Positions 1-64,000 of a stretch of 64,000 nucleotides of DNA are shown here, in pieces. This stretch comes from Albugo candida (taxonomy: Eukaryota): NCBI GenBank assembly GCA_040437565.1, contig JBDOQK010000008.1, positions 434,001 through 498,000 of the forward strand. Reading direction: 5' to 3'. The translations under genes were made by a program, and so were the position numbers. The notes under the pieces are model-generated. The model was not told the DNA's origin and did no database searches. It worked only from the letters and a program-made list of their open reading frames with translations. Numbering within the stretch: the first letter of the stretch is position 1; each line of letters begins with the position of its first letter.

Positions 1-220
1 TTGCGGATGGATACACGCGCAGTCAATCGCACGATAGTGAGCGCTCTCCATAAGTATCAAAACAGTATCTGATACCATGAGGCAATATCTGATTCGCAGT
101 TAATAGCGATCGCATGCTTCCATGCAATAATGAAAATAGACTCTGGGCAATGTCCTAATTAACGCTATTATAGAATTCGCAATACACCAACAGACACAAC
201 CTTTTCATTGCATTGATTCG

Positions 221-2568
221 ATGAACCAGTATCCAGAGATATCCTCTGATAAAAGTTCCATTCAGAGACAATCAGCGAAGCAATTAGAAGCGTTGCTTTT
301 AAACTCCAAAGGCGCTGAGAAAAACGATCTTCAAAATGAGACTTGCATTTTAGATGCCGACTTTCTGATTGCGCAAGCAGGAAACTACGATCTAAACGCC
401 ACGAAAGAGGTTTGCTTGCTTCTACTCTCCTCAGCATAATTGCTCACATATTGTATCAGCTAATTCTTCGCGAAGTTGGAATAACAGACATTGATCCGCA
501 TTGTGCGCAAGCGCTCTTCTCCTTAGAGATACTCTCTTTATCACACAATCGTCTATCCTCTTTGGATCACTTTCACCACTTTGTCAATCTCATTGAAGTA
601 ATGCTCACTCCGATAACTATCGTGTGCTCTTGAGATATCATTTTGTTTCAGCTCAACTTAAATTTCAATCGAATTTCTTCATTGGAGCCTCTTAAGGTTG
701 TCAATTTTGCATCCTTGTCAGCTTCGATCTGCTCATTTTCATCCATAGTGCACGCAATTGGAGAAGCTCTTTGTCGCACACAATGAGGTATGAAGCCATG
801 TCGAACTGGTTGAGGCTTTGGCTAGTAGTTTCTGCAGATTACCGATCTATCTCCGATAAGATCTTTCTCCAAGCTGACGACACTTTGTGTATTTGGGAAT
901 CAATTGAGTAATCTAGAATCTGTATTACATGTTTGCCGGGCGCTACCAAAGGTGAGGAGCTGTTGGGTGCAATAGAGGATTGCTTGCTTGAGCATTTACG
1001 AAAGTCTTTAGCTGCAATCTCTCGACATTGGAGATAATCCATCCACACGACAAAATGCTCGGAATCCGGAAGAGAGCAAAGGTGCAACGCGATACAAATT
1101 CACTATCATACGAAATCTTCCTCGACTGAGACAATTGGATGGTGATTCGATCACACGACTCGATAAAGACCTTGCTGATGAAGAGGTGGAAATGCTTGGT
1201 GAATGTGATAACAATGAGTGCAGCATCCCTCCTCCACGGCCAATAACTGGTAATAAATGTCTTGCGAGCGCCCAGACTCGAAATCCAAGTGGTACGAAGG
1301 TTCGTTGGTCGATTTAACATATCCATTCATTTGTGCTTCTTGATAGCATTCGATCCCTTTTCGAGTGAAGAAATGCCACAAGGCAACGTACGCTTATTTC
1401 GCGATGAATATCTCAACAATCACCCGATTTTGCTGGGATATCTCGCTAAAAGTGCCGATGGAAGCGTAGATGAATCCATAACGGCACCTCGCCGGGAAAG
1501 CACTTTAGAGGCGTCAATGAGTGCGAGAAATGGAGCTGGCTTTGTTGAGCGAATGCGGAACGCAAACTCGGAGATGGATGATTCTAATCTACTCCAAACG
1601 GAAGAAAGGGATTTGGAGGATACGGGACGTTCCACGCCGATCTTGGATTTAGCAAACGTCAGTATGCAGACGACCCATTCTGCCGTAGATCCTTCCGACC
1701 CGAACACAACCATACGAAAGCTCGTTAATCATATTGAACGGCTCCAAGTAAGCAACCCTTTTTTACTTCATCTCATTGATCTTGATCGACAAATTGTTAG
1801 GTAAAGATTGAAAAGCTTCAAAGAGATCCTCTCAGTCATTCTTACGATCTTCTTCGAGAAGAGAACAAAAGACTTTTGCTCGAGAATCGCAATATTTCCA
1901 TTCTCCAGCATGAAATATGTCAGCTGAAAGAGCGTCCATCAACCGCACATTGCAATGGAGGCGACACAACACGGCTAAAATCGTTGGAGGTGCTGAGCAA
2001 GCTGCCAGATTTACTTTCTATCCACATTCTATATGGTTGTAGATCGAAAATGCTCAATTGCATCGAGAAATTCATCGCTTGCAGATGCTGGCAACGAATG
2101 ATCCCGGAGTGGAAAAATCCAAAACGACTCTCTCTTCCGATCAAGAGGTTCTGATAAAATTGCGTGATGTTCGTGACTTGACTCTCCACTTTAGCTGTTG
2201 CATGATTCTTCAACTTTTGATTTGGAACTCACAGAATTGATCATGCAAAATGAAGTCTCCCTGGATATAATTCGCAAGGTCTGCAATTTCCAATGAAACG
2301 ATTCACTGTACTGACGTCAAATCGATCGTAGGAAATCACCGCAACGAAAAGAGAGTGGGAAGAAGAATACCTTCAGTCGAAACCATCACGCCATATAACT
2401 CCATCAAGCATAATCCGTCCGTCGACTTCACTCGGATTCCGCGACGATAAATCCCCGACCATATCAAATCGGGTTTCCATGCTTCCAAGAAAACTAAATG
2501 ACCACCATTTAACGTCAAACGGGCCAACAATTCACCATATCCAAATGACAAAGCCGTCAGAGCATTAA
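221..2568 (+). CDS. Multi-exon leucine-rich-repeat protein with C-terminal coiled-coil region
   Basis: Spliced reading gives SDS22-like LRR units (LEILSLSHNRLSSL, LNLNFNRISSL, LEKLFVAHNEITDL, LTTLCVFGNQLSNL). GT-AG introns at 410-459 and 598-651 keep the frame. Later exon boundaries and the stop at 2566-2568 were inferred by eye. Confidence 0.65.
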
Positions 2569-2751
2569 GACACCATTTGTGCTTTTCCATTTCGATGCTA
2601 TTTTATTAGCGTGACCCACATTATAACAACCGCATCATGACTTAACTGAGCTTCTACAGTTCGATCATCTCATCAACAAGCAACCAACCAAATTTTCCAT
2701 TACCCATCGACTTGAAATTGTGAGATCTCTGCCCATTTCCTAGTCTCCAAC

Positions 2752-4731
2752 ATGGTCGTTTACAACTTCAAAAAGATCCAAAAGATCCCTTCCGCAACGG
2801 ATTTCATTGATATTGTGTTGACGCGTACACAACGAAAAACTCCGACCATTATCCATCCCACATATGCTATTTCTCGCATCCGGGCCTTCTACATGCGCAA
2901 GGTCAAATTCACGCAACAAACATGTCAAGAGAAGCTCACCCAGATCATCGACGATTTCCCCCGACTTGATGATTTGCATCCGTTTTACGCTGATTTGATC
3001 AATATCCTCTACGATCGCGACCATTACAAGCTCGCATTAGGCCAAATCAACACCGCTCGAGCGCTGATTGATACGATTGCCAAAGACTACGTCCGGATGC
3101 TCAAGTATGGTGACTCCCTGTATCGATGTAAGCAACTGAAACGTGCAGCTCTTGGTCGCATGTGCACATTGCTGAAGAAGCAAAAAGCTTCTTTGGAATA
3201 CTTGGAAGAAGTTCGAAAACATCTGTCCAGGTTACCGTCAATTGATCCCAATACGCGGACTTTGCTCATCACAGGCTTTCCAAATGTGGGCAAATCCAGC
3301 TTCATGAATAAGATTTCTCGAGCCCAAGTCGATGTGCAGCCATATGCATTTACCACCAAAGCGCTGTATGTCGGTCATTTTGACTATAAGTACCTCCGTT
3401 GGCAAGTCATTGATACCCCAGGAATTCTGGATCATTCACTGGAGGAACGCAACACGATCGAAATGCAGGCTGTTACCGCGTTAGCTCATTTGCAGGCATC
3501 CATTCTATTTTTTCTCGATATCTCTGAACAGTGTGGTTTCACTATTGACCAGCAAGTGAGCTTGTTCCATAACATTCGACCTCTATTTGCCAATAAACCG
3601 CTTCTTTTGGTCGCCAATAAAATCGATCAAATAAAGTTGGAAGAATTAGCACAAGAGCACCAAGATTTGATCCATAAAGCTGTTGAAACCACGGAAGCGA
3701 CTTTGTTCACAATGTCCAACCACAGCGAAGAGAATGTTTCCAATGTGAAAAATGTCGCTTGTGACCAACTTTTGGATCATCGTGTTGGAATGAAAATGAA
3801 GGGAAACAAAGTTGGCAATGTGTTGAATCGATTGACGGTCGCAATGCCAGTTCCTCGTGATGATGTCAAGCGCGAAGCCTCGATTCCCACCTCTGTCATC
3901 GATATGAAAGAAAATCCATCGCTCCAGAGCACTCGTGTCTCGCAAAAGGAGATCAGTGATGCAAACGGAGGTGCTGGTGTCTATTCAATGGACTTTCGCG
4001 GTCATTACAAAGGAATGCTCAAAAACGATGACTGGACCTCGGATCCAATTCCTGAAATTTGGAATGGCAAAAACATCATGGACTTTATTGATCCAGATAT
4101 ATTAAAAAAATTGGACATGCTCGAACGAGAAGAAGACGACGCCATGGAGAATGCAGCCACATCGATGGAGGACGATGACGATGGAATGGACGACTTGGAT
4201 GAAGATCAGAAGTCGCAATTGGCACAAATCAGAGAAAAGAAGGCCATTATTGTGGCACAGCATCGACAAAACAAAAATAAAAATCGGTCTAGCGTACCTC
4301 GCAAATTCCTTTCCAGACAAAGAAGCCTTTCCTCCACCAAGAAAGATCTGGAAGCTCTTGGGATCGATACGAGCAGGATGATGAATGCTGGGGAAGTAGC
4401 TGCTAAAGGAAAAGCTGTTGAGAAGAGTCGAGGACGGAAACGGCATCGTGATGACGATGATGTTGAGATGGAAGATGTCCAAGATGCTGGTAAGCGCGCA
4501 AAGCTGGTCTCCAAATCGCGAAATCGATCCCAATCACTGGTACCTCCACGTGATAAAAGCGGGTTCCGTGATGAAAGTGCTGCCCGGCAAGCGACAAATG
4601 CTGCTCGGCAATCACAACGGAAACGGAACAAGAAAGCGCAAGCCGGAGAAGCAGATCGTCGTACGGTTCCAAAGCTTGCAAAATGGCAGAATTCAGGAAA
4701 GCGGAAGCAAGGAACCACACGATCCCGTTAG
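2752..4731 (+). CDS. NOG1: Nucleolar GTP-binding protein 1 (60S biogenesis GTPase)
   Basis: N-terminus MVVYNFKKIQKIPSATDFIDIVL, G1 GFPNVGKSS, G3 DTPG, G4 NKID, NOGCT-like GGAGVYSMD...DFIDPDI, and a basic C-terminal tail. Single exon, 659 aa. Confidence 0.97.
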   Translation: MVVYNFKKIQKIPSATDFIDIVLTRTQRKTPTIIHPTYAISRIRAFYMRKVKFTQQTCQEKLTQIIDDFPRLDDLHPFYADLINILYDRDHYKLALGQINTARALIDTIAKDYVRMLKYGDSLYRCKQLKRAALGRMCTLLKKQKASLEYLEEVRKHLSRLPSIDPNTRTLLITGFPNVGKSSFMNKISRAQVDVQPYAFTTKALYVGHFDYKYLRWQVIDTPGILDHSLEERNTIEMQAVTALAHLQASILFFLDISEQCGFTIDQQVSLFHNIRPLFANKPLLLVANKIDQIKLEELAQEHQDLIHKAVETTEATLFTMSNHSEENVSNVKNVACDQLLDHRVGMKMKGNKVGNVLNRLTVAMPVPRDDVKREASIPTSVIDMKENPSLQSTRVSQKEISDANGGAGVYSMDFRGHYKGMLKNDDWTSDPIPEIWNGKNIMDFIDPDILKKLDMLEREEDDAMENAATSMEDDDDGMDDLDEDQKSQLAQIREKKAIIVAQHRQNKNKNRSSVPRKFLSRQRSLSSTKKDLEALGIDTSRMMNAGEVAAKGKAVEKSRGRKRHRDDDDVEMEDVQDAGKRAKLVSKSRNRSQSLVPPRDKSGFRDESAARQATNAARQSQRKRNKKAQAGEADRRTVPKLAKWQNSGKRKQGTTRSR

Positions 4732-4935
4732 AGACTTGTGTGTTGTATATCCATTTTGTATCTTGAATCTACATTGCTTATTGATTCTTGCAGATCAGTC
4801 GAGATCTCTCATCTATGTGTTCGGTACGTTTTGGTGCTTTGAGCTTCCCTGTCAGCTCTGGCCAACTTGACATTGCTGAAAAGCTTTAGCAGTTTTGTTG
4901 CTGCTTGCGCCATGTTTTTTTTCGCTTGGCAACGA

Positions 4936-6126
4936 TTAGTAGCCCGTCCATGTGATTCTTCCAGAGAGATGCTTTACGTATTTCTTTCGGAGGGGAGGTA
5001 GTAGATGTCGATATCGCTCGGACGGGCGTTGATGAAGTGGTTCTTTTGCTTGTAAGCGATACCAATGAGCCCTTTGATCTTTATTTTCGATATGACTTGA
5101 GCATTTGTCTCGTGATAGTTTGCTGTCGCTCATAATTGAATCAAATACCATTTTGGAAACACATTCCTCAGTCGACAACTTGCTTGAGCTTGTCACGAAT
5201 TGTAGTGTCTCATATGAAGAAGACAATCGAGGTCTCTTATTTGCTTTGACAATTGCTGGTTTTGCGTCGCAGTTGCCATCGTATCTTCTCGTGGTGCGTT
5301 CCTTTTCCATTTGACCGTTGATAACATTAAATTGGTCAAGGTTGGAACGAATAATGCTCGAAGTTGTATTGAGAGCGTAATTCGCTGCTTGCAAAACGAA
5401 GCGGTTGGAGTTGGCAGACTCATTTATTGCTAACGGATTGTCTATAATCGATTCGTCATGCAGTCTTTCACTGATTGACCTTTTTTCATCAGACTCCACA
5501 GGTGTTCCACCCTTATTATTGAGCTCCTGATCTAATACACCAAGAGTTAGGGGTCTACACACCCCACTGACCACATCATTACACGTTATGCTATGAATAA
5601 GCTTCTGCGTTTCCCCAGAGCGCCTAATCGTAACTCCAAGGTGCTTTACTGTGGCGAAACCTGGGTACCTTCCTCCGACGTATCTCACAAAAATCTTCTT
5701 TTCGCCATTGATTATCACAGCTTCTCTCATTGCACTGACTGTTAAGCGCAAAATCTGTTTGAATTCGATACCACATAAAGAACGCTTCCATTCAAAATCT
5801 TCGCACGGATATGTTGTACCATTAAATCTCTTCCGCATCAGCTTCACGCGACCCACTCTACACGTGATAAAAGATCCGCTGCCTCGGAATAGGATCATTT
5901 CGTTGCGTGAGAACCCCACTTCAGACTTCCACGTCCCGATACTGCGGGATACTGCCTCTTTCTTCTTCGCTGTTTCGTTATTTTGACAAAGTATTGTGTT
6001 TGTAGATGAATTAATCACGCTGTAACGTTCCACCTTCTCGCACCCATCATCCCTTTCATTATCGGAACTTTCATTCCGAGCCGAAATACGTGTAATCCGT
6101 CTCAATAACTCGCTTAATAACAGCAT
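4936..6126 (-). CDS. Hypothetical protein (396 aa)
   Basis: Long uninterrupted ATG-initiated ORF filling the space between NOG1 and the helicase. No motif recognised. Confidence 0.6.
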   Translation of the reverse strand: MLLLSELLRRITRISARNESSDNERDDGCEKVERYSVINSSTNTILCQNNETAKKKEAVSRSIGTWKSEVGFSRNEMILFRGSGSFITCRVGRVKLMRKRFNGTTYPCEDFEWKRSLCGIEFKQILRLTVSAMREAVIINGEKKIFVRYVGGRYPGFATVKHLGVTIRRSGETQKLIHSITCNDVVSGVCRPLTLGVLDQELNNKGGTPVESDEKRSISERLHDESIIDNPLAINESANSNRFVLQAANYALNTTSSIIRSNLDQFNVINGQMEKERTTRRYDGNCDAKPAIVKANKRPRLSSSYETLQFVTSSSKLSTEECVSKMVFDSIMSDSKLSRDKCSSHIENKDQRAHWYRLQAKEPLHQRPSERYRHLLPPLRKKYVKHLSGRITWTGY

Positions 6127-6260
6127 TTTGATTCTGAATCGTCCAAGTTGAAGTCAGTGATTACCTTTTTTTTTATCCAACCAAAGATCTGACTAACAAT
6201 GCATAACTACCTATACGCTTTAACGCTTCATATCTGCAACCATATCAGCTACGTGTTCCA

Positions 6261-9200
6261 ATGTCACTAATTGGAAGGAATGCACCGCCTTTAGCTGCGA
6301 AAAATTCGGGATTCCGCGTACAACTGACAGACAGCGAGTCCTGCAACCGTTCCAAATGGATCTTCACTCAAGGATACGAATTTTCTCGATCTGAAGAGCA
6401 GTACTTTCACGACAACATATTTCCTCAACTTCGATTGAGGCAAAAAACGCAGTTCCGCGCCATTTCCAAATGCGCTCCAAGGAAACAAACAGATATCATC
6501 TTGAAACAGCGTACGAAACCACGAATAGAGAGAATCCTACGTGCTTTATCTTCCTGCTACAATGAAAACGAACAGAAATCGCAGCATAACGACGCAGAAT
6601 GTTTGTATCCATCAGAGCTTTTGGAAGCCTGTCGATATGTAAATACGTTGGAAGACGCACTTTTGTTCATTGCGTTTCAAAATACAAGGGATACTCTTCC
6701 TAAATCGCTCTCTGTATCGCGTCTTATTACATTAAAACCTTTAAAAAAAGCTCTTGAAAAAGAGCGTTCTAATACAATAAAACAGGTCTCAATCACTACT
6801 TTGGATGGCTCACTGCGAATGAGAGAATGTGACACGGATACATGGCGCAAAGAAGCTATTCAAAGTCGAAAGAATCAAATGGAAGAGGTGCATTTGTCAT
6901 CCTCCAAGCAATGGACCAAGCAATTTCTACAGCAGGCGGAAGATCACGATACTGGAGAGAAGCTTCTACAGCAGAGAGAAATAGAAAGTCTGGAATTGGT
7001 GTATTTGTCGCTGAAAAGCGATTTGATGGGTCTGAAGAACGACACGAAGAAGAATAAGAAGAAAAGGAGGGAAAGGCTCAAAATTGAGATCGAAAATACA
7101 CGTTTGCAATTGCTCCAACTTGGATGGGAAAGCACGAAAACGGATGCAGCAGAAGCACAACAACAGAGAAGTCGGAAAAAAGCTGCAGAAAAGGTCGAAG
7201 AGGTTGAAATGATGCTGGGATGCTTCATGGACACTGATGATGAGGCGATTCCAGAACAGCATGAGGCCCCTATCGAAATCACTTGCCCCGATCTCGAGAT
7301 TCCTGAAAGCTGTCTCCTGAAAACCCCGCAGCTTCACCTGTCTGAATTCTGCCAAAAGCAGCATTATCGGCCTCCGGAGTACCATGAGATATCTATCAAA
7401 CCGCACGGTCGTCACCTTTACTTTATCTCCATCAAAGCTGAGCAAGTATGTGGGAAAAAACATTCCAAGCGATTTATATCGAAAAAAGGTTTTGGAGTGT
7501 GGAAAAACGAAGGCAAAACAACGGTATTCGAGTGCCGGATTGACAGTATCTCGGATGCGCAGGCGCAATTATACGCGACACAAGGATTCGCTACAGCTGT
7601 ACAAGCTAAAAACTATGTGTCTGCGTGCGCTTTATTCGCATTAGCACCTGATCTTCCTTTATACCGCGTCCTACCTCCACCATTCCGAGCAATTTGGCTT
7701 GGATTTCTCGATGCGGAAAACATGGAAACGACAATCGCACTGAAAGGGAAGAAAGAACGAATGGAATCTCTGCTGGATGAACTTTTATACACCGTTCCAG
7801 ACGAATTCCTCAGCGATTTTTACTCGCCAACAGAAGACGTTAAGGATCTGATTCCCATTGAAGACGACAAGTCTTTGGAAATTCGGAATTGGCAAGTCGA
7901 TGACTGGGATGCTGATTTATCTGGCGACTATATCGAACGGCCAGTGTGTCGAGACCCTCCTCCTGCAACACAGACAGATTGGACGGATCGGGTAGCGAGG
8001 CCTCATCACTGCTCAACAGATCGATTTCGTCGACTTAGAGACCTCGCGCTTGGAAGACTGACTTCTTCACAGCATAAAGCTCATATCAAAACACGAGAAG
8101 AGCTTCCCATCAGTCAATTTCGCTCGATAATTTTGGAGACATTGGCTCAATACGATATTATGCTTTTGTGTGGAGAAACAGGATGTGGAAAAAGTACTCA
8201 AGTTCCGCAAATGCTTTTGGAGTCTTTGCTGAAGGATACACATGCAACAGATTGTTTTCATATCGTGTGCACGCAACCACGTCGTCTTGCAGCTATGAGT
8301 TTGGCTTCTCGAGTGGCTTTGGAGCTTGGAGAGGATCCACGAACGGCTCGATTGGGATCCACAGACTCTATCTGCGGCTATCACGTTCGATTTGATCCAA
8401 GAGTACACGATCAAACGCGGCTTGTTTTTTGTACAGTTGGCATTCTTCTTCGTCAGCTGCAATCGGACTCAATCAGCTCCCACGTCACTCATCTGATAGT
8501 CGACGAAATTCACGAACGCGATGTTCAGACGGATATTCTGCTCACATTATTGAAACAGCTTCTCATCAAACAGTCCAAGTCACAGGTGTCGAGGCTCAAA
8601 GTAATTCTCATGAGCGCTACCGTCCAAGCGAGCACCTTCCAGTCGTATTTTGGAGGTGAACATGCGTGTCCAATGCTCACAGTTCCGGGCAAACTTTACG
8701 AGGTCCAAGAGCTTTTCCTAGAAGACGTGCTGGAAAAAACTGGATTCGTTGCGTTCCGAGATGTCCAGGAAGACTCTGTGGAACAGGAGGTGCAAGTACG
8801 TGTCACCGGAAAGGGAGGCAAGTCGTACACAGAAACGCATTCGTGGCAGGAAAAGATCGTATCAGCTTCTGGTGTGTGCTCGTTGAGCGGGTACAGCGAT
8901 CAAACATTACAGTCCTTACGCGATTTGGATCCATTTGATGAGATTCCGTACGAGCTGATCACGCACGTTATCGCGTATTTGGTGAGCAGCAATGACGCGA
9001 GTTTGGACACCTCTGACTCGGTCTCTATTTTGGTATTTCTGCCTGGAACACATGAGATCATGATGCTGCTCAATCTTTTGGACAATCATTCAGTTCTCAG
9101 AGACCAAATTGAGCTGATTCCATTACATTCTTCGCTTTCAGCCAAAGCCCAACAACGCGCTTTTGATGTGTCATCCCACCAGCGTCGAATTCGTGTCATT

Positions 9201-10631
9201 ATTGCGACCAATATCGCTGAAACTTCACTGACAATCCAAGATGTTCGTGTGGTAATTGACTCAGGCCGCGCCAAAGAATTGCGTCATGATCCAATTCATC
9301 GGACGAACGTGCTGGAAACTGTTTGGATCTCACAAGCCAATTGCAAACAACGTAAAGGCCGCGCTGGACGTACGAGTGCTGGACTTTGTTTGCGACTGTA
9401 TCCGTCGTACGTTATGGAATCAATGCCTTTACAGCCTGTGCCTGAGATCCAACGAACATCGCTGACGTCCTTGTGCCTCGACATCTTTGTATTAATGGGT
9501 GAGACCACGTCAACTTGCTACCAGGAATTCTTAGACCAGTGTTTGGACCCTCCTAAAGCTGGATTTGTGGCTGATGCATTGCAAGAGTTGAATGGTATTG
9601 GTGCGTTGGAAAATGTTGTGATCAATGGCGAGCCTACGGAGCGTCTTACACATCTTGGAAGATATTTAGCAGCACTTCCAATGGACGTGAAAGTGGGGAA
9701 AATGCTCGTCTTGGGCGCTGTTTTCAATGTGTACGATGCGATGGCCACGTGTGCGGCCATTTTCGAGTCAAAATCGCCTTTTTTGGCGCCATATGAAGCA
9801 CGCAAAGAAATGCAAACAAGTCAACAGAAATTTTCAACCGGTCTTAGCGACGTGCTCACACAAGCTGCAGCATTTGAGACCTGGGAGGAAGCTTTCTCAA
9901 ACTCCAAATCGGACGTGAAGGAAGCGGTATTTTGTCGGCAGCATGGGTTGGATCGATTGAGTTTGCGTACAATTGCAAAGCTGAAGACCCAATTCACATC
10001 ACTCATGGAGCGACTCGGCTTTGTCCGAGCTCCAATCCGGCATACCCGAGTCCAGAGTCACATTCCGATCCTTACAGCTTTGCTGTATGCGAGCCTTGCA
10101 CCGAATCTTGTGGTGAACGTGCCGACCGAGAAACTCGCATGGCGTGATGCTCAGCAGAATATCGCGTATATCCATCCAGCCTCTGTGAATCATGCTCGGA
10201 ACGGACACTCCAACCTGTCCCTGAGAAGCTTGCTGAAGCGTGGACTCTGCACGCTGTTTCTCACGTTCCATGTCCGACTAGAGACTTCGCGTGTGTATCT
10301 CCCGTCCACGAGCTTTGTCACACCCGTCATGCTGATTCTCTTCAGCGCTAATGTATCGCTCGATATTCAATTATCGAATGAGAAACAATCGGTGGACGTT
10401 TATCGACTCATTGTGGATGGATGGATTGCATTAGAATGTTCGCTTCGATCAGCGATGCTTTTGATGGGTATGCGTCAGGTCACACAGGAGCTTTTGGCTG
10501 AACGAATACAAAGTCCCCGACACAAGAGAGCCTCTGAGGATCATCCTGACGACGTGAAAAGCTTGGAAGCCGTCACGCGTCTCTTACAGAATGAGTACGC
10601 GTACTACTTTTCCAGCGTGGAAGACAGATAA
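6261..10631 (+). CDS. DEAH/RHA-family ATP-dependent RNA helicase, DHX29/DHX57-like
   Basis: GETGCGKST, TQPRRLAA, DEIHER, MSAT, ATNIAETSLT, QRKGRAGR, HA2 and OB-fold (IHPASVN) regions. The N-terminal dsRBD-like segment (TPQLHLSEFCQK...LYRVLPPPFRAIW) is typical of the DHX29/57 group. Confidence 0.9.
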   Translation: MSLIGRNAPPLAAKNSGFRVQLTDSESCNRSKWIFTQGYEFSRSEEQYFHDNIFPQLRLRQKTQFRAISKCAPRKQTDIILKQRTKPRIERILRALSSCYNENEQKSQHNDAECLYPSELLEACRYVNTLEDALLFIAFQNTRDTLPKSLSVSRLITLKPLKKALEKERSNTIKQVSITTLDGSLRMRECDTDTWRKEAIQSRKNQMEEVHLSSSKQWTKQFLQQAEDHDTGEKLLQQREIESLELVYLSLKSDLMGLKNDTKKNKKKRRERLKIEIENTRLQLLQLGWESTKTDAAEAQQQRSRKKAAEKVEEVEMMLGCFMDTDDEAIPEQHEAPIEITCPDLEIPESCLLKTPQLHLSEFCQKQHYRPPEYHEISIKPHGRHLYFISIKAEQVCGKKHSKRFISKKGFGVWKNEGKTTVFECRIDSISDAQAQLYATQGFATAVQAKNYVSACALFALAPDLPLYRVLPPPFRAIWLGFLDAENMETTIALKGKKERMESLLDELLYTVPDEFLSDFYSPTEDVKDLIPIEDDKSLEIRNWQVDDWDADLSGDYIERPVCRDPPPATQTDWTDRVARPHHCSTDRFRRLRDLALGRLTSSQHKAHIKTREELPISQFRSIILETLAQYDIMLLCGETGCGKSTQVPQMLLESLLKDTHATDCFHIVCTQPRRLAAMSLASRVALELGEDPRTARLGSTDSICGYHVRFDPRVHDQTRLVFCTVGILLRQLQSDSISSHVTHLIVDEIHERDVQTDILLTLLKQLLIKQSKSQVSRLKVILMSATVQASTFQSYFGGEHACPMLTVPGKLYEVQELFLEDVLEKTGFVAFRDVQEDSVEQEVQVRVTGKGGKSYTETHSWQEKIVSASGVCSLSGYSDQTLQSLRDLDPFDEIPYELITHVIAYLVSSNDASLDTSDSVSILVFLPGTHEIMMLLNLLDNHSVLRDQIELIPLHSSLSAKAQQRAFDVSSHQRRIRVIIATNIAETSLTIQDVRVVIDSGRAKELRHDPIHRTNVLETVWISQANCKQRKGRAGRTSAGLCLRLYPSYVMESMPLQPVPEIQRTSLTSLCLDIFVLMGETTSTCYQEFLDQCLDPPKAGFVADALQELNGIGALENVVINGEPTERLTHLGRYLAALPMDVKVGKMLVLGAVFNVYDAMATCAAIFESKSPFLAPYEARKEMQTSQQKFSTGLSDVLTQAAAFETWEEAFSNSKSDVKEAVFCRQHGLDRLSLRTIAKLKTQFTSLMERLGFVRAPIRHTRVQSHIPILTALLYASLAPNLVVNVPTEKLAWRDAQQNIAYIHPASVNHARNGHSNLSLRSLLKRGLCTLFLTFHVRLETSRVYLPSTSFVTPVMLILFSANVSLDIQLSNEKQSVDVYRLIVDGWIALECSLRSAMLLMGMRQVTQELLAERIQSPRHKRASEDHPDDVKSLEAVTRLLQNEYAYYFSSVEDR

Positions 10632-10651
10632 TTTACACATTTCACGTGTAT

Positions 10652-11679
10652 TCAGGTCTCTAAGACTGGTTTATCTACACTTTCTTCGTTGTTTTCCGAC
10701 GAATTTGGCTTGCATTCGTCCTACAAAGAGATGTAGCATGGGTTCGAGGCATTGTGTGGAAGCGTAAAATGCACGTACTTCAGACGTCTCCAAAGAAGCG
10801 AAAAATTCTTTTCGAAGGTTCTCATGCGCCGGTATTGGTCGAGTGAATCGGATAGAGGAGTTGGGTTCATCGTCAAAGACGCTTTCCAACGATCCACTAA
10901 CGCATCGTTCCACATTTGTGACATATGTCTCCAGCTCATCGTGAAATCTTCGCACAGAATCTCTTAATACAAATACAAAGTCAAAAGCAAAGGTCTTACA
11001 ACTTGAGCGCATTTGGATTTGCCACATTGTCTAAAATTTCTGGAAACTCTTTCATGTAAAAAATGCTTTTGAGAAAAGTCAACGCGGCCACCATATAATG
11101 TAATTCCGGGTCCCACTCTGGAAACTTGGCTTTAAGATCAAGTTTTCGAGTCTATGAACCGAGTCAACATCGCTTCATTCCAGCTTTAGCGATCGATACC
11201 TGAGGCGAAACGTATGGATGAAAGATTGATGAAGAGAATACGATGCTTGGGTACGTTCCCGGTCCATTATAACTGACATGCAACATCTCTCATTGCGCGA
11301 AATTCCTTGCGGCATCAAGTTGGACGTACTCGGAAGGAATCTCAATTGTAAATTTAAAAATTCCATTGCGATAGAGCCCCTGGTGAATGAATATGGTTCC
11401 ATACCAAATTCGCGAGTTATCAAAGCTCGGTAACACGTAGATTCCTGCAGGCACATGCTGTCTCAGATGCTTGTACTCAATCATAAGACCATAATCTTTC
11501 ATTGTTTGTGATCGATAACGCTGCAAAGAAGTCATTGTATCTTCAGTAGACGAGCGACCAGATGCATTTGAAGATGTGGAGCTTGCGTTTCTGGTATTTG
11601 AACAAAGACATTGAGCGTTATGGCGGAGGTTGTGCGTGCATCATTTATACCTGTCATCGGGTCGAAGTCGGCGAAGCAT
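10652..11679 (-). CDS. AKTIP: AKTIP/FTS (crossbronx)-like ubiquitin-conjugating enzyme variant, multi-exon
   Basis: YGLMIEYKHL...GIYVLPS...IWYGTIFIHQGLYRNGIFKFTIEIPSEY is a UEV fold of the AKTIP type. The start (MLRRLRPDD) and final exon were inferred from GT-AG sites. Confidence 0.75.
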
Positions 11680-11781
11680 TTTGGAATGGCAATGTGATTG
11701 GTGCAAAAAAAAAGCTTTTACATGCAAGGATTGGGTGATATGAATTTAATTCCTTGGCTTTCCGACCAATCATATAGGGGT

Positions 11782-13121
11782 ATGCCGTCTGATATTCAGC
11801 GATATGGCGATGCCGGCGTACATACCGTCGAAGGGAATCTTGCGGGGAGCAGAGCCGCACGATTGACGAAAGAACGTGAGGAACAACGAAAGGATTATGA
11901 GTGCAAGAAGCAGGAGATAACTGATATGCATTTCCGTGCGTCACGTATTGAAAAACGTTTTGAAACCTTCCACGACTTGGAAGATGCTGAATTCAAGGTA
12001 TCTGCCGATTAATAACGTCAACGGACGTAACTTAAGTGATTATGATAGCGCCAGACGGTTGGACTCGTCAGTGCTGAAGACTTTCGCAGGAAACGCGAAA
12101 TTCTGCAATCGCGTCGATCCGATGTCCTTGCGAGTGCTAGTCAGAGCACTCCGGTACCATCGGAGAGGAAGAATGCTTGCAAGAGGAAGCCGAAAGCATC
12201 GGCTTTACTTTCATTTTCATTAGAAGAAGATATGGATGAAGATGAACAACCAGAAGTGGCTGTAGAGGAAGGAAGAAAGAAGAGATTGATGAGAAAAAAT
12301 CCATTTGTTGAAACGAGCTTCCTTCCAGATAAAGAGAGAGAGCTCCAAGAAGAACTCGAGCGAAAGAAACTGCAGGAGGAATGGGAACAAGAACAAAATC
12401 GGATTAAAAGTAATCTGGAAATATGGTTTGCTGAATGGCTCTGTAACTCGTGTGCGCAGATGAAAACGTGACCGTAACATACAGTTATTGGAATGGATCT
12501 GGTCATCGCCGAGAGATAACAGTTCGTACAGCTACTTCATTATTAATCGCTTCCTCTCATTCTGGATCAAGATTCCGAAGAAGACCACGATCGCAAAATA
12601 TTTGGAGCTGGTGAAGCAGGAGCTCGCACAGGAATTCAGCGAACTTCGCGGTGTCAGCTCCGAAAATCTGTTATATGTGAAGGAAGATTTGATTATACCG
12701 CATGTGAGTGAATCTATCGTACTAACGTGCGTGTGCGCTGATCGATTATAGCTACACAGCATTTTTCTTTTTACGACTTGATCGTTACCAAAGCGCGCGG
12801 AAAAAGCGGACCACTTTTCCATTTCGACGTACACGAAGATGTTCGACTTATTAACGACGCTCGGATTGAGAAGGATGAGGTACGTTATATCGTATCATCA
12901 GGTTCGTTTGGTCGCTTCAAACAAATTTCATGTCATCAAGTCGCATCCTGGAAAAGTTGTGGAGCGACACTGGTACGAGAAAAACAAGCACATTTTCCCA
13001 GCGAGTCGGTGGGAGATGGTATGCACTGCATTTTTTGTGATACATACGCAATCACGTTGAATTGTTATTTTCTGCGCAGTACGATCCGATGATAAAGAGG
13101 GAAAAGTATACAATTCATTGA
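11782..13121 (+). CDS. FAM50: FAM50/XAP5 (XAP5 circadian timekeeper) spliceosome-associated protein, multi-exon
   Basis: [82 protein letters not shown], ending YDP...YTIH*. Confidence 0.95.
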
Positions 13122-13332
13122 TAATCATCAACATTCAATAAGGCTCATTTCGTANNNNNNNNNNNNNNNNNNNNNNNNNNNNNNNNNNNNNNNNNNNNNN
13201 NNNNNNNNNNNNNNNNNNNNNNNNNNNNNNNNNNNNNNNNNNNNNNNNNNNNNNATCAACATTCAATAAGGCTCATTTCGTAAAATATAATGTGTTGTTT
13301 TGATCAAGACACTATTTTAGTGCAAGGGCATT

Positions 13333-14193
13333 ATGCCATCGACGACAGGAAGAATGCGCATGCCACATAATAATCGAATGCACAGCAGTCTGACGCTGAA
13401 AATGACTGGAATGTGGAAAAATACAATCGGATACGATCCTTATGCTGCCTCGGTACCTTTATATCAGTGATCTGCTGCTTTTATCTTCTTAAATGATCGC
13501 GATAGGACGAAGGAGTTCAAGACAGCGAACTGGCTCAGGATCAAGCAAAAGGGCTCATGGCACTGGCAAAACTATCGAATCAAAATGTAATGCGCATTGA
13601 GTAGCCGTCAAGAGTTGTACAAAGCTGAAATAGAGGCATTTTGCGTAGACACAAAGTCGTGGAGCTTGTAAAAAGGTAAGGAATTCAAAGAGAGAGATGA
13701 GCGATTTGAAGAGTAATTTCTATTCAGTGCGGTATGATCGGTCATCTGACGTACCAATGTCGCAATCATCTACTGGATCAGCCAAAAGCAGTTTCCGTCA
13801 GTTCCTTTGCTTATTAGTTATTTCGAGAGTTTTTGTCTCTTACAAAGTATGCAGGAATCAAGCGATGATTCTGATTCGGAAAGCGAGGAGAGTTCAAGCA
13901 GAAGCCCATCAATTGAAAGTTCTCGTCATGCAAAGGGTAAAAGGAAAAGGTCTAGTCATCACAAAAAGAACACTTTGAAAACGAAAGAGATTCGATCATT
14001 CAAGGCGTCTAAAGATCGAAGGCGGATAGATCGAAGGCATACAGACTCCGATTCTGACACCGCGGGTGCAAGCTCTCACCGAAAACGCCGTCGTCGTGAC
14101 TCTGATGACATTAGCAGGAAGAAGCAATCAAAACAACGAAAGTCGTCAAATACTAAGAAACGAAAACATCGACATCAATCGAGAGACATATAA
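13333..14193 (+). CDS. CXIP4: CAX-interacting protein 4-like zinc-knuckle protein with Ser/Arg/Lys-rich tail, multi-exon
   Basis: N-terminus MPSTTGRMRMPHNNRMHSS...IGYDPYA matches the CXIP4 family pattern. The spliced RGACKKCGMIGHLTYQCRN is a CCHC knuckle. Confidence 0.85.
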
Positions 14194-14631
14194 CTTCTGG
14201 CTGAAATTTACGTGAGAATATGATTACATTTCTTCACTTAGGATGAGATTTGACTGCCAAATGTACAGTTCATTAAGGATGGTGGTTCAAGAGTCCTCGT
14301 CATATCAGAAAGGATTCTGTATACATCACACCCTAGCATTTTCAAAGACGATGTCGACGTTGCAGACTATAAGAGAATACTATTGCTATCGACAGTCCAC
14401 TCCACAGCGACTTCATGCAGCTGTCAAAGCGTACACCCGAGTCTCGTTATAGAATGTCATTAGTTAGCGCGGTAGAAAGCATCCCATAGTAGCACTCACA
14501 CATTACGGAACTTATTTATCGAGTTCGTTCTGTGCTTCCACCAGTACTTCGTTCTCACTGATCGCTTCATTCTGACATCCAAATCCATCAATAAATCGTA
14601 AATTAAGCTTTCCAAAGCAATAAGCCACATG

Positions 14632-17202
14632 CTATTTTTTATTGAGTCCGACCGAAAGAAGTAATGGGAAATTCAGACGACGCGGTATAAACCATGAAAG
14701 TAAAACCAATACGCTCAGTGCGAGTGCCAATGCAAAATATAACGCATTGGTATCGAATGGGAATGGATACCCCAAATACGCAAAGGCTGCAAATAGCGCA
14801 GGCGCTCCACTACCGCCCAATACGATGGCCCCATAACTGATCACGTGAGTCAGACGATACACCATCAATCGGCGATCTGCTGGTATGGAATGATCCAACA
14901 GCGTTGAGAGCGCCGATTGTGCGATTGCGCCAGTCAAATGCTTTCCCAACATAATCAAAATCACCAAAAGTGGGGTCATGGCCACATGATTGATATCGAG
15001 AATGGCAAGCAATGGGAAACAACACATTATGGGAATCTGCATCATTAAACCCAGTCGAAGTATGGCTAACGGTGTCATGATTCCTGTTGAGAGGCATCGG
15101 CCAAGAAGTATGCGGCACAGACCGACCAGGAGCGGAGTAAGCGTCATGCAAATGGTCACCATCAGCACTGGAGAAGTAATTGGATCGATCTTGCTCGGAT
15201 GGGAAGAAACTTTAGTGAGAAATGTGACCGAGACGGATTGAATTGATAGACTTTCTTTCTGGTTTTTGATAAACCATAACGGAAGAACGTCGTCAAATCC
15301 AGCTTGCAGCGAGAACCACACACCTGTCAAAATAAGAATCAAACCAGCATTAGGATTTTGCCGAGATACAAGACGGCAAAGGTCGAAATCAGTCGGTCGT
15401 GAGAATGGTCGGGATGAGAATGAAACCCGTGCTTCTACTTTACGTTTGAAAACATCATCCATGAAACGTTCTGGCTTCTTGGACAATAGTCCTTTTCGAG
15501 ATTGTTTGCCGGCGTCGACGTCAATTGCAATCGCATGTTGTATCTCCGACGTTACGACATCACACTCTTGCTCGATATTTTGTAGACCGTACTCGTTACA
15601 GTCAAAAAACGCTTCTTCATCGCTGTCCTGCTCGTCCAAATAACCTTCAGATGCCAACAACCGGTTGTGTCTACCGATGATTTCCTTGGTCTTTTCGAGA
15701 GACCCTGTCGTTTGCATCCAAAACAAAGCAAAATCACTCTCCAAATCACTTTGACCAAGTTCGACTGTATCTTTTCCACCGTATTTTGCAGGAAGCGCAT
15801 GTATTCCGACCCATTTTAGCAGTTCTTGCTTCGTCAAGTCTTTTGTAATAATATTCATTTTTTTCAGCGTACTGGCAGCCACATGAAGACGCACTTGTGC
15901 CACGACTTTAGCGTTGAACCATACCGGAGCATTTATTACTAAAAGCTTGTACAATATTCCTGGGAAAAGCTGCTGAAGAGTTTTGGATATCATAGGCACC
16001 GCTTCCATGGGCCATCCTTCTGTATCGAGCAAAGTCAGTCCATTCAAGTCGATTATGTACACAATGTGCTTAGTATTGCGACGCAATTTAAGCAAAGCGT
16101 ACTCGATAAAATATCGATAGTGAGCACAGAGATCCAGCGTCGAAAATCCAGAAGACAGAAGCTTCTCACTCTTAATCTGACCAACGCAATCCCACAACAC
16201 TACATGTCCGTCCTTGGTGTACCCTTGATAATAATGAGGAATAATGCTTCGAATCGTCTCAAAATGTGGGTTTGGTTGCCAAATCACACTTTCCTGATAC
16301 GATTCAGGTGCATTTTGACGGCCCAATACATTCTTGCCGGCATGTTGCGTATGATCTTCCAATATTTGCGTCTTTCTATTGCTATTGTTTGCTTTGTCAT
16401 TCGCTTCATTAAGACTTGAGTTCGTGAACTTTGGCTTCTCCAAAGATACAGACTCTGACTCGAAATGAAAGTCGTCTCGTGAGGCTACTGGGATATATGC
16501 TGCCGTTGTATGGTTAGTGTTCAACTGCAATCCAACCATTGTAATAACAACAACGGACCACGCAGCCATAGACACCAAAGTGAACGGGTAGTAATAGAGC
16601 TTCATCTGCAATTTATCGGCTTGCGAGCGAGTCAAAACGTCATGCTCCACCGTCAGTTCAAACCCCCCCAATACCGTCACATATGTCATCAGAGCCCCCA
16701 GAAATATTCCAACATATCCGCTGATTGTGGCCAAATGCGACTGCCGATTTCTATGGTTCCAAATAAAGCATCAATATAATAGAGTCACATCGATTTAAGC
16801 ATACCCGCAAATTTCATCTATTTCAGTCAAAGCACTTGGAATCACACCCGTAAATATTCCCGTGACGATGCGGGTGAAGACAACTTGTACAAACGATTGA
16901 CAAAGGAGTAAGCCAAAAAATCCCAAACCGATACTCGCCAAGCCAAATAAAATGATCCCTTTGCTGTATAGTGTGATCCGCGAGTACTTGATCCAAACCG
17001 GACTGCTTAGCAAGTGGCCGATATAACTCGCAAATGATAAAATAGCGGTATACATTCCAAGAAGAGTGTACAAAGTATCAGGATAGAAATGGAAGACGAT
17101 CAATGGGCTGCATAAAAAGAAGACGGTGTGTGATATGTGTTCCATCACGACACATCCCATTAGAAATAAAAGGCGGCCATTGTATTCCTGACACCAGCTC
17201 AT
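14632..17202 (-). CDS. MFS-fold 12-TM membrane protein with a CRAL-TRIO (Sec14) domain inserted in the central loop
   Basis: Two exons (ORFs 16795-17202 and 14632-16734 joined by a GTATGC...TAG intron). Six hydrophobic helices precede and six follow a Sec14-like segment (PHYYQGYTKDGHVVLWDCVG...IIDLNGL...QQLFPGILYKLLVINAP...LPAKYGG). Confidence 0.85.
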
Positions 17203-17447
17203 TGATTCTCTGCGAGGTATGACGGTACAGCTATTAATGCATAGAGAATTGTTCGATATTAATGACTCTGATTGAGTAGAGGAGAAACGTAGCAGTTATC
17301 TCGGGGAAGAATTCAGAGTCAGAAAATAACGCACGCTTTGCTGGCTCTCACTCACTGCAAACGTGTCGATCATGTCTCAATAATTTTATCTTGCTCACGA
17401 AACAGTTATGTATTATCGCGTTCCTGCTACGCTACAGCTGTAACTTC

Positions 17448-20281
17448 CTAGAAAAGGTTGACCTCTTTTTTCTTTGCTTGTTGTTTCCATTTAGGAAGTT
17501 TGATGTAATCTGCTCTGGATACTTGAAACACTTTCTTAAATTCTTCTTCGGAAAGGTACGACTAGGAAAAGAAAAGAGAAGTTAACCACAGTCAGTCAAA
17601 CCACAATTGCTTACCTCGCGAGCAGTCAGATCGATGTTGTCCACCCCCGCTAAAAGTTGCTCGTAAGAATACGACGATTTTACAGTCTCATTCCGATCTC
17701 CAGAAGAGCTTTTTTGGGTAAGATCGGCCGCTTCCATACTTAAGTTCGGTTCTCCGGACGCTTGACCCTTTGTGGAGACATCATTTGCCTCCTCGTTCTT
17801 CTCACCTGAGACCTTTTCCTTGTCTCCTGAGACGTTCCCCTTGTCTGTTGAGACTACTTCCTTTTTAGCAAATACCATTTCTTTTTCTGCGAGAAGCGTT
17901 TCCTTTTCTGCAGTCAGCTTTTCTTTTTCTGCAGCGAGTAATTTCAATTTAGTTTGATATGGGTCTATGAAATCGTCTTGCTGAAAATACTGGTCGTCCC
18001 ACGCTAAAAAGTGGCCTTTGAATGTAAGGGGCTCACAGCCGCAATGTGTGGCGATTACAGGAATGTCGTCCCCGCGCCCATCGCTCTGTACCGTCTGCAA
18101 ATATCTGTCAGCCAAAATGTAAGTATTTTGGACTTCTCCTCTATTCGCATTTTTCCCAATCCAAATGTACAGAGCCGCATACGTGTCCAAAAGAAATACA
18201 TCGTCTTGTGTCAAATCATCCTGCGCAAATTCGACGATTTCTGTGACGTCGAAATTCCCACAAACATTTGTACAGTGAAATAGACGGGAAGGACGTGGAC
18301 GATCGAATGTGAATGTAGCATTTGTAGGAGCAGCCTGACCGCCTAAAAGATCCCAAAACTCGTCTGATTCCTCGTTTTCATTGATCATTGTGATCTCTTC
18401 AGTTTTTTGCATATGCTTTGCTATAGTGCAAGAGACTTGAAACTCCAATTCTGTACTTCCACTTCCTCGCCACACAAATATTTGCTCTATTGATTTCGCA
18501 ATAAAACAATCGCCACAGTAGAGATTGGAGGCTTTGGGTTCGACTTCTGTTGCCATTATGTTTGCCTCAGTGGTTCCTCGTACATGGAAAAGCAGAACAT
18601 CCTGTGTACTGATGTCACTTTCCAACACGTCTCGGACTTTTCCACCCTTCCTGACAATCATTCGACCTTGAAATAATCGACGGAAATCGCTCGGTTCTTT
18701 CCCTTGGACCACACGGATCAAAGCTGATGTATTTCTCAATTCTTCTCCGAGTTGAAATGCGATCATTGCGGAAGCCGCTTTTTCATCAGTTGAGGACTGA
18801 CGACCTTGCCAAAAGTAAATCAAGCTCTTAAGTGATTGTGAGCCGTGTGTGGTCGAAGTTGGCATTCCTGAACACAGTATCACGTAGCTATCACCCCCAT
18901 AGAAAACACCGTGGAATTCGCGTGGGATCTCTACTTTCTCCAGATCCTCTATGCGCCAAACTTTCAGCTCAATATCAGCACCGATTTTAGATTCGCCTTC
19001 GTGTTGTTCTTTGGAAGAAAGAGAATGTCCTCCATTGACCAACAACACGACGTCTACGTCATGTCCACTTGCTTTCTTTGACAAAGTTGCAGGCTTTTGG
19101 GTTTCAGTACCGGTAGAGTGTGAATCCCAGCTTTTGAATAAACTTTTAAAAAGTACTGATTCCGCTTCTTCCACTACCCGAGTGATTGGAATCTGACTTG
19201 AATGTTTCCTGTCTCCGCGAAGAAATTGCATCGCAATCACCATCGACTTCTTCCTTGTATCGATCGAGACGCCATGACCTACCCAGACATACAGAATTGA
19301 AGCAGTGTCCACCAAGTAGATGTTTTCTTTCTGTAACAAAGCCTTTGTCAGAATGCCGTTCTGAGTCGTCTCGTTAATAAATTTGACATCGTCTTCTGAG
19401 CTGACCAGCACACGGTAGAACTTCGTACTAGTCTTAGTAGCCTCGCTGAATTTTTCGTCAGTTTGTTTTGGAACCGCACCACTCACATCGATGTAACCTC
19501 CCAACGAGCTCCAAAATGTCTCATTGTCTGGTTCATCATCCAAAAGAGTAATTTGACTTTTCCCTCCCCTTTCTTCACTCCGAAGCCTGAGTATGAAATC
19601 CAACCCTTTTGCCTTTTCAACAATACTCGCTTCTCGTCCATTGTATAAAAACAGCTCGTCGTACATATCAAGAACGTACACATCATTGCAGTTTAAGGAG
19701 GTATTCTTCACAGGCACTTCGCAGATCCGAACCACATGCTTCCCCTTGATTTGATACAGCTTGGATGTTTTGTCGGCATCTTTTACAGAAGCAACAGGGA
19801 CCAATCCACTCGAAACTCCTCCAGGCAAATACACAAGCGAGCCCGCTTCTTTAAAGTACGAAAGGAAGAGAGGCTACAATTGAAAATAAAAATGTAAACA
19901 ACTTCAACTAAACAATCTGATTCAGGTCTACCGATTCTCGTCCTTGACACTCACGATACTCCACAGGTGAGCCATCCAGCGCATCATCTAATTCAACGCT
20001 TTTGTAGGCAGCAACAAACTGTTCATCAGTAGAAGTCTTATTTCCAAGCCAAAAGTGTATATTCCATGAGAATCCACTACATTTTTTAATTATAAGCGGT
20101 ATTCTGCCTAATTGGTATTCTACCTCTTATGCTGATTTGTTTTCAGAAAAATGTAGCTATCGCCCGTACAGAGTCTGTTGATGAGCTCATAGGGGATCTC
20201 TACTAGTTTCATTTTTTCCACTCTCCATGCTCTCAGTCCTATTTCCTTCCCAGCATCGGTGAACGCAGCGTCGATAGACAT
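17448..20281 (-). CDS. VIL: Villin (gelsolin repeats plus villin headpiece), multi-exon
   Basis: Gelsolin repeats (GLRAWRVE, GDSYIFL, FWLGNKTSTDE, VWRIE, FYGGDSYV, FAQDDL). The last exon encodes the headpiece YLSEEEFKKVF...LPKWKQQAKKKEVNLF*. Confidence 0.93.
17795..17932 (-). repeat. Degenerate 21-bp (7-aa) tandem repeat in the villin linker
   Basis: AEKEKLT AEKETLL AEKEMVF AKKEVVS TDKGNVS GDKEKVS GEK, visible in both DNA and protein. Confidence 0.7.
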
Positions 20282-20352
20282 CTTGGATTTCAATGCCACA
20301 GATTTTGTTTGATTAGGAGAGATATAAAGGAGACAAATACGTTTATTACAAA

Positions 20353-21407
20353 TCAGACCATACCGGTAGTGTTATGATACTCTCGAATAGCAGAAGGAGC
20401 TATTAAGGAGAATGGCGAGACAAGCACATCAAATGCTTCTTCTTCGCTCCGTTTGGGTTGAGATGTTTTGCTTATGGTATGTAAAACGCCACTCACACTA
20501 CCAAGTGGAGCATCAATGTCGACACCGCTTGCATACTGGAACGTCTGACCAGGATAAAGGATTGGAGTGCACCCAACAATTCCAGGAGATCCACGAGGAA
20601 GCACATTCCGCTGACCAGATGCACTATTGAATGTATATTGCCTTCCAAGTATTTGATACGGACACTCCTTGTCTGCAGAGATATCAAGGTCAAATTGGAA
20701 TTCCACAAACGATTTCGACGTACTGTTATTTGTGATTGTTATTCGATATGTAAATCGATACAAGTTCGGAGTCTCTGGTGAAGCATCATCTACATATTGA
20801 CTAGTGGCTTCCACGCGGATACCGTTTGTGACCGAGACTACATCAGGCTCAATTTAACAACAAAGCTTTCGGACGTCCGTATAGCCATAAGCCATACCAC
20901 TAGAGCATTTTGCGAGTAAAAGCTGGTCTGAAACTTCCTGTAGCGCGCTAACAATGCCATCTTAAAATTCGATCAATCATCATTGAACCAGTACGCTTTT
21001 ACCGTATCGCCTCGTCTAGCTTTAAAGCGATCAGCTACGGCCCATTTTAGAATCGTGTAATAGGAATACCGGAAATATTAGATGAGCTCATTTACATTAG
21101 TATCGCTGATATGCGCATTTTGCCTGAATCCCTGGCGAATCATTTCGTATATTCTATTGGCTATGATTGATCCATCATCAACTTGCTCGATATCGTGGAA
21201 TTTCTTCTTCTTTGACGCAAAGATGTCTTCCAGACCCTGAAAATCTTCAAAGCGTTTTTTTCTATTGTCTCTTGGCGCATTCAGGAAATCGCCTTTGCCC
21301 CACTGCTCAGTCTGTAGTGGTGCACGTAATGTAAAATGCGGTGTATTTTTGAAAAGTGCTGCATCTCGCAGTAAGCACTTGTAGATAGAAATGACAGAGT
21401 TTCTCAT
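20353..21407 (-). CDS. ApaG-domain protein with N-terminal LYR-like segment, multi-exon
   Basis: C-terminal ApaG signature (YRFTYRITITN...QILGRQYTF...GIVGCTPILYPGQTFQYASG). The N-terminus VISIYKCLLRDA...IRQGFRQN resembles LYR-motif proteins. The start abuts an N gap. Confidence 0.75.
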
Positions 21408-21508
21408 ANNNNNNNNNNNNNNNNNNNNNNNNNNNNNNNNNNNNNNNNNNNNNNNNNNNNNNNNNNNNNNNNNNNNNNNNNNNNNNNNNNNNNNNNNNNN
21501 NNNNNNNN

Positions 21509-22533
21509 ATTTTCGGAAAAAACATTATACTCGACAAGGACTCTGTGCGTGTCACTTTTGTAATATGTACATGCTTTTGGATCTGGGAGGTAAATAATCT
21601 CGATGAAGGCTGCCATATTTTGATATATTTTAGCTTGAAGCGGTTAGCCTCCATGATCGCAGCGTAAAGGAGTTGCACAACTTGTTCATGTTCGCAATCC
21701 ATTCGTGTCCGTAGTACATAAAGGGTTGCTTCTTTGAAATCTAAAGCCCACACGATAAATGCGTCAGCATTTATTCGATACCCGCATGCTAATTGACTTT
21801 GAGGATGGAGCGCTCTTGATTCTGCGTAGTACTGCCCAATGCAAAACTGCCATTCAATTGAGTCAAATGTAGGAATGGTTAGAAATACGTCTTGACTGAA
21901 AAGAGCTTCGTCGTCGAGAAGCTGTCGTTCAATGCGTTCAGCATCTTCACGAAGAAGAATATCAAGCTGTTTATCCAGGAAAAGCATATTTTTTTCATCA
22001 ATGCCGGACTTAACGGGAATGTCCATTGAGTCCAAGCAAATGACGGCTGACTCGGACGGATATGCTTTCCAACCGAGCTTGGTGTAGTAACTCGACCCAA
22101 TATCTGAATAAAGCGCGGACGCAATTGCCTTTGGACGAGATGCGAGAACTTTGGCAACTTGCTGTAAGAAATGAGTAGCATACCCACATTTACGATAGGC
22201 TGGTAATGTGAACACAGAAGCGATGTGATACGAATATCCACGCCTAATTTGTTGGCTTTCAGATGACTTCAGCATACAATCAAAACGATGTACTTCACAG
22301 TGACAGATAATGTTCATCTTAGAGCCATTTTCCTCTGTATTATTCGCTAAAAGCCCAAAAAAGATCGACTTATCGCGAGAAAATCGAGTGGATCGTTGTA
22401 TCTTTTCCTTTATTTGGTATTCTTCCTGGCTCCAAAAAGGCTGTCCCCACTCCTGGTAATCGTTGATCTTGCACTGAACCTTGGCTTCCTCGGAACTTAG
22501 CTCCACAAAGCGAGCTTGCTCGAATTTCAGCAT
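21509..22533 (-). CDS. GNAT-family N-acetyltransferase (LYC1-like), 3' end lost in gap
   Basis: IASVFTLPAYRKCGYA acetyl-CoA-binding motif A and SALYSDIGSSYYTKLGW. The ORF runs into the N gap at 21409-21508. Confidence 0.8.
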
Positions 22534-22674
22534 ATTGCTTTCCAAATCGCGACTATAAATTTGCGTGTGATACATCAAATTTATTGTACGCGCACTGCTC
22601 TCGTGATATCCCTCGACTGATAAGAAGGCACAAACAAATAGTACAGCAGCTCGACTGTGACTTATTTTCCATTC

Positions 22675-23870
22675 CTAATGTTCCTCTCTACTTTTACTCG
22701 TATTTTCTACGACTTGAGCGACGATCACAGTGATATCATCTGGTTTAAGATTATGTCGAATGGCTGCGTCAACAATACCTCTAGCAGCGTTCTCGACATC
22801 ATTTTGCACAATGTCTATGAGAGAACATACTTCTGTATGCCAGTACTTCTGGAACGCTTTGACAGGCTAAAAAATTTGCAATTAGTTTCAGAATCAAGCA
22901 TAATGACGCCTTGCAAGTTTTACCGAATCACTGCGAGTAGCTGCGTTCAAATCAGCCGCGAAATTATCCCAGACTCCGTCAGTTGCTAACACGATGACAT
23001 CACCCACCTTTAGCTCGATGCTACCCAGCTTTGCCTGCACATCAATTGCATTTGAGCTTCAGTTCATTGCCAAATCAACAAGAATGATAAGCTTACATCT
23101 CGCGGATGGTTCTCAATCGCCCCGTATTCTTTGAACTGTGGTGGAACTTTGGCAAGCTGATAAGGTGCTCGGCCATAATACTGAAATTCACTTTGAAACA
23201 CAATTGAACCATCCCGTATCACAACAAATCCAGAGTCTCCGAGATTCGCATACGCTAATACTGGAACAGCTTTATCGCTTGTTTTGGAGTGTACTGAACT
23301 GATTTGCAATATACACGCAGTCGTGCTTCCTGCCTCAACCGTGGGATCGTTCAGCATCTGCTGAAAAGCATATTGAAGAGTCTGAAATGGTGATTGCCCA
23401 CGTTTCTGGATAAAGTCGTTCGCATTACGCATCAAGCTTCGTGAAACTTGTCCTGGGTCGACTCCATTCTCATTCCATCCGCCAACACCATCCGCAACTC
23501 CAATAAATGTATCGGCTGCAAAATAAGAGTCTTCGCCACAATTACTGGGATCTACCGCCATTTTCTTCACGCAGTCTTTTGCACTTGCCTTTTTATTTTT
23601 TCCCTGACAAGCTACACGAGCTCTAAGAACGAATTCTGGTATCTTGGTGTTTTCGTTGCCTGTAATTTCAGACGAGTCATTCCATTGATGGAAACCGCGA
23701 ATCCAAGACCGAGGCGATAAAAAAGAATAACTTGAAGCTTCAGAAGTATCTCTTTTAGAGCTTGTGTGCAAGAATCGCTTATTGAACAAAACTGTCTGTT
23801 GTTTGTGATACGGAAGCGATTTCGACACAGAGCATGTCGCTGCTTTCGTCAAGCGAATCGTTCGATGCAT
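22675..23870 (-). CDS. PTC7: PP2C-family phosphatase PTC7 homolog, probably mitochondrial, multi-exon
   Basis: GEDSYF, GVADGVGGW, GSTTAC, NLGDSGF, PYQLA, and in later exons ATDGVWDN and KPDDITV. The Arg/Ser/Thr-rich N-terminus resembles a transit peptide. Confidence 0.9.
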
Positions 23871-23963
23871 TACCGTAATTGTACTTTCACCAATCAAACG
23901 CTTTGCAATGACATCCGACACAAATTGATTGGTTTACACTTTTCAGTTCGGTAAGCATCAAAT

Positions 23964-24346
23964 ATGTCGTGGAAGAAGCATAAGAAAATCCTGGCAATGA
24001 CCAAAGGGTATCGCGGTCGGGCCAATTCATGTTACACAGTCGCAATCAATCGTTTGGAAAAGGCATTACAATACCAGTATCGTGACCGTAAGCAGAAAAA
24101 GCGGGTAAGAGAAACTTTGAATGAAGCGTGCTTGTGTACTTAGCGGATTGACTCAACTAGGATATGCGTACAATGTGGATCCAGCAAATCAACGCAGGCT
24201 CACGACAGGAAGGAATGTCTTATTCTAAGCTGATTCCTCGATTGAATGCATCAAACATTGAGTTAAATCGCAAAGTGCTAGCGGATTTGGCGGCTACAGA
24301 GCCTTTCAGTTTTAAATCACTGATGGAGATTGTCAAGACGATGTAG
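23964..24346 (+). CDS. MRPL20: Mitochondrial ribosomal protein bL20, two exons
   Basis: [15 protein letters not shown]...[14 protein letters not shown], then a GTAAG...TAG intron, then [15 protein letters not shown]...[10 protein letters not shown]. Confidence 0.93.
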
Positions 24347-24399
24347 GAAATATGGGTCAGACGTATAACATGGATTATCATAGGATACTTTTCCATTGC

Positions 24400-33989: not shown

Positions 33990-36900
33990 TCATTTCGTTA
34001 CAGTGTGCATCGAATCACACTCGGTCTCTTCCAACGCTTGTTTGGACTCATGCACAACTGTCGCTGCAATCTCTCGCACAAGTCTCTCCTTTCGAACCCA
34101 CCTTCGACGGCGAACACAGCGCCCAACAAGCTGATTGAGCTTCTTTCGAAGTCGTTTACGATCCGAGTGTGATGCCACAGTTGTCGATCCTTGATTGCGT
34201 CGTCGTAATGAGAGTCGAGATTGTAGTGGAGCAGGTTTTGTATCCTGCAAAAAATCTTTAAATTTGGTCGCGTATTGCCACTGATCCGTTCGGCCGAATC
34301 GACTGTCGATCACAAAGTCTGATAAATCGAATGATGCTGATCCTTCGGTCATTTCTGCATTGGTGAATCTTGGAGGATCGACTACAAATAAATGACCAGG
34401 CACTGAGGATCCCCAGCCATTAAAGATCTGGTATCGTTGGACTTCATACACAACCTGATCATGAACTGGGAGGGCTTTGATCTTTTGCTCAAACGGCATT
34501 GAGGTCACTGACGCCTCGATGCGTTCTCGCGTCAGAGGACCACTCGACTGAAGTACGTCTACCAAACGCTGTCCTAATGAGTCAACCATTTGTACGACAG
34601 GAAGCAGGACGAGATCTCGCAGAGGATGAATAAATCGATCTTCCAGAACTTGGGTTGAAAATGCAAATCCCGTGTATGCACGTTCGCGATCAGCAGCAAA
34701 AGTTGTCGATGCCTGTGCCCTTCCAGCTCCTAGAGGGCTCGTGACACGACTTTTTTCGATTGCTGCAAAATCGGGTCTAGGAATATTCAAATCGGCTTCA
34801 AAATGCTGGTATCGAATTGGTGGAGGCTTCCATTGCGAAGATACATGATCCAGATTGTACAAATGCACTTCTTGCAAGATGTGATAGTATTCAGGTCGAA
34901 ATTCTCGTTTAAAGGCTTTATAGAGAAAATCTCGTCCCAAACACAGCACAATGGATAGATACACAACAAGATAGAATTCCTTGAGTGTGTAGATATATGG
35001 AAATGCGACGTCCGCCAAGGCGGTTGGAAAGTATACGGAAATGATGTATCCAGAAATGTACCAAAACACAAACGAGAAGGCAAATGCAAAAAATGTGACT
35101 AAATTCCAAGCGACGATATTCAGTGCCAATTTGACCCATCCAACTGTTATCATTGCACACCACGCCATGCCTCCACACACATCAATCGACAAGCTTGTAC
35201 CGCGAGAATCGACATGGCCGATAAGAAAGGCTGGCACCAACGCACACACTGCTCCTTCGTATAATGCTTCCAAAATCCATTCTGTAAACACAATCAAATT
35301 GAATTGGTCTCCCTGTGCACCGACGTAATACAGACTTGGAAAGGATTCAGCGATAGAAGCTGGCGATTCCTGCTCGAGAACTGCGACCACAGCAATTGGA
35401 AGCGAAGACCACAGTAAATTGTACCCGTTCAGCCACATGTTGTTGAAATATAATGTGCCGGATCCTCCACTTAGCGTCGCGAGCACAAAACATGTGCAAT
35501 ACAAAATGATATTTTTGTACACACAATAGAGACAAAGTTTGGCCATTCTACGATAATTCCAGTGACCGTGCACGAGCAGTAATCGTTTGAGAAATCGAAA
35601 TTGTGCAATTGCAAAATCACTTGCATTTACCGCTTGCATTCCTTCATGTCCCGAGATCCCAACACCAATATGAGCTTCTTGGATCATTCCGACATCATTG
35701 GCTCCATCTCCAATGGCCAAGGAGCGACAGCCTTGAACTTTCGATTTGTATAAGCGGACAACTTGAGCCTTTTGCTTGGGCGATACACGACAGCATATCA
35801 CTGCACAACAGAATTGCGACACATCCAGAAACAATTCGCTTATCTCATTGTGTGCGAACACCATCGTCAGACTTTTGCCATCAATAACGATAGCCTGTTG
35901 TGTGGATGTATTCACCGTTGTATCTTTCGGTGCATTGTTCATCTTTCTAGCGACTCGAGCGCTTGTGGCAGTCTCATGTAAAAAATCGTACAGAGACACG
36001 CTTGTTGGATAAGCTTCCGTGTTGATAATCAAGCGTTCCATGTCATTAGTCAGCAATTGGCACGCAAAGCCGATATTGATCGCTGTTTCTTCTTTGTCTC
36101 CTGTCAGCATCCAGATTTTGAGTCCAGCGTGCGCTAGATCCCCGATCGTTCTTGCTACATGGTCCTGTAGACGATCTTCGATTGCAGTAGCTCCAACCAG
36201 TTCAAGATCTTGCTCTAATGCATCCTCCAGCTCATCGATTTTATTAAATTCGCCTAGATTTTGCCTGCGCATCTCACTAAGGTCGGACAATGCAGCCTTA
36301 TACTTCTCCGACCACGACAAAAATGTACTTTCGTCGAGTTTTTTTTCTGCGAGGACAAGCGTGCGTAGGCCTTCACTGGCATAGCGCTCAAGCTGTTTTG
36401 TTGTTTCGGGAACGATGTTTGCGTCAATTTTGGTGATATCGAGGCGAGGGAATATAGCCGCGTCAGCACCTTTAGTGAGCAAAAGGATTTCTCGTTCTGG
36501 AGTCCGAACAATGACTGACATTCGCTTCCGTGCGCTACTAAACTCAATCATCTCCAGTATCTCGAATGTCATATCTTCTTGGCCATTAGAATTTGCGACT
36601 TGAATGGTGAGAGAGCCATTTCTTCTTGTCACAAACTCGTAACCAAAATACTTTGCTGCAGATACAAGAGCGAGTTCGTCTGGCGACGAGGCTGAGAACT
36701 TGGAAGCCGGCTCACAAAATATGGACACTGCATTGGAAGAGGATCCGGTCAAAATTTGCTCCGACAATGTTTTTGAGCGAGAATGTTGGCTGCTTCCCTT
36801 TCGGGGCACATTGTTGCGCTGTTTCCTGCTGGAGATTTTTCTTCCTCTGACTTCGCCTAGTTCGCTGTGTTGTGATGGCCGATGTTTTCTTGGCACCATG

Positions 36901-38996
36901 ACGGCATTACTTTTGGCTGCAGGTCGAGCTTGTTCCAAAACCACAGAGTGACATACGGCCAAGTGAATTAAGAAGCGTTTGATTTTCACCGATTGTTCTA
37001 CATTGGCATCAGCGTCTCGATCAAGTGTGAATTCGCTTCTTGGATCCACAAAATGCACGTTATCAACATGTTTGTCATGTGGAAGTTGGTCTGCAAGAAG
37101 GTCGCTTTGGGATAGATCTCTACCTAGTCGACGTTGAGCTTCTCTCCCGATCTCTGTGGTGCCATGGCCATAGGAGACTCCATTGATTGACATTTTACGA
37201 AAATCCATCACATTCGCTGTCAAAGTTCCGGTTTTGTCGCTAAAGATGTGAGTGACTTGGCCGAGATCGTCGTTTAAATCTGCATTACGAACCAAAGCTG
37301 GAGTATCTGTGTGCTCATCATACATGGCGAGATCGCGATTTAGGAACAGGGTCTGATAGCTCTTGACAATCGCTATGGTGACATAAAGAGTGATTGGCAC
37401 GAAGGAAGCTATGAGAATCCAGTAGTATCCAATGTAGATGAGCCAACCGATAAAGTCATTACGAAAAGGAGCAATTCCGCTGAGATCTCCCAAATATAAA
37501 TACGTCGCCCGATCGTAGTTGTTCGATACCCAAACAGAGCAATACACAGACCCAAGGATGCATAAAATCAGCAGGATGGAGATTAATATTCCCAGCCCAC
37601 TATTGACTGTAGCAAGAATCTTACTTTTCTTCGCTGGCGCTTCTGACCCCGACTGCATGATCTTGGTATCGGCTCCAGTGTTTAGAACAACTCCATACAC
37701 ATACGGTGTGTTTCGGATGACAGAGCCGCGCAGAACGATATTTTTCAGGTCGAATGGGATTGTGTGTCCATTTCGAGGCTCATATCGACCGGAAAAGTTA
37801 TTGACGTCATGATTCGGTAGCTCATAAATTACTCGGCCAGGTAAGTGACCGAGTGACCGTGGGTCATACAATTGCGAAAATGTGCAGCCCAAAGCCTGTC
37901 GAATCTTTAAGTTGGTTTCACCGTCCAAAGATTTTGTTTCTACAAAGCATATTCCGGCAGGTTGCTCTGGATTGGTCTCGGACACAGCAAGAAGTAAAAT
38001 ATCTGCTGGAACAAACTCATAATTATTGACTTTCAAGATGTCGCCCACACGAACATCCTTCCAAATTATTTCCGAGAAACAATTAGTCGCCAAGTTTAAT
38101 GAGTCGGAGTCGCTGGTTCCAGTTTGGTTTTCTGTGATCGATGAAGACACACGAGATCTACTCTGTGGCTCAGCTAGCTGTACGTCAAAAATTCTAGTGA
38201 TTTTAGCATTCATCTTAGCATCTGCTCGATGACGAACATTGTCTTCGAGTGCAGCAAAGACGGCATCAATGGAGATCACAATGCCAAGAACTATCCATTG
38301 GTATGGTAGACCAGAAGTAGACGATATTGCCGGGATAATCTGACCCACACCGACAAGCAAAAAATAAAAGTTTGCGGTCTGTGATAATCTTCCAAGGAAA
38401 AATCGAGGAATAAAATTTGTTTTTGTATATTTTGCTGTCGTGATTTTATTATCACAAAAATCAATGTTTTCATCTGGTCGATTCAAATACATGATACGAG
38501 ATTCCTGTTCGAATGAATCAATATCAGTGATTTCTGGCTCACTTGGTGAACTGAGTGGGTTAGCTGTGGACTCGGTGGCAGGTGTGCCCAATAAAAGGGA
38601 ACATAAAGATGTCCCGATATCAGAAAGCCTCGAAGCCGCTGTGCTGACCATCTGACTGACTGAGCTGTGACGAGAACGCTCTATTTCCGGGCCATTTTTT
38701 TCATTCTTACTGATTTTTAACTCGAATGTGGGAGGTGATGAATTTCCACTCTCCAACGATCTGAGCGTACCCTCGGAGTCACCAGATAAATCGCTTTGGA
38801 ACGAAATCCCACGAGAGTAATTAGTCGATACATTCTGTGTTTGATGTTTAGCTTTTGTCTTCTTAAAATTTGGGCTAGAGGGTGCTGCATCCTCTATGCT
38901 CTGCTGCTCACGAATGGTTGGAGATTGCGGCGCTGGAGGTAGCACAACAACATTCAAATCTTCTTCCTCCGACATTTTTTCGTCTGTTGAATACAT
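33990..38996 (-). CDS. P4-type phospholipid-transporting ATPase (flippase) with C-terminal DysF-like domain
   Basis: DGETNLK, PITLYV, DKTGTLT (phosphorylated Asp), SPDELAL, LTGDK, CCRVSP, GDGAND, GFAFS tail motif. The extreme C-terminus reads YEVQRYQIFNGWG...WQYA...RRRRWVR. Confidence 0.95.
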   Translation of the reverse strand: MYSTDEKMSEEEDLNVVVLPPAPQSPTIREQQSIEDAAPSSPNFKKTKAKHQTQNVSTNYSRGISFQSDLSGDSEGTLRSLESGNSSPPTFELKISKNEKNGPEIERSRHSSVSQMVSTAASRLSDIGTSLCSLLLGTPATESTANPLSSPSEPEITDIDSFEQESRIMYLNRPDENIDFCDNKITTAKYTKTNFIPRFFLGRLSQTANFYFLLVGVGQIIPAISSTSGLPYQWIVLGIVISIDAVFAALEDNVRHRADAKMNAKITRIFDVQLAEPQSRSRVSSSITENQTGTSDSDSLNLATNCFSEIIWKDVRVGDILKVNNYEFVPADILLLAVSETNPEQPAGICFVETKSLDGETNLKIRQALGCTFSQLYDPRSLGHLPGRVIYELPNHDVNNFSGRYEPRNGHTIPFDLKNIVLRGSVIRNTPYVYGVVLNTGADTKIMQSGSEAPAKKSKILATVNSGLGILISILLILCILGSVYCSVWVSNNYDRATYLYLGDLSGIAPFRNDFIGWLIYIGYYWILIASFVPITLYVTIAIVKSYQTLFLNRDLAMYDEHTDTPALVRNADLNDDLGQVTHIFSDKTGTLTANVMDFRKMSINGVSYGHGTTEIGREAQRRLGRDLSQSDLLADQLPHDKHVDNVHFVDPRSEFTLDRDADANVEQSVKIKRFLIHLAVCHSVVLEQARPAAKSNAVMVPRKHRPSQHSELGEVRGRKISSRKQRNNVPRKGSSQHSRSKTLSEQILTGSSSNAVSIFCEPASKFSASSPDELALVSAAKYFGYEFVTRRNGSLTIQVANSNGQEDMTFEILEMIEFSSARKRMSVIVRTPEREILLLTKGADAAIFPRLDITKIDANIVPETTKQLERYASEGLRTLVLAEKKLDESTFLSWSEKYKAALSDLSEMRRQNLGEFNKIDELEDALEQDLELVGATAIEDRLQDHVARTIGDLAHAGLKIWMLTGDKEETAINIGFACQLLTNDMERLIINTEAYPTSVSLYDFLHETATSARVARKMNNAPKDTTVNTSTQQAIVIDGKSLTMVFAHNEISELFLDVSQFCCAVICCRVSPKQKAQVVRLYKSKVQGCRSLAIGDGANDVGMIQEAHIGVGISGHEGMQAVNASDFAIAQFRFLKRLLLVHGHWNYRRMAKLCLYCVYKNIILYCTCFVLATLSGGSGTLYFNNMWLNGYNLLWSSLPIAVVAVLEQESPASIAESFPSLYYVGAQGDQFNLIVFTEWILEALYEGAVCALVPAFLIGHVDSRGTSLSIDVCGGMAWCAMITVGWVKLALNIVAWNLVTFFAFAFSFVFWYISGYIISVYFPTALADVAFPYIYTLKEFYLVVYLSIVLCLGRDFLYKAFKREFRPEYYHILQEVHLYNLDHVSSQWKPPPIRYQHFEADLNIPRPDFAAIEKSRVTSPLGAGRAQASTTFAADRERAYTGFAFSTQVLEDRFIHPLRDLVLLPVVQMVDSLGQRLVDVLQSSGPLTRERIEASVTSMPFEQKIKALPVHDQVVYEVQRYQIFNGWGSSVPGHLFVVDPPRFTNAEMTEGSASFDLSDFVIDSRFGRTDQWQYATKFKDFLQDTKPAPLQSRLSLRRRNQGSTTVASHSDRKRLRKKLNQLVGRCVRRRRWVRKERLVREIAATVVHESKQALEETECDSMHTVTK

Positions 38997-40242
38997 CGTG
39001 CATATGCTGGTCTCACTTGCCCTCAGAGTATTGCCAGATTCGCACGATAGAGATCTGAGGCTCAAAGAGTCACTGTCTCAACTGGTGCCGTAGTCCGCAC
39101 GCTGGGTATATTTATAACGCGGCCATCCACCCAATTTCTGTGCGTATCTTGACGAGTGACGACTTTTGGTGTATCTTTGCTTCAGGATCCAGCGGGTAGC
39201 TCTTTATCACCAAACTCTGATTTCTTATTCAGCTTACACTTGTTATTACAAGACAGATTTCCAGACAGATTGTAAAAGAACACAGGCATCGAATGCCGCA
39301 CGAGTATCTGGCTTGATCGATCCGTGTCACAAGGATAGGTGGGAAGATATGACACAGCATTGTTCTCATAGCCAGAAAAAAGAAGAAACTCATTTTGTTT
39401 AACATATTCCTTTGCCTTGGAAGTTGTGCTTTTCATTCTATCGCGTCCAATCGACTCTTGAGATGGACGTTTATGATCAGATGTGCATATAATTGCAGCC
39501 ACTGATGGCATACGACAGTCGTAGGATTCGGATCCCAGAGCGTCAATCCCATTGCAGGACAATCGATTTTTCATAGAACGAATTTGATCTCTCATACGAG
39601 CTTTTTCTAATTGATAAATGGGAGGCAGTAGTAAGGTCTTGAGACAACACACTAATTGATCAAAAACGTATTATTTTCAGTTTGTAGGTAGGATGTTTGA
39701 CGAACTGAAGAGAGTCATTTTAGTCAGAAAAAAGTTTTCAAAGTACTATTTACACAGTACGAAGTTGTGCGAATTTCGAACAGCCGAAACATTTCTGAAA
39801 TTGCTACCATCACTCGACACTGATTAATAATACACGAGCGATACGGATTTGAGATTTCAGCCGATGGCGAATGGTCAGATAGGATTATAACGTCGCTTAA
39901 TCATTATGACATTTAGGCCACCTCCTTATAAATAGCGTAAAGCCTTCTCTTCCGCAGATATACTGAAAATATATCGGCATCCATCGCGCTGTCTGCGATA
40001 GCGTCGGCATACTTTCCCTGACATTTGATATCAATTTTTTCACAGGATGATGATGCTGCACCCACACTTTATCATGAGCTATGATGTGGCCATTACATAC
40101 TGTCGTAGCGGTGAAACACATTTATTGATATGAATAATTCTCGATCTACCAAGTTGAAAACCTGAATGCTCCAAGTAATCAGCAGAAGAATACTCGGACC
40201 AGAATCGCTTACACGCATACATACAATGATGCGGAGTATACA

Positions 40243-42003
40243 CTATTCAGTCCTTTTCTGAGCATCGAATGCTAATTGTTCCCAGTTTGCATGACACAAC
40301 CAATATATACAATAGACGCCTCCGGACATCATCCCACAACACATACCCAGCCACAAACCAGCCAGTCCCAATTTCAATTGCTCGGCCATAAACATTCCGA
40401 AAGGCAGGGTGATCACAATGAAGGCAGCAAAATTGAGTCTAGCACCAACATTTTGTAGCCCGGCTCCTTGAAATATTCCTTGAATCGCAGCTGTTAGTCC
40501 TACAAATATCTGAAAGGGACAAGTCAACAGCATCAAAAGTGCCGTCAAGCTCACCACATCTTGATCCTTTGTAAACATGGCCGGATATGCGAATCGTACT
40601 CCAAACATCAAGGTAGAAGTGATCAATGCGAACATGATTGCGACACTGGCAGTGATGCGAGCAATTAGGCTTGATTTTTTCGGTTTATTTGCTCCTAACG
40701 CATTTCCAATCCGAACGGATCCAGCCATTGCAACACTCCCATAAAATATCCAGCTGAAGCGTCTAAAACTCGCGTATATCGCGCCCGCGCTCATTGCCAT
40801 TGCTGTGTCAGGTAGTCTTCCCGTGAATAAAGAAATCAAAGCGAATCCCCAGACTTCGAACAGGAACATAAGCAGTCCCGAAAAGCCCAAGCGAATAAAT
40901 TCGGGTAAGATTCGAAAGCATTCATCGAACCGCCATCCTTTCCATTCATCTTTGAAAACGTTGCTTCTGACTACGTATATCAATAAGGTTAGAGTTGTAC
41001 AAACAGCCATTGCACAGGACGCGATGGAACAGCTGATATAGCCCAGAGACGTATGCCACACCAAGATATAAATGACCACATGATGGGCGATATTTCCAAA
41101 GACCCCAGCATAAAGGATCGGCTTGACAATACTTTGACCTTGTAATACTTTGCGTAATAAAACATTAAACACTTGTAGCGGTATGCTGGGTAATGCATAC
41201 AGCACTAGCTCCTGAGCTAGGTAGGCTATAGATGGCATCTGACCTAACGCAATCAAAATCACAGCGGAAAAGCGCGATAGAATGCAAATAGGAATGAAGA
41301 ATCCCACAAAGACAATCAGTCCGGTCTGGAAGAAAATACTCAGCTCGTATAATTTCCCTGCACCAAATGCTTGGGAGCATAGTGTCTCCATTGCTGCAGC
41401 GATTCCCATTGTTATCGTGTACGAAGTTAACACAGTGAATGTGCATGATAGACTCATAGCTGCTAGGAATTTGCTACTATATACAACACTCAATCGTCCA
41501 ATTGCCACATTGGCGACGAAATCCGGGATAAAGTCGAGAATGTAAGACAGCAACTATAATGCGGAGATATATTAGTACTTACCCGAATCATTTTATAAGA
41601 AAAATCTTACCAATCGCACTGCCAGCCACAGCAATTGTGTTGCTTCTTCTTTTACTGACAACGCGGATATTCCGATTGCAGCTGACTCGCCAGTTGGCTC
41701 CAGCAAATACGTCAATTCCGTAGATCTCTTGCCAACATCATTTCGTAAATGATCCAATTGCGCTGATAAGTCGATAACGCGGTGATGACGATACATATTT
41801 CGTTTCTTCTTTCCATGCATTTGAAGCAGCCCAATTTGATCGTTCCGTGCCTTCTTGTGATACACTGGCCGCTTCTCGAATTGACTCAAATCACTGATAT
41901 GTACTCGAGCAGCATCATTGGCTTTTGGTTCACGTGAGACCAAAATGCTATCTGTGTTGAATGTCGCCTTACGTTTCGTGTTAGAGTGTTCCCGAGGCAG
42001 CAT
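40243..42003 (-). CDS. MATE-family efflux transporter, two exons
   Basis: METLCSQAFGAG, FEVWGF, SVRIGNALGA, QGIFQGAGLQ, GLAGLWLG, with a 12-TM pattern and one GT-AG intron near 41557-41610. Confidence 0.92.
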
Positions 42004-42607
42004 GTTGCTCGAATCCTATTAAATAAATTTTGAAGCGACGCCAAAATCAAATCGATCATTTAGATATTTCGACATCTTTGGTTCAGACACACTGATGGAT
42101 GACGTACAACAATCTGTCAAAATCCGCACATGTCAAGTCGATCGAAATTTTTAGCATATGATAGCTAACGGTGAAATAGACAACTCGAAGAGGCTCATAA
42201 GCGGCTGAATGGAACGTCATATTATAGTATCGCTTCGCATTTTACATTCCTACCAAAAGTGTGGCTATACATGAAGAATGCACTTTAAGTGAAGCATTGA
42301 GAATTAGACGTACAAAATGATAAAAAACAAGTCAACATCATGTCAGAGTGATGTACAAAGATCGTAGCCGTGATCGTCATATTGTGCTAATTGGCTCAAT
42401 TTTTACCAACAGAAAGTGATTTTGTACTCTTGTACACATACAAAAAGCAAATGCTACTGGATATCACGTCGTTTTTTCGTAGTTCAGATAACCCTATGCT
42501 TTGGAGCATCATAACGAATCGACATTACCGAAGTAAATTCCACCTGATTGGCTTAAAGTATGCAAGACTCGGAAGACTGCTGATCCCGATACTTTATTCC
42601 ATATCGA

Positions 42608-45600
42608 ATGAATATGACATCCTATTGCAAGCAGAAAAGAATACAGAGACAGCTTCCTCACAGTATCTCCTCATCCGAGCAAAAATCTCCCATAAATGCC
42701 TGCGAACAATCGAATTTGCTCGATACTGTGGATGTGAATCAAAGTTTGCATGAGAAAATAGATTTCGAACTACCATACGCTACATTGCGAAATGGATGCC
42801 ATGTGAAGAGACAACGCTTCAGTTTTACTAATCGAAAGAACGGGTATCGAAAATCCCGTTCAACTACCTTCAGAAACGCTGTAAATGTCAAAAGCAGCTT
42901 TTTTTCCTTCTCGAATTCGCGAAATTCTCTCTGTCATTCTCATTCATTTGATTCCTCGCAAAGTCATAGTCGTCGTGAAAGGACTTCATCACTGATGCGT
43001 CAGTCTATTCATGACCGTCGTCGTTCAGGTGACGAACAACCCCAAAATAATCTAATTTTGCCTAAAACACACAAGAATGCAGAAGTGCCCACCAGACCAG
43101 AACTCCTAAAAACACCGAGAAACGCTGCTGATAGAGGTTCCACCGACACTCTCCGGTGTGAGCCTCATCGAATGATTCCCAAATTTAATCCACGATCATT
43201 TCATTCGCGAAATTCATTGGCCGGGGACTCATTGCATAGTCGCATGGATTCTCTGGACAACACGATATGGAAGGCTTTTGAATGGACTTCACGACGATTC
43301 TCGGATTCAATCGCTATCACTGGACGCGAGTACCCTTCAAATGTGCATTTAATAGATAAAAGTAGTAAAACGTATGAAGCAAAAAATTACACTTGGATGC
43401 AGTATAAGGAACAGGTAGAAATGCTGTCAAATGGTCTCCTTCGATTAGGCTTTTGCGCAGGCGAAGGAGCAATTTTCAGCGCACGGTCTTCGATGGACAT
43501 GATCTGTCTAAATATGGCCGTTGTAGCATGTGGTGGCATCGTCAGTCACATACATTCGACTTGGACTGCTGAGGAAATTTGTGATGCTTTAGTTCCATGC
43601 GCCAATGCGACTCTGTTCATTCTCGATGAACTGAATGAGAATTTCATATCCGCCATCCAAGCCTTGACAAAGCCTCGAAGACCCTCTGAGCAATCAAAAG
43701 TCAAATTCGATTCGGAAATAGGTCCAGCAAGCGATTTGGCCTCATCAAGATCGACGACTCCTTTTCGTGCAGTGATCTTATTGAATGATCGATTTCCACC
43801 CGAAGAATTGGTCATGCTGAATATTTCTACACATATTTTTCACTTCCCCGAATTCTGTGAATTTGCCAGTCGAAATCTGCAATCCGATCCTGCTACCGAC
43901 CATGCCGAAGCTGAGCTTTTCAGCTTCCCAGCTCGAACGTCACAAGTCAAATCAGATCAGTGTTGCGTCATTTCTTTTGACTATGATCCAGAAGGAGAAA
44001 TTCGAGGTAGTTGTCTATCACACGACAACATTCTGTTCACATCTATGGTCCTGGCGAAATGTTTTGGACCATTGACTGTGTCGGATCGATTGATATCCTA
44101 CCTCCCTTTGCATCATATCGCTTCTCAAATACTGGAAATTTATCTTCCCATAGCCTCAGGAATGAGTATCATTTGTGCGCCAAGTTTCCGGGAATTCATG
44201 CTTGTCGACATCATCACAAAGTACAAACCAACTATATTTTTTGCGAATCCAGAAACCTGGGGTCATATCAGTACGCAAGTGTATAAAGCCAAAGGACAAG
44301 CCAATTCGTTTCTGTACCGTTGGGCAAAACAGCGAGCGACAAGTAACTCAAACAAACTTCGCTTTGGAAAGTATGGAATGAGCCGTCGTCGAAGTCTTGG
44401 ATACCTGGTGGCCAAGACACTGGTACTGGATAATATCAAGAAGAAAATTGGATTGCAGAGCTGTCACACTTGCTACTCGGTTTTAGCACCACTGGATTTG
44501 GACCTTGAGGGGCTTTTCAAGACCATAGATGTGCCCATCTATCAGCTCCATGGCTCTCCGGAAACCACTGGTTTTGGTGCTATCAATTACCCGCACGCTT
44601 GGGTTTTCGGGAGTTCAGGTCGAGCTTTGGATGGGACCCGTCTGTACGATAGTGAGGTCACACACGAAGTTCACTACAAAGGCCGGAATGTGTTTATGGG
44701 TTATGTAAGACCAAAGGCATCTTCTCGTGGTCGGAGAACCAGTGTGACCACCCGCAAAACGATTGAAGCGGCTTTCGCGTCCAAGGATGAAGAGAAGACG
44801 GATCCGGTACTGGAGATTCAGCCGCAAATCAATCCTGATGGCTGGTATCGATCTCCACAATATGGACATTTAACGCCGGAAGGCTTCTTGATGATCACAG
44901 ACACACCACGAGACTTTTTGGTCTTGTCAACGGGAGATTGCGTACCGATCAAACCATTCGAACGTGCGTTACTCCAGCAACCAGAGCTGGAGCGTGTGGT
45001 GTTGGTTGGAGATAATCGTNNNNNNNNNNNNNNNNNNNNNNNNNNNNNNNNNNNNNNNNNNNNNNNNNNNNNNNNNNNNNNNNNNNNNNNNNNNNNNNNN
45101 NNNNNNNNNNNNNNNNNNNGGGTTTTCGGGAGTTCAGGTCGAGCTTTGGATGGGACCCGTCTGTACGATAGTGAGGTCACACACGAAGTTCACTACAAAG
45201 GCCGGAATGTGTTTATGGGTTATGTAAGACCAAAGGCATCTTCTCGTGGTCGGAGAACCAGTGTGACCACCCGCAAAACGATTGAAGCGGCTTTCGCGTC
45301 CAAGGATGAAGAGAAGACGGATCCGGTACTGGAGATTCAGCCGCAAATCAATCCTGATGGCTGGTATCGATCTCCACAATATGGACATTTAACGCCGGAA
45401 GGCTTCTTGATGATCACAGACACACCACGAGACTTTTTGGTCTTGTCAACGGGAGATTGCGTACCGATCAAACCATTCGAACGTGCGTTACTCCAGCAAC
45501 CAGAGCTGGAGCGTGTGGTGTTGGTTGGAGATAATCGTCCATTTCTGAGCGTGCTTTTGTTTGTCAAATTACGACAAAATAAATCGGGTGGTAGAAGCAA

Positions 45601-46099
45601 AGCTACAAGACATCGCACTGGCCACATATCTGCAAATCAGTCGATCATATCGACTCCACCTCGACCCGGAAGTACTGGGAGCATGGGAAGTGCTAGCTTC
45701 ACAAGCCAGGGAGCTGGTAGTTATGGTGGTCATTCCGGGTATCATGCATCTCGTGTGGCGACACCGTCAAAGACAGCAGCCGCGTACATCGGTCAAAACT
45801 CCTCTGGCTTGCGTCGTGAACTGAGTGAAGACGTAATTCGATTCGGACAACAAATCGGGAGTCATGCTCGCACGATTGGGGATCTCATCAAGTGTCCAGC
45901 ATGGGCCATACATTTCGATCAAGTTTTGCAAAGACTTCCACACAAATGTTCTCTATCGCATTTTCGACTTCGTAAATGGATTTTGATGGCAGAGCCATTT
46001 AGTGTTGCTTCTGGTGAGTTGCATTCCGTCACAGGTCAAGTTCGTCGTCGCTTTGTGAATGAGAAATACCGACCTTTATTCGACACAATCTACAGCTGA
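42608..46099 (+). CDS. Long-chain acyl-CoA synthetase (bubblegum-like) homologue with degenerate catalytic motifs; contains an assembly duplication
   Basis: AMP-binding fold landmarks (YTWMQY, SHDNIL, SYLPLHHIASQ, KGRNVFMGY, VLVGDNRPFLSVL, FSVASGEL), but the P-loop and other adenylation motifs are altered. 44601-45019 is repeated at 45120-45538 across a gap. Confidence 0.85.
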   Translation: MNMTSYCKQKRIQRQLPHSISSSEQKSPINACEQSNLLDTVDVNQSLHEKIDFELPYATLRNGCHVKRQRFSFTNRKNGYRKSRSTTFRNAVNVKSSFFSFSNSRNSLCHSHSFDSSQSHSRRERTSSLMRQSIHDRRRSGDEQPQNNLILPKTHKNAEVPTRPELLKTPRNAADRGSTDTLRCEPHRMIPKFNPRSFHSRNSLAGDSLHSRMDSLDNTIWKAFEWTSRRFSDSIAITGREYPSNVHLIDKSSKTYEAKNYTWMQYKEQVEMLSNGLLRLGFCAGEGAIFSARSSMDMICLNMAVVACGGIVSHIHSTWTAEEICDALVPCANATLFILDELNENFISAIQALTKPRRPSEQSKVKFDSEIGPASDLASSRSTTPFRAVILLNDRFPPEELVMLNISTHIFHFPEFCEFASRNLQSDPATDHAEAELFSFPARTSQVKSDQCCVISFDYDPEGEIRGSCLSHDNILFTSMVLAKCFGPLTVSDRLISYLPLHHIASQILEIYLPIASGMSIICAPSFREFMLVDIITKYKPTIFFANPETWGHISTQVYKAKGQANSFLYRWAKQRATSNSNKLRFGKYGMSRRRSLGYLVAKTLVLDNIKKKIGLQSCHTCYSVLAPLDLDLEGLFKTIDVPIYQLHGSPETTGFGAINYPHAWVFGSSGRALDGTRLYDSEVTHEVHYKGRNVFMGYVRPKASSRGRRTSVTTRKTIEAAFASKDEEKTDPVLEIQPQINPDGWYRSPQYGHLTPEGFLMITDTPRDFLVLSTGDCVPIKPFERALLQQPELERVVLVGDNRXXXXXXXXXXXXXXXXXXXXXXXXXXXXXXXXXXVFGSSGRALDGTRLYDSEVTHEVHYKGRNVFMGYVRPKASSRGRRTSVTTRKTIEAAFASKDEEKTDPVLEIQPQINPDGWYRSPQYGHLTPEGFLMITDTPRDFLVLSTGDCVPIKPFERALLQQPELERVVLVGDNRPFLSVLLFVKLRQNKSGGRSKATRHRTGHISANQSIISTPPRPGSTGSMGSASFTSQGAGSYGGHSGYHASRVATPSKTAAAYIGQNSSGLRRELSEDVIRFGQQIGSHARTIGDLIKCPAWAIHFDQVLQRLPHKCSLSHFRLRKWILMAEPFSVASGELHSVTGQVRRRFVNEKYRPLFDTIYS
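44601..45538. repeat. Gap-flanking duplicate inside the acyl-CoA ligase-like gene
   Basis: 44601-45019 is repeated at 45120-45538 with no difference seen, separated by 100 N. Confidence 0.9.
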
Positions 46100-46186
46100 T
46101 AACGCTCTATTCCGATTGTACGCTGCCTGGCTGAATTGTAGCAGTAAATGGACAGTGAGACCAAGACCTGGACAAGTGCTTCGGCA

Positions 46187-49100
46187 TCAGCTTTGACGAA
46201 TTTGTATGCCTTGCTCTGTTCGCCGTTTGTACTTGCTCGTCAACAGGTGAGGATCCGGGTGCTCTAAACCGAAACTAAGACGATTTAATTGGCCATTACA
46301 CACTTCTTCCAACTTTGACATTGGCAATTGATCCGTTTCGATGTGATCGTACGTCTCGCACATAACCGATACTTTCATGTCCACAATGTACGCAATGCTC
46401 CATTCAGCAAATGTATCTGCATTGATTCCCATCCTATGGAAAAGATACGCGACAATCGGTCAGATTTGGAGCAACAAGCAATGGTACCACTGACCTGTTG
46501 CGTATTCGGTCTTTGACTCTGCCGATCGTATCATTCTTTTTGTAAAAGATCACAAAAGGTACGCCGTGTGGATGGATCCACATTTGCACTGGAGACGTAA
46601 ATACGAAATGAAGCACTCGCAAGTATGCCACCGTGTCGGGACCGGAGCTGCAGCTGTGGACCGCTTGATACTCATCGATTGGCACTCTCTCCACGAACAA
46701 AAATGTCTCGCCAGCACGGTGTGTTCGATCACCATTACATCGAGCTTCAGTGAACGCCACGGTATTTTGAAATCTGCTGAGCTTTGTCGTCCCATCGGTC
46801 AAAATATTTTGAATGACTGAGCCTTCATGGATCACTTCACAGTAACGCAAGAGCATTCTGTTCGGAGTATCGTCACTCTCATTTGGAGGGCGAAACTTTG
46901 TTCGTAAAAGTGTATCCAGGTCTTTCAAGGTCACGGCCGTGTCCACGACCAAATCGAGATGTCTTGGGCCTCCGTACGGATCTTCCGATATATCAGGATG
47001 ATCAAAACAATCATCATACGTGCTGAGGTAAATGGTCAGCTGCATCTTGGCTTCTAGTTCCGTGATGGGTACTGGCAAAATCTCATAATATATCATGGTG
47101 GTTCGATCAGCATATTCGGTCAAGAAATCATCGAGTGTTGTGATTCGATCTTCATAGTATTGAGAATGACGCAGTGGCGCTCGTTTTGGAGCCCCCGTGA
47201 TCGAGGAATGCTGATAGAGTCGAAGGTGAAGACACTTGGGACCAAGCTGTAGATGATCTGCTACAGCTTCGACAATGTCTCTATACTTATTACTCAGAAG
47301 CAGACCGAGGACAAAGCCTTCCTTTTCCGGAATATTTAATTCTTGAAACCTGATATCCACCCGATCAAGCAAATACCGGAAATACGAAGGAACATCTGGA
47401 TACAACTCTTCGAGCTCTTCGATCCCTTCCTCGGTAGGTTGATTCGAGCCAGCACACTTGTCCAATGCAGAAGTATCGCGCTTTCTGCTGGTTAATGTAT
47501 CTAAATCGGATTCCTTCTGGAAGCAAATAATGTCACCATGCTGGATATCAGAGTGCTGCAACGATGTGAGCATATTCACTTCGACCACAGAAGTCGGTTG
47601 TATCTCTTCATACAATAAAAGCTCGTCCGTGTAAGGAAGATGGAGCGCGTCATGCAAGTGTTTGGCGAGTGCAGCACCCGTTTTGGTCCCATCGATCAGT
47701 ATATTCCCCATGTACTTTAGTCGATCATTCAAATCTCGAATTTTGACATCATAATATTTGATGAATAAAAGTATCTCATTGCCTCGTATTCGTGGGATGG
47801 AAAGATTGCGCAGCGCTGTGGCGTCTTCAGTGTCGAGGCATTCTCCTTCATCCTCTCTGATAAGATCATTTGAGGTTCCGGAAGACTCTGTTTGCGAGTT
47901 TTTTGTCGGCCAAAAGTAGAGATTGATAGACGTCGTCGCCTTTAGCTTTTCGACGGCCAAAATTTGTAAAAATAGTCTCACAGGCGCTTTTGTGGATGTA
48001 TCTTCATCAATAAGACATTCCACACGGTAGTCGAGTAAGTTGCTTTCAAGCGGTGAATCAGGTCGCTGTGTGCGATTCTCTCGCATGATGACTCTCCATA
48101 ATCGCAAACGCTCAAGTTCTACGCCCGTTTGCCTGTGGACTTGATAGTATAGATGACGGATACTTGCTGTTCGCTTCATTCGCAATCGTAAACAGAACGA
48201 GTTACTGAAGGAAGCGAAATCTGTCGTTTTCGAATACTTTCTCAGCTTATGGATGCTCCAATCGGAAGCGATTCGGATTGTCATGTACAAATGCTCAGTC
48301 TGTTGCTGTTTCTTTCGTCGAGCAGTGATTTTTTCTTCTTCGTGGAAACGTTCGAGTAGGTGATTCGGAATCTGCACATCATCAATCGGTGGAGAGTTCG
48401 GTTGAATAGCACTTTGTGCAATCTGCATTTCCACTTTCCTATCGCTTGGCACGCTTGAGATGTCGTTGACGCCGTCACGGATATAAACCAACATGTACGC
48501 ACTGGAAAAGGTGCGTGACAGAGGGAGCATTGTATTATTTCCAATCTCTGGTTGAAATCCTTCTGTGCTCATTGTCGTATCAAGCCCATGCACTCCCGGT
48601 TCAGCAGCTCCACTATCTAAAATGGGCGTACAATTCAAAACTGGTTGGCTGTCCAAATAGCCTTTCAGATTCGGATTATCTTGCAAGTGCGCTGAATCGG
48701 AGTTGAGATTTTGATCCTCCAACATGTGAGTTTCGGGAGAGCCCAGCGCTGCTGTGAGCAATGGTGAGCCATCCAGCGGGTGCCTTGTAAGCTCTTCTCG
48801 TTTGATGTCATTTGTTCGTGGTAAAAGACTTCCTCCGTAGTTACCTTCCACGGCCTCTGACTCATTCACACTTGTGATTTCATCGTCGTCGAATTTATAC
48901 CATCGATCGGCTTTCGCTGTATCTCGTCCTGGACGAATGTAAACATAATAATGACCACCGTGTACGTCTCCACTATGAACCAACACGGAGTGTAAATGAT
49001 AGACATACTCATCTTTTTTCCCATTCTTGAGAACAGTATTTTCAAAAGTATTGACTGCTCCTTTGTCTTTAGTCGTTGGCTCGACAAAAGGATCCAGCAC

Positions 49101-50762
49101 CAATTTTGTGGGGAAGCCAAAACGGTCATGTATCTTGACCATTCCATCACGCATGGGATCATACTCGAATCGTTTAAGCTGTAGATTTAAAATTGGTGGG
49201 AAATCAAGAAAGCAGATCGCCTTTTTCGCATTTTGCTTTCCAAATCCTTCGGCTTCATATTGATTTTCTCCTTCCAGCATTTCAATCGCTATATACTTTC
49301 GGAATGAGTCGTAAATATCGCTACAGCCTTTGACATCCAATTGTAAATCGTAGAAAGATTCGTCTCGAAAAGATTCATAATTCACATCGACACAGCGTAC
49401 ATAAGAGCGCACCGTTCCACCAAACAGCTTCCGAATACTTCCTTCCACAATGGTGCGACTCATTTTCTCTTCCAGGCGATCGCATAAAATGCGGTATAAT
49501 TCCTGTACATCGTGTTGCATGAATGCATCGATCTGACTCCAGCCAAATGATCGAGTCAATTCCTTTGTACTAACAGCCTTTGTCTTGCTTTGAAGACGAT
49601 AAAAGACACGCTGTAATGCCAAAGTGACCGAGTCAGTCGTATCTTCTTTTTGTGTAGGAATCTCGTACACAACATGGCGAAAGGCAAGCAAATGGTACAG
49701 CGTTTGTAGCAACGAGTTGATGTAACAAGTCGCGCCTTGGTTTTTCAGCCCGATCAAGCTCGTTTCAAATTGTGAGTCTGCTCCTGCGGCATTGCAAGCT
49801 GATGAATATGAATCTGGCAGCATTGTCGTAGAATCCTCAAGATTTTCTGCTCCAATCTTCCCATAATTTCGCCTCTCGATTTCAGGTTGTTCGCCCTTAC
49901 ATTGATCAGAATTTTGCTGTAGATTGTCATATATCTCCATGATCGAATCACTCCAATCAAACATGACTGCTAAAGTCCGCAAATTCACCTTTTCTTTTGT
50001 GACTGGATCGATAGGCGGATAAAATCGCAAATGTATTCGAAGTGTCGTGCTTTTTGCCAAATTGACATATTCTGCATTTGATGCTTCCAGAGTTATTTCA
50101 AACACATTTTTAATTGTGGTGAAAGTATGCCTAGCAATAAATTTTTTACTCTCGTTACTATTGCTGGGATGAACAAAACTGATTTCAATATCGACAATTC
50201 GCAGACTTCTAAGAAATTGTGCCAAAAGAGATCGTTTTTCTTCTGTAAGTGTGCACGAAACCTCAGGATCGAGTAAGTACGCCCAATTCGACTCCCGGCC
50301 TCTATGAGTACTGAGATGCACGGAGAATAAAACCTTTGCTGAGGCAGCTATTTGAGGGTGACAAACCACGTGCCACCATTCGTCATGAGAATCCTTCTGC
50401 TGCGGAGTACTGAATTCGATTCCAGTAGCAGCAAATAGATTCCGATCACCAAGTTGAATGTCATGCTCTTGTTCCTCAAGACCGTTATAAGAATCCTCAG
50501 GATACCATTCCTCGTATATTTGCCTCTCTATTGGATCCGTCTTGTCGGGATGCATACCAGTTCCATAAGGCTTGACAGCAAGGGCAGACCTCATGGGATC
50601 GATAGTTCCGTCGACGCCTTTGAAGCGCTTCCAGAATTCTACCGAGTTTTCCGGTACAATGGCACGAAATGAAGCATTATGCTCAGATGATGTCGTTCTG
50701 CAGATTTCTTCGTCCTTTTCGGCACACGTAATAGATTTCCGCTTGCGAGTGATATCATTCAT
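46187..50762 (-). CDS. USP7: USP7/UBP12-13-like ubiquitin C-terminal hydrolase
   Basis: GLKNQGATCYINSLLQ (Cys box), QHDVQE, LHSVLVHSGDVHGGHYY (His box), WYKFDD, SAYMLVY, and UBL-type C-terminal region ending FGLEHPD in the last exon. Confidence 0.92.
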
Positions 50763-51270
50763 GAGGTCGATGAGTGGGTCGTTTCCAATTGAGTTGGACT
50801 TTGATTTTGACCAATCGATCAAGTAAAAGAATTCGAGCGAAGAATATTTATTTGAGTGGGAATTATTTTCTAACAGCTACTTTAATTTGTATGTACTTTT
50901 TCCTCAGCAATATCTCGAAGATACCGGATAGCGCGCTTGTTTACGTGACAGTGTAGAACACTAGTGAGACAGCAAAAACTTTAGACTTGGATACACCTAA
51001 ATTGAATTGGCTATTTCATATTTTAAAAGTTACCTGTTTTTTGATAAAGCTCAGTTCGTTAAGTCAATAAATAGTACGACCCTCGGAAAGTTGTTATCCT
51101 CAGAGTGTAAAGTGAGGCACCTAGGTCGCATTGTGTTTTTATCAGAGAATATAGGCGATCACTCTTGGTATAAGAAACTTTTTTCTTTCATGACAGAGAA
51201 TATGGACTAATCTTTGCTGCCTCTAGATAATTCAAAGCAATCAACCACACTTAATCACCAAGAAGTTATT

Positions 51271-54200
51271 ATGGACTGGGATCCAAATCAGCCACCTCAG
51301 GAGGGCTTCATTTGCCCTCCCTGTCCGGTATTTTACCCGACCGAAAAGGAATTTGAGGATCCACTCAAATATATTTCCAGGTACTCTAGCAGTTATTGAA
51401 AATTGACTCATTTACATAAATTTTATTATGATAAATTAGTCGTCAAAATATCGGTCGGCTCTCAGGAATATGCAAAATTGTCCCTCCCCGTGGCTGGTGT
51501 CCTCCTTTTGCTATCAATGAATCTGCTTTTCGATTTCGGACTCGTATCCAGCAATTAAACTATATTGAGGGTCACACACGCACGGAGGGTAACTTTATGG
51601 AAGCATTACGTATATTTCTCTATCGCAAAAAAACTCCCATGCAAACACTGCCACGCATACAGGGACAACTGCTTAATCTGAATTCTTTATACAAAAGTGT
51701 CTTGGGTCGGGGCGGCTACAAACGTGTTTCTGAGAATATGGAATGGTATGAAGTTATACAGGATATCCGTTTTCATGTGAATGAGGATCAAAATGGACGA
51801 AAAGCGACCTTGAGGCAAATCGAGGAGCTCTATCGAATGCATTTACTCGCATTTGAGGAATATGAAAAGAAAAATGGAACTTGTAATCTATCGGCTCGCA
51901 ACATCCATCAAGAAATCCATCCTACGGCCGCAAAAGCTTCGAAAATCGAAGAAAAGCCTGGACACAACTCGCAGCAATCGCACACTTGTAATCAATCAGA
52001 TGTTCCCACAACACCGTCAAAGAAGACAATACTAAGTGCAACACCGAAGAGGTCAAAACGGAAGCAACATGAAGAAATCGATTCTGATATCAAATCCTTT
52101 GAGGTCGAATCGCTTTCGGAATCCGAGACACCAGTGAAGCGCATCTTATTCTCGGAGAAAGATCAGTCTGCAGAACTTCAGGAGAAAGAAATTCTGATAA
52201 AGGTTGAGGAAACCCGTACTGAGAGTACTGCAGACACGGTGGAACCTAATTTGAAGCGCATAAAATATATTCAGGCCGAAAGTAGTCTGAAAAGTGACCT
52301 GGTGGAACGAAATCCAGCCGTTGAGCATGTGCCTTCCACGTTAGAACCGCAAGGTCTGTGCCCAGACTCCACTCGAAACTATCGATTGATGCCACCGCCA
52401 CTGCGTGCCGGCCAGAGATTTTATCACTTTTTTTCCGATGTACCGAAAAATGAGCAGTCAAAGAGTACTGAATGCCCTTTAGACGAGCATCCACCGAAAG
52501 CGACTATAAAGTCTAGAACGGATACGTCTCTATCACAACAGAAAGGAGCATCTTTTCTAGCAGAAATTAAACGAGTTGTATCCAACAGCAAGAAACCGTA
52601 CGCCGTCGTCCAGTACTGTGAAGACGGACATCGTGAATCGATCGATTTATCGTTGCTACAACTCGTCGTCGCGAATGGATGGAGCCCGTAAGTCCATTTC
52701 CATCTCAGTTCTATACAATCTTTTAATGTTTTTTATAGAGAATCAGCAGAATTATCATTCAGAAGCGAGATTTGTCAGTCATGTTTGCGGTGTGATCGCT
52801 GGGATCGAATGATACTCTGTGATAGCTGTAAGAGTGGGTACCATTTATTCTGCCTTGATGAGCCTCTCGATGAAGCACCAAAAGGAGATTGGTATTGTGA
52901 GAGCTGTCTCACGGACTTTGTCACTTCAAATGGAAGTGTGGAAGTTCAGAATCCAAAATTTGGGTTTGAGGTGGGCTCTGAGTATTCGTTAGCGCAATTC
53001 AGAGAGAAAGCCAATGCGTGGAAACGTGATTACTTTCAATTACTGAAAAGCTCAACCGGAATTGATCAGTTAGGCGATGTCATTCTCGAGAAAGAGTATT
53101 GGCGAGTGTTGAGCATGCCGTCTCATGAACAAAGACTATGTGTCGAGTATGGTAGTGATGTCGATTCTGGAGCAAATGGAAGTGGATTTCCACGCGCTGA
53201 TTGTTTTGCGCGATGTGTGCGATTGGTTTCGAAAAGATGGAAGCAATTGGAAATGCTAAAGCGAGAAGAAAATAAGGAGGGTGGTGGAGTAAAGACGGAA
53301 TTAGATCCTATTTTGTACTCGAACGGGATCTCCTCGACACACGGAGACTCTGTCGATAAATTGGTACAAAAGTACATGGAAGACAAATGGAATCTTAACA
53401 ACATCCCGAAATCCAAGGACTCGGTACTCCAGCATCTCGATGAGAATATTAAGGGTGTAATGGTGCCTTGGATGTACATTGGAATGTGTTTCTCCACATT
53501 TTGCTGGCATGTGGAGGATCATAATTTCTATAGTATAAGCTATCTACATTGTGGGGCTCCCAAAACCTGGTATGGTGTTCCTTGTGATAAAGCGGAACTT
53601 TTCGAACAAACTATGAAGAAATTAACTCCTGAGCTATTCACCAGTCAACCCGATCTACATATGCAGCTAGTGACCATGTTCTCGCCTGTGATATTACGTC
53701 AGCACGGTGTCCCCGTGTACCGGGCAACTCAACGCGCAGGCGAATTTATGGTCACTTTCCCATCAGGGTATCATGCAGGCTTTAATCATGGATTCAATTG
53801 TGCTGAAGCTGTCAATTTTGCTACGATTGACTGGCTTCCTTGGGGCTTTAAATCGATACAAAAGTATCGAAAGTTTTCAAAATTACCAGTCTTCGCACAT
53901 GAAGCCCTGGTGTGCTCTCTTGTGGATACAGCTATAAAAACAGAGGCTTTCGACTATCAAAGTGTCCTACATTACCTCTTACCAGCGATCAAGGTGGTTT
54001 ACGACGAGTATTTGAGATTCGAGAACGACGTGAAAACGGTTGGAATTCGAAAAAATGATCGGATGGAAAATTCTCGTACGTACGCACATTTCAACAGCAT
54101 GCCCGCACGTGCGAGTAAAATGATGGTTTCTCGAGAGAATTCTGCGCCTCAAAGGATGAATAGTAGCGTAGAAGGCGGCAAAATGGTGTCTAGCGCCACC

Positions 54201-56876
54201 AGTGCATCACAATCGATGCGGATGGTCTCGTGGGCAGGTCGGTCAGGCAAACTTGAAGGCTTGCGATGCGTTGTCTGCAAACAGTACTGTTATCTCCAGG
54301 CGGTTGCATGTACAAAGTGTCGACATGGATCGACGGTCGGCTGCTTTGAGCACTACAAAGACATGTGCGCGTGTGACAAGGAATCGTATTATGTGCGGCT
54401 GTCACGATTCCCATCAACTCATTTAACATCTCTGATATCGGCTTTGGAAGATCGATTAGACAGTGTTCGGAAATGGCACACACGTGCAGAGGCGATTCTG
54501 CGCGGAGGACCTTCAGACACACAGCTTCCAAGACGAACAATAAAATATGAAGATCTTGAGAGTCTAAGAGATGAAGGGAAGCAATGGAAGGGTGGCTCGG
54601 AGGATCTGTTACGGCAAATAGACGCAGCTCTCCAGTCGGTCACACCTTGGATCAAGCAGGTCGAAGCTACGTTAAAGATGCAAGTGCAACAAGCGAAGAT
54701 AAATGCCATCTTTTCTGTCGATTCAGTATTGACCCAGCTCAAGTCGCTTGATATCACAAGAAAGCAGCTGCTTGTATCTCCCCCGCAAAGTGTCAGCAAA
54801 GATCTATCAGACAGGATCATCAAAGCACAATCGATCAAAGAAAGGATGCAAACCGCGCTCGAGTCTTTAGATCGATTGCGATCAAATGAACCTCAGCATC
54901 ACGAAAGCATACCAATGGAGAGAAAGTCAGTAAAAGCTTTGCAGCTCACCAATTTACAAATTACGGAATTGATGGACGAAATGGACGATATAATTCAACA
55001 ATTTAGCGCAATGGACTTTGTTGCGAGCGCGGACATGACGCGATTGAATGATGCGAAGGAGTATTTATCGCTTTTATGTGAAACAAATACTTCTTTTATA
55101 AAAATCGCTCATCGCCTTAAAGTGATTGGGAAGCGAGAGGCTGTTGTGCTCGATAGACGCGAAACGAAAAAAATGGATTTTACGGATATTGAGGCTGACA
55201 TGGGCGTCATATTTGGCTCTCATGCGACAATGGAGAATTCCTGTCAGAAGTTACTGCAGCGCATCGTCGAATGGAGGAACAAGCATGGCGACTTTGCGTT
55301 TCGGAAGGCTGATTCCTTGATATCTATGCTGGAAAGAACCACGACGATGCGGTACATCGTCGAGTCGGCGGTAGACGATTTGACTCGAGATCCCGAAGAA
55401 ATAGAGGCGCTCTGGAACGATCTTTGTCTTTTACTTATCATTCCAAATAAAATGGAAGAATTTGGAAAGCATCTTTTAGCATGGAAGAAATGGGAAATTA
55501 AAGTTCACAACGCATTGTATCCATCACATTCTTCAAGTAAAACAGGAGGCTCACGTACCAGAAAGAAGCCAACATCTGCGCTCAAAAAGCGACCTAGTTT
55601 ACAAGACTTGGAAACGTGGTACAAAACCGCGGAGGAATGTTTCGTTCCGGTAGCCTCAAATCTCCGGAAGCTTCTTGCTGAAGAAATACAACGATGTCAT
55701 GAGTGGGAAGCCAATTTACGCGCTTTATTCCTTTCACCTGTCAAAGAAACAAAGCAAGTCTCGGCATTACTTTCTCAAGCAATCACCAAATTGGAACGAT
55801 TTCATCAGCGAGAAATACATCCGAGCATGCGAGTTCATTGTGTTTGTCGACAGGTACTCTCCGAGAAGGCAAAAATGGTCACGTGCAATGTCTGCAGATC
55901 TTTATTCCACCACCGATGTGTGAATTATCCTGCATTTTCAGCGACTGGTTTGAATGGAGAGGAGCCATTCACATGCTCTTCATGTGTGGACGCAAAAATA
56001 AACTCCAAAGATCACAGTGGTATCAAATCGTCTTCCACAGAATTGAATGTGGCAACGCTATACTGCATCTGTCGAGATGATCGTGAAGATTCCACAATGA
56101 TTTGCTGCGATTTTTGTGATGAATGGTACCACATCCAATGCATTGGGATGAATGTGGGTATGGTGGATCACATGGAAGCGTATCGATGTCAGCGATGTCT
56201 ACTATGCCAGAACTTGTATTATTTAGACAAGCTTGCCATTGAGAAGGATAGTCTTGGTAATCGACCAGGTTTGGCCAAGATCCAAGCGCTTCTTGGGCAG
56301 TTGGAATGCTCACTGGTGTCGATGCCTCAAAATGGACAAGATTTGATTGCGTATATGAAGCTTGTGAGCGATGTCGATGTCTCTGTAAAGTCTTTTGCAG
56401 ATGCGTTCCTTTCTCGTTTTTCAGCCGAGAACTTTAGCAATATTGAGATTGAGGTGGAGGAGAAGAACATTATGCTATTGATGCAGCAAATGACCGATTT
56501 GGAGATTGATTTAGAGCAATCGTATGCGAGTTTGATTGCTGTTCATTGGTGCCTTCGAGCTTGCCAATTAGTACTCACATGTACTCGACCACCCAAATAC
56601 GCGCATCTCGTCATTTTACTGCTTGATGTGAAGAATATTAAACATTTGGCATCACATGAGGATTACACGCGTATCCAGCGAGCCATCCAAGATCATGTTG
56701 AGAAAGCGACAGCATGGATTCAGCATGTTCGGGCTCTTCAAATAAATCCGTCCGATTTTGAGCAATCAGTCTTGAAACTGGATAAGGAACGTCATGAGTT
56801 GTCTCGATTTCTTGAATTACCTGCTGCTGAAGTGAAGTTCATTCGAGACTCGAAGCATCTACTTTGCGGACAGTAG
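51271..56876 (+). CDS. KDM5: KDM5/JARID1-type histone H3K4 demethylase, three exons
   Basis: JmjN (PVFYPTEKEFEDPL...GICKIVPP), ARID, PHD, JmjC with intact Fe ligands (WHVED...YHAGFN), C5HC2 zinc finger, PLU-1-like helices and two C-terminal PHDs. Introns at about 51381-51439 and 52688-52738. Confidence 0.95.
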
Positions 56877-57349
56877 CCACAGGCTCGATGTTGGCCAAAT
56901 CGGCTCGATGTCGAGCGATTAATGAAATGAGCAGGTTGAGGTTGAGTGTAGGTAGTAGGTTGTATTGCTCAGAATCCATTATATCATGTAAAAGCCTGCG
57001 TACTATAATTCACGCTGACCGATCATTTTGGTCACCGCAATCGCTGCGGTATACGAATTTGCAGCATACATATCGAAATCATTGTATTCTGCGTGAACGC
57101 CAGTCATAAATTGGCGTGGAAGCTCGGGAGTTCCTTCTGGGCAAGTGAATGTTGCTTGTCGATGGAAACCTTGTTTGGGTTGAGTTATTGCCAAATGATC
57201 CAAATGAAATCTCGCAGCGTTTGCTGAATCGATCAGTCGTTCCTGACGCACAAGTACCAAGTGGCTTACTAAACTGATAAAAGCTTTTGTGAATAAATTA
57301 CCTCTGATGCAGTTTCCTTGCTCTTGCTTGCGGGCATCCAAGAAGCCAT
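56839..57349 (-). CDS. Small hypothetical protein (~125 aa), three predicted exons
   Basis: ATG at 57349. GT-AG introns at 57243-57301 and 56996-57069 keep the frame: MASWMPASKSKETASE/ERLIDSANAARFHL...FDM/LLHDIMDSEQYNLLP...SSLE*. Confidence 0.4.
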
Positions 57350-57528
57350 CTTAGCTGTGAAGAAACTCGACATTTCTGTGGTATGAATATCAGTTAATAG
57401 GCGCGATCCAAGCCCCTGCTTATTGGCTATAATGCGTCATCACCATTGTGGTGTGAAAGTAGTCAATAGCTGGTGCAGTGATTTTTTATATTTTATAAGA
57501 ATTTCATTTTTTGCAAAAGGTAATGTTC

Positions 57529-58046
57529 ATTACAAGTTCTATTACATAGTTGCATACGTGACATTTTTCGACTATAGAGCTCTACACAGCTGGTTGAATG
57601 AACCTTTGCGACATTGAAATCGATAGAAAATACGTTGGTTGGTCAAATACAAAAGCAGTCTGCGCACATTCCGCCAGCTGTGTGATTATCTGTGTTATTT
57701 TTACCTGACCAGAATTTATATTATAGAGCAAAATCANNNNNNNNNNNNNNNNNNNNNNNNNNNNNNNNNNNNNNNNNNNNNNNNNNNNNNNNNNNNNNNN
57801 NNNNNNNNNNNNNNNNNNNNNNNNNNNNNNNNNNNNATTACAAGTTCTACTACATAGATGCATACGTGACATTTTTCGACTATAGAGCTCTCTACACAGC
57901 TGGTTGAATGAACCTTTGCGACATTGAAATCGATAGAATATACGTTGGTTGGTCAAATACAAAAGCAATGTGCGCACATTCCACCAGCTGTGTGATTGTC
58001 TGTGTTATTTTTACCTGACCAGAATTTATATTATAGAGCAAAATCA
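57529..58046. repeat. Gap-flanking diverged duplicate (57529-57736 vs 57837-58046)
   Basis: Copies differ by several substitutions and a 2-bp indel. Confidence 0.85.
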
Positions 58047-58449
58047 AGTCGTAACGAAATCACGAACAACACGCAATTGTTGCTGACATTCTAGTCGACA
58101 CAATCAAAACAGTAAATAAGACGAGCCGAACATCGTTGTGTGTGCCCCAAACCTTTAACTCATATCTATGCGACAAACGGTGTTCTTTTTCTACGTGAAT
58201 CACCACCTGACGATGACTCCATACAAACTTGGCAACAGCTGCACGATACCACTTTGCAAACCTTTCCTTCTCTCGTGTCGCAGCCATGCTGCAACACGCT
58301 TTATCCATTCTCTACAAAGCTATTGGTTCAGGCGACAGTACGCTGATAAAGAAGAGTGAATTCGTTGTTCGACTTTTCCTTTCCTCCATTGCTTTTTTCT
58401 TACCACAAAGTGGGCAAATTGGGAACAAAAAGAGACGTTTACACATAAT

Positions 58450-59073
58450 ATGATGTTAGACGAGGAATCGATTGCACAAGTCCGGAGAATCACTCCGCTG
58501 CTCCAAGTGTGCCGACTCACTCCTATGCCTTGTTTACGAAGAGGATCACACAATTCTTTTCTTTCGACAATATCGAAATTCATGGTGACGACGAGAAAAT
58601 GTACGGAAGGTGGGAAGAGAATCCGCTACTATGTCATTCAAACCATACTGTTACCTGAAGCATCTCAACCAGTAGCGACAAGAAGACCGAGTTTTGTATC
58701 ACTTCCAAGTATCCAGGCACAGCAGCGTGCCGCCGAGAGACAAAATTTATGCATAGAGCGTCGATTCTCTCAATTTATTCGCTTTCGATGCAGTCTGATC
58801 GATACTCTTTGCCCAGATGCCGAATTTATAGACTGCACTTATTGCAATTATCTATTACGTTTCTTCACGACAGCTTGGATGCAACCCTGGTCGTTTTTGA
58901 AATTTGCGCCGAGCGTTCACCTGAAGAAAAGAATTTTGATCTCTTTTCTCAACGATTTGGTATGCCAAACACGGCTTCGACTAAGCCGACATCCTACCTG
59001 CGAGACCTTCCACTTGATATCGGCATTGTTATCGAGTTTTTTGAACGACAGAGTTTATTTCTCATTCACATAA
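58450..59073 (+). CDS. PX (phox)-like domain protein, oomycete type
   Basis: IRYYVIQ...IERRFSQFIRFRCSL...CTYC...KRILISFLNDLV matches the PX pattern Y-x-I...RR-F/Y-S-F...R..L..FL..L. Confidence 0.65.
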   Translation: MMLDEESIAQVRRITPLLQVCRLTPMPCLRRGSHNSFLSTISKFMVTTRKCTEGGKRIRYYVIQTILLPEASQPVATRRPSFVSLPSIQAQQRAAERQNLCIERRFSQFIRFRCSLIDTLCPDAEFIDCTYCNYLLRFFTTAWMQPWSFLKFAPSVHLKKRILISFLNDLVCQTRLRLSRHPTCETFHLISALLSSFLNDRVYFSFT

Positions 59074-59909
59074 CGCTCCTGCTATATCTTTTTTCCAACA
59101 CAATTGTTGACGATTAGGCGCATGCAAAAATGGTGAGTCATCATTATGTGTCAAAATTCTCGAGTTGTTACGTCGTTAAGACGCTCGGACTCGGACGGAT
59201 ACAAGCAGAAGGTGTTGTTAAAATCGAAAGTGATGGTGCTGATTATTTGGATTTAACCAAAACACGAATGAAAATGGTATCAAAGGCGGGAACCTTATTG
59301 TGTGTGCATCATGTGGAAGACGCTCAGGCTTCGAAGAATTATTGGGAGGGGATCATGCAACCATACAAGTCATGAAAGGAGTGCGTTGTTGAAGCGGGAT
59401 CTCTGGCTGGTCTGCGGACAATTGAGTGATAACGATGACTTGGATACATGCTTCTAGCTCAATATATGATGTAGTGATCATGGAAGTCAGTGTCTTTGTC
59501 GATTGATATCGCAGCCATACACATCACGATGGAAAAGACTCATTGTGTGACGAGGATCATTACGTGTCCTTCGACGTCGGTGTGATCTACAATTCTCTCT
59601 TATTTGAAATCACTCTTAAATACCTCATTTATGGATTTATTTCTTCGCGAGCATTCAATGTAACGAATAGACTAAAAGCGAAAAGCTTTTACAGCATCCG
59701 TTTTCTCAGTGTGTTTAATCCAAATCTTAGTTCTCTATGATGTGAATTCGATGATAATCCAAGATCTTGACGAGGAGCAGTGAGAGCAATCAACTAGATC
59801 AGGACTTGACGGAAAGCCTGGAGTAGCAAAGCTACATCACTAACGTTTCCACTAAGCATTATACAATTCACACGTTCACAAGACGACGGGGCACGGAATC
59901 CAGGGAACG

Positions 59910-61793
59910 ATGTCGTTAAAAATAGAAGCAAAATCGATGAGGTCAAAGTCCGAGGACTTTGACCAGAGAAAAGCACCGCCTGCATGTAGTCTGACCAAGT
60001 CACCCAGAATCAGATCGAATGCCAAACGTTCCGACGAGAATCGCAATTCGCCAAGTCAGCGCTTGAGAAATCCACTTTCTGATCTGAAGGCATCTTTTGC
60101 AGGTTCTGCGACCAGACTTTCGAATTCTATGAATCTCGCGATGGGTAGGAATCGTTCCAAGCATCTTAATGTGACCGATAGCTGTACATCTATTCCAACA
60201 GAGCAGCTGCGTATACAGTTTGAAGGTCTTGTTCACAATGATATGAATACGCTTCGGTCGACGGAAAAGCATGCGACCGGATGGTCCTATTCGAAATGTG
60301 ATCGTCCTGGCAACTCTTTGGTTCTACAAAGTGCCAAATTACTCGTGAAGCAATTTGGGGCCGAGTTGGCCTTGATGCATTGTCGAACCGAAGACTTTGT
60401 TCCAGAGTTATTTCATATGTTACGTCACAAACTTATTTGCCACGGTGGCTTGGAATTCCAGCACATATATCGTGCCTCAGCAGAAAACGAGTCTTTGCTC
60501 AAGGCGAAGGAAGCAATTGACGCAGGACGATTCGATGTTTTCGAATATAGCGACCCAACGATTTATGCATGCTTGATAAAGCAATTATTACGCGAGCTTC
60601 CATTGCCTTTATTTGGGAAGATACCGCAAGACGTTTTAGACTGCATATTGAGCGACGTCAGCGATATTTCTGATAGCTACTCATACGGGTGTGTGAAAAC
60701 GTCATCGGATTATGCGCTTCCATCAGACAACATGACTATGAATGGAATCATTCAACGGATTTTGGTTTATTTTCCACCGCAAGAGTGGCATGTATTATTA
60801 TGGCTATTGGATCACATGTTGGAGGTCGCTTCTTACGAGTATCATAACAGTATGAATGTGACGGCTATCTCCATTGTGATGGCTCCTAATATGTATACTA
60901 TCAACCCAAGCGATGTGTATGAAGCAACGAAAATCATAGGTCAAGTCGCGGAGTTGTTTAAGGCTCTACTTATATGGCGTCACAATACTTTTAAACATAG
61001 CGAACAAGAAGCACATCAAGTCTCAATGGAGAGCTTGATTACCAGCGATGAAAACGTGGATTTGCCCTTAGCGACTCTATCACCTTCCAGGTCCAGTCAC
61101 AGAGAAAGAAGCGAATGCTTTGATACGCACAAGTATGTAGACCTAGAAATGATATATCACACAAAGGCATTGACTCACATGATACAGGAGAGTTTTGTGA
61201 CGTGTGTTTCTCTTTTCATTGCATCCGGAGAGCCTACAAGGGAACTCGATAAAGACTACTGTATTTGCGAGTCACTCTATCTCTCTCACCAGAATCGTTT
61301 TGTCCAAAACTGCTCACTCAGAACAAAGCAAGGGATTTACTGTGCATGGGCTTTAGTGATATGTGATTGCATCACTACATCTCACGCCGAAGCGAGAAAA
61401 AAGCTATCTGTGCTCATGAGCTCGCCTAATACTCCGCAATTAGAAATGGATTCAACGTTGGATTTTTGGCTAAGCACAGTATTGAGAATTGAAAGCTTTC
61501 ACTCAAAGCTCCGGGCTGAAAGGCAAGCCCACCTGAAAATGAATATGTTACGTGCACGATTTGGTCTCAGTATTGACATGATACCACAATGGCAATCGAT
61601 ACCATATACATGGAAGTATTCTCATTGCCAAGCAGACGAAATAATGCTGGCATTTTGGAGAAGTCCCTTGGAAATGTCACTCCATCCCGATACCAGCAAG
61701 GAAACACGAGTTCATGCGATGTCTTACATGAAAAAGTACGAGTCGTTGAGGCATTACTTGCTTGTGAACCAGAGTTCTTCCTTAAGAACATAG
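59910..61793 (+). CDS. RhoGAP-domain protein
   Basis: VPELF...GGLEFQHIYRASA (arginine finger), ACLIKQLLRELPLPLF, NSMNVTAISIVMAPNM. Confidence 0.88.
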   Translation: MSLKIEAKSMRSKSEDFDQRKAPPACSLTKSPRIRSNAKRSDENRNSPSQRLRNPLSDLKASFAGSATRLSNSMNLAMGRNRSKHLNVTDSCTSIPTEQLRIQFEGLVHNDMNTLRSTEKHATGWSYSKCDRPGNSLVLQSAKLLVKQFGAELALMHCRTEDFVPELFHMLRHKLICHGGLEFQHIYRASAENESLLKAKEAIDAGRFDVFEYSDPTIYACLIKQLLRELPLPLFGKIPQDVLDCILSDVSDISDSYSYGCVKTSSDYALPSDNMTMNGIIQRILVYFPPQEWHVLLWLLDHMLEVASYEYHNSMNVTAISIVMAPNMYTINPSDVYEATKIIGQVAELFKALLIWRHNTFKHSEQEAHQVSMESLITSDENVDLPLATLSPSRSSHRERSECFDTHKYVDLEMIYHTKALTHMIQESFVTCVSLFIASGEPTRELDKDYCICESLYLSHQNRFVQNCSLRTKQGIYCAWALVICDCITTSHAEARKKLSVLMSSPNTPQLEMDSTLDFWLSTVLRIESFHSKLRAERQAHLKMNMLRARFGLSIDMIPQWQSIPYTWKYSHCQADEIMLAFWRSPLEMSLHPDTSKETRVHAMSYMKKYESLRHYLLVNQSSSLRT

Positions 61794-62666
61794 ATTTCGG
61801 ACATTATAGCCGCTGAAGAATCCGAGCAAGGGTTTGTGCACTAGTGTGAAAATAATGATACAAAAACGCAGAGGTCGACATTGATACGGCTAATATCCAT
61901 TTCGTCGATGCAATTTGTTCGTATCACTGTCCCGGGTCTTGTTTTGAGTTGGCAGTGTAGTTGGAATAGGATGTTGCGAGTGATTTATTTACGTAAAATT
62001 TGAATGAATTAATAATTGCAGCCCATCTCGAAGGGTAGTATCCTGCATTACCATAGCATACACTTCTATGCGTATAGACTCTAACGTCCCCTGCATCATT
62101 TACTTAAGCAGAAAGCGTACGAGATATGCCATAAAATGCTGTGCTTGTAGATTCGTTCAAGTTGCAAGAATTTTGTACAATCGTTGCGGGACGGACACTA
62201 TCAAATCTGCTTTGAGATCACCCTGCAAACAGATCACCATTTCTACTGCTTCTAACGAGTTACTAGTCCGGCTGGTCGAATATGTCGTTAACTACCAGTG
62301 TGGTGTCGCTGGAGAATACAGAACTTTATACAGAAGACGGGAATCGGTTGAATATGGGCCTCTTTCAGTTCATCGCGACCTTGAGAAAACACACTTCTAG
62401 ATCAAACTGACAGTCCATAAACTCAGAACGCAGGACAGAGCTCTATCATGAGCACCTGCTTCCGTAGGTTACTACACACTTGATTCCTTTACAACTGCTC
62501 AGTAGGGCGAAGAGTTGAGAATAGAACGGAAAAGAGATTTGTCCAGCGTCCAACCCACCCAGAGATGCACTCCCTGTGGCTGATCCTGCTAGTGATGAGC
62601 TCGCGCGCGGAAGAAGATCATGCAGCTCATGAATAACGTAATTCAAAACCACATGCTTGCATTGTA

Positions 62667-64000
62667 CTATTTACGAAAAGACTTGACAACAGATCCAATG
62701 ATACCTTTCCCTTTTTTTGCTCCATGATGTCCCGATCCACCCCAAAATCTATTCTTCGAGTCTTTCATCTTTTCACTGATTGAAGCAACATTATCCGGTG
62801 ATAGCTGAGGAAAATTCTTCGAGGTTCCTCTGTGCGAAAATCAATCATATAAATGAGACGTAAATGGAAAAAAAAGTTGTACCGGGATTGTGGGTCCAGA
62901 AATATCTCCAAGTTGCCTGAAATAAGCAAACCGATTATCTGACTCAACGCCGAAAAGCTCTCGCGCAAATGATGGATTTTTAATCCATCGATAAATTCCA
63001 ATAATGCATCTAAATTTCGCTTCAGATTCATTATCGCTGCAGGAGTTATCTTCTTGATGTTTGGACCATATAGAATTTGCTCCAGAGATTTGGAGATGTG
63101 GATGCATGAAGCGAAATGAACTGCTTCTCGGACTGAAGTTGGTAACTCAGAAAGCTGAGCAAAGGTGACTTGTAGATAGCTAATAAGATCCCACATTGCG
63201 GGGTCTGGTTGCACAGATGCTTCAGCAGGTGTCCAATTCATGTAGTAGAAGGAATTGACCAGCTCATCAATCTTTTTAATCTTAAAGCAAAATCAGTAAA
63301 GCAGTTTTTGAATCGGATGCCAGTAAGAAATAGTACCATCAGCTCACAAACCATATCTTGCGCTCTCGTCATTGTATTCTCAAACCTACAATAGATATGA
63401 AAATGCACTGTCGTTTGAAAGCGACTTTCTTACTGTTTCTTGGCACCCGCTTTACTCAGTGGCTTTGTAATGACGTCAGAATCCGCATTGTGCTTGACAT
63501 GTGTGTGATTTGTGACGCCAAACTTATACGTGCGAGACTCCCATGCGCCAGTCTGATGTCTGACAACATGATCGAATCGATCACATGCTACAGCAAGGTA
63601 GGAAGCATTGACTCCCATGACCACAACCTGCGAATACTCTTCATAAATGACTTGCGAGGAANNNNNNNNNNNNNNNNNNNNNNNNNNNNNNNNNNNNNNN
63701 NNNNNNNNNNNNNNNNNNNNNNNNNNNNNNNNNNNNNNNNNNNNNNNNNNNNNNNNNNNNNGGGTGCCAGAAAGAAATAGTACCATCAGCTCACAAACCA
63801 TATCTTGCGCTCTCGTCATTGTATTCTCAAACCTACAATAGATATAGAAATGCACTGACGTGTGAAAGCGCCTTTCTTACTGTTTCTTGGCACCCGCTTT
63901 ACTCAGTGGCTTTGTAATGACTTCAGAACCCGCATTGTGCTTGACATGTGTGTGATTTGTGACGCCAAACTTATACGTGCGAGACTCCCATGCGCCAGTT
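62667..64000 (-). CDS. SEC15: Exocyst subunit Sec15/EXOC6, 3' part only (multi-exon, gap with haplotype duplication)
   Basis: KIDELVNSFYYMNWTP...WDLISYLQVTF...VHFASCIHIS...FSALSQIIGLL...FLDPQSR resembles the Sec15 C-terminal domain. The stop at 62667 was inferred via a final GT-AG intron. Confidence 0.8.
63315..64000. repeat. Gap-associated diverged duplicate within SEC15 (63315-63552 vs 63762-64000)
   Basis: The same exon/intron segment is present twice with multiple substitutions. Confidence 0.85.

Follow-up and report, generated by a model that had tools for sequence, protein, structure and literature searches.

A two-exon gene on the minus strand of the Albugo candida window (the whole 64,000-nucleotide stretch of DNA that was analysed) occupies positions 14632..17202 and brings together a transporter fold, a shuttle domain and a predicted ER-docking motif in one polypeptide. 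In the AlphaFold model, the membrane part of the protein is a canonical 12-helix MFS fold, and its central loop holds a Sec14/CRAL-TRIO domain followed by a near-canonical FFAT-like motif. As judged from the sequences, the protein is a member of a real, unnamed family with an anchored FFAT-type lipid-transfer architecture, which appears to be lineage-restricted, occurring in oomycetes, with motif-less relatives in ochrophyte algae. The general view is that a lipid-transfer protein working at a contact site requires a membrane partner to supply or accept the lipid, and the fusion of the three modules in one chain makes the coupling to such a partner directly testable. The architecture may couple membrane transport with lipid shuttling at organelle contact sites. 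The reading favoured here, given an even chance, is that the MFS body lies in a non-ER membrane, the FFAT-like motif docks on VAP, the Sec14 domain shuttles a ligand and the MFS core is still transporter-like.

The coding region, as traced from the open reading frames and the sequence, comprises 838 aa from M1 (ATG at 17202) to the stop codon at 14632-14634. Exon 1 (16805..17202, minus strand) encodes the N-terminus and TM1-TM4, and exon 2 (14632..16750, minus strand) is one open frame that includes TM5-TM6, the loop with the Sec14 domain and the FFAT-like motif, and TM7-TM12. They are separated by a GT..AG intron of 54 nt (16751..16804, minus strand), across which the frame is kept (GG|A, Gly) and whose retention would lead to an in-frame TAA. 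The protein shares 99% identity with the annotated A. candida protein P0003, which reads ...EIDEICGNRQSHL... at the same splice junction, and two observations back the M1 start: the A. laibachii orthologue P0155 is also 838 aa long, and conservation in Pythium extends upstream of M15. Exactly these 54 bases (CT..AC on the plus strand) are absent from contigs of runs X1 and X2, both from one study, and present in contigs of the DNA-like runs X8 and X11; the evidence consists of contigs, and the RNA nature of runs X1-X4 is a guess. The single-gene architecture put forward in the initial annotation is thus borne out, since TM5-TM6, the Sec14 domain, the motif and TM7-TM12 share one ORF and the exon 1-2 junction is present in spliced contigs. 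A gene-model or assembly artefact fusing separate MFS and Sec14 genes has nothing in its favour except that Pfam by itself detects only CRAL_TRIO on the window protein, and is effectively refuted by the uninterrupted ORF from TM5 to TM12 and the spliced junction, by the MFS halves, which form one fold in the AlphaFold model, and by the same collinear TM-Sec14-TM layout, which recurs in 10 sequences of oomycete type and in at least 15 representatives of ochrophyte type.

The MFS body was delimited from the model helices and VIA superposition, aided by hydropathy for the N-half (TM1-TM6, 16522..17202, minus strand, split by the intron) and by the conserved residues Q601, D605, R684, Q690 and K722 for the C-half (TM7-TM12, 14695..15354, minus strand). 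The AlphaFold model, built on a 15-sequence alignment (mean pLDDT 66.5, pTM 0.55), contains 12 long helices, which the central loop divides six and six. A VIA-align run against 48,161 chains returned 98 chains at Z>=8, with SotB (6kki) as the best match (Z 32.5, rmsd 2.9 A, 357/366 target residues, model 1..815), followed among others by SPNS2 (8qv5, Z 31.6), FLVCR2 (9qu4, 30.7), MFSD2A (8d2s, 25.6) and LtaA (6s7v, 21.9). Nearly all of the VIA matches listed are named MFS transporters, and the 12 model helices superpose on 12-TM MFS structures, in agreement with the six TM helices, loop and six TM helices originally read from the sequence. The Pfam MFS_1 match that had been looked for did not materialise on the window protein, where exon 1 scored 16.2 bits for MFS_1 (PF07690; E 0.005), below the cut-off of 33.4, and exon 2 gave no match; Sugar_tr was another weak match of exon 1 (E 0.0065). 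The relative P0154 passes the cut-off (57.2 vs 33.4 bits, E 1.7e-15), as one member among the 15 of the alignment, and the family profile matches NorA (E 3.7e-4). The ESM Atlas offered, as a lead, only MFS_1 look-alike clusters with a score of 0.90, a value that shuffled proteins reach in 4-10 of 100 cases. Because the window protein misses the MFS_1 cut-off, its assignment to the MFS is based on the fold and the passing relative. Pfam-based labels such as 'CRAL-TRIO domain-containing' and 'hypothetical' overlook the MFS body of the family, and 15 of the 16 loop-bearing members scanned have no Pfam MFS match at E<=0.001.

The MFS motif A has the consensus G-x-x-x-D-[RK]-x-G-R-[RK]. The TM2-TM3 loop of the window protein (16957..16992, minus strand) reads IKYSRITLYSKG, preceded by W, at this site and is a degenerate motif A, as the initial annotation had noticed, while the Pythium protein reads INMARSLKSAKG. 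At the aligned site, P0154 has ISDLYGRKRVIL and keeps ISDLYGRKR; P0154 and P0010 retain MFS signatures in canonical form, for instance GRKR and GP. In Albugo, Pythium and Saprolegnia, both motif A and the GP motif of TM5 have degenerated, which suggests that the alternating-access cycle may be impaired. MFS proteins further have an arginine in TM4 (motif B), and TM4 and TM10 are each followed by a D/E...R loop. The TM4 arginine R97 is found in all nine sequences covering the position, the window protein has TEIDEICGNRQ after TM4 and LLDHSIPADRR after TM10, D738 and R751 are invariant in alignment A1, and the acidic residue of TM1 is E in Albugo, Pythium and Saprolegnia and D in P0154. Between A. 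candida and Pythium insidiosum, the two TM halves share 44% and 36% identity, the Sec14 domain 47% and the linkers 15-19%, and the buried polar residues R97, Q601, D605, R684, Q690 and K722 (P0003 numbering) are kept. The earlier suggestion that a degenerate MFS fold serves as a mere anchor is weakened because conservation of the TM halves is about on a par with that of the Sec14 domain and the buried polar residues are retained. From these sequence features, the MFS core is probably no inert anchor but a transporter that still works on, or binds, an amphipathic substrate.

The same conservation of the TM halves and of the buried charged residues would also fit the view that the protein is mainly a solute transporter, with the Sec14 domain as a regulating lipid sensor whose occupancy gates or plugs the cytosolic face of the MFS, and with the FFAT motif only limiting where this regulation happens. 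The canonical signatures in P0154 and P0010, the fusion without FFAT in ochrophyte relatives and the inward-facing states of the top structural matches of the model all fit this explanation, and sensing and shuttling are not told apart by the present evidence. However, motif A has been lost in the Albugo-Pythium branch, and the Sec14 domain is flanked at both ends by disordered linkers of about 75-80 residues, which favour a swinging shuttle over a fixed plug. Regulation by a lipid sensor is considered rather doubtful.

The Sec14-like domain spans residues 273-485 of P0003 (15652..16290, minus strand), is folded in the model and was identified by Pfam, by sequence match to Sec14p and by Foldseek. 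The Pfam CRAL_TRIO core (PF00650) lies at 15775..16233 (minus strand) and covers profile positions 7-153 of 153 (E 2.6e-18, 66.7 bits vs a cut-off of 22.6), and it is present in all ten loop-bearing relatives. Sec14p was matched by sequence at E 3.2e-08, and the family profile matched Sec14 domains at E 1.2e-19 to 1.5e-19. Foldseek against the PDB gave 36 matches at E<=0.001, of which those listed, down to rank 34, all belong to the Sec14 family, including 9efp_B (E 3.3e-06, rmsd 2.6 over 183 columns). A CRAL-TRIO domain that looked complete had been placed at about 15770-16260; its presence and position stand, and its completeness is limited to the core covered by PF00650, since Pfam gave no CRAL_TRIO_N match in the window protein at E<=1. 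The sequence alignments to PDB chains begin at about residue 100 of Sec14p, and the ochrophyte relatives align from residue ~53. In Sec14p, T236 and K239 belong to the PtdIns barcode and S173/T175 to the PtdCho barcode. In this numbering, the equivalents of T236 and K239 are T413 and K416 (R in A. laibachii), those of D233 and E207 are not kept, and the S173/T175 positions fall in an alignment gap. The CRAL-TRIO core is like those of Sec14p, Sfh1 and AtSFH5 (1aua, 9efp, 3b7q, 7y10) by sequence and fold (fold match at E 2e-06 to 3e-06), whereas the window domain is embedded in a membrane protein and has no detected CRAL_TRIO_N lobe, and those relatives are soluble.

The domain is held in the 392-residue central loop by two disordered linkers (pLDDT <50), linker 1 at residues 196-272 of P0003 (16291..16521, minus strand; 19% identity to Pythium) and the 75-residue linker 2 from the motif to TM7 (15355..15579, minus strand; 17% identity). 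Ten residues past the Sec14 domain, within the stretch of pLDDT <50 at 470-571, lies a block at 15580..15636 (minus strand) composed of the acidic tract DEQDSDEE, the core AFFDCNE (15592..15612) and the conserved tail YGLQ; tract and core map to 15592..15636, close to the 15593-15640 first proposed. The tract has D/E at six of eight positions and K/R at none. The seven-residue reference core was taken as E-F-F-D-A-x-E or accepted variants. In a previous study on FFAT motifs, position 1 is the least constrained, an AFFDT-D motif targets the ER and loses this targeting upon FF>AA mutation, and A and C are given like scores at position 5 (PMC3261905). A-F-F-D-C-N-E, with A1 and C5 as accepted variants, is accordingly a near-canonical, predicted FFAT motif. 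All 10 loop-bearing relatives, including those from Albugo, Pythium, Globisporangium and Saprolegnia, retain the block, in which Albugo and Pythium share 78% identity, compared with 15-19% for the flanking linkers, so the FFD conservation among orthologues that the initial annotation had asked to check is found. An eleventh sequence, P0007, is an exception with S at the key position 2 (S-F-D-C), where its 90%-cluster mate P0154 has F, and the fragment P0008, on a 1.8-kb contig, has ~120 linker residues before TM7 without the motif. In shuffle controls, randomising the loop 200,000 times produced a motif of this kind twice, and randomising the whole protein 200,000 times produced none.

Conservation of the block runs past the FFAT core (EYGLQ), and the Cys at position 5, where Ala is usual, is invariant; the conservation beyond the core could point to another partner. 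The acidic F-F-D-C block might thus be a CK2-type phospho-acidic sorting signal or another docking site with a convergent likeness to FFAT, in line with S-D-E-E, which fits the consensus of a CK2 site, and with the different conserved motif AHLG..N.Y.YD that hhalign sets near the same position in ochrophyte relatives. This explanation is judged quite improbable, as all FFAT elements are present or accepted variants, a chance match is expected about once in 100,000, and FFAT motifs are typical of lipid-transfer proteins (PMC3261905).

The favoured contact-site reading also depends on the side of the membrane that the loop faces. In canonical 12-TM MFS proteins, the central loop is cytosolic. 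The cytosolic loop assumed at the outset therefore follows from the MFS fold, with mild support from a K/R count of 11 in the short cytosolic loops vs 7 outside. In Phytophthora sojae, a human OSBP PH-FFAT reporter labels ER-Golgi contacts, so that the oomycete ER appears to read FFAT motifs (PMC13538951). No VAP/MSP gene was seen among the 17 other large ORFs scanned within the window. Some ER-resident proteins, such as protrudin, bind VAP in cis. The window protein could likewise be ER-resident, with its Sec14 domain reaching another membrane or its motif clustering ER subdomains; this arrangement shares the motif evidence with the contact-site reading, and no targeting signal for another organelle was identified, but no ER-retention feature was seen either, and ER residence is held to be a low-probability alternative.

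A Sec14/CRAL-TRIO lipid-binding domain has been acquired in the cytosolic TM6-TM7 loop of a 12-helix MFS protein. In the favoured contact-site reading, the body of this protein would lie in a membrane other than the ER, its FFAT motif would dock on the MSP domain of an ER-resident VAP, and the protein would as a result concentrate at an ER contact site, where the Sec14 domain, on its two linkers of ~75-80 disordered residues, may ferry a hydrophobic ligand between the two membranes. We infer the VAP binding, the host membrane, the ligand and any link of the MFS cavity to the pocket of the Sec14 domain. A more ambitious version, regarded as unlikely, is a single-chain machine whose MFS core would take an amphipathic lipid out of the host membrane, by flipping or extraction, into a cavity open to the cytosol. 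The Sec14 domain, tethered above this cavity, would receive the lipid directly and carry it over the VAP-bridged gap to the ER, or the lipid would travel the opposite way. If true, the protein would be a natural fusion of a partnership between transporter and lipid-transfer protein that elsewhere involves separate proteins, and such a machine would be of ancient origin within the stramenopiles, the ER tether being an oomycete addition. Oomycete lipid-transfer proteins are proven fungicide targets, as with ORP1, on which oxathiapiprolin acts (PMC13538951); given this precedent, a lipid-handling protein confined to one lineage is interesting for practice as well as for mechanism.

STARD3 (MLN64) and STARD3NL have an endosomal membrane anchor and an FFAT-type motif, combined with a START domain. 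Like STARD3, the window protein combines a polytopic anchor, a VAP-docking motif in a cytosolic linker (predicted here) and a shuttle-type lipid domain. In contrast, its anchor is a 12-helix MFS fold with conserved cavity residues instead of the 4-TM MENTAL domain, its lipid domain is a Sec14 domain inside the central loop of the membrane domain instead of an appended START domain, and its motif is a conventional acidic FFAT instead of a phospho-FFAT; background on FFAT-VAP and phospho-FFAT is given in PMC7705450. The Kv2.1 and Kv2.2 channels bind VAP through a non-canonical FFAT motif. They are polytopic transport proteins of a non-ER membrane that are VAP-tethered to the ER, as is proposed for the window protein, but they are ion channels, their motif depends on phosphorylation, and they lack a lipid-transfer domain. 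SotB, SPNS2, FLVCR2, MFSD2A and LtaA, which are MFS proteins of the DHA1 type or transporters of lipids or amphiphiles, resemble the window protein in the 12-helix fold, the TM4 Arg and the TM1 acidic residue, at an identity of only 9-13%, and the common fold is uninformative on the substrate; unlike them, the window protein lacks motif A and the TM5 GP and has a 392-residue loop with a folded domain. PqiA-domain proteins fused to TULIP/BPI-like lipid-transfer domains, the PfTUPA class, also have a membrane module and a hydrophobic-cavity lipid domain in one chain, with unrelated folds on both sides and with no mention of an FFAT motif in the paper describing them (bioRxiv 10.64898/2026.09.11.750981).

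The initial annotation knew of no characterised protein with this architecture, and full-text literature searches, whose coverage left out most subscription journals, returned no description of an MFS-Sec14 fusion. Word-index protein searches gave 2, 5 and 1 matches, with no orthologue from Phytophthora, downy mildews or Aphanomyces among the ~8,000 candidates scored per search. The search for the same architecture in other stramenopiles was successful in oomycete relatives and also uncovered the ochrophyte family, in which the canonical FFAT is missing from 17 of 18 relatives by a loose pattern. As this TM-Sec14-TM family is without FFAT, the fusion seems to predate the tether motif, or else the motif disappeared in the algae.

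The gene at 14632..17202 comprises two open frames on the minus strand, separated by a 54-base spacer with GT at its start and AG at its end, and joining 17202..16805 to 16750..14632 preserves the frame (GG/A, Gly) and yields a product of 838 residues. Splicing of this intron (16751..16804) is confirmed by three results: the annotated A. candida protein P0003 (824 aa, beginning at the second Met), 99% identical to the window protein, reads EIDEICGNRQSHL at the exon junction; the A. laibachii orthologue P0155 has the same length of 838 aa; and contigs from two runs of a single study, tentatively regarded as RNA, skip exactly these bases, which contigs from two DNA-like runs retain. Met1 at 17202 is a likelier start than Met15, because the A. 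laibachii orthologue P0155 (838 aa) has the same N-terminus, MSWCQEYNG, and the residues before Met15 are conserved in Pythium sequences. A conserved Cys or Cys-Cys stands right before TM1 in this segment (17160..17202) and in the N-termini of P0005, P0157, P0158, P0009, and P0085, as MSWCQEY in Albugo and GCCRG[YF] in Pythium-type sequences, in some following Met-Gly; such cysteines may be acylated, which could affect membrane targeting. A single uninterrupted frame spans TM5-6, the entire loop, and TM7-12, and two separate genes, one MFS and one Sec14, are therefore effectively ruled out.

The MFS fold proposed in the initial annotation is borne out by structure and by family matches, whereas Pfam alone is not convincing: on the window protein, MFS_1 scored 16.2 bits on exon 1, below the cut-off of 33.4, and no Pfam MFS match was obtained on the C-half. 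The AlphaFold model, built on the family alignment of 15 sequences, contains twelve long helices (pLDDT 80–90), and VIA-align against 48,161 PDB representatives matched the DHA1 exporter SotB (Z 32.5, rmsd 2.9 A, 357 residues, model 1..815), SPNS2 (Z 31.6), and FLVCR2 (Z 30.7); nearly all of the VIA matches listed are named MFS transporters. Foldseek matched the MFS protein SV2A over the full length (E 8e-04), the relative P0154 clears Pfam MFS_1 (57.2 bits, E 1.7e-15), and the family profile weakly matches NorA (E 3.7e-4). The membrane part is an MFS fold whose TM6-TM7 loop is 392 residues long. Canonical MFS proteins of 12 TM helices have this loop, like their N- and C-termini, in the cytosol, and the K/R count (11 in the short "inside" loops vs. 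7 "outside") agrees only mildly with a cytosolic loop.

The CRAL-TRIO domain claimed in the loop was recovered by Pfam at 15775..16233 (PF00650, E 2.6e-18, profile positions 7–153 of 153). Its best solved relative by sequence is yeast Sec14p (E 3.2e-08, or, when the family profile is used, 1.2e-19 to 1.5e-19), and the Sec14 family ranks first (E 2e-06) in the Foldseek search of the model, where the domain has a pLDDT of 75–85. The CRAL_TRIO_N lobe was not detected by Pfam on the window protein, and the alignments start near Sec14p residue ~100. Residues 196–272, 470–571 (containing the FFAT-like motif), and 619–638 are disordered in the model. A single chain unites an MFS fold with a cytosolic Sec14 domain, which is held by two flexible linkers of ~75–80 residues, and with a conserved FFAT-type motif.

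This motif, L-D-E-Q-D-S-D-E-E-A-F-F-D-C-N-E-Y-G-L-Q (15580..15639, minus strand), follows the Sec14 domain and two conserved helices, ten residues past the domain. At positions 1 and 5, its core, A-F-F-D-C-N-E, departs from the E-F-F-D-A-x-E consensus. Mikitova and Levine (2012; PMC3261905) call position 1 "the least constrained," group A and C together against S/T at position 5, and describe ER targeting by a soybean AFFDT-D motif, abolished by FF>AA. The upstream tract has D/E at six of eight residues and no K/R, and an equally stringent pattern arose in 2/200,000 shuffles of the loop and 0/200,000 of the whole protein. The expected conservation of FFD in orthologues holds in 10/10 loop-containing relatives. 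SDEEAFFDC[NS]EYGLQ is common to both Albugo species, Pythium insidiosum, P. oligandrum, Globisporangium ultimum, and two further sequences, with variants in P0154 (SDSDSDFFDCAEF), P0010 (SDEEDFYECSEYGLE), and Saprolegnia diclina (DDEDAFFDCT); between Albugo and Pythium the block is 14/18 (78%) identical, within linkers at 17–19%. Judged by sequence, the motif is a near-optimal, conserved FFAT type and a putative VAP ligand. Three observations weigh against it: position 2 is S in P0007, ~120 linker residues of the fragment P0008 (1.8-kb contig) lack the motif, and conservation extends into EYGLQ, beyond what FFAT requires. Alternatively, the acidic block may serve a non-VAP function. P0007 and P0154 share a 90% cluster yet differ at position 2 (S vs. 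F), which could reflect allelic variation, paralogy, or an error in sequencing. In Phytophthora sojae, ER-Golgi contacts were marked by a human OSBP PH-FFAT reporter, and the oomycete ORP1 has no FFAT motif of its own (PMC13538951).

As a VAP ligand, the motif would dock on ER VAP while the MFS body resides in the membrane opposite the ER, and the Sec14 domain may carry lipid between both membranes in a manner likened to that of STARD3-type proteins. By our own estimate (about 0.35 nm per residue), 75 disordered residues can be enough for a typical contact-site gap. The MFS cavity might also supply the Sec14 pocket, though with a low probability. The same motif might instead bind VAP in cis in an ER-resident protein, and a further rival is an ordinary transporter regulated by a lipid-sensing Sec14 domain. 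The TM2-TM3 loop reads IKYSRITLYSKG, as first noted in the initial annotation, and INMARSLKSAKG in Pythium, while P0154 retains ISDLYGRKR and the TM5 G-x-x-x-G-P (G-x-x-x-G-A in Albugo); the species-named oomycete branch (Albugo, Pythium) has therefore lost two MFS signature motifs. The suggestion of a mere degenerate MFS anchor is nevertheless weakened, and the MFS body is not drifting: when A. candida is compared with Pythium insidiosum, its N-half is 44% (85/193) and its C-half 36% (79/221) identical, alongside 47% (92/197) for the Sec14 domain, 19% (11/57) for linker 1, and 17% (12/72) for linker 2 downstream of the motif. Intrahelical polar residues are conserved in at least 80% of sequences, namely R97 (TM4; invariant in 9/9), Q601 and D605 (TM7), R684 and Q690 (TM9), and K722 (TM10), which a purely hydrophobic anchor would not need.

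An exhaustive search of representatives returned 624 proteins at E<=0.001 and six at E<=1e-30; outside the oomycete family, whose species-named members are all oomycetes, matches cover the Sec14 part only. A crude hydropathy scan of the matches revealed at least 15 more representatives of 800–1200 aa in which a CRAL_TRIO domain is flanked by TM clusters (P0150, P0069, P0045, P0032, P0022, P0079, P0084, P0038, P0030, P0090, P0058, P0041, P0140, P0134, and P0037). This group outnumbers the oomycete family, and its species-named members are ochrophyte algae (Ectocarpus, Discosporangium, Mallomonas, Chrysophaeum, and Aureoumbra). Pfam found CRAL_TRIO alone in 10/10 tested. The ochrophyte and oomycete profiles are collinear along 692 columns (probability 100%, E 5e-54), a Sec14-driven score, and the N-halves (82.9%, E 9e-06) and C-halves (88.6%, E 2.6e-06) also match when aligned on their own, against 0.1–1.1% in cross-controls. 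The ochrophyte N-half is MFS-like, its profile matching FLVCR2, NorA, and GlcP with E values near 1e-04, and the group retains the CRAL_TRIO_N part, aligning from Sec14p residue ~53. Canonical FFAT is absent from the group, a loose pattern matching 1/18 (P0038, AYYSADE). Past the Sec14 domain, the linker in the ochrophyte alignment carries a conserved AHLG..N.Y.YD.....W(V)L, then E...V.AI.AA, which is not a canonical FFAT; hhalign puts its AHLG..N.Y.YD part close to where the FFAT-like block lies in oomycetes. Given these collinear relatives, the fusion probably goes back a long way in stramenopiles; the acidic FFAT is characteristic of the oomycete branch.

Full-text literature searches retrieved no description of an MFS-Sec14 fusion, in line with the initial remark that no characterized protein of this architecture was known, and databases list the family under "hypothetical," "unnamed," or "CRAL-TRIO domain-containing." Proteins that join an anchor, an FFAT, and a lipid-transfer domain follow a known logic; what appears to be new is that an MFS fold serves as the anchor and houses the transfer domain in its central loop, an arrangement absent from the papers retrieved.

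No MSP/VAP domain was found among the 17 large ORFs of the window scanned. A P4-type phospholipid-translocating ATPase (33990..38996, minus strand, 1668 aa, PhoLip_ATPase_C E 8e-63) lies ~17 kb from the MFS-Sec14 gene, with no reason to suppose linkage in a eukaryote. About 440 bases past the MFS-Sec14 stop codon, on the opposite strand and convergent, is a 114-aa low-complexity ORF rich in Ser/Arg/Lys (13849..14193, plus strand), and a gelsolin-repeat gene (17582..19666) is immediately upstream. The latter is one of eight ordinary housekeeping-type neighbors, with a NOG1 GTPase (2752..4731), a DEAH-type helicase (6261..10631), a LYC1-like GNAT (21307..22575), a MatE transporter (40243..41457), an AMP-binding enzyme (42608..46099), a USP7-like protease (46434..50762), and a RhoGAP (59910..61793). 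The ORF at 24400..25596 (minus strand) encodes both domains of an ATP:guanido phosphotransferase (phosphagen kinase; E 1e-71). An ARID ORF (51597..52691, plus strand) is directly followed by a PHD/JmjC/C5HC2 ORF (52809..56876, plus strand), and the two probably form one KDM5/JARID-type gene interrupted by an intron.
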